Positions 1-51,069 of a DNA stretch of 51,069 nucleotides are shown here, piece by piece. The notes beneath the pieces were generated by a model, which was given only the letters and a program-made list of their open reading frames with translations, did not search any database and was not told the origin of the DNA. The stretch spans positions 1-51,069 of the forward strand of contig CAYMAH010000029.1 in NCBI GenBank assembly GCA_964388435.1, read 5' to 3'. Position numbers and translations under genes: made by a program. The stretch is from Candidatus Micrarchaeota archaeon (GTDB taxonomy: Archaea > Micrarchaeota > Micrarchaeia > Norongarragalinales > UBA8480). Within the stretch, counting starts at the first letter, position 1. Every line of letters starts with the position of its first letter.

Positions 1-58
1 AAAAATTATATTTCAATCATTTTAAAACATAATAAGTATTCGGCCCGCTACCCCCCCT

Positions 59-424
59 TCAAACCAAACCTTTTTCAATCAAAGCATTAATCTCAGAAAC
101 CGCGGTAACCTTTCCCACCTCATTCAAAACCATAACATCCCTCACATTGAGATATACTCTTGCCTTTTATTTTTGTGAAGTATAAATCTGGCTCTTTATC
201 TGTATGTGCATTATTTACTATATATTTGTATTTTTCTGTGAAATATTCTGCCAAAACCTTACCATAACTTGCCCCAATATCTCTGATAAGTTCTTATTGT
301 TGAAATAAATTTGATAGTCACCCATTAAGACTTTCTTAAATATTTTCATTCTTTTGGTAACTTCTCGCATTACTGCAAAAAGCATATGGCTTCTTTTAAT
401 CAATTGTTTTACTGCTTTATCCAT
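59..424 (-). pseudogene. Possible decayed gene: three successive ORF fragments in different frames
   Basis: Minus-strand fragments MDKAVKQLIKRSHMLF...YFNNK, then ELIRDIGASYGKVLAEYFTEKYKYIVNNAHTDKEPDLYFTKIKGK, then NVRDVMVLNEVGKVTAVSEINALIEKGLV-stop. They follow one another in three frames. No family recognised. Confidence 0.25.
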
Positions 425-644
425 ATAACCTATTAGAAACTGGCAAGGTATTTAAAATTGCATTCTGTTAAAAAAGTAAGGCATCTGTTAAATAAGTGCC
501 ATAAAAACGATAGTTATTCAACAAAGCCAGCCGAACATAAAACTATAAATATTAATAGCAACAATAAAATACAGTATTAAACAAGCCATCAGGTATGCTA
601 GGGTTTATTTTATACTTGCTGTGAGTTGAAAAAAGGTGGATTAA

Positions 645-914
645 ATGAAAAGATCAAGAGGGTTAAACTCAGGAAAAAGCAGGCTTATACGAAAAAGAGA
701 GTTAAGCCCCGCAAAACAGATAAAGGAATTTAAAATTGGAAGCATAGTGAGAATAAGAATAAACTCTTCAACAGCGACCCTTCCTTTAAAATTCAACAAC
801 CGAGTCGGAGTGATAGAAAAAAAACAGGGAAAAGCATACGTTATAAAATTCAAGGACATGAATAAATCAAAAGAGCTTGTTCTTGACAGAATCCAATTGG
901 AAGAGGTGTCTTGA
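645..914 (+). CDS. rpl21e: 50S ribosomal protein L21e
   Basis: N-terminus MKRSRGLNSGKSRL plus KIGSIVRIRINSS...GVIEKKQGKAYVIKF is an L21e-like SH3 core. GGTGG SD lies 6 nt upstream. Conserved archaeal L21e-RpoF-DUF655 gene order. Confidence 0.88.
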   Translation: MKRSRGLNSGKSRLIRKRELSPAKQIKEFKIGSIVRIRINSSTATLPLKFNNRVGVIEKKQGKAYVIKFKDMNKSKELVLDRIQLEEVS

Positions 915-919
915 AAAAA

Positions 920-1318
920 ATGGAAGTAATTGAAAAAAAGCCGTTGACGCTTGCAGAAGCTTTTGAATTGCTAAAGGAAAGAAAAAAAGAAAACCTCTCC
1001 TTTGAGCAGCAATACGCTTATAATTATCTTGACGATGTTTCAAGGCTTTCTGAGAAAGACGCTGAAAGCCTTTCTGAAAAACTAAAGCCTTTTGGTTTAA
1101 CAAAGCTTCAAATAGTCAAGATAGTGGACCTGATGCCAAAGAAGGAGGACGAGCTTAAAATGATAATATCAAGCGCCGGAAGTGGAGTAACCGCAGATCA
1201 GTTAAAGGAAATAGTGAAAATAATAAAGTCATTTAAGGAAAAGGAAAAAAGCGTGGAAAAAATTAAAAAAATAAAGGAAGAAAAAGAAGAGAAGAAGGAA
1301 GAGGTTGCTGAAAAGTGA
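920..1318 (+). CDS. rpoF: DNA-directed RNA polymerase subunit Rpo4/F
   Basis: TLAEAFELLKERKK...LTKLQIVKIVDLMPKKEDELKMII matches the Rpo4/F helical pattern. Follows rpl21e. The track start at 911 is TTG, so the ATG at 920 is preferred. K/E-rich tail. Confidence 0.78.
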   Translation: MEVIEKKPLTLAEAFELLKERKKENLSFEQQYAYNYLDDVSRLSEKDAESLSEKLKPFGLTKLQIVKIVDLMPKKEDELKMIISSAGSGVTADQLKEIVKIIKSFKEKEKSVEKIKKIKEEKEEKKEEVAEK

Positions 1319-1875
1319 AAAGAGAAACAACTGGAATTGTTCTGGACTATTTTCCGCATGGGAAGTCAAGCGAGTCCCTTGCAGAGCCAACAGCTCAGGT
1401 TTTAGGGGAGGATTACTTCACCTTGCTTGAAGTGGTAATCCCGGGAAGCGTTTCAATAAGCGACAAGATTCTTCTTGACAAATCAAATCCAGCGTGCAAA
1501 ATTGAAAGAATTAAGAAAAGAATAACCTTCCAAGAGCTAAGCGTTACCAGTCAAAATCAGCTTAAAAACTTTATAAAGGAAATAGTGGTTAAAAAGGAAA
1601 AAGATTTTGTACGGTTCATAAACACTGCCACTGCCATAAACATAAGAAGTCACTCTCTTGAATTACTACCCTCGATTGGAAAAAAGCACCTAAACCTTAT
1701 CTTGGACGAGCGGTCAAAAAAGCAGTTTGAGAGCTTTGAGGATATTAAAAAAAGAATTCCCCACCTGACGAGCGTTCCAGATATATTTGTCGAAGAGATA
1801 ATGGAGGAAATAAAGGGAAACGCTAAATACTATCTTTTTTCAAAGCCTCCATTCCAGAAATTCGAACGGTACTAA
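1315..1875 (+). CDS. DUF655-family putative RNA/nucleotide-binding protein
   Basis: GIVLDYFPHGK N-terminal OB-like motif and C-terminal HhH-like LLPSIGKKHLNLILDER. GTGA overlap with the rpoF stop. Third gene of the conserved archaeal operon. Confidence 0.72.
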   Translation: MKRETTGIVLDYFPHGKSSESLAEPTAQVLGEDYFTLLEVVIPGSVSISDKILLDKSNPACKIERIKKRITFQELSVTSQNQLKNFIKEIVVKKEKDFVRFINTATAINIRSHSLELLPSIGKKHLNLILDERSKKQFESFEDIKKRIPHLTSVPDIFVEEIMEEIKGNAKYYLFSKPPFQKFERY

Positions 1876-2492
1876 CAAGTAGTGCTGATGGGAGTTTCAG
1901 AGCAGTTAACGCTTAGAGCGAAATCCGAAGTGTTAACCTCAAAAAGATTTTCAGGAGTGCACACCGCGCCGTTACCTCCGTTGCTTAAATTCAGGTAAGC
2001 GGGAGTATAGTTTTGAATGAAAACATTCCAATTCTGATTTTCTGAAACGCTTTTTGAAAAACCGGAAAAGTTTGATGCCAAAGTATATGAAACCAAAACG
2101 TTGAAAGTGTAATTATTTGGAGAATTTGAAAGTGTATTAACGCAGGTTAGAACAGGCTGTGTTGAATTAAATCCTATCGCCGAATAGGATTGGTTTGAAA
2201 GAATAAGCGAAGAGTTTGAAAAATAGTTTACAAGCGTTGAATTCAAGTAAGAGCAGAAGTTTTGAGGCTGAACGGTGCAATTATAAGCTTCAAAAGCGCT
2301 GTCGGCAATGGCGTCGTGGATTGTTGAATTGAAAAAGCTTACCGCTTCACTTGCTTTCTCGGCAACCATGTCGCTTTCCATCGCCGCCACGCTGCTCTTC
2401 CTCTGGTTTCCAAGGCTGATCATAGCGTAGGCGAAGAATATTAAAATTATCGCTACTATTGCGATGATTGTTATTGAATAAAAACCTTTCAT
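1872..2492 (-). CDS. Pilin-like protein P6 (class III signal peptide), secreted glycoprotein candidate
   Basis: MKG|FYSITIIAIVAIILIFFAYAMI is a short leader plus hydrophobic helix. 12 N-x-S/T sequons, 6 Cys, C-terminal Cys. ATGA overlap with the upstream gene. Confidence 0.62.
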   Translation of the reverse strand: MKGFYSITIIAIVAIILIFFAYAMISLGNQRKSSVAAMESDMVAEKASEAVSFFNSTIHDAIADSAFEAYNCTVQPQNFCSYLNSTLVNYFSNSSLILSNQSYSAIGFNSTQPVLTCVNTLSNSPNNYTFNVLVSYTLASNFSGFSKSVSENQNWNVFIQNYTPAYLNLSNGGNGAVCTPENLFEVNTSDFALSVNCSETPISTTC

Positions 2493-2875
2493 GGCAGCGT
2501 CACCCAAGCATTATAAACACTATTGGTCTGATTCGCGCTTTGGCTTGAAAGACAAGAAGTATTAACGCCATAAACTAAATAACAACTTCCGCTGCAGTTG
2601 CAAATACCGGGATAAGCGTAAAAAACAGAATGGATTGAAAGGTTTGAAGAAAGTGGTGTTTCGGTCGATACATTAAAACCAGTTAAAGAATTGAAAATCG
2701 AGGGAGTTATCCCAGCTTGATATTGGTATTTCAACTGTAGATAATCATTGCCAAGAATCCTCATTGAATTAAAACTCTGAACATAGGAAGGCTGAAAGGA
2801 ATTGAACAGAGTGTAAAGGCTTAAAATTGCTATCAAACTTAAAAGCCCATCAACGGTGAATATTATTCCTTTCAT
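2489..2875 (-). CDS. Pilin-like protein P5 (class III signal peptide)
   Basis: MKG|IIFTVDGLLSLIAILSLYTLF. 5 sequons and 4 Cys (GICNCSGSC...SC). The ATG at 2875 is preferred over the GTG at 2884. Confidence 0.6.
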   Translation of the reverse strand: MKGIIFTVDGLLSLIAILSLYTLFNSFQPSYVQSFNSMRILGNDYLQLKYQYQAGITPSIFNSLTGFNVSTETPLSSNLSIHSVFYAYPGICNCSGSCYLVYGVNTSCLSSQSANQTNSVYNAWVTLP

Positions 2876-2877
2876 TT

Positions 2878-3237
2878 TCAGCACCCTTCAACCTCAAGAA
2901 AACAACCCGCGCCGCAGCTGACTGGCGAGGATAAATTAATATTGACATTCGTAAGCCTTTTTCCAACCAGCACCTGATTGCACTGCAAAGAAGTGCAATT
3001 GTTGAAAACAACCCCCCCAACACCGCTTTCAACCGCGCACCATTTTTGAGGAAGATAAGAAACGCTTGAATTTGAAACAATGGCATTTGCGATAACCTGC
3101 TCAGCGTTCGGCTGAAAAACCACTATCGAAGAATATTCTCTTTGAAGAAACTCCATGTAATGAGTGGCCACTCCAAGTGAAAAAGTGAAAAGCAGCGCTC
3201 CTATGAGAAGATCAAATGTAAGCCATTGCCCTTTCAT
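2878..3237 (-). CDS. Pilin-like protein P4 (class III signal peptide)
   Basis: MKG|QWLTFDLLIGALLFTFSLGV. 6 Cys, ends ...EVEGC. The internal ATG at 3237 is preferred because the upstream basic extension overlaps P3. Confidence 0.65.
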   Translation of the reverse strand: MKGQWLTFDLLIGALLFTFSLGVATHYMEFLQREYSSIVVFQPNAEQVIANAIVSNSSVSYLPQKWCAVESGVGGVVFNNCTSLQCNQVLVGKRLTNVNINLSSPVSCGAGCFLEVEGC

Positions 3238-3242
3238 TTTTT

Positions 3243-3650
3243 TCAACAACCTCCTAAAACCACATTTACGCTTCCGCTTGAACCTTCCAAACATACCGTT
3301 TCTCCGCATGCGAATGAACTGCTTGAAGGGTTAATGCCGCACAAGCTTTGAACCGAAACCGTCTCGTTGGTATCATTTGAAAACATTGTCAGCATACCGC
3401 TTGAAAAGCTTATCCCATACGAAATGAAGTTTCCATCTTTTAAAACGCATGGCATTGAATAATTTCCCTCCACCTGATTAATGCAATTCTCATTAATGAT
3501 ATTGGCAAAGCTTTGCAGCGCAACCTGCTGCTGAGTATAATAATTGGGCGTGTCAGAGTAAAAATAATTTATGAGATTAGTCATCCAGCCTATTATTATT
3601 ATTAAAATAAGAAAGACAAAATACAATTCAAGGCTTATCTGTGCTTTCAT
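3243..3650 (-). CDS. Pilin-like protein P3 (class III signal peptide)
   Basis: MKA|QISLELYFVFLILIIIIGW. 6 Cys, ends ...LGGC. ATGA overlap with the P2 stop. Confidence 0.7.
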   Translation of the reverse strand: MKAQISLELYFVFLILIIIIGWMTNLINYFYSDTPNYYTQQQVALQSFANIINENCINQVEGNYSMPCVLKDGNFISYGISFSSGMLTMFSNDTNETVSVQSLCGINPSSSSFACGETVCLEGSSGSVNVVLGGC

Positions 3651-4042
3651 TGAAATACCACACAATAATGATAATAACCTATGACACTACAATAACCAGA
3701 GATATTACTTGTATCAATATTCTGCCCGGTTATTGCAATATTTGTGGCGTTGAGTATTCCATCACTCACATCCTCCACCACGCCTGTGTTCGAGTTGGTG
3801 ATTTGAACTCCGTTTAAATAAAGGTGGGGATAAATAGTGAAGTTTGACCCGCTCAAATTGAAAGCCAGCGTGGTGAAAGCAAGTGATGAATTTCTTGCGG
3901 TGTAATTCAAGAGAAAGTTTCTGGAGGCGCTTAGGCTTATTGTTTCCTGAATATAATTGCCTACGTTTAATAATATGACCACTATAAAAGCAACTATTAT
4001 TGAAACTACAAGCAAGTACTCAATGGCAGTCTGCCCTTTCAA
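3647..4042 (-). CDS. Pilin-like protein P2 (class III signal peptide)
   Basis: A TTG start gives MKG|QTAIEYLLVVSIIVAFIVVILL, a canonical archaeal pilin KGQ-x-A-x-E motif. 6 sequons, 2 Cys. TTGA overlap with the P1 stop. Confidence 0.75.
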   Translation of the reverse strand: MKGQTAIEYLLVVSIIVAFIVVILLNVGNYIQETISLSASRNFLLNYTARNSSLAFTTLAFNLSGSNFTIYPHLYLNGVQITNSNTGVVEDVSDGILNATNIAITGQNIDTSNISGYCSVIGYYHYCVVFQ

Positions 4043-4476
4043 TTTAGTTGAGTACAATTGACAACCACCCCTCCATTATTACTTACAACGACGCTCAGCC
4101 ACCCCTGCTGGTTACACTCGAAATTGATTGTCGGCGGGAAAAACAATGTTTCTCCTGTCACGTTATAATTGCTATTGAAATTAGTGACATTGCTACTTTC
4201 AGTGCAATAAATGTTAGAGTTGGAGGTAGTTGGAATAAAGCAAATTGTATTTGGTGGCACGAAAACAGTGGTTGAAACATTCGCTCCAACCCCGCTCAAC
4301 CCGACAAAATTAATGTAAGAGCTCACCACGCCTATGGCGTTTCTGCCAAGACCGAGGTTGTCTAAAACCGTGTTTTGGCTGATCTGGCTTGCGGCAACCG
4401 AAAGCAGCGCTCCAGCAAGCGCGAAAATAAAAGCGGCTATTATAAAAAACTCAACACTTACCTGAGCGCGATCCAT
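4039..4476 (-). CDS. Pilin-like protein P1 (class III signal peptide)
   Basis: MDRA|QVSVEFFIIAAFIFALAGALL. 4 sequons, 4 Cys. Overlaps the peptidase stop by 19 nt. Confidence 0.7.
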   Translation of the reverse strand: MDRAQVSVEFFIIAAFIFALAGALLSVAASQISQNTVLDNLGLGRNAIGVVSSYINFVGLSGVGANVSTTVFVPPNTICFIPTTSNSNIYCTESSNVTNFNSNYNVTGETLFFPPTINFECNQQGWLSVVVSNNGGVVVNCTQLN

Positions 4477-5438
4477 AAAAACACCATGAACACAAACCCG
4501 ACGCCCAGAAAAGGCGCGAATGGGAACGATTCTTTAATAGAAATATGTTTAACTTTCATCCTTTTTAATTCTTTTATTTCGCTTTTTGTAATTCCTTCAG
4601 CGTTTGTTGTTATCAAGGGATTGGCGGCCTCTCCTTTTAAAGACTTGCTTATAACCTCGCTTAAACCCAGTTCTTTAACCACTCCGTTTTCAATAAAAAG
4701 ATTATTGGCGGGAATCATCCCCTCTTTTAAATCTTTAACTTCAACCTCTTTTCTTAAAATCTCATTAGAAGTTATTGAAAAAGCTTGTATCAGAACAATT
4801 GAAATAAAGCTTAAAACCAAGGCAATTGCCAGAAAAAAAAGTGTCGTCATGCCATAAAAGTAAAAACCCGCGGCCAGCAATATCAAGCCCAAATAAAAGG
4901 GTATTTTAATAATGAAAAAAACAACGAGCAATAAGATAAATGCGATTAAACTTATGTTTAAATTGATTTTTAAAAAAAGCAGTATGCTGGCCACGGCCGC
5001 TGATGATATGGATGAGCCGACCGCCATTTTAAAAGTTTCAAGCACGTTGAATCTTTTTCTTAAATCAATCAATTCTTTGAAGTGAATCACTATAAGAAGA
5101 GGAATTGAAAGAACGGCGGAAGCAAAGAAAAGATACAAAATCCCTTGCCAGCCGAATCCAGTCAGAAAAAACATCAAACCGTTTAAGCCTACAAAAAACT
5201 TAACGTCTCCCCCTCCCCAAACTCCGAGTTTATAAAGAATATACGCAAAAACAAAGCTTGCAACCGCGATTAAAATGAAATCAAAAGCCGAGGACTCGAC
5301 AACAGAAAGAATAAAACCGCCCATTACAACCGCGTAATTCAACAAATCCGGTATTACCCTTTCTTTCAAGTCAATGTAAACCGCTATTGAAGCGTAGACA
5401 ATTGAAATTAAAAGCAAAACATAAAATTGTAACATCAA
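4458..5438 (-). CDS. A24-family prepilin/preflagellin peptidase (PibD/EppA/FlaK-like) with inserted soluble domain
   Basis: Two Asp motifs: AVYID(23)LKERVIPD and WGGGD(78)VKFF. Polytopic membrane protein with terminal FPFAPFLGVG helix. An approx 85-aa hydrophilic insert precedes the last TM. Confidence 0.82.
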   Translation of the reverse strand: MMLQFYVLLLISIVYASIAVYIDLKERVIPDLLNYAVVMGGFILSVVESSAFDFILIAVASFVFAYILYKLGVWGGGDVKFFVGLNGLMFFLTGFGWQGILYLFFASAVLSIPLLIVIHFKELIDLRKRFNVLETFKMAVGSSISSAAVASILLFLKINLNISLIAFILLLVVFFIIKIPFYLGLILLAAGFYFYGMTTLFFLAIALVLSFISIVLIQAFSITSNEILRKEVEVKDLKEGMIPANNLFIENGVVKELGLSEVISKSLKGEAANPLITTNAEGITKSEIKELKRMKVKHISIKESFPFAPFLGVGFVFMVFLWIALR

Positions 5439-5467
5439 ACTAAATTAAAAGTGCAAAGGATAAAAAT

Positions 5468-5896
5468 TTATTGCTGTTTTTTATATCCCCTGATTCTTTC
5501 CTTTTCCCGGTTTTTTGAAACCTCCCTTCCAGTAAAGTTGCTAACAACCTGCTCTGCGAAAGCTTCAAGCCTGAAAAGCTCGTCAATTGAAGGTTTTTGA
5601 ATTCCTATTTTATGAAATAATTTCTGAGGGTGTCTCACGGATTTGAATGGTTTTAACTTCTTTTCCAGCTTGCCGCAGAACCTTTTAGACCCCACACAAA
5701 CTAACGCCGTCTTTCCATTCAATTTAAATTTTTGTTTGAACCTTATTTTTTGGGAGACGCAAGCGAAAATCAAATCGCCTGAAATCTCCTCATCAAGACT
5801 TTTCAATTCATAACTCTCCCCGGCGTTCAAAACTCCGGTGGCCACTATACTTGCAATATAACGCGAATCGTTGTTAAACCCGATAATTATCTTCAT
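5468..5896 (-). CDS. Hypothetical cytoplasmic protein (142 aa), no recognised family
   Basis: Long ORF co-directional between the hairpin array and the peptidase. MKIIIGFNND start and basic C-terminus. A flavodoxin-like alternation is only vaguely suggested. Confidence 0.5.
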   Translation of the reverse strand: MKIIIGFNNDSRYIASIVATGVLNAGESYELKSLDEEISGDLIFACVSQKIRFKQKFKLNGKTALVCVGSKRFCGKLEKKLKPFKSVRHPQKLFHKIGIQKPSIDELFRLEAFAEQVVSNFTGREVSKNREKERIRGYKKQQ

Positions 5897-5963
5897 CGTG
5901 TATATTCTAATGTGGGGAAAAATTGAAAAAGGTTAATGGTTTCTTTTTTTCCAATGCTTTTTT

Positions 5964-6257
5964 TTATTTTCCTAGAATTACGGGTGCGTCTGCGTCAAGC
6001 CTTTTCATTCTCTGCTCTGACAAGCCTCTCAAATAAGTGGCTACGGCGAAAGCTGGAATAAGCAAAATCGAACCTTGAATAAGCAAGTAAATGCCCGCGA
6101 ATATGAAAACAAAGCTTAAGCTGTCAATAAGCGTTTTCTCCTTTAAAATGTCCAAATGCTTGTTTAAATAGTCCCACCTGGTTGAAACGTCAAGAAAAGG
6201 CTCGGGCTTGTCAACTGTCATCGAAGTTGACATTAATTTTTGTTCCGCCATGCTCAC
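5964..6257 (-). CDS. Small two-TM hairpin membrane protein, paralog A of a 5-gene array
   Basis: TRWDYLNKHLD motif, then helices SLSFVFIFAGIYLLIQ / SILLIPAFAVATYL. GTGA overlap with B, or ATG at 6251. Confidence 0.6.
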   Translation of the reverse strand: MSMAEQKLMSTSMTVDKPEPFLDVSTRWDYLNKHLDILKEKTLIDSLSFVFIFAGIYLLIQGSILLIPAFAVATYLRGLSEQRMKRLDADAPVILGK

Positions 6258-6697
6258 TTCACCTCAATTATAGGATGTGTTTTCAAATCCTCCACTCCGA
6301 AGGCATTTCCAATGACCCTTTCACTCCAATAAACTCCCGTTATAAAAGCGAATACCAAAGCGATGTAAATGTTTATGAAATATGCTGCTGTTGTTAGAAT
6401 TAAGAATATAATAGAATAAAAATATGATTTGTAGGCCTCTCCTATGGTGGCGCTTTTAAAATCGCTTGCAAATTGATCGTTAAGAAAATCTCTTCTCTCG
6501 ACAATGTCCGCAAACCTTAGTTTTTTTCCGTCCCCCATGAGCTTTCCTTTTTTTGTTGCTTCTTGCTTTTCCTTCTCCGTCATTTTTTCAGGAAGCTCGT
6601 CAGAAGGAGATGAAAGCGGAAGAAACATGGCGGTGTAACTATCCATTTCAGCATTGCTTTCTTTTTTTATTTTAATATTCTTCAGCATAAAATTCAC
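6254..6697 (-). CDS. Small two-TM hairpin membrane protein, paralog B
   Basis: ERRDFLNDQFA motif, then YSIIFLILTTAAYFI / IYIALVFAFITGVYW. Longer acidic/lysine-rich N-terminus. GTGA overlap with C, or ATG at 6688. Confidence 0.6.
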   Translation of the reverse strand: MNFMLKNIKIKKESNAEMDSYTAMFLPLSSPSDELPEKMTEKEKQEATKKGKLMGDGKKLRFADIVERRDFLNDQFASDFKSATIGEAYKSYFYSIIFLILTTAAYFINIYIALVFAFITGVYWSERVIGNAFGVEDLKTHPIIEVK

Positions 6698-6954
6698 TTT
6701 ATATTTTCAATTAAAAAACCCGATCCAAAGTAAAAAGCGACTATCCCGGCAATTGGAATAAACAAGCTTGGCTGGTTTACCAAAACGTAAAACCCGCCTA
6801 AAATCAAAATCAAGTTTATCATAAAATCGGGAATAACCATGGTGTGCTCGTTCATCGCCTGATTGAAAGTGTACGTGTTTTCAACTGGCTTTGCTACTCC
6901 CAGCTTTTCAAGCAGCATCATCAGCTTCACTTCCCAACTTGTTTTTATAGCCAT
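6694..6954 (-). CDS. Small two-TM hairpin membrane protein, paralog C (motif degenerate)
   Basis: The hairpin GGFYVLVNQPSLFIPIAGIVAFYFGSG aligns with paralog A AGIYLLIQGSILLIPAFAVATYLRG. The N-terminal R-x-D-Y-L motif is not evident. Confidence 0.55.
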   Translation of the reverse strand: MAIKTSWEVKLMMLLEKLGVAKPVENTYTFNQAMNEHTMVIPDFMINLILILGGFYVLVNQPSLFIPIAGIVAFYFGSGFLIENIK

Positions 6955-6961
6955 AAAAAAA

Positions 6962-7291
6962 TCACTTTAACAAAGCGACAACCCTCGAATTTGATTTTAC
7001 TATCGCTCCATTCCAGAATCCAATCATCCAATATCTCCCGGCAAGCGCCGCGCTTATCAAAGAAACCACCGGAATGTAAGGAATGGTTATTATTGCAAAT
7101 GCGACGAATGTTATGGCTTTGGCTTTGGCGCTGTACTGATTTTTCCAAAGTCCTATAAAATCGTTTAAATAATCTCTTTTCTTGACTTTTTTTGTAAGGC
7201 TTAACTCCTTCTTGGATTTGAGCGTTAAAAGCGTGGTCTGAGGTAAAGGTTGAAACGACGTTAATTGTTGTTGCTCCATTCTCTCATTCAC
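6962..7291 (-). CDS. Small two-TM hairpin membrane protein, paralog D
   Basis: KKRDYLNDFIG motif, then AITFVAFAIITIPYI / VVSLISAALAGRYWMIGF. GTG start in GTGA overlap with E, or in-frame ATG at 7279. Confidence 0.6.
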   Translation of the reverse strand: MNERMEQQQLTSFQPLPQTTLLTLKSKKELSLTKKVKKRDYLNDFIGLWKNQYSAKAKAITFVAFAIITIPYIPVVSLISAALAGRYWMIGFWNGAIVKSNSRVVALLK

Positions 7292-7605
7292 CTTGTCACA
7301 ATCATGTTTTTATTTTTCATTATCACGTTAAGCATGGTGTTTTTCTTTATGTGTTCTCCGTATGCCTTTCCGGCAATCAAAGCGAATAACGCGCTTAGAA
7401 AAATGCTGTATTGAAATGAAAAAACTGCTATTATGAAAAAAACTATTGCCAAAGCCCTGTAGGTGTGCCATTCCCGCCATGTTTTTATTCCATCTTCAAG
7501 GAAATCCTTTCTTGTCTTCAACTCCATCACAGAGTGGTTATTGGTGTCTATTGGAAGAACGAATGGCGTTTCCATTCCTTGATAATATGGCTGTGCCGGA
7601 TCCAT
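7288..7605 (-). CDS. Small two-TM hairpin membrane protein, paralog E (first gene of array)
   Basis: TRKDFLEDGIK motif, then ALAIVFFIIAVFSF / IFLSALFALIAGKAYG. ATG start. Confidence 0.6.
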   Translation of the reverse strand: MDPAQPYYQGMETPFVLPIDTNNHSVMELKTRKDFLEDGIKTWREWHTYRALAIVFFIIAVFSFQYSIFLSALFALIAGKAYGEHIKKNTMLNVIMKNKNMIVTR

Positions 7606-7623
7606 GCCTAAATAAGAGCAAAA

Positions 7624-7637
7624 GTTATTTATAAACT
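7624..7637 (-). promoter_or_regulatory. TATA-like box upstream of the hairpin-array cluster
   Basis: Minus strand reads GTTTATAAATAA about 20-30 nt upstream of the ATG at 7605, with no SD in between. Compatible with a leaderless or short-leader transcript. Confidence 0.3.
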
Positions 7638-7811
7638 TGTCGGTGGTAACATTTAATTTAAAAGCTTGTCATCAAACCTTTTTTTTCTAAAATTTCAATT
7701 TTATATTGCCTTATGCATATCTTTTCTTTTAAAAACCATGTTTTTGTAAAACTTTTTCAGCAATACTTTTTTTATTGAATCAATATCAAACTAAAACAAG
7801 AGTGAATAGAA

Positions 7812-8208
7812 ATGGAAGAAATCATATCGGTTAAAAACATTTCAAAAAGCTTCCAAACCTTTGAAAACGAGGAAGGTTCGGTCAAAAGTCTTTTCAACAG
7901 AAAGCATTACCTGAAAAAGAGTTCGCGGTATTTTCACACATAATTTTAAGACCGGAAAGTATCTAAACTGGTTTTTCAACATGGTGAGTCACGCTTCTCA
8001 ATATCCCCTGCCTGTTTATGGAATTCTGGGCACTATCCTGCTTACAATTGCAATACCTGTTGGCTTGGCTTCATTCTACCCCGCGCAACCTATTTTTTCA
8101 AGAATAAGCCCATCCCGTTTTCCCGATATCTGAGTGTTTTACTTTCATACTTATTATAATAAAACAAGTTTTTGGCTTTTAAAGTCCTATTCAAGCGGCG
8201 GAGGATAA
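7812..8208 (+). pseudogene. Remnant of an ABC-2 type transporter: ATPase N-terminus fused by deletion to a frameshifted permease C-terminus
   Basis: MEEIISVKNISKSFQTFENEEGSVKSLF is a typical ABC ATPase start, stopping after 43 aa. An overlapping frame reads ...NWFFNMVSHASQYPLPVYGILGTILLTIAIPVGLASFYPAQ (ABC-2/DUF990-like permease tail). A third frame ends FWLLKSYSSGGG-stop, the family-typical C-terminus as I recall it. Confidence 0.6.
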
Positions 8209-8260
8209 AATTCAAACAAAGCGATAGGTTTAAAATTTTACACGAATCTAAATTTAGTCA

Positions 8261-8689
8261 ATGGTGGATACAGGCATTAAGGTAGGAGACTGCATGAAGA
8301 CAAAAGTCATAACAATAAACGCGGATTCAACAGCGGTTGAAGCCGCAAAGAAAATAAAAGAGTTTAATGTTGGCAGCCTGCTTGTGGAAAAAAACGGCGT
8401 TGTACAAGGAATAATAACCGAAAAGGATCTTGTAGTCAAAAGCCTTTCCGCAGGAGACTTGAACATAAAAGTAAATGATTTTATGAGCGCAAACCTCATT
8501 CAAATCGAGGATGATGCTGATTTGAGCGCGGCGGCGAAGATCATGGGCGAAAACAAAATCAAAAGACTTATTGTAACTCATGCGGGCAAGATAGTTGGAA
8601 TTATTTCCCAAAAGGACATAATATCTATTTCTCCTTCTTTATATGATTTGATCTCCCAGAATTGGAAGTCTGGATTCAAAACATTTTAA
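8261..8689 (+). CDS. CBS domain pair protein
   Basis: Two CBS repeats: VGDCMKTKVITINADSTAVEAAKKIKEFNVGSLLV...GIITEKDLV and VNDFMSANLIQIEDDADLSAAAKIMGENKIKRLIV...GIISQKDII. Confidence 0.85.
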   Translation: MVDTGIKVGDCMKTKVITINADSTAVEAAKKIKEFNVGSLLVEKNGVVQGIITEKDLVVKSLSAGDLNIKVNDFMSANLIQIEDDADLSAAAKIMGENKIKRLIVTHAGKIVGIISQKDIISISPSLYDLISQNWKSGFKTF

Positions 8690-8798
8690 AACAAGCATGC
8701 ATGGATGGCGCCCTTGATTAGGTGAAGGGGATTGTCAACAATGCGTGCGTAAAAAACTGTTTTGAGTTCTTTTTTTAAAAAAAAAGGTGAATTAAAAC

Positions 8799-10109
8799 AT
8801 GGGAAAAACTTACATTGACACCGTAAAATATCAAATAAAAGCGGATTTCGAAGTGGATGGAATCGTTGAAAAACCAGACATTGTCGGAGCAATATTCGGC
8901 CAAACCGAAGGCCTTCTAGGAGACGAGCTTGAATTGAGAGAGCTTCAGAAAAACGGAAGAATTGGAAGAATAGAAATAGACGCTCAAATCAGAAACGGAA
9001 AAACCGCTGGGTTAATAATAATTCCCTCAAGCCTGGACATGGTTGAAACAAGCATTTTAGGGGCCAGCGTTGAAGTGGTTGACCGAGTGGGGCCATACGA
9101 AGCCAAGATAACCGTTGAAAAAATAGAAGACTCCAGAAACATGAAAAGAAAACAGGTAATGGACAGGGCTAAAAACCTTCTCAAAACGCTTATTTCAAAC
9201 GAGATTCCCGAAACAAGAGAACTCACTGATTTATTAAGAGATCAGGTTAAGACAGCCGAACTGATTGAATACGGAGAGGAAAAACTCCCTGCAGGGCCCG
9301 AGATAGATTCAAGCGAGAGCATTATTTTTGTTGAGGGAAGAGCCGACGTTTTGAATCTTCTTAAAAACAATATACTTAACGCTATTGCAATAGGCGGTGC
9401 AAACGTTGGAAAGACCATAACAAGGCTTGGAAAGGAAAAAGAAGTCACGGCGTTTCTTGATGGTGATAGAGGCGGGGATTTGATAGTCAAAGAACTGGCC
9501 GCCGTAACCGATATAGATTATGTTGTAAAAGCGCCTGACGGAAAGGAAGTGGAAGAATTAACAAGAAAGGAAATAATACAAACCCTTAGAAAGAAAATAC
9601 CACTTCAGGAGTTTCTAGGCCTCATGACTGAAAAATCTGAAAGGAAAAGATTTCATGATTTTAGAGACGGCAGGGACAACCACGGTTTCAGGGACAGGAA
9701 CGAAAGAAGGTACGAAGAGAGAAGGCCCGAGGAAAAAAGACCCGACGTCATTGAAAAAAGAGTTGAACCCATTCAAAAGCCGGTTCAAATGCCAATCCAA
9801 CCGGTTCAACAGCCGGTTGAAAACCCAGAGGCAAAGCCGGAAATTTTAGCCAAACTCAAAAGCCTTGAAGGCAGTCTCAAGGCAAGAATATTGGATGAAA
9901 AGCTTGAAACAATAAAAGAAGTTCCAATAAGAGAAGTGATGCAGGCTATAACCGAATCTCAAAACGCAAAAGCGGTTATATTGGACGGAATAGTCACGCA
10001 GAGGCTGGTGGATCTTTCAGAGCAGAAAGGATTGAAATATATAGGCGGGGTTAGAAGCGGGACCATAACGAGAAAATCAACCGTTTCAATAATCCTGTCA
10101 TCGGAGTAA
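8799..10109 (+). CDS. dnaG: Archaeal DnaG primase (TOPRIM)
   Basis: N-terminus MGKTYIDTVKYQIKADFEVDGIVEKPDIVGAIFGQTEGLLG is the archaeal DnaG signature. TOPRIM motifs IIFVEGRADV...DGDRGGD. A-run plus GGTGA SD. Confidence 0.9.
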   Translation: MGKTYIDTVKYQIKADFEVDGIVEKPDIVGAIFGQTEGLLGDELELRELQKNGRIGRIEIDAQIRNGKTAGLIIIPSSLDMVETSILGASVEVVDRVGPYEAKITVEKIEDSRNMKRKQVMDRAKNLLKTLISNEIPETRELTDLLRDQVKTAELIEYGEEKLPAGPEIDSSESIIFVEGRADVLNLLKNNILNAIAIGGANVGKTITRLGKEKEVTAFLDGDRGGDLIVKELAAVTDIDYVVKAPDGKEVEELTRKEIIQTLRKKIPLQEFLGLMTEKSERKRFHDFRDGRDNHGFRDRNERRYEERRPEEKRPDVIEKRVEPIQKPVQMPIQPVQQPVENPEAKPEILAKLKSLEGSLKARILDEKLETIKEVPIREVMQAITESQNAKAVILDGIVTQRLVDLSEQKGLKYIGGVRSGTITRKSTVSIILSSE

Positions 10110-10120
10110 AACAAAAGCAG

Positions 10121-10150
10121 AGGCGTTGAAAGACGCCTTTCATTTTTTGC
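10121..10150 (+). terminator. Hairpin plus T-tract after dnaG
   Basis: AGGCGT-tgaaag-ACGCCT stem-loop followed by TTCATTTTTTGCTTTT. Confidence 0.4.
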
Positions 10151-10194
10151 TTTTAACAGCAAAGATTTTAAAACAAAAAGGTAAAAATAAAAGC

Positions 10195-10485
10195 ATGAAA
10201 AAATCAAAAATTGATGAAATGAAAAAAGTGGACGAGTTAGTGCGGGAAACTGGAAGGGAAGACAAAGGCGAGGACGAGGTTATGATCTGCCCTAAATGCG
10301 GAAGCACGAAAATTTCAATAAGGTCAATTGATATTCCCGGGTTTGCTCCGGAAGTATATGTTTGCGGCAACTGCGGGTTCAAAATGGAAAGCCCAATAGA
10401 GGCTGAACCGCTCAAAGTGGTGCAGTCTGAGGAAAAAACCGCGGAAAAAAACGAAAAGAAAAGTTTAAAAAAGAAAAAGAAGTAG
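10195..10485 (+). CDS. Zinc-ribbon protein with lysine-rich tail
   Basis: CPKCGS...x21...CGNCGF four-Cys ribbon. The ATG at 10195 is preferred over the upstream track start. C-terminal KKSLKKKKK. Confidence 0.6.
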   Translation: MKKSKIDEMKKVDELVRETGREDKGEDEVMICPKCGSTKISIRSIDIPGFAPEVYVCGNCGFKMESPIEAEPLKVVQSEEKTAEKNEKKSLKKKKK

Positions 10486-10520
10486 ATTTTAGCATTAATT
10501 TTTAAAAGAGGGATGATAAA

Positions 10521-10778
10521 ATGGTAAAGTTTGCAATTGCAAAGCAATTGGCTGGGAAGAGAATCATAACAACGGATGGGGAGGAACTTGGAAGGGTGGT
10601 CGACTTGTATGTTAACGAGTTGACTGGAAAATTGGAAAGCGTTCTTATTGAACCCAACCCCGATTCAAGCATAGCTTCAAAAGCAAGTGGAGGGCTGGTG
10701 ACAATTTCATACGGCTCTGTTCTGGACGTTAAAGACGTCATGGTCGTGGACAAGAGAGGAATAACCGCGGCAGCCTGA
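10521..10778 (+). CDS. PRC-barrel domain protein
   Basis: LAGKRIITTDGEELGRVVDLYVNELTGKLESVLIEP is a typical PRC-barrel pattern. Confidence 0.75.
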   Translation: MVKFAIAKQLAGKRIITTDGEELGRVVDLYVNELTGKLESVLIEPNPDSSIASKASGGLVTISYGSVLDVKDVMVVDKRGITAAA

Positions 10779-10782
10779 AAAT

Positions 10783-11748
10783 CTAAACTTCAACAGTCAC
10801 GTATCTTCCCTTAGTAACATCTTTTACTGTTTTATTTTTAACCGCGTCTTCGGGGTTTTCTAGAATGGATTCTATGCCCGCATAGTTTTTGTAAACCGCT
10901 TCGCCTTTCTCTCTATTCTCTTTTGCCTTTAACTTAAAATCTTCAAGCGCTTTTTTTTGCTGTTCAAGCTTGAACTTCAATTTTGATAATTTTTCGTTTA
11001 TTTTAACCTGGTTTGAATAATACTCGTCAAGAGCCTCGTTAAGAGTTGGAAAAGTCTTAAAATCCAACTTAAGTTTTTCAAGAGGTATTGAAGAGAAAAA
11101 CTTGGGAACCTTGTTTTCATAATAAACCCTTGGCTCTTTAATGCTTAAAAGCCCGTTCAACGATTCAATAAGCCTTTTCTTATCGGCGTCTTCTATCTTT
11201 CCGCTTATCCCCGCCCTAGCGCACGCCTCTTCGATGTAAAAAACCGAGAGATTTACAATCTTTGAAACCGCGGGGATAATCTCTCCCGTGACTGACTCAA
11301 AATCAGATTCTTTCAACTCAAAAGGATGTTTTTTAGCTTTAAGAGGAGTATAATCGTTGTTTTTGCTTATTCTTTCAGACTCTTTCAAAAAAGCTTTTAT
11401 TTTTCCATTATCGAGCAGAATGATGTTTCCAGTGGCGAATTCAAAAATCAAAACAGAATTTGTAAACGTTAAACGGCAAACCCTGTCGAAATTCAACTGC
11501 TCTATTTCAATAAGCTTTTGATTTGAAAGCTCGTCTCTCAAAACCTTGACAAAACCCCTCGGTTCTTCGACTTCAAACTCGTAATCTGAAAGGTATATTT
11601 TGTTTTTAGCTTCCACTATCAAATTTTTACCTCTAAACTTGAACTTGAAAATCCCGTTATTGCAATAAACATTGCCCAGAAATGTATTTTCAAGCACTTT
11701 CAACTCCGGGATTAAAAAGAACAAATCCAGGTTGCCAATCTGCTGCAT
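10783..11748 (-). CDS. NFACT-N (FbpA/RqcH-like) protein, short form lacking NFACT-R
   Basis: N-terminal LKVLENTFLGNVY...FVKVLRDELSNQKLIEIEQLNFDRVCRLTF...NIILLD matches the NFACT-N pattern. Coiled-coil tail. Only 321 aa. Confidence 0.65.
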   Translation of the reverse strand: MQQIGNLDLFFLIPELKVLENTFLGNVYCNNGIFKFKFRGKNLIVEAKNKIYLSDYEFEVEEPRGFVKVLRDELSNQKLIEIEQLNFDRVCRLTFTNSVLIFEFATGNIILLDNGKIKAFLKESERISKNNDYTPLKAKKHPFELKESDFESVTGEIIPAVSKIVNLSVFYIEEACARAGISGKIEDADKKRLIESLNGLLSIKEPRVYYENKVPKFFSSIPLEKLKLDFKTFPTLNEALDEYYSNQVKINEKLSKLKFKLEQQKKALEDFKLKAKENREKGEAVYKNYAGIESILENPEDAVKNKTVKDVTKGRYVTVEV

Positions 11749-11781
11749 TTCAAGTTAATAAGCTGGTTGATATATAAAAGT

Positions 11782-11982
11782 CTATCTCATGGCAAGCTTA
11801 ACATCATCGGCGGTTACGGTTTTCCTCCCCGCGTGCTTTGCAAGATCTATAGCCTTCTGAGATATTTTAAGCGCCTCGTCCTCAAGAACATCAGCAAGGG
11901 CGTTAGCCGCTTCAGCGCTCACCCTTTCAGCTCCCGCCTTTCTTATAAGCCTTTCAACTGTAGCGATTGGAATGTCGGTCAT
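11782..11982 (-). CDS. Archaeal histone (HMf family)
   Basis: MTDIPIATVERLIRKAGAERVSAEAANALADVLEDEALKISQKAIDLAKHAGRKTVTADDVKLAM is a full histone fold of 66 aa. Confidence 0.93.
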   Translation of the reverse strand: MTDIPIATVERLIRKAGAERVSAEAANALADVLEDEALKISQKAIDLAKHAGRKTVTADDVKLAMR

Positions 11983-12101
11983 GTCATTAAATTGGATAAA
12001 TAAAAATAAATACTTTTTCTTTGAGTTTTCTTTTGAAGTTTACCCAAAAATAGAAAATCGTGCGTTAAATTAATATCCTTTGACGGTAAATTTAAATTCA
12101 A

Positions 12102-13691
12102 ATGGAAAAAGAGCAGATTGAAAGCTTTGTGAAAAGCCTAAACCTGAAAAAGGAGATAGAAGTCAGAAGTTACCAGGTTGAAACCGCCGTAAGCGTTTTA
12201 GTCAAGGGCAATTCTCTCGTGGTAATGCCCACCGCTCTGGGCAAAAGTTACATCGCACTGCTTATAACCGCTGAAAAAGCAAGGCAGGGCGGAAGGGTTT
12301 TGTTCCTAGCCCCCACAAAACCCCTTGTAAACCAACACTTCAAGCTTATTTCAGAAACGCTTCCATATGAATCGACGGTTATAACCGGAGAGAACGTAGC
12401 AAAAAACAGGGTTTATGAAGCTCAGATAATCTGCGCCACCCCCCAGGTGATTAAAAACGACATTAAAAGCAAGAAACTAAACATTGAATCTTTTTCAGTT
12501 ATAATATTCGACGAGGTTCACCGAGCCATAGGAGACTACGCTTATAGTTTAATAGCAGAAGAGTCGAAGAAAACAAAAGCGCTTCTGGTTGGCTTTACCG
12601 CTTCACCATCGTCTGAGAGAAAGAAAATAGAAGAAATCTGCGGCAAGCTGGGCATAGAAAACATTGAAATAAGGAATGATCAGGACGAGGAGGTGAAAGA
12701 ATACATAAATGAAATTGAAACTGAATGGGAGTTCATAGAACTGCCAGACTGGCTTAAACAATTAACCAGGGAACTGCAGCAGATTCTTTCAAAAACATGC
12801 GAGCCTCTTGGAATAAAAAACCCCTCAAAAAGACAACTTTTAGAAATAAGAATCGCAACATTGGCCCACCTTCACCACAACCCTTCGGGGTTCAAAACCC
12901 TGAGCATCATAGCAAGGGCCATAAACCTGCTACATATCACCGAGCTTCTCGAAACCCAGGGGTTGAAAACCACGCTTGATTTTTTCAATGGAATGAGCGA
13001 AAAGGAAAGCAAGGCGGTTAAAAATCTTTTGAGAGACGATGATTTTAATAAAGTGATGGAGAAAGTAAGTCTTTTAATTAAAGAAAAAAAAGAACATCCT
13101 AAATTTGAAAAGCTTTTAAAAATAGTCAAAGAAGAGATTTCACAAAATCATTCGCTGATAATTTTCGCCCAGTATAGAAGCACCGTAAGAGAAATTGTTG
13201 AAATGCTTGAAGCGAATGGAATCAAAGCAAGGCAGCTGATAGGCAGAAGCAATTCGGGAATGAAGCAGAAAGAACAAGTTGAATTGATAGAAGAGTTTAA
13301 AAATAACTCTTTCAGCGTTTTAGTCTGCACGAGTATAGGAGAGGAGGGGCTTTCAATAGCCGGCGTTGACATGGTCGTTTTCTTCGAAGCGGTTCCGTCG
13401 GAGATACGATTGATTCAGAGAAGGGGCAGAACTGGACGAGTAAGAGCTGGGAGAATGATGGCCCTTGTTTCCAAAAACACCAGGGATGAAGCCTATTTCT
13501 GGGCTTCAAGAAACAAGGAAAAGAAAATGCAGAGGCTACTTTTAAAAATGAAGAGAAAAACAGACAGAAAACCAGAAGAGGAAAGAGCATTAAAAGCAGA
13601 GGCTCAAAAATCAAATGCCGTAAAAGAAAAAACCAAGGAAAAAACCAAGGAAAAAGGAAGGAAAAAGGTGAGCCTGGCAGATTGGACATAA
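12102..13691 (+). CDS. hef: Hef-type SF2 helicase (FANCM/ERCC4-associated helicase module)
   Basis: RSYQVE, Walker A MPTALGKS, FDEVHRA (DEAH-like), FTASP, QRRGRTGR. Lys-rich C-terminal tail. Followed by the ERCC4 nuclease ORF. Confidence 0.8.
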   Translation: MEKEQIESFVKSLNLKKEIEVRSYQVETAVSVLVKGNSLVVMPTALGKSYIALLITAEKARQGGRVLFLAPTKPLVNQHFKLISETLPYESTVITGENVAKNRVYEAQIICATPQVIKNDIKSKKLNIESFSVIIFDEVHRAIGDYAYSLIAEESKKTKALLVGFTASPSSERKKIEEICGKLGIENIEIRNDQDEEVKEYINEIETEWEFIELPDWLKQLTRELQQILSKTCEPLGIKNPSKRQLLEIRIATLAHLHHNPSGFKTLSIIARAINLLHITELLETQGLKTTLDFFNGMSEKESKAVKNLLRDDDFNKVMEKVSLLIKEKKEHPKFEKLLKIVKEEISQNHSLIIFAQYRSTVREIVEMLEANGIKARQLIGRSNSGMKQKEQVELIEEFKNNSFSVLVCTSIGEEGLSIAGVDMVVFFEAVPSEIRLIQRRGRTGRVRAGRMMALVSKNTRDEAYFWASRNKEKKMQRLLLKMKRKTDRKPEEERALKAEAQKSNAVKEKTKEKTKEKGRKKVSLADWT

Positions 13692-14296
13692 TCTATGATG
13701 ACCGTGAAAAAACCGAGGCAATCGAACTTCTAAAACAGAAATTCAAAATGGAAAGGCAAAGGCTTGACGTCGCCGACTTCATAATCTCAACCAATATAGG
13801 AATCGAGAGAAAAAGAGCGCGCGATTTCGAGCAGAGCATAATCGACGGGAGGCTTTTCAGCCAGGCTGAAAGACTCAAAAAAGAATTTGAAAAACCATTA
13901 ATAGTCATAATAGGAAACGATTTCGAGAGAATAAAGCCGAAAGCCCTGTCAGGAGCTTTCATATCGCTCATAGTTGATCACAGCGTCCCAATAGTATTTT
14001 TAAACAACGAGGAGGAGTTCGCGGAGTTCATTTCAAGAATAGTCGAAAGGGAAGGTAGGCCTGCAAGAGAGAGGAAAACAAACTTTTCCAGAAAGAACGG
14101 GGATTTGAAGCTCCAACAACTTAACGTGGTTGAAGCGCTTCCAGGAGTAGGGCCGGTACTTGCCAAAAACCTGCTTCAAAAATTCAAGACGATAAAAAGC
14201 CTTTTCAACGCCGATGAAAAGCAGCTGAAAGAAGTTAAAGGGGTGGGCAAAACCAAAGCAAAAAAAATAAAAGACTTGATTTTGAAAGAAGATTAA
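13682..14296 (+). CDS. ERCC4/XPF-type nuclease with C-terminal (HhH)2 (Hef nuclease module)
   Basis: IIYDDREK...VADFIIS...GIERKRARDFEQSIIDGRLFSQ carries the GDx(n)ERK nuclease motif. ALPGVGPVLAKNLL...VKGVGKTKAKKI are HhH motifs. TTG start, and the frame is open upstream to 13490. Confidence 0.8.
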   Translation: MDIIYDDREKTEAIELLKQKFKMERQRLDVADFIISTNIGIERKRARDFEQSIIDGRLFSQAERLKKEFEKPLIVIIGNDFERIKPKALSGAFISLIVDHSVPIVFLNNEEEFAEFISRIVEREGRPARERKTNFSRKNGDLKLQQLNVVEALPGVGPVLAKNLLQKFKTIKSLFNADEKQLKEVKGVGKTKAKKIKDLILKED

Positions 14297-14742
14297 TGAA
14301 AATATTCATTGCAACAGACCACGCGGGCTTTTACCTAAAGGAGAAAATAAAGGAAAAACTCTCCAAAAACAATAACGTTGTAGATTGCGGCGCTTTTGTT
14401 TTTGACGGCGGCGATGACTACCCCGACTTTATCAAAAAAGTAGGTGAATCTGTTTCCAAAGGAAAAGGCAGGGGCATTGTCATTGGAGGAACCGGCATTG
14501 GCGAGTGCATCGTTGTCAATAAATTCAAAAACGTTAGGGGAGCTCTAATATACAGCGATTACACCGCGAGAAAGTCAAGAGAGCACAACGATTCGAATGT
14601 AATCTGCATTGGAGCAAGGACGATTTCTGAAAAAAAAGCTCTCAAACTTATCGAAGTTTGGCTTTCAACCCGCTTCAAAAAAGGAAGACATTCAAGAAGG
14701 CTTAAAAAACTTGAAGAGATTGAAAGGAAGAATTTCAAGTAA
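14296..14742 (+). CDS. rpiB: Ribose-5-phosphate isomerase B (RpiB/LacAB family)
   Basis: MKIFIATDHAGFYLKEKI...GIVIGGTGIGECIVVNKFKNVRGAL...REHNDSNVICIGAR. Confidence 0.88.
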   Translation: MKIFIATDHAGFYLKEKIKEKLSKNNNVVDCGAFVFDGGDDYPDFIKKVGESVSKGKGRGIVIGGTGIGECIVVNKFKNVRGALIYSDYTARKSREHNDSNVICIGARTISEKKALKLIEVWLSTRFKKGRHSRRLKKLEEIERKNFK

Positions 14743-14800
14743 ATCATAATTGTTGCTTTTAGGAAAAAGAATTTAAAAGGGTTGAATTTTCAATTTTTTT

Positions 14801-15343
14801 CTAGACTATGAAAACTGCCGATGTAACCACCGTTGTCCAAAGGCCGTTCTTGTCGCATATTGCCGATTGGCTTATGTTCATTGTCTTTACTATCTTTTCA
14901 CTCATTTTGAATAGGTGCTCCTTTTCGTTCCAGGCGCTGTTCACGTCAAACTCTATTCCAAGCGTTGAGGCAAGCATCGAGGCCGCAAGATCTTCGGCGT
15001 AGTCTCCAGCCTTTTCGTCCGTCTCGCCGAAAGAGTGGTGTTCACTTAGATAACCATGCTGGCTTGAATCTGACGGTATTGCCACTCCAACGCTCGCCGC
15101 TATAAGACGGTTTGGCTCGTTTGAAGCGTTTCTGCTTATGACAACAAATACAACGCTTCCTGATTGAAGTTGTTGAAGACCATCCGTCTTGCTTATCTGC
15201 TTACAGTTTGGGGGCAGGATGCTTGAGACTGAGACAATGTTGAATCTTTCAATTCCGGCGTCTCTTAAAGCCAGTTCAAAGCTCGCCAGTTGGTCCTTGT
15301 GTTTTCCAACTCCCTTTGTCAAAAAAAAGCTTTTTGGAATCAT
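14801..15343 (-). CDS. pdaD: Pyruvoyl-dependent arginine decarboxylase
   Basis: IPKSFFLTKGVGKHKDQLASFELALRDAGIERFNIVSVSSILPP includes the VSS self-cleavage region. Confidence 0.88.
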   Translation of the reverse strand: MIPKSFFLTKGVGKHKDQLASFELALRDAGIERFNIVSVSSILPPNCKQISKTDGLQQLQSGSVVFVVISRNASNEPNRLIAASVGVAIPSDSSQHGYLSEHHSFGETDEKAGDYAEDLAASMLASTLGIEFDVNSAWNEKEHLFKMSEKIVKTMNISQSAICDKNGLWTTVVTSAVFIV

Positions 15344-15400
15344 TTAAAATCATTTTTTAAAAAATAGTGTAAAAAATGAAGTATAAAATTAAAAATGTTT

Positions 15401-15883
15401 TTATTGATTTTCAGTTTTTTCTTCGTTCAAATCCATTTGAAACGTTTCGTAGAATTTTTTCGTAGGCCTTAAAAACCTCGTCAAACCGTTTTTCTCAGAA
15501 CTTATATACTCTTTTTCCCTTAATTCTTTAACAGGGGTGTAAATCTCCCCCCGAAAATAATTTTTAAGCTCGCTCTGCTTGATTCCCTTCTTTTTTGCTA
15601 TCAACCCTAAAATTTTAATGGCTTTTTTTGAAAGCTCTGAATTTTCAGATATCTTCGAAACAAGTTTCACATAATCGCTTTTAATCTGCATTGAAACGCT
15701 CTTCTCGCCGACTATTATCTCCAACGCGGTTTCCCTGGAAGCGTAATCCCTTTTAAGCTCTTCCACCAACCCCTTTACTCTTTTCACTTCAATGTTCGTT
15801 ATCCTGCTAAGCTCTTCAAGCTCGACGCTTTTGTTTTCAAAGAAAACAACCGCTTCAATCATGCTTTTTTCTTCCATATCCAC
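15401..15883 (-). CDS. scpB: Segregation and condensation protein B-like (ScpB)
   Basis: IEAVVFFENKSVELEELSRITNIE...VKGLVEELKRDYASRETALEIIVGEKSVSMQIK is a tandem winged-helix pattern. Confidence 0.7.
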   Translation of the reverse strand: MDMEEKSMIEAVVFFENKSVELEELSRITNIEVKRVKGLVEELKRDYASRETALEIIVGEKSVSMQIKSDYVKLVSKISENSELSKKAIKILGLIAKKKGIKQSELKNYFRGEIYTPVKELREKEYISSEKNGLTRFLRPTKKFYETFQMDLNEEKTENQ

Positions 15884-15957
15884 CTTTAATTTTCAAACAA
15901 GAGGTTTAAAAGTTTTTTGAGAGCTAATTTAATTGAAAAAAAAAGGTGATTCTATTT

Positions 15958-16536
15958 TTGGATTTTTTAATTTCACAAGATAAGTATTTGGAAGCAGGTG
16001 TGCACATCGGCACGAAAACAAAAACCGGTAAAATGAGAAACTACATCTACAAGGCAAGGGAAGACGGTCTTCATGTTCTTGACTTGAAGAAAACAAACGA
16101 GAGAATAAAAAACGCGATAACAATGCTTTCAAGATACAACCCGGCAAACGTCTACATAGTGGGTGGCAAGGACAACGCGAAAACTCCGTTACTTAAAATG
16201 TGCGAGTTGACTGGCTTTAAGCCAATAGTTGAAAGGTTCACTCCAGGAAGGTTCACAAACCCTTCAAGAGAGGACTTCAACGAACCGGCGATTGTATTCA
16301 TAGTCGATCCAGCCGTGGACAAGCAAGCGCTTAAAGAGGCTTTCGAGTCAGACGTTCCGACAATAGCGTTATGCGATACGAACAATGAAATAAAATACGT
16401 TGATCTTGTAATACCAACCAACAACAAGGGAAAGAAAGCGCTTTCGCTTATATTATGGATAATTGGAAAAGAAATCTGCAAGCTTCAGGGAAAGAAAGAA
16501 GAAGACTTTCCGGAATTAAAAGATTTTATGGGTTAA
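15958..16536 (+). CDS. rps2: 30S ribosomal protein S2 (uS2)
   Basis: DFLISQDKYLEAGVHIGTKTKTGKMRNYIY...DGLHVLDLKKT. TTG start 7 nt after GGTGAT. The track start GTG at 15946 lies inside the SD itself. Confidence 0.88.
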   Translation: MDFLISQDKYLEAGVHIGTKTKTGKMRNYIYKAREDGLHVLDLKKTNERIKNAITMLSRYNPANVYIVGGKDNAKTPLLKMCELTGFKPIVERFTPGRFTNPSREDFNEPAIVFIVDPAVDKQALKEAFESDVPTIALCDTNNEIKYVDLVIPTNNKGKKALSLILWIIGKEICKLQGKKEEDFPELKDFMG

Positions 16537-16540
16537 TTTT

Positions 16541-17287
16541 ATGAGAACTCCTGCCGTGGCGGGTTCCTTTTACCCTTCAACTAAACAGCAATGCGTTGAA
16601 TTCATAGAATCAAACACCTGCGCTGAGAAGACAAGCTCTAAAATAGTAATAACACCCCACGCCGGCTGGGCTTTCTCAGGAAAAACAGCCATTCACTCTT
16701 TTCAATCACTAAAAAACATGGGTTTGAACAGATTTCTAATAATAGGCCCCTCTCACTATTTTTCAGAAGGCGTTTTTTTAAGCGGCCAGTCTTGGAAGAC
16801 TCCCCTGGGAACAGCAAAACACGATAAAAATCTGGTAGAACAACTTGGCTTTGAAGTAAATGAAAGTTTTCACAGGCCAGAACACTCAATTGAAGTTCAA
16901 ATTCCATTTCTGCAGTATTTTTTTAAAGAATTCACCTTTGCAGCTCTTCTTCTAGGCGACCAGTCTTGGAGTTCATGTCTGCAAGTGGCTAAATCCATTC
17001 CCGAAGACGTGGCGGTTATAGCAAGCTCCGACTTCACCCACTACGAACCGGAGGAAACCGCAAGAAGCAAGGATTTTGAAGCCATGGCCTTTGTTGAAAA
17101 ACTGAAATCAAGGGAATTTAACGAGCATGTTGAAAAAAACAACATTTCAATCTGCGGTTACGGTCCTATAACAATAGCAATTGAAGTGGCTAAAAGAAAT
17201 TGCAAGAAAGGAGTTTTATTGGATTTTTCAAATTCCGGGGAAACAGGAAGAGGAGTTGTGGATTACGTAAGCTTTGCTTTTGTTTAA
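16541..17287 (+). CDS. MEMO1 / AmmeMemoRadiSam system protein B family
   Basis: MRTPAVAGSFYPS...ITPHAGWAFSGKTA...IIGPSH...EHSIEVQIPFLQ. Confidence 0.85.
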   Translation: MRTPAVAGSFYPSTKQQCVEFIESNTCAEKTSSKIVITPHAGWAFSGKTAIHSFQSLKNMGLNRFLIIGPSHYFSEGVFLSGQSWKTPLGTAKHDKNLVEQLGFEVNESFHRPEHSIEVQIPFLQYFFKEFTFAALLLGDQSWSSCLQVAKSIPEDVAVIASSDFTHYEPEETARSKDFEAMAFVEKLKSREFNEHVEKNNISICGYGPITIAIEVAKRNCKKGVLLDFSNSGETGRGVVDYVSFAFV

Positions 17288-17480
17288 ATGGAGTGCAAGA
17301 ATGAGAGAAAGGAACAAATCAAGAAAATAATGGAAAACCTCCATGCGGTTGTCCTTTTCACTCCTGCTTCGCCACTGTCTCTTTTTTCTCCACAACACCT
17401 CTAGTTTAATTACAACGCTTGCTTAATATAAATATTTTTTGTTTTTTTTCACAATAGTAACATTGACTTAAGTCGAATTT

Positions 17481-17666
17481 TCAACTTAACTCATAGAAAA
17501 AATAAAGAGAAACGCTGCTGAAAACGCTTCCTAATATAACGAAGTTAGTAACCCCGTTTTCAATGAAATTAAACGCCAAGAGAAGGACAAACAAAACGAA
17601 TATTGCAATATTAAGATAAAAAATCGCTTTTCTAAGTTTCTTTTTTTCTTTCATTTTTTTCACCAT
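17481..17666 (-). CDS. Small membrane protein (2 TM)
   Basis: Basic N-terminus, then two hydrophobic helices. No family recognised. Confidence 0.4.
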   Translation of the reverse strand: MVKKMKEKKKLRKAIFYLNIAIFVLFVLLLAFNFIENGVTNFVILGSVFSSVSLYFFYELS

Positions 17667-17743
17667 AACCTTTTAAATACATTAGCATTACAATTATTTA
17701 AAACTTGCTTTAACTTAAAAAGCAATGAAAAAGAGGGTTTAGA

Positions 17744-17956
17744 ATGGATAATTATGAACGTTTTCAGTTCCCCCCCGCACCTGTAAAAGCGGGAGAAGAG
17801 TACGACGTTGAAATACTTGACCTGTCAAGAAGAGGAGATGGAGTGTGCAAGATCGAAAAATTCACGATCTTCGTCCCGGGAACCTCAAAAGGAGAAAAAT
17901 GCAGGATAATAATAAAAGAAGTTAAAAGAACTTTTGCAATAGGAGAAAGGGTTTAA
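17744..17956 (+). CDS. TRAM domain protein
   Basis: PVKAGEEYDVEILDLSRRGDGVCKIEKFTIFVPGTSKGEKCRIIIKEV is a stand-alone TRAM beta-barrel pattern. Confidence 0.85.
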   Translation: MDNYERFQFPPAPVKAGEEYDVEILDLSRRGDGVCKIEKFTIFVPGTSKGEKCRIIIKEVKRTFAIGERV

Positions 17957-17997
17957 GAACACAGAGGAAGCCCACACCGTTTACGGATGGGAGGATG

Positions 17998-18243
17998 TCA
18001 CATCAAACCCACTTCTTCAACGCTTACGCTGCTGACCCCCTGGATTTTGGAGATTTCCTCTTCAAAATCCCTTGCTTCGGAATCATCGCATATAAAAGAA
18101 ACTTTAATTGCCTTTGTTCCGAAGACATAATCCTCTATCTTGCCCGAGTTGTACCCGCTTATTTTCCTTAATTCTTCAAGCATTTTTTCTATCTTATCCT
18201 GCTCTTCGGGAACCACCGTTAAAAGCGTTAAAACTTTTCCCAT
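17998..18243 (-). CDS. ef1b: Elongation factor 1-beta (aEF-1beta)
   Basis: MGKVLTLLTVVPEEQDKIEKMLEELRKI...KVSFICDDSEARDFEEEISKIQGVSSVSVEEVGLM. The ATG at 18243 is preferred over the upstream track start. Confidence 0.88.
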   Translation of the reverse strand: MGKVLTLLTVVPEEQDKIEKMLEELRKISGYNSGKIEDYVFGTKAIKVSFICDDSEARDFEEEISKIQGVSSVSVEEVGLM

Positions 18244-18250
18244 TTCAAAA

Positions 18251-18406
18251 TCACGGTCCTTCAAAGCCGCAGGAACCGCAAACATAGGTGTTTCCAGTAT
18301 TCCTGCAATCTTCGCATCTTATAATAGTTTCAGTGCAATTTTCACCAGGGCATTGAAACTTCACGTACTTCAACGTGTTTCTGCCACAACTTGAACATAC
18401 TGCCAT
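18251..18406 (-). CDS. Zn-ribbon protein conserved upstream of aEF-1beta (COG2888-like); not in ORF track (51 aa)
   Basis: Own translation: MAVCSSCGRNTLKYVKFQCPGENCTETIIRCEDCRNTGNTYVCGSCGFEGP-stop. Four CxxC pairs. Linkage to ef1b is a known archaeal pattern. Confidence 0.7.
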   Translation of the reverse strand: MAVCSSCGRNTLKYVKFQCPGENCTETIIRCEDCRNTGNTYVCGSCGFEGP

Positions 18407-18480
18407 TTTTTTTCAATCAACCTCGATTATTCTTAGAAAGAATTAAATTATTAAACCTAAAATATTTAATCTTATCGGAA

Positions 18481-18585
18481 GGGGTTATAGTATAACTTGG
18501 ATTTTTTGTGAAAACCAAAAAGAACGGAAGCTTGCGGTTTAAATGCAAAAAGCTTCAAATCGGGGTTCAAATCCCCGTAACCCCG
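18481..18585 (+). tRNA. tRNA candidate, anticodon GCG (Arg), requiring two introns (D-loop approx 19 nt, anticodon loop 13 nt)
   Basis: Acceptor GGGGTTA/TAACCCC plus discriminator G. T-arm CGGGG-TTCAAAT-CCCCG. Anticodon stem GAAGC/GCTTC with loop TT-GCG-G[TTTAAATGCAAAA]A. U8, G10, A14 and G18G19 are present. An extra TTTTTTGTGAAAACCAAAA sits in the D-loop. T-run follows the 3' end and AT-rich TATA-like sequence lies upstream. Confidence 0.7.
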
Positions 18586-18629
18586 TTTTCAACAAACTAA
18601 TTTTAACCTTCTACTCCCTAATAAAACCA

Positions 18630-18947
18630 ATGTTCAGGAAAACAATCGAAGATTTTATTTGCGAGAACTGCGGTTTTAAGGTAAATGGCAATGGCTTTAC
18701 TGATCATTGCCCCAAATGCCTTGCAAGCAAGCACGTTGACATCGAACCAGGAGACAGGCTTTCAAAATGCGGGGGTTTGATGCTTCCAATAAGCGTGGAT
18801 TACTCAAACTATGAGTTTACGATAGTCTACAAGTGCTTTAAATGCGGTTCAATCAAAAGAGTTTCAGCGGCGCCTGACGATGAAAAGAAAAAGCTTGAAT
18901 CACTGACAAGTGCTAAAAAAAAAGCTTTAAGCAATAAATTTAAATAA
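18630..18947 (+). CDS. RNHCP domain protein (zinc-binding)
   Basis: FICENCGFKVNGNGFTDHCPKCLASKHVD...DRLSKCGGLMLP...YKCFKCGS resembles the RNHCP pattern. The ATG at 18630 is preferred because the track extension overlaps the tRNA. Confidence 0.7.
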   Translation: MFRKTIEDFICENCGFKVNGNGFTDHCPKCLASKHVDIEPGDRLSKCGGLMLPISVDYSNYEFTIVYKCFKCGSIKRVSAAPDDEKKKLESLTSAKKKALSNKFK

Positions 18948-18968
18948 TTTGATACCCAACTTTAAACA

Positions 18969-19646
18969 ATGAGCTCAATTCGATATCTCGGCCATTCAAG
19001 CTTTGAGATTAATCTAGAAGGAAGAATAATTTACACCGACCCGTGGTTCAATCCAAAGCCAAAAGAAATGACTCGAACCATACCCCCATTAATAAACGCT
19101 TTAGACATTAAAAAAGCGGATTTTATTTTAATAACGCACGAACACTTCGACCACTGCGATCCTTTCGACGTGGCTGGAATGGAAAAAAGAACTTTCGCAA
19201 GCGTTCTGGCACCGGAAGAAACCTTGGTAAAGCTTGACATTCCCGAGAACAAGAAAGTAAGCGTGAACGAAGAGGAAAGCTTTAACCTTCAAGGGGTAGA
19301 TTTCACCATAACCCAGGCAAAACACCCTCAAAGCGTGCACCCCGTGGGTTTTATTGTCGAATATAATGACAAAAGTTTTTATTTTGCAGGGGACACGTAT
19401 GATTTTTACGACATGAATTTAATAGACGTGGACGTTTCAATGATTCCAATAGGGGGAAAATACACGATGGATGTTCTAGCCGCCGTCAACGCTTTGAAGA
19501 GAATAAAAACAAGCTTTGTGATTCCAATGCACTATAATACTTTTCCTGCAATAAACGCCAACGTGGAGGATTTCGCAAAAAGAGTAAAGCAGGACACGAA
19601 ATGCATTCCCGTTGTTTTAAGGCCGGGAGGAGAGTTTAATTTTTAA
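18969..19646 (+). CDS. Metallo-beta-lactamase fold hydrolase (UPF0173-like)
   Basis: IRYLGHSSFEI...IYTDPWF...LITHEHFDHCD...AGDT...MHYNTF. Confidence 0.82.
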   Translation: MSSIRYLGHSSFEINLEGRIIYTDPWFNPKPKEMTRTIPPLINALDIKKADFILITHEHFDHCDPFDVAGMEKRTFASVLAPEETLVKLDIPENKKVSVNEEESFNLQGVDFTITQAKHPQSVHPVGFIVEYNDKSFYFAGDTYDFYDMNLIDVDVSMIPIGGKYTMDVLAAVNALKRIKTSFVIPMHYNTFPAINANVEDFAKRVKQDTKCIPVVLRPGGEFNF

Positions 19647-19663
19647 AAAAAAGGTGATTTAAA

Positions 19664-20044
19664 TTGATTTTAGGAGGAAGAATTCTGCAGGTAAGCGGAA
19701 ACAAGTCAAAGGACGAAAACCCGAAAAACTACAACGTGAATGTTAAAATAGACGAGGTCAAGTCAGAGAAAACCAGAAGCGTGATATTCTACACCTACAC
19801 AGTAGACTACGCCGACATTGGACAGTTAAACGTAAAAGGAGAGTTATACGTGGATGAAAAGGGTTTGGAAAAAGAATGGAAGGACAAAAAACAACTGCCC
19901 TCCCCCGCACTTGAAGACGTTTTAACAGCCATAATGTATTCAGGCTCAACAATAGGAACGCTTATGGCATTTGCTTTGAACCTAAGCGCGCCTCTAAACA
20001 TGCCTAAAGTGCAAATTCAAAAAAACGAGTCGCCGGCTAGCTGA
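19664..20044 (+). CDS. Hypothetical protein (126 aa)
   Basis: TTG start 5 nt after an A-run plus GGTGAT SD identical in style to the ribosomal protein genes. No family recognised. A faint SecB-like impression is not supported. Confidence 0.5.
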   Translation: MILGGRILQVSGNKSKDENPKNYNVNVKIDEVKSEKTRSVIFYTYTVDYADIGQLNVKGELYVDEKGLEKEWKDKKQLPSPALEDVLTAIMYSGSTIGTLMAFALNLSAPLNMPKVQIQKNESPAS

Positions 20045-20447
20045 ACTCTCCATAAGTGGAAAGCAAAGTCAAAACAAGAAAAACAGCTGCAACGTAAAGC
20101 GGAAGCGCTATTCCGAAGAAAAACGGTTGGTTTGAACAGCCGCTTGTGCAGAACTTAGGAGCAAAATAAGTGATGTAGGAAAGCCACAGCGAAACAATAA
20201 GCCCAACCAAACTAAGAACGGTTAAAACAACGGAAAGATTTTTTCTGTTAAAAGCTAAAATCGCAATGCCCACAACCGCGAGAATGAAAGATATTATTCT
20301 CAAAATCCAACAGTAAATGCAGGCTTGATATCCCATCAAGCTTAAGGCGATGCTTGTAACCCCGCTGATCAAGCTTATAATTATTATTAAAATAATCGTT
20401 TGCCTAAAATCAATAAAACGCATGTTTCCTTTTTTTGAAAGTAACAT
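20037..20447 (-). CDS. DsbB/BdbC-like membrane disulfide oxidoreductase candidate
   Basis: Four TM helices. CIYC after TM1 (GYQACIYCWILRI) and a second pair CTSGC in the TM3-TM4 loop. Confidence 0.5.
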   Translation of the reverse strand: MLLSKKGNMRFIDFRQTIILIIIISLISGVTSIALSLMGYQACIYCWILRIISFILAVVGIAILAFNRKNLSVVLTVLSLVGLIVSLWLSYITYFAPKFCTSGCSNQPFFFGIALPLYVAAVFLVLTLLSTYGEFS

Positions 20448-20517
20448 TTAAAAACATTATCGCCTCAAAATAATCAATTAAATCCGTTTCACTGCTTTAA
20501 AGCAGGAGGAGCTTATC

Positions 20518-21138
20518 ATGGAAAAAATAGAACAGGCAATAGAACAAGCACTTGCTTTCAAAGGAAAAAGAAAATTTCAGCAGAAGGTCGACCTAGCGGT
20601 AAACTTCGAAAGAGTGGACTTCAAAAAGCCGGAGAACAGGCCGTTAATTGAAATAACTCTTCCACACGCCCCCTCCGACTTCAAGATAGCGGTTTTTGCA
20701 GACGGTTCGCCCGCGGTGGAAGCAAAAAAATACGCGGACCTTGTAATAAGCGGGGCTGAAATACAAAATTACGTCACAGACAAAAAAAAGCAGAAAGAAC
20801 TTCTTAAATACCAGCTTTTGTCCACGCCGCAGTTAATGACCATTGTAGGAAAACAGCTAGGGCAGGTGTTAGGCTCCAAGGGAAAACTTCCAAAACCAAT
20901 ACCCCCGACAGCTGATTTGAAAAGCTTTATAGAAAAATCAAGAAAAACCATTTTTCTGAGAAGCAAGGGTAAATACCTTCCTGTTTTACACTGCATAATC
21001 GGAAATGAAAACATGAACAAAGAAGAGATAACTGAAAACGCGTCAGCGGTTTTGGACGTTCTAAGAAAAAAATACGGCGAAACCACCATAACAAGCGTTT
21101 ACGTAAAACTTACAATGGGAAAAGCCTTCAAAGCGTGA
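20518..21138 (+). CDS. rpl1: 50S ribosomal protein L1 (uL1)
   Basis: Position directly upstream of P0/P1. KFQQKVDLAVNF...IAVFADG...GKQLGQVLGSKGKLPKPIP. Confidence 0.88.
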   Translation: MEKIEQAIEQALAFKGKRKFQQKVDLAVNFERVDFKKPENRPLIEITLPHAPSDFKIAVFADGSPAVEAKKYADLVISGAEIQNYVTDKKKQKELLKYQLLSTPQLMTIVGKQLGQVLGSKGKLPKPIPPTADLKSFIEKSRKTIFLRSKGKYLPVLHCIIGNENMNKEEITENASAVLDVLRKKYGETTITSVYVKLTMGKAFKA

Positions 21139-21145
21139 ATTTAAA

Positions 21146-21955
21146 ATGATAACAAAAAACAAGAAAATAGAAACCGTCGAATTAATCTCAAAAAAACTCG
21201 ACTCTTACAAAACAATAGTGGTTGCAAGCATAGAAGGGCTTTCTTCAAAGCAGTACAATTCAATCAAAAAAAAGCTGAGAAAGGACGCGGAAATAATATT
21301 CGCAAGGAAAACACTTTTGAAAATGGCGTTGAAAAACAAGAACATCAACATTGAAGATAAAATGAAGGGAAGCGTTGTCCTGATTCTAACCAATCTAAAC
21401 GCCTTTAAAATCTACAACTTCCTAAAATCAAACAAGTCAAAAACAAAGGCGAAACCTGGAATGGTGGCGCTTTCAGAAATCATCATACCCGCTGGAGAAA
21501 CAAGTCTTGCTCCAGGCCCGGTGCTAACAGAATTAAAACAAGCCAAAATAGACGCAAGAATTCAAGGCCAAAAAATAGTGATTCTAAAAGACTGCGTTTT
21601 CATCAAAAAAGATGAGGCGGTATCAAACGAAAAATCTGCTATTCTGTCAAAACTTGGAATAGAGCCTTTCGAAAGCAGAATCTCAGTGATATCTGTTTAT
21701 GACAATGGACAATTATATTTAGGACGGGATCTTGACGTTGACGAAGAGCAGCTTAAAGCAAACCTTGCAATCGCAAGGCTTAACGCCATAACCCTTGCCG
21801 TTGAAATAGAACTATTCACTCCTTCAACCACGCCCTTAATCATTTCAAAGGCTTTTTCAAGAGCCAGGGCTTTGGAAGCCAAGATAAACGTTGAACAGGC
21901 GGTTAAAGAGGCTTCACCAAAACCAGAGCCTCCGACAGAACCTCAAAACAGTTAA
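21146..21955 (+). CDS. rplP0: 50S ribosomal protein P0 (uL10)
   Basis: L10/P0 N-terminal domain (KIETVELISKKLDSYKTIVVASIEGLSSKQYNSIKKKLR). Located between L1 and P1. Confidence 0.85.
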   Translation: MITKNKKIETVELISKKLDSYKTIVVASIEGLSSKQYNSIKKKLRKDAEIIFARKTLLKMALKNKNINIEDKMKGSVVLILTNLNAFKIYNFLKSNKSKTKAKPGMVALSEIIIPAGETSLAPGPVLTELKQAKIDARIQGQKIVILKDCVFIKKDEAVSNEKSAILSKLGIEPFESRISVISVYDNGQLYLGRDLDVDEEQLKANLAIARLNAITLAVEIELFTPSTTPLIISKAFSRARALEAKINVEQAVKEASPKPEPPTEPQNS

Positions 21956-22016
21956 ACTTTAAATTTTTTTTTTATTTTATTGAGAGTGTTTTTTAAAAAA
22001 AAAGGTGATTTTAAAT

Positions 22017-22301
22017 ATGGAATACGCTTACGCTATAATGCTTTTGCATGAAGCCAAAAAACCCGTGAACGAGGAAAACCTGAAAAAGGTTTTGAACGCC
22101 GCGGGAGTGGAGGTTTCAGAAGTTAAAATAAAGGCAATAATAACCTCAATCGAAGGTTTGAACATAGACGAAGTTTTGAAGCAGGCGGTTGTAAGTCAGG
22201 CTCCTTCAGCTCCTCAACAGAAAGAAGAGAAGAAAGAAGAGAAAAGCGAGGAGAAGAAAGAAGAAGAAGCCGCTGCAGGGCTAGCGTCATTATTCGGCTG
22301 A
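22017..22301 (+). CDS. rplP1: 50S ribosomal stalk protein P1 (aP1/L12e)
   Basis: MEYAYAIMLLHEAKKPVNEENLKKVLNAAGVEV...EEKKEEEAAAGLASLFG has the conserved stalk C-terminus. The ATG at 22017 follows GGTGAT. Confidence 0.9.
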   Translation: MEYAYAIMLLHEAKKPVNEENLKKVLNAAGVEVSEVKIKAIITSIEGLNIDEVLKQAVVSQAPSAPQQKEEKKEEKSEEKKEEEAAAGLASLFG

Positions 22302-22524
22302 TTTTTTTTGTTGAAAGCAAAAGGTTTTTTTTTATAATCAACCTTTGCTTCTAACAATAAACCATAAAAGCAAGCCCAACCGTCTAATTATAAGCTACTG
22401 TCGCAATTGACAAAAAAAAAGCGGCTTGGCGTATAAAGTCTAAAATCTGTGCATAACCCCTTACTTAACGTACAAAACCGAAAAAAAGCGAAAGGGTTAA
22501 AAACATTTATTAAAAAATTAAATC

Positions 22525-22737
22525 ATGCCTAAAAAACAAGTTTCAATTTCAACATACCGAACTGCCTTTGCGGTGTTCTGGTTTGGCGGGGCCTTTCTAA
22601 TAGCAATAAGCCTGATGCCTAATTCAGTGCCTCCTGTAATCGTTGGCGGAGTTAACTTTTTCCTGATAGCAGGCATCTACTTTGTTTTAACCGCTTTAGG
22701 AGTTTACCTGTACAAGCCAAAATCAATTGAATGGTAA
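22525..22737 (+). CDS. Small membrane protein (2 TM)
   Basis: Two hydrophobic helices. No family recognised. Confidence 0.4.
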   Translation: MPKKQVSISTYRTAFAVFWFGGAFLIAISLMPNSVPPVIVGGVNFFLIAGIYFVLTALGVYLYKPKSIEW

Positions 22738-22738
22738 A

Positions 22739-22768
22739 TTCAATGCAACATAGTTCAATGCAACATAG
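22739..22768 (+). repeat. Perfect 15-nt tandem duplication
   Basis: TTCAATGCAACATAG occurs twice back to back in the intergenic region upstream of rad50. Confidence 0.9.
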
Positions 22769-22853
22769 CTATTCGATTCAACTAACCCGCTTTTTCATTT
22801 GATTTATTTATTGCATCGGTTTTTTTAACTTATTCAACTTTAAAATAGTCCGT

Positions 22854-25358
22854 ATGATAAAGAGACTTTTTTTGCAGCACTGGAAAAGCCACGAGAAAAC
22901 AGAGCTTAAATTCAACGAAGGCGCCAATCTTCTGGTTGGGGGAATGGGGTCTGGAAAAAGCAGCTGCGTTGACGCAATCTGCTTCGGATTATTCGGAACC
23001 TTTCCCGCCTTGAAAAGCAGGAGAACCCCTCTTCAAGAAGTTATAACAAGAAAAAAAGACTTCTGCCGGGTAGAGCTTGAGTTTGAATCTGAAGGCAAAA
23101 ACTACATTGTATCGCGAAGCTTCGGAAAAAATTCGAAATCCGAGTTAAGAGTGGATGAAACCGTAATTGAAACTCAGTCTCAAAGGATAAGCGAGTTCAT
23201 TGAAAAAGCGCTTGGAGTTGACTATGACCTTTTCACAAAGGCGGTTTACAGCGAGCAAAACAGGATAGAATATTTTCTTGAACTTCAAAGAGGGGAGAGA
23301 AAAAAACAGTTTGACGATCTCATTGGAATAAGCGCTTTCGAGACCGTAAGGGCTAACGCTTCCACCCTTATAAACAAGCTTAAATCCTCAAAATCTGACT
23401 TTGGGCTTTTTGACAGTTCAGAGTATGAAGAAGTTAAAAAAAAACAGGAGTTCGAGTCAAAGGAAATGAAAGAAATTGAAAAAAGCATTGAAGAAAAAGA
23501 AAAAAAGCAAGCATCTCTTGTGTTATCGATTGAAAAAATCAGAGGTAAAATAGAAGAATTGAAAAATAAAAAACAAATCCACCTACAAGCTCTGGAAGAT
23601 AAAACCCGCATTTCATCGCAATTGTCGTTCATAGATAAAAAGCTGAAAAGCCTGCCTGAATTGCAGGAAGAGTCTAATTCGCTGGAAATAGAAAAAGCCG
23701 ACGAGGTTGAGCGGCTTAAAAAACTAATAGAAACAAAGAGAAACCTTGAAAACCAGTTAAGTGGCTTAAACGCTGAAATCAGCGGGTTCAAAAAAGAAGA
23801 GTTGGATGAAACAGCCGGAGAAAAGCTTGAATTAATTGAAAATAAAAAAACAGAAATTGAAAAACTCATTGAAAAGCTAGGCGGAGATATCGCAAGAACA
23901 AGGGAAAAAAAAATTTCCAAACTAATCGAAGCGGATAAAATTAAAAAAGAATTAGAACGGATTGAAAGTGAAAAGCCAGAGCTTGAAGAGTTAAAGGAAA
24001 AAATAAAAATTAAAACAAGCGAGGTAACCGAAGATCAAAGAAAAGAGGCGGTGTTCAGAGATAAAATAGCTCAAAACAGCGAAATCATAACGCTTTTAAA
24101 CAAAGCAGCTGGAAAGTGTCCAACGTGCGGAGCAGAATTAACCGAAAAACACAGGGATGAAATGCTCAAACTTAAAAAAACAGAAATTGAAAACCTTAAA
24201 GAAAACCTGGGGAAGCTAAACCCCGCAATAGAAAAAGAAGAGCTTAACAAACTGGAGGAAAGGAAAGCCAGGCTTGAAAACGACCGCTCGCTTGAAGATG
24301 AAAAAAGAAATATTTTAAAATCGATTTCAACCGAGCTTGATGATAAAGAGGAAAAAAGACTTGAAGTTTTGATAGAAGAGGGGAAAAAAAACCTTTCAGC
24401 CATCAATGAACAGTCAAAGCTTTTAACTGAACAGAAATTCAAGCTGGAAAGGCAGAAATTAGAAGAAAAAAAATTTAAAAATGCCGTTGAAAGAAAAAAA
24501 ATCATCGAAGCCGAGCTTGAAAAACTGAAAACAGTTGACGTTAACGAGCTTAAAAACAAAATCGACCTTTTAAACACGCTTGTAGAATTCAACGCTTTAA
24601 CAAGAGAGAAAGAAGAGAAGAATGAAAATATCAAGATAATAGAAGATAACCTTTCAAAACTAGGGTTCAAAGAGGAAGAGTTGAGCGAAGCTGAATCCGA
24701 GTTTTCAAAAATAAAGGAAGAAAGCGCCGAAAACAAGGCGGTTACAGCCGGATTAAGACAGAGAATTAACGGAGAAAAGAGAATAATGGAAGAATTCGAA
24801 AGACAGATTAGCGTAATGGAGGAAAAAATAAAAAAACTGAACGAAATTGAAAATAAAATAAAGAAAGCGCTGGAATTTGAAACGCTTATAACGGGAATTC
24901 AAACCCAGTTAAGGGAAGAATTAATCCAATCAGTAAATGAAGTTCTTGAAATAGTCTGGAAAAGCATCTATCCCTACAGAGATTATTCTTCAATTGTAAT
25001 AATTCCAACCGAAAATGACTATTCCCTCAAACTCAAAAACGAGGTTCTTGTAGACGTGGATGAAGTAAGCGGAGGGGAGAGAGCCTGCGCGGCGATAGCA
25101 TTGAGAATAGCGCTCGCGGTTACAATGGTGCCGAATCTGAAATGGCTTATACTGGACGAGCCAACGCACAATCTTGACTCCAACGCGGTTTCAATGCTTT
25201 CCGCCGCTTTTAGAGAAGGGTTCAGCTCAATAACAAAACAGGTTTTTATAATAACGCACGACGAAACGCTGAAATCAGATTTTGATTCTTACTATTTATT
25301 CGACAGAAGAAAAGATGACAATGGAATTACGATGGTGGAAAAAATAAGGTCGGTTTGA
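22854..25358 (+). CDS. rad50: Rad50 DNA double-strand break repair ATPase
   Basis: Walker A GGMGSGKSS. Long coiled coil with central zinc hook GKCPTCGAEL. Signature VSGGERACAAIALRIAL. Walker B LILDEPTHNLD. Confidence 0.9.
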   Translation: MIKRLFLQHWKSHEKTELKFNEGANLLVGGMGSGKSSCVDAICFGLFGTFPALKSRRTPLQEVITRKKDFCRVELEFESEGKNYIVSRSFGKNSKSELRVDETVIETQSQRISEFIEKALGVDYDLFTKAVYSEQNRIEYFLELQRGERKKQFDDLIGISAFETVRANASTLINKLKSSKSDFGLFDSSEYEEVKKKQEFESKEMKEIEKSIEEKEKKQASLVLSIEKIRGKIEELKNKKQIHLQALEDKTRISSQLSFIDKKLKSLPELQEESNSLEIEKADEVERLKKLIETKRNLENQLSGLNAEISGFKKEELDETAGEKLELIENKKTEIEKLIEKLGGDIARTREKKISKLIEADKIKKELERIESEKPELEELKEKIKIKTSEVTEDQRKEAVFRDKIAQNSEIITLLNKAAGKCPTCGAELTEKHRDEMLKLKKTEIENLKENLGKLNPAIEKEELNKLEERKARLENDRSLEDEKRNILKSISTELDDKEEKRLEVLIEEGKKNLSAINEQSKLLTEQKFKLERQKLEEKKFKNAVERKKIIEAELEKLKTVDVNELKNKIDLLNTLVEFNALTREKEEKNENIKIIEDNLSKLGFKEEELSEAESEFSKIKEESAENKAVTAGLRQRINGEKRIMEEFERQISVMEEKIKKLNEIENKIKKALEFETLITGIQTQLREELIQSVNEVLEIVWKSIYPYRDYSSIVIIPTENDYSLKLKNEVLVDVDEVSGGERACAAIALRIALAVTMVPNLKWLILDEPTHNLDSNAVSMLSAAFREGFSSITKQVFIITHDETLKSDFDSYYLFDRRKDDNGITMVEKIRSV

Positions 25359-27236
25359 TTAAAACTCCTTTTCAATCTTGGAAAGTAGCGCTCTTGTCCT
25401 AACGTCGGGCGAGAGCGCCTCCTTCAACACCTGGGAAATGTTTGAAACAGGCATTATCCTAACTTTTTTCCTCATCTCATCGCTTAGCACAAGATCCTCC
25501 TCATTTGACTTTGGAATTAAAACTCTTTTAATCCCACTTTCCACCGCCGCCTCAACCTTCTGCGTAACCCCCCCTACGGGAAGAACCTCCCCCCTCACGC
25601 TCAAAGAACCAGTCATGGCAATATCCTGCCTTATTGGAATGTTTTCAAGAGCTGAAATGACAACAGTCGCAACGCTTATAGAAGCGCTGTCTCCTTCAAC
25701 CCCCTCGTAAGTCTGAAGAAATTGAATATGAATATCATAAGTAGAAATGTCCTTTCCAACATGCTTCTTTAAAACCGCGCTAACATTATCCACTGCCTCC
25801 TTTGCGATTTCTCCCAGCTTACCTGTCGCTATTATTTTGCCTTCTTCCCTTGAAGCGGCCGGAGTTACCTCGGCAACGATTGGCAATACAATTCCCGCCT
25901 CGCCCATAACCGCCAGACCATTAACTTTTCCAATGCTGGTTCCCTTTGTCTCGAAAATCTGGTACTCCTTTCTTGCTTCAACAATCTGCTGAACCGCCTG
26001 TTGTTCAAGAGTCCTTGAAAGCTTCTTTGCCCTAACCACTTCATCCCCTGAAACAATTTTTTTGTTATTTTCAACAGACAAATCCCCGGCGGCTCTGACC
26101 AACCCCCCAAGTTCCCTTAACTTAAGCGTCAACCTGTTTTTCCTCCCGCTCCTCTTCCTGGCCTCGCTTATAATTTCAGACACGGCGCTCTCGTCAAAAT
26201 GAGGTATCTTCCCGTCTTTTTTAACCTCCTGCGCCACAAACTGAACAATCTTCTCCCTGTTCTCCTCATTATCGACCATCGACTCGTCCATATAAACCTC
26301 GTACCCATAACCTCTGATTCTGGAACGCAACGCCGGGTGCATCTTCTTCATATCCTGATAATTCCCGGCTGCCACGAGAATAAAATCGCATGGAATCGGC
26401 TCTGTTTTCACAAGAGCCCCGCTTGACATTTCACTCTGCCCTGTAATTGAAAACTTCTTCTCCTGCATCGCGGTCAAAAGCTCCTGCTGCGATTTAGGGC
26501 TCAAAGCTCCAATCTCATCGATAAATAAAACTCCCTTGTTTGCCTTGTGAATAGCGCCTGCTTCCACCCTTAAATGAGCTGGAGTTCCCAAACCCCCGCT
26601 TTGATAAGGATCATGTCTCACATCCCCAAGCAAAGCTCCCGCCCTGGCGCCGGTGGCTTCAACAAAAGGACTTTTAGTCTTACCAGAATTATCAACCAAA
26701 AGCTTTTCAACCTCAAAATCACCTCCTCCAAAGCCTCTTGCCTTTCCAAGCTGCATGGCGAAAATCATAGCCGCGCCCATTATCAGCAATCCAATCAACA
26801 GAGCTGCTATTATAACATCGCTGAAAAACCGCTTTCCATAAGTAAGCAAAAGAAAAACTCCTAAAATCAAAATAAGCGTGCTTATAATATTGATGTTTCC
26901 CCCAGTCATTCTTGATTTTAACTTATTCTCCTGAACCTCTTTTTTTCCCTCTCCTGCCTTCATTATCTTGACTTTCGGCCTGTTTTCATCCTCGGGATTA
27001 GAAACAACAAGAATATCTTCAAGTTCTTGAATTGGAAGAAGCTCGCTCATAGCCTGAGCTAGCATAGACTTTCCAGTTCCAGGTATTCCAACAAGCAGCA
27101 CATTCCTTTTTTGCTTTGCAGCCTTCTTGATTATCTCAACCGCCTTGTTCTGGCCGATAATCTGATCCACAAGCTTATCAGAAACCTTAACTTCACTGGT
27201 GTCTTTTAACGATTTTAAATAATTCGTTTTCTTCAT
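25359..27236 (-). CDS. lonB: Archaeal membrane-bound Lon protease (LonB)
   Basis: AAA+ Walker A GIPGTGKS, interrupted by two TM helices ([11 protein letters not shown].../[18 protein letters not shown]). C-terminal Lon protease domain [16 protein letters not shown]...[15 protein letters not shown]. Confidence 0.9.
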
Positions 27237-27293
27237 TGTTAATATTTAAGGGTTTAAAACATTTAAACCTTGTGTTAAAAAAAAAAGAAAAAA

Positions 27294-27324
27294 AAGTAAG
27301 CTGATTAAAAAAAAAAGCTTACTT
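27294..27324 (-). terminator. Perfect 9-bp stem-loop flanked by A/T runs, downstream of the pilin genes
   Basis: AAGTAAGCT-13 nt A-rich loop-AGCTTACTT. It sits 9 nt beyond the stop of the last pilin gene (27333), between the convergently ending pilus operon and the lonB start. Confidence 0.5.
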
Positions 27325-27332
27325 AACTTAAT

Positions 27333-27551
27333 TCAGTGTACTGCCGTGCAGTTTACAATACCATTTGAGCCGCTATAATTGCAAGCCGAAGCATTTACGT
27401 TGTTCATTATATCATTACTTGTTGTGTTAACATTTGTGGAAGCACCCGATAATATGCTGGATTTCAAGATAACAATAACCAAAACCACTATAAGCAAAAT
27501 ACCTGCCAAAAGCAGTATATACTCAAAAGCTCCCTGCCCTTTGTTGTTCAT
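27333..27551 (-). CDS. Small type IV pilin (class III signal peptide), 72 aa
   Basis: MNNKG|QGAFEYILLLAGILLIVVLVIVIL. 2 Cys. GGTGAT SD upstream. Confidence 0.8.
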   Translation of the reverse strand: MNNKGQGAFEYILLLAGILLIVVLVIVILKSSILSGASTNVNTTSNDIMNNVNASACNYSGSNGIVNCTAVH

Positions 27552-27641
27552 TAAAATATCACCTTTAAAATAAATTAAAACTATATCTACGATATTCTTT
27601 TTAAACTTTTTGTTTAAACTTTTTTTCAGTTTTAAAGCATT

Positions 27642-27857
27642 TCAAGACGTAACGCAAGAGCTTATCTGAGTGTAATTAGAACTTGAAGTCAAATTGCAAT
27701 TTGAAACATTCTGATAAGTGTTTGAAGAAGTGTTGATATTCTGGTTTGCCGGAGTCAAAACATTTGTCTTGACCACCACCATCACAATGACTAAAATAAA
27801 TAAAACACCCGCGATTAACAAAATGTATTCAAGGGAACCCTGCGCTTTTTCCTTCAT
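27642..27857 (-). CDS. Small type IV pilin (class III signal peptide), 71 aa
   Basis: MKEKA|QGSLEYILLIAGVLFILVIVMVVV. 2 Cys. Confidence 0.8.
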   Translation of the reverse strand: MKEKAQGSLEYILLIAGVLFILVIVMVVVKTNVLTPANQNINTSSNTYQNVSNCNLTSSSNYTQISSCVTS

Positions 27858-27864
27858 TTTTTTT

Positions 27865-27978
27865 TCACTTCAAAACGCTTGTTTTAATAAAATAAGCCAC
27901 GACCGTAACGAAAACAACCGCCGCCGCTATCAACAAAAGATATTCTATAGCAGTCTGACCTTTTTTATTTTTTATCAT
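27865..27978 (-). CDS. Mini-pilin, 37 aa (signal peptide plus single helix); not in ORF track
   Basis: Own translation: MIKNKKG|QTAIEYLLLIAAAVVFVTVVAYFIKTSVLK-stop. ATGA overlap with the stop of the platform gene at 27975. Shares KGQTAIEYLL with P2 at 3647..4042. Confidence 0.65.
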   Translation of the reverse strand: MIKNKKGQTAIEYLLLIAAAVVFVTVVAYFIKTSVLK

Positions 27979-28982
27979 ATGGTACCACCTATTATCATTG
28001 AACTGGCAAGCTTGCCCACAGTGAATATAATCGTAACCAAAAGCATTGTGACAGGAGCGTAGATAATGTATTTAAACATCACTCCATCTCTTATCAAGCC
28101 TATTGCCACAAGCGTTATAATCGACTCTAAAACCAGGAAAGTAAGCAAAAGCTGTTGCATGGCTATATTCCTCCAAACATAAACCGGGTTTTGTTGGTTC
28201 AAACTGTTGAAACCAGCAATTAAAAACAATGCCAAAGTTGAATCGCTTGAAGCGAGCTGCTGAAGCGTTACATTGGCAGTTGAACTGGCAGTGCCTGAGG
28301 CCGCCATGCCACTGCTCATAAAGGTTATTATGGTTATAACAAAACCAAAAATAAAAGGAGCTAAAATCAAGCCTGAAATCACCAAAAACATTACGTGCAT
28401 CATGCTTCTCGAAGCTCTCTCTCTTTTAATCCTCTGAACATCCCTGGCATCCTCTGCAATTGCGTTTAAAACATCGGCAAGACCAGCCCCAGCTTTTCTA
28501 GCATCGATAACCACGCTCACCACTCTTTTAAACAATTCAGAACCTGAACCGCTTCCCAAGCCAAGCATCACATCGTCAAAACTCTTTCCCTCCCTCAAAG
28601 CCTTAAGCCCGTTTTTAAGATCGGTGCTTAAAGGCCCGTAATCAGCATTTGAAACCTCCTCCAAAGAAGTTTCAGTCGTCCCCCCTGCCTTTAACACAAG
28701 ACTCATATGCTTCAAAGCATCAGGAAGATTAGCCTCGATGCTTTCAATCCTGGAATTTCTTATCGAAATGGGAATTATTATCGCAAGGCTTGCAATTGCA
28801 ATAAAAGCAATAAAACCTATAAGAAAACCGTTGATTTGAAGATTTGGAATAAAATATTCAACAAGAAAATAACTCACTCCGCTAAGAACCATCGCCAAAA
28901 AAAACATGACTATAATGAAAACCTCAAAGCTGAGATTGATTCCAGTCCCAGCGTAAAAATTCTTTAAATCCTTATAATTCAT
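27975..28982 (-). CDS. Pilus platform membrane protein, single T2SSF domain (TadC/FlaJ-half-like)
   Basis: LPDALKHMSLVLKAGGTTETSLEEV...LREGKSFDDVM...IDARKAGAGLADVL is a GspF/T2SSF pattern, flanked by TM helices. Confidence 0.78.
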   Translation of the reverse strand: MNYKDLKNFYAGTGINLSFEVFIIVMFFLAMVLSGVSYFLVEYFIPNLQINGFLIGFIAFIAIASLAIIIPISIRNSRIESIEANLPDALKHMSLVLKAGGTTETSLEEVSNADYGPLSTDLKNGLKALREGKSFDDVMLGLGSGSGSELFKRVVSVVIDARKAGAGLADVLNAIAEDARDVQRIKRERASRSMMHVMFLVISGLILAPFIFGFVITIITFMSSGMAASGTASSTANVTLQQLASSDSTLALFLIAGFNSLNQQNPVYVWRNIAMQQLLLTFLVLESIITLVAIGLIRDGVMFKYIIYAPVTMLLVTIIFTVGKLASSMIIGGTI

Positions 28983-30118
28983 GTTGTAGGTTCTAACCTC
29001 CTAATCAAATAAAGAATCATTATCGTCATGAACAAAATGCCGATAAACAAGCTTAGCACAAGCACGAAGGCAATCCCCCCTCCGAAAACAGGAAGCTGAG
29101 CTACTGCGCTTAAAATGGTTAACATGACTGGCCCGACAACCGCGATCATGATATAACCTATGCTTATAAGATTTAAAACTTCTGTAAAATCTCTTATCTT
29201 CATCCTGCTTTCAAAAGAAACGTCATCCGCTATCGTGGTTATAATTTCAGCAAGATTCCCTCCTGTCCTCAAGGCCCTGATAATCTGAACCAAAGCTTTC
29301 TTCAAACCTTTTGATTTGGTTCTGATGCTCAACTTCAAAACCGCTTCCTCGGTGCTCATCCCTCCTTCCATGTCCACTAAAACTCTTTTAAACTCGTCGC
29401 TTAAAACACCATAATTGCTCTGAGCAATAGAGTTAAGAGAATTGCTAAAACTAACTCCCGCTTTAAGCTGAGTGGATAACTGCCTTAAAGCGAAAGGCAA
29501 TTCCTTGTCGATATCCTTAGCTCTCTCTCCTGCTTTCATTCCAGGATAGTAAATCATCAACAAGGAAGTGAGAATAAAACCAAGAACAGCAACTATTATA
29601 CTCAAAGTAACAGAATAGCCAATTCCCACCACGCTTAAAACAGGATTCAGGAAAATGCTCAAACTGCCAATTAAAATAAGAAGAAGAAACGCCACTATTA
29701 TTGAAATAACCGAAGATAATGCCATATACCCTTCGGGAGAAACGTTAATATTTGCGCTTTCAAGATTGTTCTTCAAACTGTTGGTTATTGGAAAAACGTT
29801 CATTAAATTTTGAATCAAAGAAAGCGGTTTTTCAAAAACAGTGTAAAAATTACCAAGAGCGTTGGAACTCTTATGAACCGAAACCTGAACCTCTCTCTTG
29901 ACCTCTTCAGTAGGAGCCATGACCAACCCCTTTCCTTCAACAGTTGTTTTAAGAGATTCCAGTTTCTTGCTGATATTTGTTTCCTTGGGAGCGTTCTTCT
30001 GCCTGAGCCTGTCGACAATCTTTTCAAGCTCCTCCTGCCTTCTTCTTTTTGACTCCGCGTCCTCCTCCTTTTCAACGTTCTCTTTTAAACTTGTAAGTTT
30101 TTTTTCAACCATTTTCAA
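28979..30118 (-). CDS. Pilus platform membrane protein, single T2SSF domain (TadB/FlaJ-half-like) with charged N-terminal extension
   Basis: LPFALRQLSTQLKAGVSFSNSLNSIA...MEGGMSTEEAV...IRALRTGGNLAEII. About 100-aa K/E-rich N-terminus. 4-nt overlaps on both sides. Confidence 0.78.
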   Translation of the reverse strand: MKMVEKKLTSLKENVEKEEDAESKRRRQEELEKIVDRLRQKNAPKETNISKKLESLKTTVEGKGLVMAPTEEVKREVQVSVHKSSNALGNFYTVFEKPLSLIQNLMNVFPITNSLKNNLESANINVSPEGYMALSSVISIIVAFLLLILIGSLSIFLNPVLSVVGIGYSVTLSIIVAVLGFILTSLLMIYYPGMKAGERAKDIDKELPFALRQLSTQLKAGVSFSNSLNSIAQSNYGVLSDEFKRVLVDMEGGMSTEEAVLKLSIRTKSKGLKKALVQIIRALRTGGNLAEIITTIADDVSFESRMKIRDFTEVLNLISIGYIMIAVVGPVMLTILSAVAQLPVFGGGIAFVLVLSLFIGILFMTIMILYLIRRLEPTT

Positions 30119-31662
30119 TCTCCGCGCTTAGTCCTCAAAATGTAATTCTGAGTTATAAAACAAACATCCTTCAACCTTCTCACCCCAGCCTCCTGCATCT
30201 TCCTTAAAATCTCCGCCCTGTTTGAAATCTCCTGATTCACAGCGCTCCTTGAAAGGCCGGTGTATCTCATAAGCGTTTGAACATAAAAAGAATTTAATTT
30301 GGTAGATTGAATCTCATCAACCGCGGGGTCCCAGGTATATAAAACCCTTAAGTCAGGAAGCTCTCCCTCCTTCTCTGAAGGGATAATTTCAGCTATTTCA
30401 GTAATTCTTCTTATTAAACCCTTCCTACGGTCATTAATCCTCTGCTGCATCACAATAAAATTCAAAGAATCAAGCATTATAACCGGAACTGAAATAGGAG
30501 GGCTGAACAAACGAGTCAAAGTCTCCTTCGCTGAATTGGCGTGAACCGTTCCCATACACCCGTCATGACCGGTATTCATTGCTGAAAATAACGTAAAACC
30601 TTCCTCCCCTCTTATTTCCCCCACAATAATCCTATCAGGCCTCATTCTCAAACTGTTCTTTACAAGATCATTCATCGTAATCTCTCCAACCCCCTCCATT
30701 CCAGGGGGCCTTGTCTCAAACCGAATCCAATGGCTCAAGGGAAGATTCAACTCCGCGGTATCCTCCACAGTCAAAACCCTTTCATTAGTAGGAATAAAAG
30801 AAGACAAAATGTTCAAAGTGCTTGTCTTACCCGAAGCAGTACCTCCTGAAATCAAAATATTAGCGGGTTTAGCGCCAAAACCGTCAGTAGCAAGCCAAAG
30901 AAAAGCGGCTATCTCAAGATTCATCGTTCTCAAATTCAAAAGATCTATTATAGTCAACGGGTCCTCCCTGAACTTTCTAAGAGTCAAAGTACTCCCATTA
31001 ACGCTTACAGGAGGGATGGTGGCGTTAACCCTTGTTCCATCGGGAAGCCTCGCGTCAAGCAACGGATTTTGAATGTCAATCCTCCTCCCGATATTCCTAG
31101 CAATCTTATCAATCAAATCCTTGATATCCTTGTCATCATAATAAACAACATTAGTAGTCATCATGTCATACTTTCTGTGAAAAACATAAACCGGCTTTCC
31201 AGGCCCTATAATCATGATTTCTTCAAGATTATCATCCTTGATTAAATCATCAATCAAACCATAGCCAACCATCTCCTTCAAAACAACATCAGTGTAAAAC
31301 TCCTTGGAATTAGGCGGCACTTTCAACTCAGGAGTGGAGTTGATGATATCCAAAATCTTATTCCTGTAAGCAAACCTCCTCTGCTGAGAAGTTTTATAAG
31401 TTTCGGTTTCAGTTTCAATAACCTTGGTGGCAATATCAATCAAAGAAGTGATTAAAATCTTCTCCTCCCCCAAATACCTTGGAACCGGAATCTCATAATG
31501 AAGCAAATCCTGCCCCGGAATCTTGTAAATCTTAACGTCCCCATAAGAAGCAACAAGGACATTATCCTCTTTCTTCTTCTCCTCCCCTATAATCTTTCTA
31601 ACCTCCTCTCCCTCCCCTTTTTCTGATTTTGCTTGAGCTATCAAATCTTCAAGTTTAGGCAT
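30115..31662 (-). CDS. Type IV pilus/archaellum-type secretion ATPase (FlaI/TadA/VirB11 family)
   Basis: Walker A GGTASGKTSTLN, Asp box LTVEDTAEL, Walker B RPDRIIVGEIRGEE, His box GHDGCMGTVHANS. Confidence 0.88.
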   Translation of the reverse strand: MPKLEDLIAQAKSEKGEGEEVRKIIGEEKKKEDNVLVASYGDVKIYKIPGQDLLHYEIPVPRYLGEEKILITSLIDIATKVIETETETYKTSQQRRFAYRNKILDIINSTPELKVPPNSKEFYTDVVLKEMVGYGLIDDLIKDDNLEEIMIIGPGKPVYVFHRKYDMMTTNVVYYDDKDIKDLIDKIARNIGRRIDIQNPLLDARLPDGTRVNATIPPVSVNGSTLTLRKFREDPLTIIDLLNLRTMNLEIAAFLWLATDGFGAKPANILISGGTASGKTSTLNILSSFIPTNERVLTVEDTAELNLPLSHWIRFETRPPGMEGVGEITMNDLVKNSLRMRPDRIIVGEIRGEEGFTLFSAMNTGHDGCMGTVHANSAKETLTRLFSPPISVPVIMLDSLNFIVMQQRINDRRKGLIRRITEIAEIIPSEKEGELPDLRVLYTWDPAVDEIQSTKLNSFYVQTLMRYTGLSRSAVNQEISNRAEILRKMQEAGVRRLKDVCFITQNYILRTKRGD

Positions 31663-31722
31663 GACTTAATATTCAAATCACGGGTTAAAAAAACTTTTCC
31701 ATCGCTTTCTTTCTGTTTTTTT

Positions 31723-32061
31723 TCACAACAATTTGAGTTTTGAAGTTATTTTATCAACCTTTTCATCCCTGTCAGGACCTACCGCAAGAGCAGTTAAAGT
31801 GCCTGAAGGAATCTGAGTGAAACCAGCGTCCGCTACAATACAAGCTTCAACCCCCGCCTTCTCACACTTATTTAATAATTCAATCAATTCTTTTTCAGAA
31901 GAAACCTTCAAAACAATCTTCTTGCTTCCCTCCTCAACCCAATCTTCAATCAACTTTTTACTTGACTTTCTAACACATTCAACAGAAGCGTGCGCCCCCT
32001 GAGCAACAAGCTTCCCCTTTCCCATGCCTAAATCACTTCTTAAAACAATGACCTGCTTCAT
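31723..32061 (-). CDS. pth2: Peptidyl-tRNA hydrolase, archaeal type (Pth2)
   Basis: MKQVIVLRSDLGMGKGKLVAQGAHASV...GFTQIPSGTLTALAVGP. Confidence 0.9.
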   Translation of the reverse strand: MKQVIVLRSDLGMGKGKLVAQGAHASVECVRKSSKKLIEDWVEEGSKKIVLKVSSEKELIELLNKCEKAGVEACIVADAGFTQIPSGTLTALAVGPDRDEKVDKITSKLKLL

Positions 32062-33116
32062 TTTCTCAAAACCACCACACTCTCTCTTACGCTTGGAATC
32101 CCCAAATGTCTAACTCCCCTTTCCTTTCCAACAATAACATTTGACTTAAACCCAATCTCCTCTCCAATCCCGGCAAAAATCTTATCCACTTCAACCACCT
32201 CCCCGCCGACAACGCTATTGCCCACAACCAAAGCCACGGCCCCCCCTTCCACCAAACAATCGTCAAACACTCTTAAAACTTTTTCCATATCCTCAAAATA
32301 AGCGTCTTTAACCAAACTCATGCTTTTTGAAAGAAGAAAAGACCTCAAAAACCCCGCGCTCTCCCCACCCACAATGTTCAACTCCAAACCGTAAATTTTA
32401 GAATAATCCACTCCATTCAAGTAAGGCGGCGAGGTCACTATAGAAGAAAACTTCAAGCCCTTAAAAATTCTCGCATCGCCAACCAAAACCTTTGGTTCAA
32501 CCCCTTCAAGCAAGGAAGCCTCTGAAATCATCCTCAACGCCTTTCTTTTAAAAGCAACTCTAACCGGCATCAACTTCTTTCTCTTGTCAATCTTCAAAAC
32601 CCCCCCGTCCTTGAAAATAAAACTAGTCTGCGGAATCAAACTGGTCAAAACAGTAAGAAAAAACTCTCTCTCCCGTTGAGTTTCAATCTCGTTTATCTTT
32701 TTCTTCAAAGCAAAAAAATCAGAAAGGCTCTTCCTTGGAAAAACATCCTCGGGCTTGAAAAACCTGAAACCCCACTCCTTTTTATCAATTTCTTCAAATT
32801 TTAAAACCTCTTCAAAAACACCCTTCAGAAAACCAATATCATAATTCCTGGTTTTAACCCTTGAAACCATAACACTCAAAGGATTGCAATCCAATCCAAC
32901 GCTTTCCAAGCCATTCAATTTACAATACAAAAGAGTGGTACCAGCACCGCAAAAAGGATCTAAAAACGGCGGCTTCAAATCAAGCATTCCGACTATCCTT
33001 TCAACAAAACCGCTTGAAAAAGCCTCCTTATAATAAAACCAGTTATAAACGGGTTTTTTCTTGTCGGGCGAGAAAGTAAAATCATCGCCAAAATCAAAAT
33101 AAGTCAACCCTCCCAT
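32058..33116 (-). CDS. SAM-dependent amino-methyltransferase (N6/N4 DNA-methylase-like), motif I before motif IV
   Basis: FLDPFCGAGTTLL (motif I) near residue 52 and IVTSPPYLNGVDYSKIY (motif IV) near residue 228. No nuclease-like neighbour. 4-nt overlap with pth2 and 13-nt overlap with the upstream ORF. Confidence 0.7.
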   Translation of the reverse strand: MGGLTYFDFGDDFTFSPDKKKPVYNWFYYKEAFSSGFVERIVGMLDLKPPFLDPFCGAGTTLLYCKLNGLESVGLDCNPLSVMVSRVKTRNYDIGFLKGVFEEVLKFEEIDKKEWGFRFFKPEDVFPRKSLSDFFALKKKINEIETQREREFFLTVLTSLIPQTSFIFKDGGVLKIDKRKKLMPVRVAFKRKALRMISEASLLEGVEPKVLVGDARIFKGLKFSSIVTSPPYLNGVDYSKIYGLELNIVGGESAGFLRSFLLSKSMSLVKDAYFEDMEKVLRVFDDCLVEGGAVALVVGNSVVGGEVVEVDKIFAGIGEEIGFKSNVIVGKERGVRHLGIPSVRESVVVLRK

Positions 33117-33532
33117 AACCGCTCCTCTTTATTAAAATACTCCCTCAACTTCCCAGTTAAAACAATTTCATTACTCTTTTGAATCCTGTTTAAAACCTTC
33201 AACATTCCTTGAATGGCATTATTATCGATAGCTCCATTTAATTTTTTTGCAATTGAATCAAATTTAATCTCGTTTTTCTCTCTCAACTCATCATTCATAA
33301 CCCCTAAAATTTTAGGGTGTTTTTTAAAAGCTTTCGACAAAGACTCAATATTATTCTCTTTGATTTCATTTTTAACCACGCCTAAAATCTTCGGAACGTC
33401 CCCCTCTCTCGCGATCATGCCGATATTATGCAAAGCCTTCTCTATAGCGGCGCTGTGTTCAATCAAACCCTCGCTCCTAAGCTTTTCATTCAACTTGGCT
33501 TTAAACTCTTCTTCCATATTCTTTTTCCCCAT
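33104..33532 (-). CDS. Hypothetical helical-repeat protein (142 aa)
   Basis: Internal repeat VPKILGVVKNEIKENNIES / HPKILGVMNDELREKNEIK. Predicted all-helical. First gene of the hypothetical-MTase-pth2 string. Confidence 0.5.
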   Translation of the reverse strand: MGKKNMEEEFKAKLNEKLRSEGLIEHSAAIEKALHNIGMIAREGDVPKILGVVKNEIKENNIESLSKAFKKHPKILGVMNDELREKNEIKFDSIAKKLNGAIDNNAIQGMLKVLNRIQKSNEIVLTGKLREYFNKEERLWEG

Positions 33533-33575
33533 TTACTTGACTAAATTAAAATTAAAAGCTTTTACATTCAAAATA

Positions 33576-35207
33576 ATGCGCATGAACGTCAGAATAGCAG
33601 TTATAGACCAGAAGCTGTGCTCGCCTGAAAACTGCGGGGGTCAGCCGTGCGCAAAATTCTGCCCCGTAAATAGAATGGGAGAAGAATGCGTGACAATAGA
33701 AAAAACCGCCAAAATAAGCGAAGCGCTATGCACCGGATGCGGAATATGCGTCAAAAAATGCCCCTTCCACGCCATAACCATCATAAACCTGGCAAGCCCA
33801 ATCAAAGAAAAACTTGTTTTTTCATACGGAGAAAACTCATTTTCACTTTACGGCTTAGCTCTGCCTAAAGGAGTAAATGGAATAATAGGCGACAACGGGT
33901 GTGGCAAAACAACAAACGTAAAACTATTGGAAGGAAAGCTAAAAATACAAAACTTTCCAACAGTTGAAGTAAAAGAATTCTTCGAAACAAAACCCAAAAT
34001 AATCGTCAAACCGCAGGAAATATCAGCTCAAAACCTAAAAGGAAAAGTAAAAACCCTTGTTGAAAAACTCAAAACGCCGGCCTACAAAGAAATAAACGAA
34101 GTGCTTGACTTTAAATACATTCTTGAAAAAGAAGCTTCAACCTTATCGGGAGGCGAGCTTCAAAAACTCTACCTCATAGCAGCCATAAGCGGTGAAAGCG
34201 AGGCAATGATCTTAGACGAGCCATTCGCGTTTCTAGACTACGCTTACAGAATAAAACTAACAGAATTCCTGAAAAAAACAGGCAAGAACATGCTCATAAT
34301 AGAACATGACTTATCCCTTCTCTCATACCTGTGTGAAAGTGTTTATATAATGTACGGCGCTCCAGGAGCCTATGGCGTCGTCTCAAACACCTACTCAACC
34401 GATAGAGGCATAAATATGTTCCTAAACGGGTTCATAAACCCCGAAAACACAAGATTCAGAGCCGAACCCATAAAATACAAAAAATACGCTGTCGAAGAAA
34501 AAACAACCAAAAACTTTGAAATAAAACCCTTCACCGAAAAACTCGACGGGTTTGAACTATCAAATGACAAAAAAATAAACGTGTTTAGCGGGGAAATAAT
34601 CGGAATAGCTGGAAAAAACGGAATAGGCAAATCCACCCTCTGCAGACACTTAAACCGGCAAGTAGAAAGCTCGATAAAAAACCAAATACTCCAAAGAACG
34701 GACGAGTCTGTAGGAAATTATTTAAAAATAAACAGCAACTTCGACGACACATTCATTAAAAACATGAATCTCAAAAACCTGGAATTCTACAACATAAAAC
34801 AAATCTCGGGAGGCGAGCTTCAAAAGCTTGAAATATTCAAATGCCTATCGCGGCAAAAAAACACCTACATACTAGACGAGCCGACAAACATGCTTGACGT
34901 AAACGGAAGAATTTTACTTTCAAAAATGCTAAGAGAAAAATCAAACGAAGGCGCTTCAATCTTAATAGTAGACCACGATCTTGAATTCCTGCTAAACACG
35001 GTAGACAAGCTGATGATAATAAACGGAACCCCCGGAGAAAAAGGCGTCGTAGAAGGAGTATTCGAAAAAGACGAGGGAATAAAAAGACTCTTAAGCGCTT
35101 TTGAACTGACCTATCGAAGAGACGATGAAACAAACAGAATCAAACTAAACAAAAAGGGAAGCGTCAAAGACTCGGAACTCAAAAAAACCGGAAAATTCAT
35201 AGAATGA
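33576..35207 (+). CDS. abcE1: ABCE1 / RNase L inhibitor ribosome-recycling ATPase
   Basis: N-terminal double 4Fe-4S motif (CSPENCGGQPCAKFCP...CTGCGICVKKCP) and two ABC cassettes (GDNGCGKTT, LSGGELQK twice). The ATG at 33576 is preferred, since the upstream track extension is antisense to 33104..33532. Confidence 0.9.
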   Translation: MRMNVRIAVIDQKLCSPENCGGQPCAKFCPVNRMGEECVTIEKTAKISEALCTGCGICVKKCPFHAITIINLASPIKEKLVFSYGENSFSLYGLALPKGVNGIIGDNGCGKTTNVKLLEGKLKIQNFPTVEVKEFFETKPKIIVKPQEISAQNLKGKVKTLVEKLKTPAYKEINEVLDFKYILEKEASTLSGGELQKLYLIAAISGESEAMILDEPFAFLDYAYRIKLTEFLKKTGKNMLIIEHDLSLLSYLCESVYIMYGAPGAYGVVSNTYSTDRGINMFLNGFINPENTRFRAEPIKYKKYAVEEKTTKNFEIKPFTEKLDGFELSNDKKINVFSGEIIGIAGKNGIGKSTLCRHLNRQVESSIKNQILQRTDESVGNYLKINSNFDDTFIKNMNLKNLEFYNIKQISGGELQKLEIFKCLSRQKNTYILDEPTNMLDVNGRILLSKMLREKSNEGASILIVDHDLEFLLNTVDKLMIINGTPGEKGVVEGVFEKDEGIKRLLSAFELTYRRDDETNRIKLNKKGSVKDSELKKTGKFIE

Positions 35208-35258
35208 TTTTTTGCAATCAAAAGTAATTTAAATTATTTTAAACTTAATCAATAAACA

Positions 35259-36209
35259 ATGGAATCTTTTACTCCCTGGATTGAAAAGTACAGGCCTAAA
35301 AAGTTAAGCGAAGTTATCGGCCACGAGGAGATAACGAAAAGGCTTGAAGCTCTGGTAAAGACAAAAAACATTCCTCACCTGCTTTTGGTGGGCCCGCCTG
35401 GCTGCGGCAAAACCACGTGCATACTTGCGATGGCTTTCGAATTGTTTGGAGATTCAACTTCTGAATGCGTTTTAGAGCTTAATGCCAGTGACGACCGAGG
35501 CATAGATGTTGTCAGAAAGAAAATGAAGGATTTTGCAAGGACCGTTTCTCTTGTAAACACCCCGTTCAAGATAATATTCCTTGACGAGGCGGACAATCTG
35601 ACCTCCGACGCTCAACAGGCGCTGAGAAGAACAATGGAAAAGTACGCTTCAAACACTCGATTCATTCTAAGCGCCAATTATTCAAGCCGGATTATAGAAC
35701 CGATTCAAAGCAGGTGCGCGGTGTTCAGGTTTTCAAGATTGTCTGAAGGTGAAATAAAAGAAATAATTAGGAAAATATCAAAAGAAGAGGATTTGAGCCT
35801 TGACGATGGCGGTTTGAACGCTGCCGAGTATGTTTCGGAAGGCGACGCCAGAAAAGCCATCAATTGCCTTCAAGGTGCGGCCGCCTTGTCTAAAAAAATA
35901 ACCGATAAGGAAATTTACAAAATCAGTTCAAGGGCAAGGCCGAAAGAAGTGAGCGAAATGATTGAAACCGCTATGAAGGGAAAGTTCACAACCGCAAGAA
36001 ACCTTTTGGACAAGCTAATGATTGAATACGGGATGAATGGAGAGGATGTTATAAATCAGATTTACAAAGAAGTAATCCAGCTCAACATCACCGATGAAAA
36101 AAAAGTGAAGATAATCGACAAGATTGGAGAGTATGATTTCAGAATGATTGAAGGAGCTCAGGAGAGAATACAGCTTGAAGCGCTTTTGGCTCAACTATCG
36201 ATTTTATAA
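35259..36209 (+). CDS. rfcS: Replication factor C small subunit
   Basis: WIEKYRPKKLSEVIGHEEI, Walker A GPPGCGKTT, DEAD box IIFLDEADNLT, SRC motif QSRCAVFRF. No intein. Confidence 0.92.
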   Translation: MESFTPWIEKYRPKKLSEVIGHEEITKRLEALVKTKNIPHLLLVGPPGCGKTTCILAMAFELFGDSTSECVLELNASDDRGIDVVRKKMKDFARTVSLVNTPFKIIFLDEADNLTSDAQQALRRTMEKYASNTRFILSANYSSRIIEPIQSRCAVFRFSRLSEGEIKEIIRKISKEEDLSLDDGGLNAAEYVSEGDARKAINCLQGAAALSKKITDKEIYKISSRARPKEVSEMIETAMKGKFTTARNLLDKLMIEYGMNGEDVINQIYKEVIQLNITDEKKVKIIDKIGEYDFRMIEGAQERIQLEALLAQLSIL

Positions 36210-36234
36210 AAAAACTTAAAAAAGTGTTTTAAAA

Positions 36235-37239
36235 ATGATTTTAACGGATATCGTATGGATTATATTTTTAATAATAACATTTTTAGTAATAGCCAAAGTA
36301 CTTGAAAAAATATTCGGAAGAATCTTCACGTTCAAAGAACTGAAAACAGACGTCAATGTATTGAAAAAAGCTGAAAAATCTCTCATTTCTCTTTTATCCT
36401 TCATAGCGCTGTACATAGGAGTTTCAACCACGACTGAATTCAACCTGCCTGTTGTGTTCATGCTAATAAAAGTAATGATAATCATAAGCGGGGCTTACTT
36501 TTTCATAGAACTGGGAAATATAATCATAGAACACGAGGCAAAAATCACCAAAAGAGCGGTTTTCACCGACTTTTCAAACACCCTCTCCAAGCTTTGGGAC
36601 TTATTCATAATAATTGTAGCCATGACCATACTCATGAGCCTTTTTGGAATAGAAGTAACCGCCGTGATAGCAAGCCTTGGAATAGCAGGTTTGGCCATAG
36701 GCCTTGCTTTACAGGACGTTCTATCGAATTTCTTTTCAGGCATTTCAATGGGTTCCGACAAGTCAATAAGAACGGGAGATTATGTCAAGCTTGACAACGG
36801 AATGGAAGGGTATGTTGATCACATGACTTGGAGAAACGTGAGACTGAAAACCCTTGACAATAATTACATCTTCATACCAAACCTCAAGTTCAGCCAAAGC
36901 GCGGTTACGAATTATTTTTTCAGGGAAAAAGAGCTAAGCCTGTCAATACCCTTAAGCGTTTCTTATGATTCAGACCTTGATGAAGTGGAAAAAATAACCT
37001 CAGAAACCGCGAAAGAAGTAATCAAAAACAATATTGGAGCGGTACAAGACTACCTCCCTGTTATAAGATATTCAAGCTTCGGAAATTCTGGAATCAATTT
37101 TTCGCTAAACGTAAAATGCAAAACCTACACCGACAAATACCTTCTAACTCACGAGTTGATAAAAGCAATCAATAAAAAATACAAAAAAGAAGGGATAGAA
37201 ATACCATTCCCAATAACCGAAGTGCACATGAAAAAATAA
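36235..37239 (+). CDS. Small-conductance mechanosensitive channel (MscS family)
   Basis: Pore helix GIAGLAIGLALQDVLSNFFSGISM followed by the beta domain GDYVKL...GYVDHMTWRNVRLKTLDNNYIFIPN. Confidence 0.85.
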   Translation: MILTDIVWIIFLIITFLVIAKVLEKIFGRIFTFKELKTDVNVLKKAEKSLISLLSFIALYIGVSTTTEFNLPVVFMLIKVMIIISGAYFFIELGNIIIEHEAKITKRAVFTDFSNTLSKLWDLFIIIVAMTILMSLFGIEVTAVIASLGIAGLAIGLALQDVLSNFFSGISMGSDKSIRTGDYVKLDNGMEGYVDHMTWRNVRLKTLDNNYIFIPNLKFSQSAVTNYFFREKELSLSIPLSVSYDSDLDEVEKITSETAKEVIKNNIGAVQDYLPVIRYSSFGNSGINFSLNVKCKTYTDKYLLTHELIKAINKKYKKEGIEIPFPITEVHMKK

Positions 37240-37303
37240 CCACCGGTTTTTAACCAAAAACTCAAAGGCAATGTTTTTATCTTTTCTTTTCTTTAACCTT
37301 TCA

Positions 37304-38452
37304 ATGGAATTTGACTTAATCATCGCAGGAGCCGGCCCGGCGGGGCTTTCAACAGCCTACCACGCGGCAATCGAAAACCTCAACGTTTTGCTTCTGGAAG
37401 AGCATGAAAATATAGGAGAGCCAGTACACTGCGGAGAGTGCCTGTCAAACGTAGCGCTGCAAAAATTCAACTTCAACCCGCCGGAAAGCGCGATATCAAA
37501 AAAAGTAGGCGGAATAGACCTGGTATCCGAAAATCACCATTCCTTCCTTCCTGAAAAAGGAGTGGTTTTAAACAAAAACAAGTTCGAGCAATGGCTGGCC
37601 GACAAAGCCGCAAGCAAAGGCGTGGAAATAAAAACAAAATCAAAAGTAGATAATATGACCAAAGAAGGTGGAATTTGGAGCGTCAAATCAGGAGAAAACA
37701 ATTACAAAAGCAAGGTTCTGGTTGACGCAACCGGCGTTTCAAGCTTTATAACCAAAAAAATACTAAACCAAAGCCTTGAAACAGTGGTTGGAATCCAATA
37801 CAAATTAGGAGACGTTGAAGGAAAGGAAAAAATAGACTTTTACGCCATCCCTTCACTAGCGCCTCATGGCTATTTATGGGTCATACCAAAATCCGACGGT
37901 GCTAATGTTGGGTTGACGACAAACCAAAATACAAAAGCGAAAATCTATCTTGATTTTTTTCTTAAAAAAATAGGTTTGAGTGAAAAGCCGAAGCTTAAAA
38001 CCTTCGGGGGGCTTATACCTGCTTCCGGGCCTAAAAAAACCTTTTCAAATTCCTTCATAGCGGTGGGAGACGCCGCCGGGTTTACAAGCCCCTTATTCGA
38101 AGGCGGGACTCACTTGTCATTAAAATCGGGGCAGCTGGCGGCTAAAACCATAAAGCAAGCGGCCGATAAAAACGATTTTTCTGAAACCTCCCTTTCAACC
38201 TATGAATCAGAGTGGAAAAAAGAATTCCCCAACTACCTCTCAATACTTAAAGGAAAGGAAAAATTCTACTCGCTGCAGGACAAGGAAGTGGATGAAATAA
38301 TCTCAATAATGCCTGAAAAAATAAGCGGAGGCTCTTCAGAAAAACTCTTGTCTGGAATCAAGCTTTTGACAAAGCCGGGTTTGGCAAAAAAAGGCGCTAT
38401 TGAAATCTTCAAGGCTTTTTCCTATTCCCAAGCAAGATTCTACGGTTGGTAA
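37304..38452 (+). CDS. Geranylgeranyl reductase family FAD-dependent oxidoreductase
   Basis: MEFDLIIAGAGPAGLSTAY dinucleotide fold, HCGEC motif and VGDAAGFTSPLFEGG. The ATG at 37304 is preferred. Confidence 0.85.
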   Translation: MEFDLIIAGAGPAGLSTAYHAAIENLNVLLLEEHENIGEPVHCGECLSNVALQKFNFNPPESAISKKVGGIDLVSENHHSFLPEKGVVLNKNKFEQWLADKAASKGVEIKTKSKVDNMTKEGGIWSVKSGENNYKSKVLVDATGVSSFITKKILNQSLETVVGIQYKLGDVEGKEKIDFYAIPSLAPHGYLWVIPKSDGANVGLTTNQNTKAKIYLDFFLKKIGLSEKPKLKTFGGLIPASGPKKTFSNSFIAVGDAAGFTSPLFEGGTHLSLKSGQLAAKTIKQAADKNDFSETSLSTYESEWKKEFPNYLSILKGKEKFYSLQDKEVDEIISIMPEKISGGSSEKLLSGIKLLTKPGLAKKGAIEIFKAFSYSQARFYGW

Positions 38453-38906
38453 ATTTTGATTTAACCGCAAGAGAGAAAAGCAGTGTTGAAAGCCTGTTTA
38501 AATAACTTGACTTCACGTCAGGGGGTGAAAAAACCAGCAAATCCAATTCAGCTCTTCTGCAAACCGTTCTGGCAATATTCAAAAAACAACCGCCCTCTTC
38601 AAAATCAACAAAATTCTTGACCTTAAATTTTGAATCAATTTTCAAGCTCTCCTTTTCAAGAAAATCCACGTCTTTGCCTTCAACCACGCACTCCCCTCCC
38701 GCAACGCAAAAACTTATCTTATGCAAATCGCTTGTTATCTTGTCAAGAATTTTCTTGTCAGAACCTTCAGAAAAAGAACCGCACAATTCAATCCAGGCGC
38801 TCAACTCATCCAAAGCACCCAATGCCCTTATCTGACCGCTGCTTTTCTTTACTTTTTTTCCAATAACCGATGTTAAACCTTCATCCCCTAAGTGAATTCT
38901 GGCCAT
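38409..38906 (-). CDS. ATP:cob(I)alamin adenosyltransferase, PduO/MMAB type
   Basis: GDEGLTSVIGKKVKKSSGQIRALGALDELSAWIELC...CRRAE...YLNRLSTLLFSLA. Confidence 0.78.
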   Translation of the reverse strand: MARIHLGDEGLTSVIGKKVKKSSGQIRALGALDELSAWIELCGSFSEGSDKKILDKITSDLHKISFCVAGGECVVEGKDVDFLEKESLKIDSKFKVKNFVDFEEGGCFLNIARTVCRRAELDLLVFSPPDVKSSYLNRLSTLLFSLAVKSKFTNRRILLGNRKKP

Positions 38907-39169
38907 GCTTTAGAATCGTTTTTATTTTTTAAAAACCTTTTCCTTTTGAAAATACTCCTGCAAAAATCAAGAAGGGGTGGAATAAGCGTTTATAAATTCC
39001 CTCTCTATTTAATTCTTATCTTAAACGAAGATCAATTTGATTTTTGATGTCTTCCCTAACCGCTTTAGCGCCAAAAATATTTTTTAATTCTTTGAGCCCG
39101 ACTATCCTGACGTTGGTTCAGTTCCTTTTAAGGCGAATGTTTATAATCTTTCTCTAATATAATTCTATT

Positions 39170-39400
39170 ATGAAAATGACGAGTGTCGATGTGGATGACA
39201 AATGCTGGGTTTCGTGCGTTCTGCCTGTCGAAATGAGCGCCAAGCGCTTTCCAACATTCAAGAGGAAAATATCATACGCCGGAAATTCGTTAGTGGTTAT
39301 AATACCAGAAGATTTGGTAAAATTTTTGAAATTAAAAAAAGGAAGCGAAGTCGAACTGATATCATTAAATGACAAAATGTTCGCCGTAAAAGTTGAATGA
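39170..39400 (+). CDS. AbrB/SpoVT-like (swapped-hairpin) DNA-binding protein upstream of sufB
   Basis: KISYAGNSLVVIIPEDLVKFLKLKKGSEVELISLNDKMFAVKVE. Stop overlaps the sufB ATG (ATGA). An alternative internal start gives MSAKRF. Confidence 0.6.
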   Translation: MKMTSVDVDDKCWVSCVLPVEMSAKRFPTFKRKISYAGNSLVVIIPEDLVKFLKLKKGSEVELISLNDKMFAVKVE

Positions 39401-41988
39401 AAATGAAAATCCGCGAAATCGAAGAGGAGAAATATGATTTTAAGACAAGTTCAAAGCCATTACTCAAGCTTAAAGGCTTGACAAGAGAGAACATAGAAAA
39501 AATTTCAAGGGCAAAGAACGAGCCCGACTGGATGAAAAATTTAAGGCTTGACGCTTTCGAGGTTTTCAAGTCAAAACCGCTTCCAAAATGGGGCATAGCT
39601 GATTTGGAGAAAATAAACTTCAATAATTTTGACTATTATTTAAAGCCAGAGGATCAACCTTCAATAAAATGGAGTGAAGTGCCGAAAGAAATAAAAAAAA
39701 CATTTGAAAAACTCGGCATTCCGCAAGCGGAAAGAACCGTTCTTGGAGGGGTGGTCGCGCAATACGAAAGCGAGAGCGTTTACAACAGTCTGAGAAAAGA
39801 ATTGTCAGAAAAAGGAGTTATTTTCATCGACACTGACGCTGCTGTTAAAAAATACCCTGAATTAATCAAGAAACACTTCATGAAATGCGTTCCTGTTAAT
39901 GATAACAAGTTTTCAGCGTTGCACGCCAGCGTCTGGAGCGGAGGGGCTTTTGTCTACGTTCCAAAAAATGTTACTGTTGAACTTCCTTTGCAAAGCTATT
40001 TCAGGATGAATGCTGAAAGGGAGGGTCAGTTCGAGCACACTATAATAATCGCCGATGAAGGAAGCAAAGTTCATTATCTCGAAGGGTGTTTTATACGCGG
40101 AACCGAAATTCTAACGGATAATGAAGAAAAACCTATAGAAAATATTAAAGTTGGCGATAAAGTACTCACGCATAAAGGAAATTATAAAAAAGTTTATAAC
40201 ATTCAAAGAATAATTTATACTGGAAAATTGTATACTATAAAATATTATGGTGATGCGTCACTTGGTATAAATGTAACAAGTGAGCATCCCTTTCTCGCTG
40301 TAAGAAAGCAAAAAAACGAATACAAGAACATAACCTGGAAAGTTGAATGGATAAGCGCCAAAGAACTTAAAAAATCAGACTATCTTGCTATACCTATTGA
40401 TAAATTTACAAGTGCAGTAACTGAAAGAGAATTTCAAATTCCAATGAATATTAACGGCAAGACTGGTATGAGTTTAAGTTTGGAAAACAAAAAAATGAAA
40501 ACAGATGAAGGTTTTTTCAGACTAGCGGGCTATTATCTATCGGAAGGCAGTGTTTCAGGCAAAACTGACAATATGATTACATTCACCTTCAATAAGAATG
40601 AAAAGCAGTACATTGAAGACACCGCAAATCTTATAGAAAAATATCTTAGAAAAAATCCAAAAATACAAAAGGAATACAAGAATGGCGTAACTGTATGTGT
40701 TTATTCTTCCATTGCAGCTAGATTGTTCAAACAACTTTTCGGAAAGGGCGCTGCAAATAAAACAATTCCAAAGTGGATGATGCATGAATCATTAGAAAAA
40801 CAAAAAGATCTTGTTAAAGGAATATGGAGGGGGGATGGAAGCTTCGTGAATAAAAATTATTCTTATGGAGTAAAGAGAATGTTTAGAATAAATACAGTTT
40901 CAAGGGTTCTTGCAAGGCAATTAAGAAGCATTCTGTTAAGACTTGGCGTTTTTGCTTCTATAAATGTGCAAAGAAGAATTGGAAAAAGAAGAATTGGAAA
41001 AAGAAGAAACATGTATTGCCTGTACATAGGCGGTGAAAATGTAATCAAATTTGCAAGTATTATTGGCATAACTGAAAGAGCAGTTGCGTCTTCAAGAAAC
41101 ACAAAAATGTTGTTATTAAATGACCTAAATGAGTTTAAAACCACATCATCTTTTACTAAGATATCCGGTAATTATGCGTTTGTTCCAATAAAAAGCATTG
41201 CCTGCGAAGAAGTGGTTGATTTGTCAGTTTATAATTTTAGTGTGAAAAATGATGAAAGTTATGTGGCTGGAGGGGTAGCAGTGCATAACTGCACTGCCCC
41301 GAAGTACACCCTTGCATCGCTTCACAGCGCGGTTGTTGAGATTTATGTAAAAGAAAACGCTTCTGTCAAATACACGACTGTTCAAAACTGGAGCAAGAAC
41401 GTCTACAATCTAAACACGAAAAGGGCGATTGTCGAAAAGAACGGTTTCATGGAATGGGTTGGCGGAAGCATTGGATCAAAAGTTTCAATGCTCTACCCCG
41501 CAAGCGTTTTAATAGGAGAGAATGCCAAGGCAAGCCACCTCACCATAACCCTTGCTTCCAAGAACACAGTCAAAGAGGGAGGAGCCAAGGTGATTCACAA
41601 CGCTCCAAACACCTCATCGAAAATAATATCGAAAAGCATCAGCATCGGCGGGGAAACCGCCTACAGAGGAATTGTAAGAATAAACAAAGGAGCCGAGAAC
41701 TCTTTCTCGTCAGTAAGATGCGATGGTCTGGTGATAGGAAAAAACTCCAAAGCGCAAACCTTTCCCCACATGGAAGTTTTCGAAAAACAATCATCAGTTT
41801 CTCATGAGGCTAAAATCGGAAAAATAAAAGATGACGAGCTTTTCTACCTTCAAACAAGAGGCTTGAACGAAAAAGAAGCTACCGGCTTGGCGGTGCTTGG
41901 GTTTTTAGACGACGTGATGAAAGAAATACCGTTGGAATACGCTTTAGAGCTCAACAAACTTATCGAGCTCGAGATAGAGGGAATGTAG
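39397..41988 (+). CDS. sufB: Fe-S cluster assembly protein SufB, interrupted by an in-frame intein
   Basis: The exteins read ...EGSKVHYLEG / CTAPKYTLASLHSAVVEIYV...DDELFYLQTRGLNEKEA. They total 462 aa, a normal SufB length. Confidence 0.92.
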   Translation: MKMKIREIEEEKYDFKTSSKPLLKLKGLTRENIEKISRAKNEPDWMKNLRLDAFEVFKSKPLPKWGIADLEKINFNNFDYYLKPEDQPSIKWSEVPKEIKKTFEKLGIPQAERTVLGGVVAQYESESVYNSLRKELSEKGVIFIDTDAAVKKYPELIKKHFMKCVPVNDNKFSALHASVWSGGAFVYVPKNVTVELPLQSYFRMNAEREGQFEHTIIIADEGSKVHYLEGCFIRGTEILTDNEEKPIENIKVGDKVLTHKGNYKKVYNIQRIIYTGKLYTIKYYGDASLGINVTSEHPFLAVRKQKNEYKNITWKVEWISAKELKKSDYLAIPIDKFTSAVTEREFQIPMNINGKTGMSLSLENKKMKTDEGFFRLAGYYLSEGSVSGKTDNMITFTFNKNEKQYIEDTANLIEKYLRKNPKIQKEYKNGVTVCVYSSIAARLFKQLFGKGAANKTIPKWMMHESLEKQKDLVKGIWRGDGSFVNKNYSYGVKRMFRINTVSRVLARQLRSILLRLGVFASINVQRRIGKRRIGKRRNMYCLYIGGENVIKFASIIGITERAVASSRNTKMLLLNDLNEFKTTSSFTKISGNYAFVPIKSIACEEVVDLSVYNFSVKNDESYVAGGVAVHNCTAPKYTLASLHSAVVEIYVKENASVKYTTVQNWSKNVYNLNTKRAIVEKNGFMEWVGGSIGSKVSMLYPASVLIGENAKASHLTITLASKNTVKEGGAKVIHNAPNTSSKIISKSISIGGETAYRGIVRINKGAENSFSSVRCDGLVIGKNSKAQTFPHMEVFEKQSSVSHEAKIGKIKDDELFYLQTRGLNEKEATGLAVLGFLDDVMKEIPLEYALELNKLIELEIEGM
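40087..41289 (+). mobile_element. Intein (401 aa) with LAGLIDADG homing endonuclease domain in SufB
   Basis: Starts CFIRGTEILTDNEEKPIENIKVGDKV (block A), then VTSEHPF (block B). LAGYYLSEGSV and KGIWRGDGSF are LAGLIDADG motifs. Ends VYNFSV...VAGGVAVHN, followed by the +1 Cys of CTAP. Confidence 0.9.
40972..41001 (+). repeat. 15-nt in-frame tandem duplication inside the intein
   Basis: AGAAGAATTGGAAAA occurs twice, encoding RRIGK-RRIGK. Confidence 0.9.
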
Positions 41989-42002
41989 GTGTTGAAAAAA
42001 AA

Positions 42003-42665
42003 ATGCTTGAATTGAAAAATGTAAGCGTGTCGGTTGGAGAAAAAAAGCTAGTCGGGGAAATTTCATTGAAAATAAGAAAAGGAGAAATTCACTTCCTTAT
42101 GGGACCTAACGGAAGTGGCAAGTCCAGCCTGGCCATGGCCATAGCGGGAAAAAAAGACTATTTGTTGAAAGGAGAGGTGTTGATTGAAAACGAAAAAATA
42201 AACTCAATGCCTCCGGATGAAAAGGCGAGAAAAGGCTTATTCATAGGATTTCAAAACCCGGTTGAAATACCCGGCGTGAGTTATGAAGCGTTTTTAAATA
42301 GAATCTCAAAAAAGCCCGTTGAAAAAAACATTTTAGAAATGATAAAAAACAGAAGTTTAAATGAAGGATTTTCAGGAGGGGAGAAGAAAAAACTTGAAAT
42401 CGCGCAAATGCTGCTGTTAAACCCGAAAATAGCGGTTCTAGACGAGCCTGACTCCGGCATGGATGTGGATTCTATAAAAAAAATATCCTCTCTTATACTG
42501 AAACAATCAAAAAACACCGGGTTTCTGATAATAACCCATTATGACAGGCTATTGAAATTCCTGAAACCAGATTTTGTCCATGTAATGATAAACGGAAAAA
42601 TTACAACCGGAGGGCGGGAAATGGCTGAAAAAATCCAGGAGAAAGGATTCAAGGGGTTACACTGA
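42003..42665 (+). CDS. sufC: Fe-S cluster assembly ATPase SufC
   Basis: LELKNVSVSV, Walker A GPNGSGKSS, signature FSGGEKKK, Walker B AVLDEPDSGMD. Confidence 0.88.
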   Translation: MLELKNVSVSVGEKKLVGEISLKIRKGEIHFLMGPNGSGKSSLAMAIAGKKDYLLKGEVLIENEKINSMPPDEKARKGLFIGFQNPVEIPGVSYEAFLNRISKKPVEKNILEMIKNRSLNEGFSGGEKKKLEIAQMLLLNPKIAVLDEPDSGMDVDSIKKISSLILKQSKNTGFLIITHYDRLLKFLKPDFVHVMINGKITTGGREMAEKIQEKGFKGLH

Positions 42666-42667
42666 AA

Positions 42668-43498
42668 ATGTTCGACTCGCCATTCCACTACAAATACACC
42701 AAAGAAGACAGGATAAAAATATCAAAGCAATCTTCAATTCAAACAACAAAGTTGAATCAAACCAAAAAAGCACTGAAAACAAAAAACAGCATCTTAAAAA
42801 TTCAAAAAAAAATAAAACAAAAAAAGCTTCTGGTTGACAAAAAATCTGAAATAACCTCAAACCTTGACGGGGGAGCTATAACTCACTTTGTTGAAGCCAG
42901 CGGGTTTGAATCGTTTTTTAAGTTAAAAATGTCAGATGCAAGCAGTTTGATTGAAATCCAATGCACAAAAAAAAGCAGCGTCAACCTAAAGCAGCGGTTT
43001 TCAGGTTTTTCATCCATCAACTTCAACGTGGAAAAAAACGCAGAGCTTGAAATAAACATTTATTCAGAATCTCGAAAAACATCGCTTTTAAACATAGTGG
43101 GAGTCAATAAGGGACTGGTGAGAATTTTCATTTCAAACCTTGCCAAAGGAAGTCACTCCGACGTGTTGTTTGACGTTGAAAACCACGGTTTGGCAAGCGT
43201 TTTACTAAAATCGGTTGTTTTCAAAAGCCTGAGTGTGAAAGGAACGGATACGTTGAAAGGAAGCGGAACTGGGGAAACTCAAGTCAAAGCCCTGCTTTTG
43301 GGTGAAGATTCAAGAGTCAACCTTCTTCCGTCAGCTTCAATTCAAAACAGCGGATCATTCTTCTCCCACTCGGCAAGCGTTGAGCGGATAAACGATGACG
43401 AGCTTTTCTACCTTCAGACAAGAAAATTTAAAAGGCAAGAAGCCGAAAAAATCATCTGGCAGGGGTTTCTAAAAAACAACGCAGGTGACTTAAAATGA
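42668..43498 (+). CDS. sufD: SufD-like Fe-S assembly protein (divergent, short)
   Basis: C-terminal NDDELFYLQTRKFKRQEAEKIIWQGFL is the SufB/D family tail. Positioned between sufC and sufS. Lys-rich N-terminus. Confidence 0.65.
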   Translation: MFDSPFHYKYTKEDRIKISKQSSIQTTKLNQTKKALKTKNSILKIQKKIKQKKLLVDKKSEITSNLDGGAITHFVEASGFESFFKLKMSDASSLIEIQCTKKSSVNLKQRFSGFSSINFNVEKNAELEINIYSESRKTSLLNIVGVNKGLVRIFISNLAKGSHSDVLFDVENHGLASVLLKSVVFKSLSVKGTDTLKGSGTGETQVKALLLGEDSRVNLLPSASIQNSGSFFSHSASVERINDDELFYLQTRKFKRQEAEKIIWQGFLKNNAGDLK

Positions 43499-44697
43499 AT
43501 GTTGAAAAAATAAGAGAAGACTTTCCAATACTCAAAACCAAAATGAACGGCCACCCGCTGAACTATCTTGACAACGCGGCAACCACTCAAAAACCAGTTC
43601 AGGTTATCGAAGAGATAGGCAGGTTTTACAGAAAAACAAACGCAAACATCAGAAGGGGAGTCTACAAACTGAGCGAGGAAGCAACGCTGGAGTATGAGCA
43701 GACAAGAGAAGCGACAGCAAAACTCTTAAACGCAGATAAAAGCGAAATAATCTTCACCAGAAACACTACCGAGTCGATAAACCTGGTTGCGTACTGCTTT
43801 GAAGGGGAAATAAAAAAAAACGATTCCATTCTCTTAACAGACATGGAGCACCACAGCAATATAGTGCCGTGGTATTTGATAGCGGGAAAAAAAGGCGCCA
43901 AGCTGAAGAAGATACCCTTTGATAAAAACGGTTTTCTCGACATGGATAAAGCAGAGAAAATGATTGAAGAAAAACCGGTTTTCTTGGCCGTGACGCAGGC
44001 TTCCAACGTTCTGGGAACGATAAACAATATTGAAAAACTATCCAAAACCGCTAAGAAAAATGGGGTTAAAATTCTCATTGACGCGGCTCAGTCGGCCCCT
44101 CACATGCGAATAAACATTAAAAAAATAAAACCAGACTTTCTGGCTTTCTCAGCGCACAAAATGCTCGGGCCTTTAGGAGTTGGAGTTTTGTACGGAAGGA
44201 AACAACTGCTCGAGTCAATGCCTCCCTTCATGGGAGGAGGGGAGATGATAGAAGATGTTTCAAAAGAAATAACATTTGCAGAACCACCCGTAAAGTTTGA
44301 GGCTGGAACCCCAAACATTGAAGGAGTGGTGGCGTTCAAAAAAGCAATTGAATACCTTCAAAAAACCGGCTTTGAAAATATTGAAAAGCACGAGAAAAAA
44401 CTATTGAAAACCGCTTTCGAAGAATTGACAGAAATAAAAGGCATTAAAATCCACGGGCCGACGGGTGTTCAAAAAAGAACCGGGTTAATCTCCTTTTCGA
44501 TTTCAGGGCATCATCCCCACGATATCGCCGAACTTCTTTCAAAAAAGGGAATCGCCGTTAGGGCGGGGCACCACTGCGCGCAGCCATTGATGGAAAAACT
44601 AGGCGAAAACGCCAGCACCAGAGCCAGCTTTTATCTATACAACACTGAAGAAGAAGTTGAAAATTTTGTCAAAAAGTTAAAGGAGATTGTAAAATGA
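43495..44697 (+). CDS. sufS: Cysteine desulfurase SufS (class V aminotransferase)
   Basis: LNYLDNAATTQKP..., PLP lysine FSAHKMLGPLGVGVLYG, and RAGHHCAQPL active-site Cys loop. Confidence 0.9.
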   Translation: MNVEKIREDFPILKTKMNGHPLNYLDNAATTQKPVQVIEEIGRFYRKTNANIRRGVYKLSEEATLEYEQTREATAKLLNADKSEIIFTRNTTESINLVAYCFEGEIKKNDSILLTDMEHHSNIVPWYLIAGKKGAKLKKIPFDKNGFLDMDKAEKMIEEKPVFLAVTQASNVLGTINNIEKLSKTAKKNGVKILIDAAQSAPHMRINIKKIKPDFLAFSAHKMLGPLGVGVLYGRKQLLESMPPFMGGGEMIEDVSKEITFAEPPVKFEAGTPNIEGVVAFKKAIEYLQKTGFENIEKHEKKLLKTAFEELTEIKGIKIHGPTGVQKRTGLISFSISGHHPHDIAELLSKKGIAVRAGHHCAQPLMEKLGENASTRASFYLYNTEEEVENFVKKLKEIVK

Positions 44698-45032
44698 ATG
44701 TTTATGACCATTTTAAGCAGCCCCACAATGTTGGAACAATCAAAAAGGCTTTGAAAGCAACGGTCAAAAACCGTTTGTGCGGAGACGAGCTCACCTTGTA
44801 CTTAAAAATAAACAATAAAGTTGAAGACGCGAAGTTCAAGGCCAACGCTTGCATGCTCTGCCAGGCTTCGGCATCGCTTTTAACGGATTATGTCAAGGGT
44901 TTAAACGTTGGGAAATTGAAAAAAATAAACGACAAAACAATTTTCAAACTTCTAGGATTTGCCCCAACCCCCTCAAGAACGGACTGTGCCTTACTTTCGC
45001 TGAAAGCGCTTAAAAAAATAACGCAAGGCTAG
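44694..45032 (+). CDS. sufU: SufU/IscU-like sulfur acceptor/scaffold
   Basis: YDHFKQPHNVG...NRLCGDELTLYLK...ANACMLCQASASLL...SRTDCALLSL (three conserved Cys). Confidence 0.75.
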   Translation: MNVYDHFKQPHNVGTIKKALKATVKNRLCGDELTLYLKINNKVEDAKFKANACMLCQASASLLTDYVKGLNVGKLKKINDKTIFKLLGFAPTPSRTDCALLSLKALKKITQG

Positions 45033-45036
45033 TTAA

Positions 45037-45216
45037 CTAACCGTAATTGCTTAGATTGTTTGTAATATTTATAATATAACTAGACGTGTTGCTCGACTGG
45101 TTCATGACAGGAGCCATCACCACGTTCTTAACGAGAATCGCCACTATTATTATAAACAGTATAGCCGCTGAAATAAGCAGTATGTACTCCAAACTCGCCT
45201 GAGCCTTGCTTTCCAT
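45037..45216 (-). CDS. Orphan small type IV pilin, 59 aa; not in ORF track
   Basis: Own translation: MESKA|QASLEYILLISAAILFIIIVAILVKNVVMAPVMNQSSNTSSYIINITNNLSNYG-stop. Same KAQ-x-SLEYILL motif as the pilin at 27642..27857. Confidence 0.65.
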   Translation of the reverse strand: MESKAQASLEYILLISAAILFIIIVAILVKNVVMAPVMNQSSNTSSYIINITNNLSNYG

Positions 45217-45267
45217 AATTATAATCTAAAAACAAACAAATTAAAAAACACTACTCTTTTAAAATAA

Positions 45268-45414
45268 ATGGTAAAACAAGTCAACGGATTATTTCAATGC
45301 GAAAAATGCTTTTTGTTCTTCAAGGAAAAAGAACGGGCTGAAAAACGCGAGGACTGGAACTCCAAACACAACTCCTACAACCTTGAAATAGTAAAACACG
45401 GAGCAATATTATAA
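45268..45414 (+). CDS. Possible small protein (48 aa), Cys/His containing
   Basis: Own translation: MVKQVNGLFQCEKCFLFFKEKERAEKREDWNSKHNSYNLEIVKHGAIL-stop. CxxC plus two His, not a canonical C2H2 spacing. Weak. Confidence 0.25.
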   Translation: MVKQVNGLFQCEKCFLFFKEKERAEKREDWNSKHNSYNLEIVKHGAIL

Positions 45415-45527
45415 TTTATAAAATTACACGCGTCCGTTAATCTCAATTGAACGTTGAAAGCGCGGGCATGGAATAAAAAATCTCGGCATAATTTAATAAG
45501 ATTATAATGACAATAAAAAAAATTGAA

Positions 45528-46589
45528 TTAATCCATCATTTTCAAGTAAAGCCTTTCCAACGCTTCCACGCTATCCTCTATCTTTCTCTTTGAAACTTCA
45601 ATCAAAGCCTGCTTCTTCAACTCTTTGTACCTTTTCTTGTTTTCAAACAATTCCTCAACACCGTCGACAAATTCATCCACGTTCCTGCATCTAATTCCCG
45701 CCTTTCCAACAACCTCGTCCAAAACAGGATCGTCGCTGACAATCAACGGCTTGCCACTCGCCATCGCTTCCTGAGCAACCAAACCCTCGGTTTCAGCCTG
45801 CGAAGGCATCATAACAAAATTGGATGCATGATAAGCATCCACGATATCCTGCCTTGCAATCCTTCCAATAAAATGAACATTCGGAGGTTTTTCAAGACTG
45901 TCCAGCATTATGCCCGTTCCCGCGATGACAAAATGTCTGTGAGGAAGTTTTTTAGCCGCTTGAATAATCCACCCCGGCCTTTTTGAAGCGTCCACCCTGC
46001 CGACAAACAAAGCAAAATCCTTCACGTGAAATTTTTCTTCAAATCTTTTAGGATTCCCTTTTTTGAATTCTTCAAGCTTCATTCCGTTTGCAATGACATG
46101 AATGGGTTTTTTCACCCCCTTTCCCTTAAACATTCCGGCGCCCACGTGCGTCTGGCAAATCACAACATCGAAAAGATTCAAAAACCAAACCTCGAAATCC
46201 CACCCCGCTCCAACAAAAAGCTCTGGTTGCTTCTGCCCGAAAAACCATTCAAGCGTGTGCTGAGGAAGAAAATGAGCGGTTACAATCTTGGGAACTTCAT
46301 ACTTAGCCGCGTGCAGCCCCAGCATGTAAGGACTGTGGGCGTGAACCAAATCGCACTCCTTCCTAACGGTTGGAAGAATAATATCATAATCAGGAGTGGT
46401 TGGACTTTTAATGTAAGGAAGAGAAACTGTGTTAAAATTATGAGGCTTTAAAACCCTTCCAGTGTAAACAGTCAACTCCATCCTTTTGCCAAGATAAGGA
46501 GCTATATTGTCAATGTACTGAGCAACCCCATTATTCTGCTCCAAGGTGTCGGAAAACCACGCTATCCTCTTGAACTTAAGCTTGTTCAT
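45528..46589 (-). CDS. Glycosyltransferase, GT4 family (GT-B fold)
   Basis: C-terminal EX7E-type region SQAETEGLVAQEAMASGKPLIVSD. N-terminal GT-B half with VHAHSPY. Confidence 0.82.
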   Translation of the reverse strand: MNKLKFKRIAWFSDTLEQNNGVAQYIDNIAPYLGKRMELTVYTGRVLKPHNFNTVSLPYIKSPTTPDYDIILPTVRKECDLVHAHSPYMLGLHAAKYEVPKIVTAHFLPQHTLEWFFGQKQPELFVGAGWDFEVWFLNLFDVVICQTHVGAGMFKGKGVKKPIHVIANGMKLEEFKKGNPKRFEEKFHVKDFALFVGRVDASKRPGWIIQAAKKLPHRHFVIAGTGIMLDSLEKPPNVHFIGRIARQDIVDAYHASNFVMMPSQAETEGLVAQEAMASGKPLIVSDDPVLDEVVGKAGIRCRNVDEFVDGVEELFENKKRYKELKKQALIEVSKRKIEDSVEALERLYLKMMD

Positions 46590-46672
46590 TGTAATTTCTT
46601 ACTTGAACAGTTAATAAAAATCTTTCTCTTTGAATTCTTTTAACATTATAAGAAGAAAGTCCTTTGCGCAAG

Positions 46673-47089
46673 TTAAATGGCTTCGACTTCCATTTCTCTT
46701 ACGCGCATAAAGTGTTTATCTCGAGTTATAACTCTTTTAATCCCGCGCTCTAACGCGCAAGCGCAGTGTATTGCATCGCTTGGATCAAGGGCGTAATTTT
46801 CTCTTAGTGTTTGACTTTTTGAAATGACGTTCTCGTCGATGCTGATAAATCTAAGATTTGGAAAAGTGATTAGCTTTCTGCCAGCGGCCAGCGAGTCGGC
46901 CTTGCCCATCATCTTGAAAATAATCCACGTAACCTCGTCCCACGTCAATGTTGAAGTATAAGCTATTATTTCTCCCTTCTCTATTTTTATTAGCACGTTT
47001 CTGACATTTTCATACTTACTATCTTCATATAAAATCGAAGTTATAAAAACGTTTGAATCAATGTAGAATGCTTCTTTCATATCTCTCAC
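46673..47089 (-). CDS. vapC: PIN-domain toxin VapC
   Basis: FYIDSNVFI (first acidic residue), TWDEV, and DPSDAIHCACAL (PIN acidic residues). Confidence 0.8.
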   Translation of the reverse strand: MRDMKEAFYIDSNVFITSILYEDSKYENVRNVLIKIEKGEIIAYTSTLTWDEVTWIIFKMMGKADSLAAGRKLITFPNLRFISIDENVISKSQTLRENYALDPSDAIHCACALERGIKRVITRDKHFMRVREMEVEAI

Positions 47090-47321
47090 CGAGTATTTTT
47101 TTAATGTTAACCTCCTTCTTTAATTTTTTAGAATACGTGTTTGTAAAATAATCAATATACGATTCTGTTATTGGTTTAGCCGAATAAACCAGAATATTTT
47201 GATCCCTAAGCGTAATCAAAACCTCCGAACCCTCCCTTAGACAAAGTTCGTTTCTTATTTCCTTAGGAATTACCACCTGCCCTTTTGGGCCTATTTTCAT
47301 TCTTCTTTCAATTTTTTCCAT
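47058..47321 (-). CDS. vapB: AbrB/SpoVT-type antitoxin VapB
   Basis: MKIGPKGQVVIPKEIRNELCLREGSEVLITL. Overlaps the vapC start by 32 nt. Confidence 0.78.
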   Translation of the reverse strand: MEKIERRMKIGPKGQVVIPKEIRNELCLREGSEVLITLRDQNILVYSAKPITESYIDYFTNTYSKKLKKEVNIKKILGERYERSILH

Positions 47322-47408
47322 ATGCTAGTTATACGTATAACTATTATTTATACTTTTTTGATTGAAGAAAAGAAGATTAAAAATTGAAATTCACGATCAC
47401 GGGATTTT

Positions 47409-48344
47409 CTAACGTAAAATTTTTTCAATTCTTTTGCCTATTTTATTAGAGCTTAAACCGTATAAATCTAAAAGTTCTGAAGCGCTCCCGCTTGTACCAA
47501 ATTTATCCTCCACCCCAATCCTGTAAACAGGAATTTTTTCAGTGCTTAAAACCTCGCTTACGGCGCCTCCCATTCCCCCGCTTACCTGATGCTCTTCAAC
47601 AGTTAAAACCCCGCCCGTTTTAACCGCAGAGTCAAGTATCGTTTTCTTGTCAATAGGCTTTATTGTGTGATTGTTGATTAACTCGGCTTTTATTCCCTTC
47701 TTTTCAAGCTCTTCAACCGCTTTCAAAGACTGAAAAACCATGTTGCCGCATGCTATGACAGTTAGATCTGAACCCTCTTTCAAAACGTTTGCCTTTCCTA
47801 TTTTGAAACTGCTTTCCATCGTGACCTGAGGAAATTTCTCCCTTCCAAGCCTCAAATAAGCGGGGTTTTTCGTTTTTGAGGTTTCAATCGTAGCCTTTTC
47901 GGCTTCAACAGCGTCTGCGGGAACGATGACATTCATTCCAGGCAGCACTCTTGTCAGAGCAATGTCCTCCAAAGCCTGGTGCGTGGCTCCATCCTCTCCA
48001 GTGGTGATTCCAGCATGAGAACTTGCAATCTTGACATTTGCCTTATTATAACAAATCGAAACCCTCAGCTGATTCCAGTTTATTGAGGGGCTGAAAGAAG
48101 CGAAGGAAGTTATGAAAGGAATTTTTCCCTCCAAGGCCAATCCCGCGGCCACGCCTGCAAGATTCTGCTCGGCAACTCCAACATCAAAATACCTTTCGGG
48201 AAACCTCTTTTTGAATTCCTCCAGTCTTAGAGACTCGCTCAGGTCGGCGCTCAAAGCCAGCACGCTCTTGTTTTTTCTTGCCGCTTCGACAATCCCCTTG
48301 CCAAAACCATCCCTTGAAGCCCTCTGATCCTTAAAATCAATCAT
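47409..48344 (-). CDS. tktB: Transketolase, C-terminal (pyrimidine-binding) subunit
   Basis: SRDGFGKGIVEAA...FDVGVAEQNLAGVAAGLALEGKIPF...GEDGATHQALEDIA. Confidence 0.9.
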   Translation of the reverse strand: MIDFKDQRASRDGFGKGIVEAARKNKSVLALSADLSESLRLEEFKKRFPERYFDVGVAEQNLAGVAAGLALEGKIPFITSFASFSPSINWNQLRVSICYNKANVKIASSHAGITTGEDGATHQALEDIALTRVLPGMNVIVPADAVEAEKATIETSKTKNPAYLRLGREKFPQVTMESSFKIGKANVLKEGSDLTVIACGNMVFQSLKAVEELEKKGIKAELINNHTIKPIDKKTILDSAVKTGGVLTVEEHQVSGGMGGAVSEVLSTEKIPVYRIGVEDKFGTSGSASELLDLYGLSSNKIGKRIEKILR

Positions 48345-49135
48345 TCAACACTCAACTCTTTCAACGCCTGGTTCCTTTCCTTTTCGTTTGGAGCCTTACC
48401 GTGCCATTCAAAGCGATTCTCCATAAAACTAACTCCCTTTCCAGGAATGGTGTTCGCTATCACCACCGTTGGCTTTCCCTTTACTCTTGTCTTCAGTTTT
48501 TTCATATCATCAAAATCGTGGCCGTTGATTTCAACAACATTCCAGTTGAAAGCCTCGTATTTCCTTCTAATGCTTTCAAGAGGCATTATCTCTTCAGTGA
48601 AACCGCTCAACTGAATTCTATTCCTGTCGATAATCGCGGTTAGATTGTCAAGTTCGTACTTTGCAGCGAACATCACCGCCTCCCACGTAGAACCTTCATC
48701 CTGCTCTCCGTCGCTCATCATGCAATAAACGTGATGTTTTTCACCTTCGATTTTCGCCTTCAACGCCATGCCGCACGCCACGGACAAACCCAAGCCCAGC
48801 GGGCCTACGCTTGTTTCAACTCCGGGAAGCGAGCCTCTTTCAGGATGGCCCTGCAGTCCGTTCAACTTTCTAAGTGTTTTAAGTTTCTTTTTGTCAAAAA
48901 AACCCCTATCACTCAAAACAGCGTACAGGGAGGGGCACACGTGACCGTTGGATAAAACAAATCTGTCTCTTTCATTCCATTTTGGCTTTGAAGGATTCAA
49001 CTTCAAAACCTTGTAGTATAAGTAAACGAGCAGGTCTGTCACTCCAAGCGAGCCTCCAGGATGCCCGGAACCGGCATTGTAAATCATGTCGATAATTTCA
49101 ATTCTGATTCTTCTTGCCCTTTCCTTCAAATTCAA
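48341..49135 (-). CDS. tktA: Transketolase, N-terminal (TPP-binding) subunit
   Basis: GSGHPGGSLGVTDLL...DRFVLSNGH...MSDGEQDEGSTWEA...IIDRN. Confidence 0.9.
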   Translation of the reverse strand: MNLKERARRIRIEIIDMIYNAGSGHPGGSLGVTDLLVYLYYKVLKLNPSKPKWNERDRFVLSNGHVCPSLYAVLSDRGFFDKKKLKTLRKLNGLQGHPERGSLPGVETSVGPLGLGLSVACGMALKAKIEGEKHHVYCMMSDGEQDEGSTWEAVMFAAKYELDNLTAIIDRNRIQLSGFTEEIMPLESIRRKYEAFNWNVVEINGHDFDDMKKLKTRVKGKPTVVIANTIPGKGVSFMENRFEWHGKAPNEKERNQALKELSVE

Positions 49136-49746
49136 GACTCAACACTCTTTTTAATATCTTCAAAATTCTGCAGAGCATTCCCTTCAAACAAGGCGCTGCC
49201 TACAACCAAAACGTTGGCCCCAGCCTCCACCACGCTCTTAGCGTTTTCCTTGTTGATTCCGCCGTCAACAGCTATGGTCTTGTCGGTTTCTTTTCTAAGC
49301 TTTCTTATCTTTTCAATTGTTTCTCCAATGAACTTCTGCCCTCCAAAACCAGGGTGAACGCTCATAATCAAAAAACTGTCAACATACTCGATGTGTTTGT
49401 AAACCTTATCTACCGGTGTTTCGGGGTTCAACGCGATGGCTTTTTTCTGCTTTACCTCCCCGAGATTTTTTTCCACTCCCTCCGACTCTACATGAAACGT
49501 TATAGTGGAAGCCATCCAATACCTCTTGAAGTAATCAGCTGGCTTTTCAACCATCAAGTGAACGTTCAGGTTGTTCTTAATCCATTCAATTCTTCTGGGG
49601 TGAAATTCAGAAATGGTGTTGTTTTTCACGAACCTTCCATCCATCACGTCAACATGAACCTCTCTGACCCTGCTTCCAAGAAGCTCCAAATCCTCCCTTA
49701 GCTTTTTCTGCTCCACGCCTAGAATAGAAGGGCTTAGTTCAAACAT
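49132..49746 (-). CDS. rpe: Ribulose-phosphate 3-epimerase
   Basis: LSPSILGV...VHVDVMDGRFV...HLMV...MSVHPGFGGQKF...VDGGIN. Confidence 0.88.
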   Translation of the reverse strand: MFELSPSILGVEQKKLREDLELLGSRVREVHVDVMDGRFVKNNTISEFHPRRIEWIKNNLNVHLMVEKPADYFKRYWMASTITFHVESEGVEKNLGEVKQKKAIALNPETPVDKVYKHIEYVDSFLIMSVHPGFGGQKFIGETIEKIRKLRKETDKTIAVDGGINKENAKSVVEAGANVLVVGSALFEGNALQNFEDIKKSVES

Positions 49747-49890
49747 GAAAATAACTTTTGCTGCAATAAATTATTAAACATTCTATTTGGAACCTTTAAA
49801 AATATGAAAGAACTCTAAAAATATCGGCGTTTTGAGAAAGTCTTTTTAATCTTTTCACTTTAACTTTAACAATCGTAAAGGTGTTGTTGA

Positions 49891-51069
49891 ATGAATTATG
49901 ACGTTATAATCATAGGAGGAGGGCCCTCCGGAAGCACTCTCGCAAGCATGATAGGAGGGAAAACCAAAACACTTCTTTTGGACAAGGCTAAATTTCCAAG
50001 AGACAAAACCTGCGGAGACGCTGTAAGCGGAAAAACCCTTACCATGCTCAAAGAGTTGAACCTAGTTCAAAAAATGGAGAAGGCTAAACACAAGAAAATA
50101 TATGGAGTTTCATTTTCAAGCCCGAACGGAGTCATGGCAAGAATACCGCTTAAGAAAAACATACTGGGAACAAATTACGGGTACGTGTGCAAGAGAATTG
50201 TTTTCGACGACATGCTGTTTAAAAACGCCTCTAAAAAGTGCGATGCCATTCAAAACTTCACCGTTACAGACCTGGTCAGAGAAGGGGAAAAAGTGGTTGG
50301 AGTGAAGGGAATGATAAAAGGAAAGGAAAAAACATTCAAAGGAAAAATAATAGTCGGAGCGGACGGGGCTCAAAGCGTGATGGCGCAGAAACTCAAGGTT
50401 AATGACAATCCCCCAGAGCATGTTTGCGTTGCAATGAGAGCCTACTACAAAAACATCAAGGGTTTGACTGATGATATTGAAATACATTTCGTAGACGAGA
50501 TAATTCCGGGATATTTATGGATATTCCCGGCGGCTAACGGGGAAGCAAACGTAGGAATCGGAGTGGTTTTAAGCGAGGTTAAAAAAAGAAACGTTGACCT
50601 GAAACAGGTGATGTTCAAGGTATTGAAGGAAAACAGGCTTTTCAAAGAAAGATTCAAAAACGCGGTTCTAACATCAGAAGTTAAAGGCTGGACGCTTCCA
50701 TTCGCTTCCTACAAAAGAAAAATAGCGGGAGACTCATGGATTCTTTTGGGAGACGCCGCATCACTGGTTGACCCCTTTTCAGGAGAAGGAATGGGAAACG
50801 GAAGCCTAAGCGCGAGAATAGCCGCCCCGATAGTTCTAGAGGCGTTGAAGAAAGGCGACTCTACTGTTTTACGGCAATACCCGGAAAAACTCTGGCAGAA
50901 TTTAAACCCGGAAGTGAACATGAGCTACAAAATGCAGCAGCTGGGAAAATGGAAGTTTCTTTTAAATCTGGTGGTGGGAAAAATCAAGAAAAGCGAGTGG
51001 GTAAGGGACACCATATCGGGAATGCTCGTGGACAACGAGTCCAAGAAAAACTTTGCCTCGCCTTTATTC
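49891..51069 (+). CDS. Geranylgeranyl reductase family FAD-dependent oxidoreductase (3' end beyond window)
   Basis: Own translation from ATG 49891: MNYDVIIIGGGPSGSTLASMIGG...DKTCGDAVSGK...IVGADGAQSVMAQKL...LLGDAASLVDPFSGEGMGNG. The frame stays open to the window end, so it is absent from the ORF track. Confidence 0.85.
   Translation, partial: MNYDVIIIGGGPSGSTLASMIGGKTKTLLLDKAKFPRDKTCGDAVSGKTLTMLKELNLVQKMEKAKHKKIYGVSFSSPNGVMARIPLKKNILGTNYGYVCKRIVFDDMLFKNASKKCDAIQNFTVTDLVREGEKVVGVKGMIKGKEKTFKGKIIVGADGAQSVMAQKLKVNDNPPEHVCVAMRAYYKNIKGLTDDIEIHFVDEIIPGYLWIFPAANGEANVGIGVVLSEVKKRNVDLKQVMFKVLKENRLFKERFKNAVLTSEVKGWTLPFASYKRKIAGDSWILLGDAASLVDPFSGEGMGNGSLSARIAAPIVLEALKKGDSTVLRQYPEKLWQNLNPEVNMSYKMQQLGKWKFLLNLVVGKIKKSEWVRDTISGMLVDNESKKNFASPLF

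Follow-up and report, generated by a model that had tools for sequence, protein, structure and literature searches.

A conserved five-gene array encoding predicted hairpin membrane proteins in part of the Micrarchaeota

Introduction

Mic10, the core subunit of the mitochondrial MICOS complex, is a protein of ~100 residues that folds into a single helical hairpin whose turn is very short, with both termini on one side of the membrane. Small-residue-rich motifs in its membrane helices drive oligomerisation, and it is through glycine motifs (GxGxGxG) that Mic10 assembles into a homo-oligomer. The reticulon-homology domains of the eukaryotic reticulon, DP1 and Yop1 proteins contain two hydrophobic segments per protein, each of ~30 residues with a central break; such a segment is too long for one membrane span and too short for two, and is interpreted as a single-leaflet wedge. 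The c/K proteolipids of ATP synthases are helical hairpins of 70–100 residues that form rings through Gly/Ala-rich helix faces. Their second helix carries a conserved Glu or Asp that binds the ion, their polar loop faces the cytoplasm and their termini lie outside. The accessory proteins of archaeal type IV pili and archaella are small membrane proteins encoded beside prepilin peptidase and pilins.

DPANN archaea, including the Micrarchaeota, are tiny symbionts with host-lipid membranes and a membrane proteome that is mostly unannotated. We describe here an array of five small genes, A–E, on a Micrarchaeota contig (CAYMAH010000029.1, assembly GCA_964388435.1), from which a stretch of 51,069 nt, referred to below as the window, was analysed. 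The A–E products resemble each of the systems above in part: their size, predicted single hairpin, short turn, probable same-side termini and small-residue motifs recall Mic10; their broken hydrophobic core of ~30 residues recalls the reticulon segment; their hairpin layout recalls the c/K proteolipids; and in the window they lie beside a prepilin peptidase and pilins. Mic10 differs in being a homo-oligomer, whereas A–E are five different subunits with T-R..[YF]L capping a long, predicted cytoplasmic stalk; the two share no sequence or profile match and come from unrelated organisms and compartments. The reading that we favour, with a probability of about 0.5, is that A–E form a self-contained, Micrarchaeota-restricted operon whose five small cytoplasmic-membrane proteins would build one hetero-oligomeric complex, acting as an anchor or scaffold and not as part of a pilus.

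Gene content of the array and its surroundings

Five consecutive minus-strand open reading frames occupy positions 5964–7605 of the window and, in their longest forms, encode 97, 147, 86, 109 and 105 residues in order of ascending coordinate, as the earlier note had reported. Comparison with orthologs, together with GGTGA-like ribosome-binding motifs, places three of the starts at the ATG codons 7279, 6688 and 6251. Gene A (7288–7605, minus strand; 105 residues, called from its reading frame and orthologs) encodes a helical-hairpin membrane protein marked by an N-terminal PFVLP...T motif, the segment TRKDFLED, W43, a hydrophobic core at residues 51–79 and the ending ...KNMIVTR. Its paralog, gene B (6962–7279, minus strand), has 105 residues from ATG 7279, the longest frame opening at GTG 7291, and carries KKRDYLND, a PYIP turn and AGRYW. 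Gene C (6694–6954, minus strand; 86 residues) has the hairpin layout without the T-R..[YF]L motif and displays conserved parts of its own, LLEKLGvAKPVENTY at the N-terminus and FYFGS.F.IKNIK at the C-terminus. Gene D (6254–6688, minus strand), also a paralog, is 144 residues long from ATG 6688 (longest frame from GTG 6697) and combines a longer N-terminus (MFLPLSSPSDE, GKLMGDGK) with ERRDFLND and FAFITGVYWSER. The last paralog, gene E (5964–6251, minus strand), has 95 residues from ATG 6251 (longest frame from GTG 6257), with TRWDYLNKH, a QGS turn and the ending ...APVILGK. A hydrophilic N-terminus precedes the hydrophobic region in all five proteins, and the four motif segments quoted previously are found in A, B, D and E.

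The five genes are real. All are under purifying selection, with dN/dS of 0.02–0.17 and dS near saturation (A, 0.02–0.13; B, ~0.1; C, 0.10–0.17; D, 0.03–0.13; E, ~0.07), values that resemble those of the neighbouring CBS and A24 genes.

Outside the array, gene F (5468–5896, minus strand) encodes a 142-residue soluble protein that has no match in Pfam and is unrelated to A–E by sequence comparison. It is followed on the same strand by an A24 prepilin peptidase (4458–5438; Peptidase_A24, 8.6e-10; Arc_PepC, 2.4e-8) and six pilin-like genes (1872–4476) whose translations begin with class III signal-peptide-like N-termini such as RAQ/VSVEF, KGQ/TAIEY and KAQ/ISLEL. A pilus ATPase and two PilC-like proteins are also encoded in the window. 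Scans of the array flanks for tRNAs and Rfam families were empty.

Transcription and translation signals

An archaeal TATA box (TTTATAAATA, 7626–7635, minus strand) is centred ~25 nt upstream of the gene A ATG. The surrounding block of ~50 nt, from TGTTACCACCGACAAGTTTATAAATAACTTTTG to the ATG, is almost unchanged in four diverged relatives, and the DNA farther upstream is not alignable. Judging from the spacing between TATA box and ATG, the promoter of the A–E array is probably leaderless. A sigma-70 promoter and terminator scan was set aside, as it does not apply to archaea. Downstream, the 67-nt spacer between E and F contains two T5 runs (TTTTTCAATTTTT, 5918–5930, minus strand), which four relatives retain in an otherwise variable spacer. 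These runs are a candidate archaeal oligo-T terminator, in which case A–E would be a transcription unit of their own; alternatively, they could be part of the gene F promoter.

The junctions inside the array are tight, as first described, and the 4-nt GTGA overlaps reported with them proved to be an artefact of choosing the longest reading frames. With ATG starts, the successive intergenic gaps from A to E measure 8, 7, 5 and 2 nt, and ribosome-binding motifs are visible upstream of the ATG of gene B at 7279 (AGGTGA) and of gene E (GAGGTGA).

Four paralogs with a common signature

Profile–profile comparison with hhalign joins A, B, D and E (A–B, 97.8%; A–D, 97.8%; A–E, 97.3%; B–E, 98.2%; B–D, 94.8% probability), with E-values of 5e-8 to 6e-14 for these five pairs; D–E reaches 44% only, and reversed controls stay at or below 10%. 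Gene C scores at most 31% against the other four, an earlier value of 69% having come from shallow profiles. Judged by these profiles, A, B, D and E are true paralogs. C shares the hairpin layout, and its sequence homology to the others is unsupported (best hhalign value 31%). The suggestion of five paralogs therefore holds for four, at 95–98% in five of their six pairs, and is not supported for C.

The motif R-x-D-[YF]-L-[NE]-[DK], originally read from the window, keeps its core across 116 family sequences: the Arg position is basic in 100%, Tyr or Phe follows in 108 of the 116, and an aliphatic residue comes next. The most conserved columns of this alignment are T31, R32, [YF]35, L36, W43, R50, G79, [YW]82 and R99. 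Taken from the N-terminus, the A/B/D/E signature consists of T-R-x-[DE]-[YF]-[LIV], a Trp ~11 residues on and a basic residue, then an uncharged core of 29–31 residues interrupted at its centre, the segment [AG]-x-[YF]-[YW]-G and, at the C-terminus, R-x-hydrophobic-hydrophobic. The signature comes from column statistics over the 116 sequences, and all four paralogs of the window carry it; motif, Trp and C-terminal Arg are missing from gene C. We propose the A/B/D/E class as a new protein family.

The family evolves quickly, with identities of ~25–35% where DnaG retains 55–60%. Family alignments contained no stretch of 7–10 columns conserved enough to find loci, and the neighbouring DnaG gene was used as the anchor instead. 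Such rapid divergence could reflect loose constraints rather than precise assembly.

Predicted hairpin architecture

The hydrophobic part of the proteins had been described as two closely spaced hydrophobic helices. A hydrophobic stretch with a central break is indeed present, and at 29–31 residues in total it does not accommodate two full-length transmembrane helices; the arms on either side of the break are ~13 and ~11 residues long. In 89 non-redundant members, the core has a length of 29–31 residues and a mean of 0.24 charged residues, each flank carries ~4 Lys/Arg and the turn essentially none, and the break is built from Pro, Asn, Gly or Ser, with Pro in the turn of 47%. The two arms differ in composition: Gly, Ala and Ser make up 49% of arm 2 and 31% of arm 1, and small-xxx-small motifs number 1.8 and 0.9 per arm, respectively. 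If interfacial aromatics and snorkelling Arg residues are counted, the arms reach ~16–18 residues, a length compatible with a true two-pass transmembrane hairpin with an outer loop of 2–4 residues.

An AlphaFold model of gene A computed from a 32-sequence alignment places helices at residues 32–63 and 68–96, connected by a turn at residues 64–67. Mean pLDDT is 76, and 10-residue blocks score 79–94 over residues 31–100; an earlier run on 18 close sequences (pLDDT 59) is superseded. The gene A product is thus confidently predicted to be a long helical hairpin. An N-in/C-in topology is suggested because both flanks are rich in Lys and Arg. The alternative of a single long transmembrane helix was rejected in view of the basic flanks, the Pro/Asn/Gly break in mid-segment and the confident hairpin model.

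These dimensions bear on two further interpretations. The hairpins could be re-entrant in the cytoplasmic leaflet and oligomerise, in the manner of reticulon/Yop1 or Mic10, to bend or organise a membrane of host lipids. The invariant core of 29–31 residues with its central break, arms too short for two spans, the small-xxx-small motifs of arm 2 and basic residues on both flanks all agree with the wedges formed by reticulon segments of similar length. A cultured Micrarchaeon contains ~97% tetraether GDGT-0 lipids, identical to those of its host, on whose lipids it depends (PMC8975820). Such a tetraether monolayer should resist spanning by 13-residue arms. Against a wedge, interfacial aromatics could extend the arms to a full span, the need for five different subunits is left unexplained, and comparisons of sequence and of structure match A–E to neither the reticulon nor the Mic10 families; the Pfam profiles Reticulon, TB2_DP1_HVA22 and Mic10 match neither the five window proteins nor 53 family members. 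We regard a membrane-shaping wedge as a tentative possibility, well short of even odds.

The second interpretation is a hetero-oligomeric channel, in which five hairpins would form a ring, their helices lining a passage for ions or small solutes, with the cytoplasmic Arg/Tyr cap as its gate. Symbionts with reduced genomes require uptake routes, and five different two-helix subunits in a fixed stoichiometric order, a tightly packing arm 2 and the charged and aromatic positions conserved at one hairpin end would suit a pore. The core, however, offers no conserved polar or charged residues to line it (0.24 charged residues per core, none conserved), its arms are apparently too short to span the membrane, and small channel families, MscL, CorA and holins among them, show no similarity to A–E. 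A channel is accordingly unlikely.

Conserved order in other lineages

The order A-B-C-D-E is found in 12 lineages outside the clade of the window (L011, L012/L033, L013, L015, L021, L024, L025, L026, L027, L031, L035 and L097), each gene best matching its own class, and one further ENA contig shows it as judged from gene sizes only. In the remote arrays, the first gene always best matches A, the fourth D and the fifth E; C is always third, with HMM E-values of 1e-10 to 1e-15. One copy per class is the rule, and the exception is an extra E-type gene in L011. The array is thus present in at least 13 lineages, in a fixed order.

Its surroundings elsewhere are of a different kind. CTP synthase (pyrG) follows the array in 11 of the 12 lineages, the contig of L027 stopping just past E, and the Hjc resolvase precedes it in 10 of the 12, the exceptions being L027 and L011, which has no Hjc match. 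Across loci, the neighbours are Hjc, pyrG, an F-like protein, a KaiC-like ATPase, NUDIX, CBS and DnaG, all of them housekeeping genes; as such, they give no functional clue. Gene F matches the gene after pyrG in L021 over its full length (BLASTP E 7e-10, 29% identity) and is the ortholog of the post-pyrG gene of other lineages; the block of peptidase and pilins is therefore a juxtaposition private to the clade.

The earlier note had proposed, as the first of three options, that A–E serve the pilus as an accessory or anchoring module. On this reading they would work with the adjacent A24 peptidase and the six pilins, for example as the membrane platform of a type IV-like pilus. Within the window and its close relatives, the array does head this same-strand cluster, lying directly upstream of F, the peptidase and the pilin-like genes, and the pilus ATPase and two PilC-like proteins of the window fit such a role. 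The association does not extend beyond that clade, an outcome that the note itself had named as counting against its proposal: peptidase and pilins are not adjacent to the array in the 12 other lineages, and in L031 an A24 peptidase lies ~11 kb away, beyond DnaG. The position of the array between Hjc and pyrG elsewhere identifies the pilus adjacency as a local rearrangement, very probably with no functional link, and the displaced post-pyrG gene F shows that a rearrangement took place. The conserved T-runs between E and F also count against a common pilus unit. Unlike pilus and archaellum proteins, A–E have no class III signal peptide, with hydrophilic N-termini of 40–90 residues before the hydrophobic segment, no conserved linkage and no match to any pilus family in Pfam or NCBIfam, nor in Pfam for 53 family members. 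With no conserved pilus linkage, we consider a pilus role very unlikely.

The same comparison weighs on a second option, the immunity-type paralog array, taken here to cover holin-like and toxin-antidote sets as well as mobile or viral cassettes. Tandem small two-helix membrane paralogs are typical of bacteriocin-immunity and holin genes, and a single weak match to a PHROG holin, the best found, was obtained (E 0.16). Such arrays are hard to reconcile with a fixed order and one copy per class everywhere, the single E duplication of L011 apart, with strong purifying selection, or with a syntenic housekeeping site between Hjc and pyrG. No lysis, toxin or defence partner accompanies the genes; PADLOC and PHROGs returned only noise for A–E and F, and an IMG/VR scan with D found no relative. 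This origin is highly improbable.

Family searches and phylogenetic reach

The absence of a characterised family, claimed from the window, holds across Pfam, NCBIfam, PHROG, PADLOC, PDB sequences and Foldseek comparison with the PDB. For A–E and F, Pfam and NCBIfam gave nothing at E<=1 beyond noise; the 53 family members yielded no consistent Pfam family, and the longer remote C and D proteins behaved likewise. PDB sequence profiles built from the A class or the whole family found nothing significant, the best match (E 0.036) being a BRIL fusion artefact that was rejected. A Foldseek search of the PDB gave only E>1, retrieving generic helical hairpins, small respiratory-complex subunits among them. 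The α1–α2 hairpins of Vipp1/ESCRT-III and chemoreceptor tips are among those that superpose better, with query-normalised TM-scores of 0.46–0.57 and rmsd of 1.5–2.6 Å; these are soluble proteins at E>1, alike in shape only, with no evidence of kinship. A literature search on the A–E cluster found nothing. On these comparisons, the array appears new in the sense that no known family or system is matched by sequence or fold, a statement that covers sequence and fold and not function.

A–E could also belong to a known membrane machine, such as one for respiration, ATP synthesis, secretion or glycosylation, as small subunits so diverged that sequence methods miss them. Small hairpin subunits occur, several at a time, in many such machines, strong divergence is frequent among DPANN proteins, and the respiratory subunits among the Foldseek hairpins point the same way. 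Yet neither Pfam, NCBIfam, PDB sequences nor PDB folds gave anything significant, the genes of such machines are not among the conserved neighbours, and the family is restricted to part of one phylum. The c/K proteolipids in particular differ from A–E, which have no conserved Asp/Glu in columns 51–79 and hence no counterpart of the conserved carboxylate, termini that are probably cytoplasmic, and no match to ATP-synt_C or any other Pfam family. We consider a diverged known machine quite unlikely.

An exhaustive search of 1.84 billion representative proteins recovered ~46 remote relatives, all small and of A-, B-, D- or E-like class, and every named one belongs to the Micrarchaeota. Two Ig-repeat proteins from this search (P0043, P0062) were dropped as compositional false positives. 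Word-indexed homolog searches returned few remote matches and no names besides Micrarchaeota. Within this phylum, the array is absent beside Hjc in 30 of 38 informative loci, which indicates that it is not a universal core function. The A–E array is confined to part of one phylum, the Micrarchaeota.

Discussion

A small oligomeric membrane complex, the third option of the earlier note, is the best fit among the three, as the fixed A-B-C-D-E order, one copy per class as a rule and tight spacing recur in every lineage found. As evidence of contact between the five proteins, order and spacing are indirect. In the complex that we favour, the conserved TATA box would drive A–E as a leaderless mRNA, and translation of the five genes would be coupled, as the gaps of 2–8 nt and the ribosome-binding motifs inside the preceding gene suggest. 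A, B, D and E would each form a single long hairpin of antiparallel helices whose two termini face the cytoplasm, with the uncharged tip of 29–31 residues buried in the membrane. The Ala/Gly/Ser content of arm 2 would suit close helix–helix packing between subunits, and the paired helix extensions would form a cytoplasmic stalk. The membrane-distal end of this stalk would bring together the most conserved residues, Thr-Arg..[Tyr/Phe]-Leu from helix 1 and the C-terminal Arg-x-hydrophobic-hydrophobic, and may be the contact site for other subunits or a cytoplasmic partner. C would be the fifth hairpin subunit, with no sequence kinship to the others. We infer co-assembly, topology, a partly spanning tip and a scaffold role.

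A more specific and doubtful proposal can be put forward. The five proteins might form a hetero-pentameric assembly, or a multiple of five, of re-entrant hairpins, evolved in one Micrarchaeota branch as an independent counterpart of Mic10 and the reticulons, that bends or organises the membrane which these lipid-auxotrophic symbionts derive from their hosts, or anchors a cytoplasmic structure to it.

The analysis defines a searchable object: a five-gene operon of established genes with four ancient paralogs, a fixed order, a confidently predicted hairpin fold and a clear signature. It also guards against an annotation error, in which a pilus label would be drawn from one lineage-specific adjacency. 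If A–E do form a hairpin scaffold or pore, the array would be relevant to the organisation of a borrowed membrane by DPANN cells.

A compact five-gene array

A mechanical ORF list contains all five consecutive minus-strand genes for hairpin proteins that the earlier note had reported at 5964–7605 of the window, here named A (7288–7605, 105 aa), B (6962–7291, 109 aa), C (6694–6954, 86 aa), D (6254–6697, 147 aa) and E (5964–6257, 97 aa), the coordinates of B, D and E being those of the longest ORF. In each protein, one hydrophobic stretch is interrupted at its centre by polar residues or proline, and the segments TRKDFLEDGIK, KKRDYLNDFIG, ERRDFLNDQFA and TRWDYLNKHLD are found in A, B, D and E, respectively; the ORF translation of C lacks this motif segment. 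The genes are tightly coupled as proposed, but the 4-nt GTGA overlaps are a product of choosing the longest ORF: for B, D and E, orthologs and the gene calls in databases indicate ATG starts at 7279, 6688 and 6251, so that the junctions from A to E are gaps of 8, 7, 5 and 2 nt. AGGTGA or GAGGTGA precedes the ATGs of B and E, inside the end of the preceding gene, and only a weaker AAGTGA stands before D and C. Against three relatives, dN/dS of the array genes is 0.02–0.17 with synonymous sites near saturation, the same range as in the neighbouring CBS and A24 peptidase (prepilin peptidase) genes. By these sequence criteria, A–E are real genes.

Upstream of A, the putative TATA box TTTATAAATA (7626–7635, minus strand) is centred ~25 nt from the ATG, in a block nearly invariant among four diverged relatives; DNA further upstream is not alignable. 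This arrangement fits an archaeal TATA box driving a leaderless mRNA. Two T5 runs after E (5918–5930, minus strand), conserved in an otherwise variable spacer, fit a candidate oligo-T terminator, which would make A–E their own transcription unit. The 655-nt stretch between A and the divergent CBS gene (7606–8260) contains no ORF of at least 60 aa, no tRNA and no Rfam match. The same spacer measures 134 nt in the related locus L002 and ~2.8 kb in L017, the nearest MAG, which makes it a variable insertion site.

Four paralogs and a protein of shared layout

Paralogy, which the earlier note had claimed for all five proteins, is supported by profile comparison for A, B, D and E and not for C. Pairwise BLASTP and phmmer similarities, obtained with a five-sequence database, are suggestive only (A–B 8e-8, B–D 2e-4, A–E 5e-3, C–E 0.04). 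With hhalign profiles built from orthologs and remote members of each class, probabilities were 97.8% for both A–B and A–D, 97.3% for A–E, 98.2% for B–E, 94.8% for B–D and just 44% for D–E; reversed-sequence controls gave at most 9.8%. C reached at most 31% against any other class. As judged from these alignments, A, B, D and E are true paralogs, the tie between D and E running via A and B and not directly, whereas C is a hairpin protein that shares their layout, homology not being demonstrated.

Predicted helical hairpin architecture

Among 116 aligned sequences of the A, B, D and E classes (window-A numbering), position 32 is Arg in 109 and Lys in 7, [YF]35 occurs in 108, R/K99 in 105, W43 in 83 and T31 in 80; position 36 is aliphatic, positions 101–102 are hydrophobic, and R/K50, A78, G79 and [YW]82 are also conserved. 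The hydrophobic core of 89 non-redundant members spans 29–31 residues with a mean of 0.24 charged residues, and is flanked by ~4 Lys/Arg on each side, with essentially none in the turn, where 47% of members have a proline. Arm 2 is 49% Gly/Ala/Ser and carries 1.8 small-xxx-small motifs, the values for arm 1 being 31% and 0.9. AlphaFold2, given a 32-sequence alignment, returned a mean pLDDT of 76 (79–94 in 10-residue blocks over residues 31–100), with helices at 32–63 and 68–96 and a turn at 64–67. The model and the core statistics together suggest that each subunit is one long antiparallel helical hairpin with a hydrophobic tip. The open end, comprising the N-terminal T-R..[YF]L and the C-terminal R-x-hydrophobic-hydrophobic, is the most conserved part, and the basic flanks on both sides would place both termini in the cytoplasm by the positive-inside rule. 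At ~13 and ~11 residues, the strictly hydrophobic arms are on the short side for crossing the whole membrane, and the tip may thus be re-entrant, though interfacial Trp, Tyr, His and Arg could extend the arms.

An orphan family of Micrarchaeota

A word-indexed search recovered close orthologs only, on a handful of MAG contigs with synteny over 20 kb. An A/B/D/E profile, run exhaustively with HMMER against 1.84 billion representative proteins, gave 52 matches at E≤1e-3, four of them the window's own orthologs. Two large Ig-repeat surface proteins (P0043 and P0062, E 1e-6 to 9e-5) were rejected as compositional false positives, their score arising from a repeated QWQYRNSS.D.WKNS segment, and they are a caution for later HMM searches with this family. 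The other 46 are small proteins (88–193 aa) in A-like, B-like, D-like and E-like classes, which indicates that the paralog classes predate the window's clade. Matches with a named source are all ‘Candidatus Micrarchaeota archaeon’, the sole exception being L017. This contig (JAMCXP010000014.1), the window's closest relative (DnaG identity 96%), carries the NCBI label ‘Candidatus Marsarchaeota’, which is probably wrong, since the remaining relatives found via DnaG or the array are all labelled Micrarchaeota or Micrarchaeia.

The view that A–E belong to no characterised family stands. Searches of Pfam, NCBIfam, PHROGs and PADLOC with A–E gave nothing meaningful, 53 family members had only scattered Pfam matches (one or two members apiece), a PDB sequence-profile search found no significant match, Foldseek of a confident model against the PDB returned nothing at E<1, and we found no mention of the family or cluster in the literature. 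The family matches nothing described, by sequence or fold. An immunity-type paralog array, another option of the earlier note, is disfavoured: the genomic context of the array speaks against it, partner genes are lacking in the PHROGs and PADLOC searches, and a scan of IMG/VR with D found no relatives.

Genomic context and the pilus genes

Tandem same-strand arrays occur in four distant Micrarchaeota MAGs (L011, L012, L013 and L015), whose genes best match the window A, B, C, D and E HMMs in order (E 1e-10 to 1e-25). Among 80 GTDB species loci gathered via the neighbouring DnaG, to avoid sampling bias towards the array, ten have it upstream of DnaG and CBS in the order A-B-C-D-E; two more contigs, reached via E-type proteins, have the same layout, in one case judged solely by the sizes and positions of the genes. 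In arrays beyond the window's clade, Hjc precedes A-B-C-D-E and pyrG (for CTP synthase) comes next, followed by genes for an F-like protein (~147 aa), for a KaiC-like ATPase and for NUDIX. Hjc was not detected upstream of A in L011; in the L027 contig, which stops just past E, the ORF that matches Hjc is 505 aa long and overlaps CBS. The array follows Hjc in only 8 of the 38 loci that have Hjc and enough flanking sequence, and is not universal in the phylum.

L011 carries two tandem E-type genes (9458–9745 and 9757–10047), the only copy-number change seen, and a C gene (8779–9003) that appears truncated after the first arm. Several distant arrays have, after E, an ORF of 44–49 aa with one hydrophobic helix (L012 9667–9801; L015 9639–9788; an ENA contig, 9327–9473), which could be a sixth subunit; the 67-nt E–F spacer of the window has no counterpart. 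RadA/Rad51 genes near distant arrays carry inteins with LAGLIDADG domains (L012 1–1049, L015 2045–4531), and in the window SufB (39397–41988, plus strand) is split by an intein that contains both Hint/splicing and LAGLIDADG homing-endonuclease domains.

The first option of the earlier note was a pilus accessory or anchoring module, given the A24 peptidase (4458–5438) and six pilin-like genes (1872–4476) on the same strand, and a lack of conserved linkage to pilus genes was named there as grounds for refutation. The linkage is not conserved: arrays outside the window's clade adjoin no A24 peptidase or pilin gene, and the module is disfavoured. The window's clade no longer has pyrG or Hjc at the array position, and the peptidase and pilin genes now lie behind F, the gene directly after E (5468–5896, minus strand, 142 aa). 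F has no Pfam match and is unrelated to A–E; it is the ortholog of the post-pyrG gene elsewhere (L021 4335–4817, E 7e-10), and marks the breakpoint of the rearrangement that put the pilus genes beside the array. Given the Hjc/pyrG context elsewhere and the displaced F, this adjacency is the result of a local rearrangement. The pilus assembly genes themselves, a T2SSE-type ATPase (30115–31662) and two T2SSF/PilC-like proteins (28979–30118 and 27975–28982), all on the minus strand, lie ~20 kb from the pilin/peptidase cluster.

A proposed membrane complex

The gene order is fixed, each class has one copy, the genes are tightly coupled and purifying selection is strong; these features, together with the invariant core length, small-residue packing face and conserved cytoplasmic cap, fit stoichiometric co-assembly of A–E into a single membrane complex, the remaining option of the earlier note. 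Such a complex would most likely serve as a membrane anchor or scaffold. A serious variant is wedge-type membrane shaping by the hairpins, favoured by the dependence of a cultured Micrarchaeon on host lipids, its membranes being host-identical and ~97% tetraether (PMC8975820); a channel is a weaker variant. A–E are an orphan, clade-restricted operon of unusually regular design. Small lineage-specific membrane proteins are frequent in DPANN genomes. The main gains are a defined signature for the family, an order of the five genes that is conserved, and an end to the misleading association of A–E with pili.

Follow-up and report, generated by a model that had tools for sequence, protein, structure and literature searches.

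A Micrarchaeota operon that probably encodes the core of an Epd-like type IV pilus

Which type IV filament machine is encoded by a compact minus-strand locus of a Candidatus Micrarchaeota archaeon, and is a platform divided between two genes a peculiarity of this genome? The locus (positions 27333-31662 of the window, the 51,069-nucleotide stretch of DNA that was analyzed) comprises one ATPase gene, two platform genes and three genes for small prepilins. All six ORFs were confirmed in coordinates, strand and length, and Pfam finds T2SSE once, one T2SSF domain in each platform protein and Class_IIIsignal three times, which bears out the gene content listed in a first-pass annotation. The gene set is intact and genuine. 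It very probably represents the core operon for a type IV pilus of the Epd-like class (ATPase clade 1, type IV filament [T4F] system 1) in a member of the Micrarchaeota (DPANN), a class that is the probable sister, within the Archaea, of the bacterial Tad/Flp pilus. Domain content, phylogeny, the lack of archaellum genes and a conserved split of the platform all agree with the "Tad/Epd-like pilus machine" proposed earlier. The layout has been published as the Epd-like, clade 1 or system 1 class (Makarova 2016, Denise 2019, PLoS Genet 2026), and system 1 is present in Nanobdellati, with scattered loci (PMC13705601). The locus is thus an ordinary new example of this layout, and it leaves current understanding unchanged.

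The six genes form one tightly coupled unit ending in a hairpin and a T-run. Read directly, the junction between the two platform genes (hereafter P1 and P2) and that between P2 and the smallest pilin gene are ATGA overlaps, at 28979-28982 and 27975-27978 respectively. While the first three junctions had all been described as 4-nt overlaps, the one between the ATPase gene and P1 is such an overlap only if P1 starts with the TTG at 30118; the alternative start, an ATG at 30112, two codons downstream, leaves a 2-nt spacer after the ATPase gene. The perfect 9-bp hairpin reported after the last gene is present, with the stem AAGUAAGCU/AGCUUACUU at 27294-27324 followed by T8-C-T10 (27277..27324 in all, minus strand), and has a folding energy of -10.4 kcal/mol (z = -2.0; 7 of 200 shuffles fold equally well). 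Oligo-T tracts are archaeal terminators, and the hairpin with its T8-C-T10 is the likely transcript end. The operon is flanked by lonB downstream and by pth2 and a methyltransferase gene upstream. There is no FlaH/KaiC-like or MinD-like accessory ATPase gene in the operon and no KaiC-family gene on contig 29, which holds the window, KaiC-like genes being found only on contigs 53, 60 and 46; an accessory ATPase of the FlaH/KaiC-like or MinD/FleN-like kind is common, but not universal, in the Epd-like/clade 1/system 1 family.

As for the platform, each of the two proteins has exactly one T2SSF domain. P1 (28979..30118, minus strand; 379 aa if translation starts at the TTG and 377 aa if it starts at the ATG), identified by Pfam, alignment and a structure match, consists of a cytoplasmic N-terminal extension (residues 1 to ~140), a transmembrane (TM) hairpin, the T2SSF domain (residues 210-336 of 379) and C-terminal TM helices. 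P2 (27975..28982, minus strand; 335 aa), identified by Pfam, alignment and a conserved N-terminus of its own, consists of a TM hairpin, the T2SSF domain (residues 90-214 of 335) and C-terminal TM helices. P1 matches the cytoplasmic domain of PilC (2WHN) and aligns to the N-terminal half of UpsF (35-245/484), and P2 to its C-terminal half (265-470/484). They occupy the first and second positions after the ATPase gene, the places of tadB and tadC in bacterial tad operons, and the description of the platform as two single-domain genes, like TadB/TadC, is upheld. The K/E-rich N-terminal extension of P1 noted previously is also real (residues 1-65 are 38% K+E), but it is a family-wide feature, shared with Methanobacterium orthologues, and not something special to this gene.

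A frameshift or assembly error at 28979-28982 that split a single FlaJ/PilC-type gene might give the same picture, the 4-nt overlap joining two different frames just as a -1 frameshift would. However, the ATPase, P1 and P2 are separate ORFs in eight relatives, that is, in all opened loci extending past P1, and single-domain T2SSF frames come in pairs in most of the 30 genomes of relatives (23 genera) that were searched, as well as in one Thermococcus genome and in one Hydrothermarchaeota genome. Each of two Methanobacterium genomes carries two single-domain frames as well, but on separate contigs, and a second locus of the same Micrarchaeota genome, on contig 53, is likewise split. Moreover, P1 orthologues, including those of Methanobacterium, end at the same conserved R[LM]EP motif, the N-terminus and TM hairpin of P2 are conserved, the P2 frame is open for only six codons upstream of its ATG, and a GGAGGT motif lies 14 nt upstream of that ATG. 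Judging from these sequences, neither P1 nor P2 is a truncation product, because the C-terminus of the former and the N-terminus of the latter are conserved. A broken gene is thus extremely unlikely, and conservation effectively refutes it. The feature lies far beyond chance, given that the relatives with opened loci keep the gene order and that most of the related genomes again show paired frames. Nor is the split unusual, as had been supposed: every relative examined has separate P1 and P2. Epd-like and Tad systems are defined by two single-T2SSF platform genes together with short pilins (PMC6668835), and the divided platform is the published hallmark of the Epd-like/clade 1/system 1 class (PMC6668835, PMC13705601). 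Tiny pilins accompanied by a platform of two genes, when met in a DPANN genome, therefore indicate a standard Epd-like/system 1 pilus and not a frameshift.

The assembly ATPase (30115..31662, minus strand; 515 aa) is an EpdL/CpaF-like protein of the T2SSE family (Pfam, 160 bits), whose best match among solved structures is CpaF (256 bits), ahead of afGspE (240 bits) and FlaI (210 bits), and which is 55-69% identical to Micrarchaeota "CpaF family" proteins. We placed it in a maximum-likelihood tree of 40 rows, including 11 bacterial CpaF sequences, in which Thermococcus and Methanobacterium stand as proxies for clade 1 in place of Methanococcus maripaludis EpdL. This tree has two sides with 100/100 support, one uniting the Micrarchaeota ATPase with Thermococcus, Methanobacterium and bacterial CpaF, the other holding FlaI, UpsE, other Sulfolobales paralogues and afGspE. 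The ATPase thus falls with clade 1 and the Tad group, outside the FlaI, Halo/afGspE and Ups/Aap groups. The Methanobacterium genomes searched have a single true T2SSE ATPase, the clade 1 relative of the Micrarchaeota protein, in agreement with the assignment of the sole Methanobacteria ATPase to clade 1 (Makarova 2016, PMC4858521).

This tree bears directly on two other origins for the locus. That it is the remnant of an archaellum motor, with FlaI and a FlaJ-like platform, is suggested by the JGI annotation of close homologues as "flagellar protein FlaI" and by the NCBIfam FlaI model, which gives the ATPase its highest raw score. That score, 326 bits, is nonetheless far under the FlaI cut-off of 550, the AU test rejects a topology that joins the ATPase clade to FlaI (p = 3e-17), the platform consists of two proteins and not of one two-domain FlaJ, and there is no archaellin (PF01917) in the 94% complete genome. 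Its probability is close to nil, and the locus was rejected as an archaellum on archaellin, FlaI score, tree and platform. Recent horizontal gain of a bacterial Tad locus would account for the NCBI name of the ATPase ("CpaF family"), for CpaF as its best PDB match, for the collinearity of ATPase-P1-P2 with tadA-tadB-tadC and for weak matches of the smallest pilin to Flp_Fap and DUF4244. It is nevertheless very improbable: the 11 bacterial CpaF sequences are monophyletic with 100/100 support and leave the Micrarchaeota group outside, identity is higher to archaeal clade 1 ATPases (46-53%) than to bacterial ones (39-44%), the pilins score above the Pfam cut-off for the archaeal class III signal and below that for Flp, no secretin (PF00263) is matched in the 94% complete genome, and the locus has been passed on vertically across an archaeal order. 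A sister relationship between the Micrarchaeota group and bacterial CpaF is itself neither shown nor rejected (AU p = 0.20). Membership in the bacterial Tad/Flp (T4cP) class was discarded on the CpaF/TadA clade, on the Flp_Fap score of the smallest pilin (22 against a cut-off of 32.2 bits) and on the secretin RcpA.

The pilins of this Epd-like operon are Flp-sized, as first proposed, and all three match Class_IIIsignal, with class III signal peptides carrying Q+1/E+5. The 37-aa mini-prepilin (27865..27978, minus strand; MIKNKKG↓QTAIEY..., 33.7 bits), the ATG of which overlaps the P2 stop codon, is followed by a 71-aa prepilin (27642..27857, minus strand; KA↓QGSLEY..., 32.3 bits) and a 72-aa prepilin (27333..27551, minus strand; KG↓QGAFEYILLLAGILLIVVL..., 32.9 bits). 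The last, which comes after an AT-rich spacer of 90 nt containing the ribosome-binding motif GGTGA, is the candidate major pilin, and its N-terminus recurs in several pilins of relatives and in a 44-aa paralogue on contig 40. The mini-prepilin, translationally coupled to P2 and about 30 residues long when mature, amounts to little more than a single transmembrane helix that begins with a Flp-like G↓QTAIEY, and only two of seven orthologues match Flp_Fap at all. In other genomes of the order, orthologues of 35-42 aa immediately follow P2, and the retention of a Flp-like mini-pilin in this place across the order is the only mildly new point. Conserved mini-pilin and Tad-like gene order are small but concrete handles on the origin of the bacterial Tad pilus from an archaeal system. 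A bolder and rather doubtful reading is that the mini-prepilin is no ordinary subunit and may be the smallest known type IV pilin, acting as a platform-bound primer or piston for assembly of the larger pilins or as the sole subunit of an ultra-thin filament; if so, and in combination with a tadA-tadB-tadC-like order, no living system would model the archaeal ancestor of the bacterial Tad/Flp pilus more closely than the DPANN version.

Other parts of the system are scattered. A candidate prepilin peptidase of 326 aa (4458..5438, minus strand), with Peptidase_A24 (39 bits) and Arc_PepC (35 bits) matches, both catalytic Asp motifs (IDLKERVIPD and GGGD) and, by eye, about 9-10 hydrophobic segments (EppA-type peptidases have about 9 TM segments), lies 22 kb from the operon, adjoining pilin-like ORFs. 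It had been called the cognate peptidase, but the genome encodes two more A24 peptidases elsewhere, three in all, and we can only infer its pairing with the operon pilins. The six overlapping ORFs next to it (1872..4476, minus strand; 131-211 aa) are candidate minor pilins: they have no Pfam match at E <= 0.05, one N-terminus is matched by a pilin HMM, and four of the six show, by eye, a class-III-like [KR][GA]↓Q-x3-E N-terminus. The further pilin placed at 45 kb is a stand-alone 59-aa prepilin (45037..45216, minus strand; KA↓QASLEY...), with 32.7 bits for the pilin HMM and a Class_IIIsignal score just below the cut-off (23.0 bits, E = 7e-5). With 37-, 71-, 72- and 59-aa members, short class III pilins are multi-copy here. 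They do not stop at the three loci to which the system had been confined, since class-III-signal ORFs, at least a dozen of them (twelve by pilin-HMM match), are spread over six contigs of the genome.

Methanococcus maripaludis has three separate loci, one with epdJKL, one with eppA and minor pilins, and one with the major pilin, and it cannot be transformed without the pilus (PMC10133366). The Micrarchaeota system resembles this Epd pilus in its single clade 1/Tad-group ATPase, its two platform genes with one T2SSF domain each, its ~70-aa pilins with Q+1/E+5 and no globular head, and the placement of a cluster of peptidase and minor pilins (here candidates) and of stand-alone pilins at separate loci. 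It differs in its ATPase-P1-P2 order with pilins in the same operon, in having no adjacent FlaH/KaiC-like or MinD-like ATPase, in the extra, platform-coupled 37-aa mini-pilin, and in its 0.88-Mb DPANN genome. With bacterial Tad/Flp (type IVc) pili it shares CpaF as the closest solved-structure relative of its ATPase, the collinear order with a split platform, and very short pilins with a G↓xTAIEY-type motif. In contrast to them, its ATPase lies outside the bacterial CpaF clade, no secretin (PF00263, RcpA) was found in the genome, its pilins conform to the model of archaeal class III signals and stay below the Flp_Fap cut-off, and its candidate peptidase is of archaeal type, with an Arc_PepC domain.

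By analogy with Epd and Tad systems, an A24 prepilin peptidase encoded elsewhere would cut the short leader of the pilins. P1 and P2 would jointly form the membrane platform, the job of a single two-domain FlaJ/PilC protein elsewhere, and the hexameric ATPase would dock on their cytoplasmic T2SSF domains and drive pilin subunits from the membrane into a thin filament, predicted to consist mostly of ~60-residue subunits without a globular head. Its role is likely attachment to a surface or a host cell, and possibly also DNA capture. The genome (0.88 Mb, 94% complete) belongs to a host-dependent DPANN cell without archaellum genes, of which the pilus is probably the main surface appendage and hence a reasonable candidate for host attachment. 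Alternatively, the machine may be real but serve mainly DNA uptake or exchange rather than adhesion, as Epd does in Methanococcus transformation; DPANN cells are host-dependent, and DNA exchange via pili has been proposed for the Micrarchaeota organism Mia14 (PMC5498576). We regard this as unlikely. When methanogens take up DNA, Epd pili work together with a TctA-like gene product. The 94% complete genome yielded no TctA-family gene, and the operon flanks (lonB, pth2 and the methyltransferase gene) hold nothing TctA-like, so that a role in DNA uptake would be without its known companion.

Mia14 itself lacks an archaellum and has, besides a second system, a "Methanococci/Methanothermobacteria/Thermococci-group" (clade-1-type) type IV pilus locus (Golyshina et al. 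2017, PMC5498576). By this published description, our archaeon, of the same phylum, shows the same two-system pattern, here on contigs 29 and 53. It differs from Mia14 in having three A24 peptidases, where one was reported (PMC5498576), and in carrying an additional orphan ATPase on contig 40.

Six consecutive ORFs of 515, 379, 335, 37, 71 and 72 aa make up the pilus operon on the minus strand (27333-31662). The first (30115-31662) is the ATPase, with a Pfam T2SSE match, while the second and third encode the platform proteins P1 (28979-30118) and P2 (27975-28982), each with exactly one T2SSF domain (residues 210-336 and 90-214, respectively). The last three all score above the cut-off of the archaeal Class_IIIsignal model, which bears out the first-pass description of three tiny, Flp-sized pilins. 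The 4-nt overlaps initially read at the first three junctions are present, as ATGA, at both P1/P2 and P2/37-aa ORF, but at ATPase/P1 there is one only if P1 starts with TTG. This start is ambiguous (30110-30118), since the TTG at 30118 overlaps the ATPase stop, whereas an ATG two codons later, at 30112, leaves a 2-nt spacer; the P1 orthologues begin near the ATG position. The operon does end, as had been noticed, in a perfect 9-bp hairpin, whose stem (27294-27324) is followed by T8-C-T10 (-10.4 kcal/mol, z = -2.0). The 90 nt before the 72-aa pilin form an AT-rich spacer containing a GGTGA motif, so this gene may have its own promoter as well.

The proposal that these genes encode a Tad/Epd-like pilus machine is supported by the ATPase. 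Its best relative of solved structure is Caulobacter CpaF (256 bits, versus 240 for afGspE and 210 for FlaI), and its score with the NCBIfam FlaI model, 326 bits, falls short of the cut-off (550). The nearest loci are in Micrarchaeota and Norongarragalinales MAGs, and NCBI entries labeled "CpaF family protein [Candidatus Micrarchaeota archaeon]" are 55-69% identical to it. Outside DPANN, the nearest relatives are found in Thermococcus (52%), Methanobacterium (46-53%), Hydrothermarchaeota and Poseidoniales, with bacterial CpaF (39-44%) behind these archaeal proteins. We placed the ATPase in a maximum-likelihood tree of 40 rows (LG+C20), in which Thermococcus and Methanobacterium serve as proxies for clade 1 (M. 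maripaludis EpdL, AapE and halobacterial PilB are not included); the other references are Metallosphaera UpsE (named by its UpsF neighbor), two unlabeled Sulfolobales paralogues and PDB fragments of FlaI, afGspE and CpaF. A 100/100 branch divides this tree into two sides. One holds FlaI (three from Sulfolobales, one from Hydrothermarchaeota), Metallosphaera UpsE, two further Sulfolobales paralogue types and afGspE-like proteins; the other holds the Micrarchaeota clade of the window's ATPase together with Thermococcus, Methanobacterium, Hydrothermarchaeota, MGII, the bacterial Tad ATPases and the two other ATPases of the genome. Constraining the window's clade to group with FlaI lowers the log-likelihood by 91 units (AU p = 3e-17), so an archaellum affiliation of the ATPase is rejected, and no archaellin was found in the genome. 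Inside the clade 1 plus Tad group, the tree is a polytomy, and neither grouping is rejected: AU p = 0.20 for the window's clade with Tad and p = 0.43 for the window's clade with Thermococcus/Methanobacterium.

The locus is thus a typical, though uncharacterized, member of the Epd-like, or system 1, pilus class, and every distinctive point of it has already been published. Short pilins and a pair of platform genes with a single T2SSF domain each are the defining traits of the Epd-like plus Tad clade (Denise et al. 2019, PMC6668835). Both Methanobacterium genomes that we searched have this clade 1 type as their one true T2SSE ATPase, in agreement with Makarova et al. (2016, PMC4858521), according to whom Methanobacteria have no secretion ATPase other than that of clade 1, the Epd type of M. 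maripaludis. The Micrarchaeota organism Mia14 has a T4P locus of the "Methanococci/Methanothermobacteria/Thermococci group" and a second system, with no archaellum (Golyshina et al. 2017, PMC5498576), a configuration that this genome shares. M. maripaludis, whose pilus is needed for natural transformation, has epdJ-epdK-epdL at one locus, the eppA/minor-pilin cluster at another and the major pilin at a third (PMC10133366). By analogy with the family, the pilus described here would function in adhesion and possibly in DNA capture, and its platform would work as a heterodimer.

The division of the platform into two single-domain genes could in principle be a frameshift artefact. We therefore searched for T2SSF domains in 30 related genomes (23 genera and 11 families, all of the same order as the window), where most matches are paired at a spacing of about 800 bp, each in an open frame of its own (about 290-430 aa), and only one frame (562 aa) is clearly a fused two-domain protein. 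The order ATPase, P1 orthologue (354-384 aa), P2 orthologue (305-381 aa) recurs in 8/8 opened relatives' loci that reach past P1; the ninth, L026, is a 4.4-kb contig that ends after the ATPase and the P1 orthologue. The same R[LM]EP motif ends the P1 orthologues, including those of Methanobacterium, while the P2 orthologues share the N terminus Y-x-x-L-x-x-YYAATGF and have a transmembrane (TM) hairpin of their own. Upstream of its ATG, the P2 frame is open for six codons only. For practical purposes, this comparative evidence from relatives rules out a frameshift, and the split platform stands as first described.

Against the UpsF model, P1 aligns to the N-terminal half (35-245 of 484) and P2 to the C-terminal half (265-470), which is what fission of a two-domain gene should produce; the FlaJ model makes no such distinction between the two. 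Gene fission is also the published explanation for the two-gene platforms of the TadB/TadC and Epd-like types, in which TadC aligns with the N-terminal half (Denise et al. 2019, PMC6668835). HMMs built from the Micrarchaeota proteins identify a clear P1-type and a clear P2-type gene in Hydrothermarchaeota and MGII, and the P1 HMM a clear P1-type gene adjoining the ATPase in Methanobacterium. Many bacterial tad loci show a weak preference of the first gene for P1 and of the second for P2, with differences of a few bits and mixed results in Firmicutes and Chloroflexi, a signal too weak to assign P1 and P2 one-to-one to TadB and TadC. In a Hydrothermarchaeota MAG (L029, L108, L113), the clade 1 ATPase frame (1188 aa) contains two complete T2SSE units in tandem and is followed by the P1- and P2-type genes, and the Poseidoniales/MGII loci (L035-L044) are very compact, with the order P1 (~197 aa), P2 (~250 aa), ATPase (~412 aa) and platform proteins both much shorter than those of Micrarchaeota.

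The K/E-rich N-terminal extension of P1 is present (38% K+E in residues 1-65), but it is not special to this gene. Micrarchaeota orthologues also have the cytoplasmic region of ~140 residues before the first TM hairpin, and those of Methanobacterium a comparable one of ~120 residues. P1 orthologues are conserved directly before TM1, and the motif E-x-I-[IV]-x-[KR]-L-[KR] recurs among them. The extension is a family trait rather than a peculiarity of this gene and, more speculatively, may help dock the ATPase.

As for the pilins, the system had been thought to be scattered over three loci. The repertoire is in fact more widely spread, since a pilin-signal HMM search of the genome (881 kb, 68 contigs, 94% complete; the window is its contig 29) returned twelve matches, distributed over six contigs; scattering of T4F genes is typical of DPANN (PMC13705601). 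In 4/4 short pilins, including the 59-aa one that stands alone at 45037-45216, a [KR][GA] cleavage site can be read with Q at +1 and E (or D) at +5; the same holds for four or more of the six larger, pilin-like ORFs at 1872-4476, none of which has a Pfam match. EppA substrates of Methanococcus typically have Q at +1. By analogy with the family, the candidates for the cognate enzyme are the three A24 peptidases that the genome encodes; no secretin or TctA-family gene was found in it, and PDB sequence searches with the peptidase and with P2 returned nothing useful. Among the pilins, the 72-aa one is the most plausible major subunit: its GQGAFEY[IV]LLLAG[IV]LLIVVL type is multi-copy in relatives, where it carries 30-60 extra Cys-rich residues.

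The 37-aa ORF scores above the cut-off for Class_IIIsignal and below it for Flp_Fap, and is a real gene. In at least eight genomes from the window's order, P2 is immediately followed by an orthologue of 35-42 aa; the consensus of these proteins is [KR][GA]QT-x-[IL]EY-LL-[IV]A...YFIKT-x-V. An HMM of this mini-pilin gives full-length matches (45-78 bits) within the order, whereas elsewhere in the class the match is limited to the generic signal-peptide part. Slightly new relative to published descriptions is only the order-wide conservation of this platform-coupled mini-pilin of ~30 mature residues.

The genome contains two other ATPase loci. The one on contig 53 (L020:4784-11537) combines an ATPase with a split platform and adjoining KaiC-like genes. 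This ATPase (L020:5878-7914, plus strand; 678 aa) contains a mini-intein of ~165 aa (Pfam Intein_splicing, residues 294-456), inserted at a conserved IED|T-x-EL motif and ending in VIVHN|T; PF14890 also occurs in one protein-database homologue of the window's ATPase. The upstream flank of the locus encodes a coiled-coil protein (365 aa, K/E-rich, weak winged-helix match); the downstream flank encodes a KaiC-like fragment (180 aa, DUF7504) and a full KaiC/FlaH-like ATPase (267 aa), accessory ATPases that are absent from the window's operon. Contig 40 encodes an orphan third ATPase of the CpaF/FlaI family (L021:3603-4991, plus strand; 462 aa), with no platform gene nearby, which pairs in the tree with the ATPase of another uncultured archaeon and could be a spare or retraction motor. 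About 0.8 kb from it lies a 44-aa pilin paralogue (L021:2637-2771, minus strand), whose N terminus is almost identical to that of the window's 72-aa pilin.
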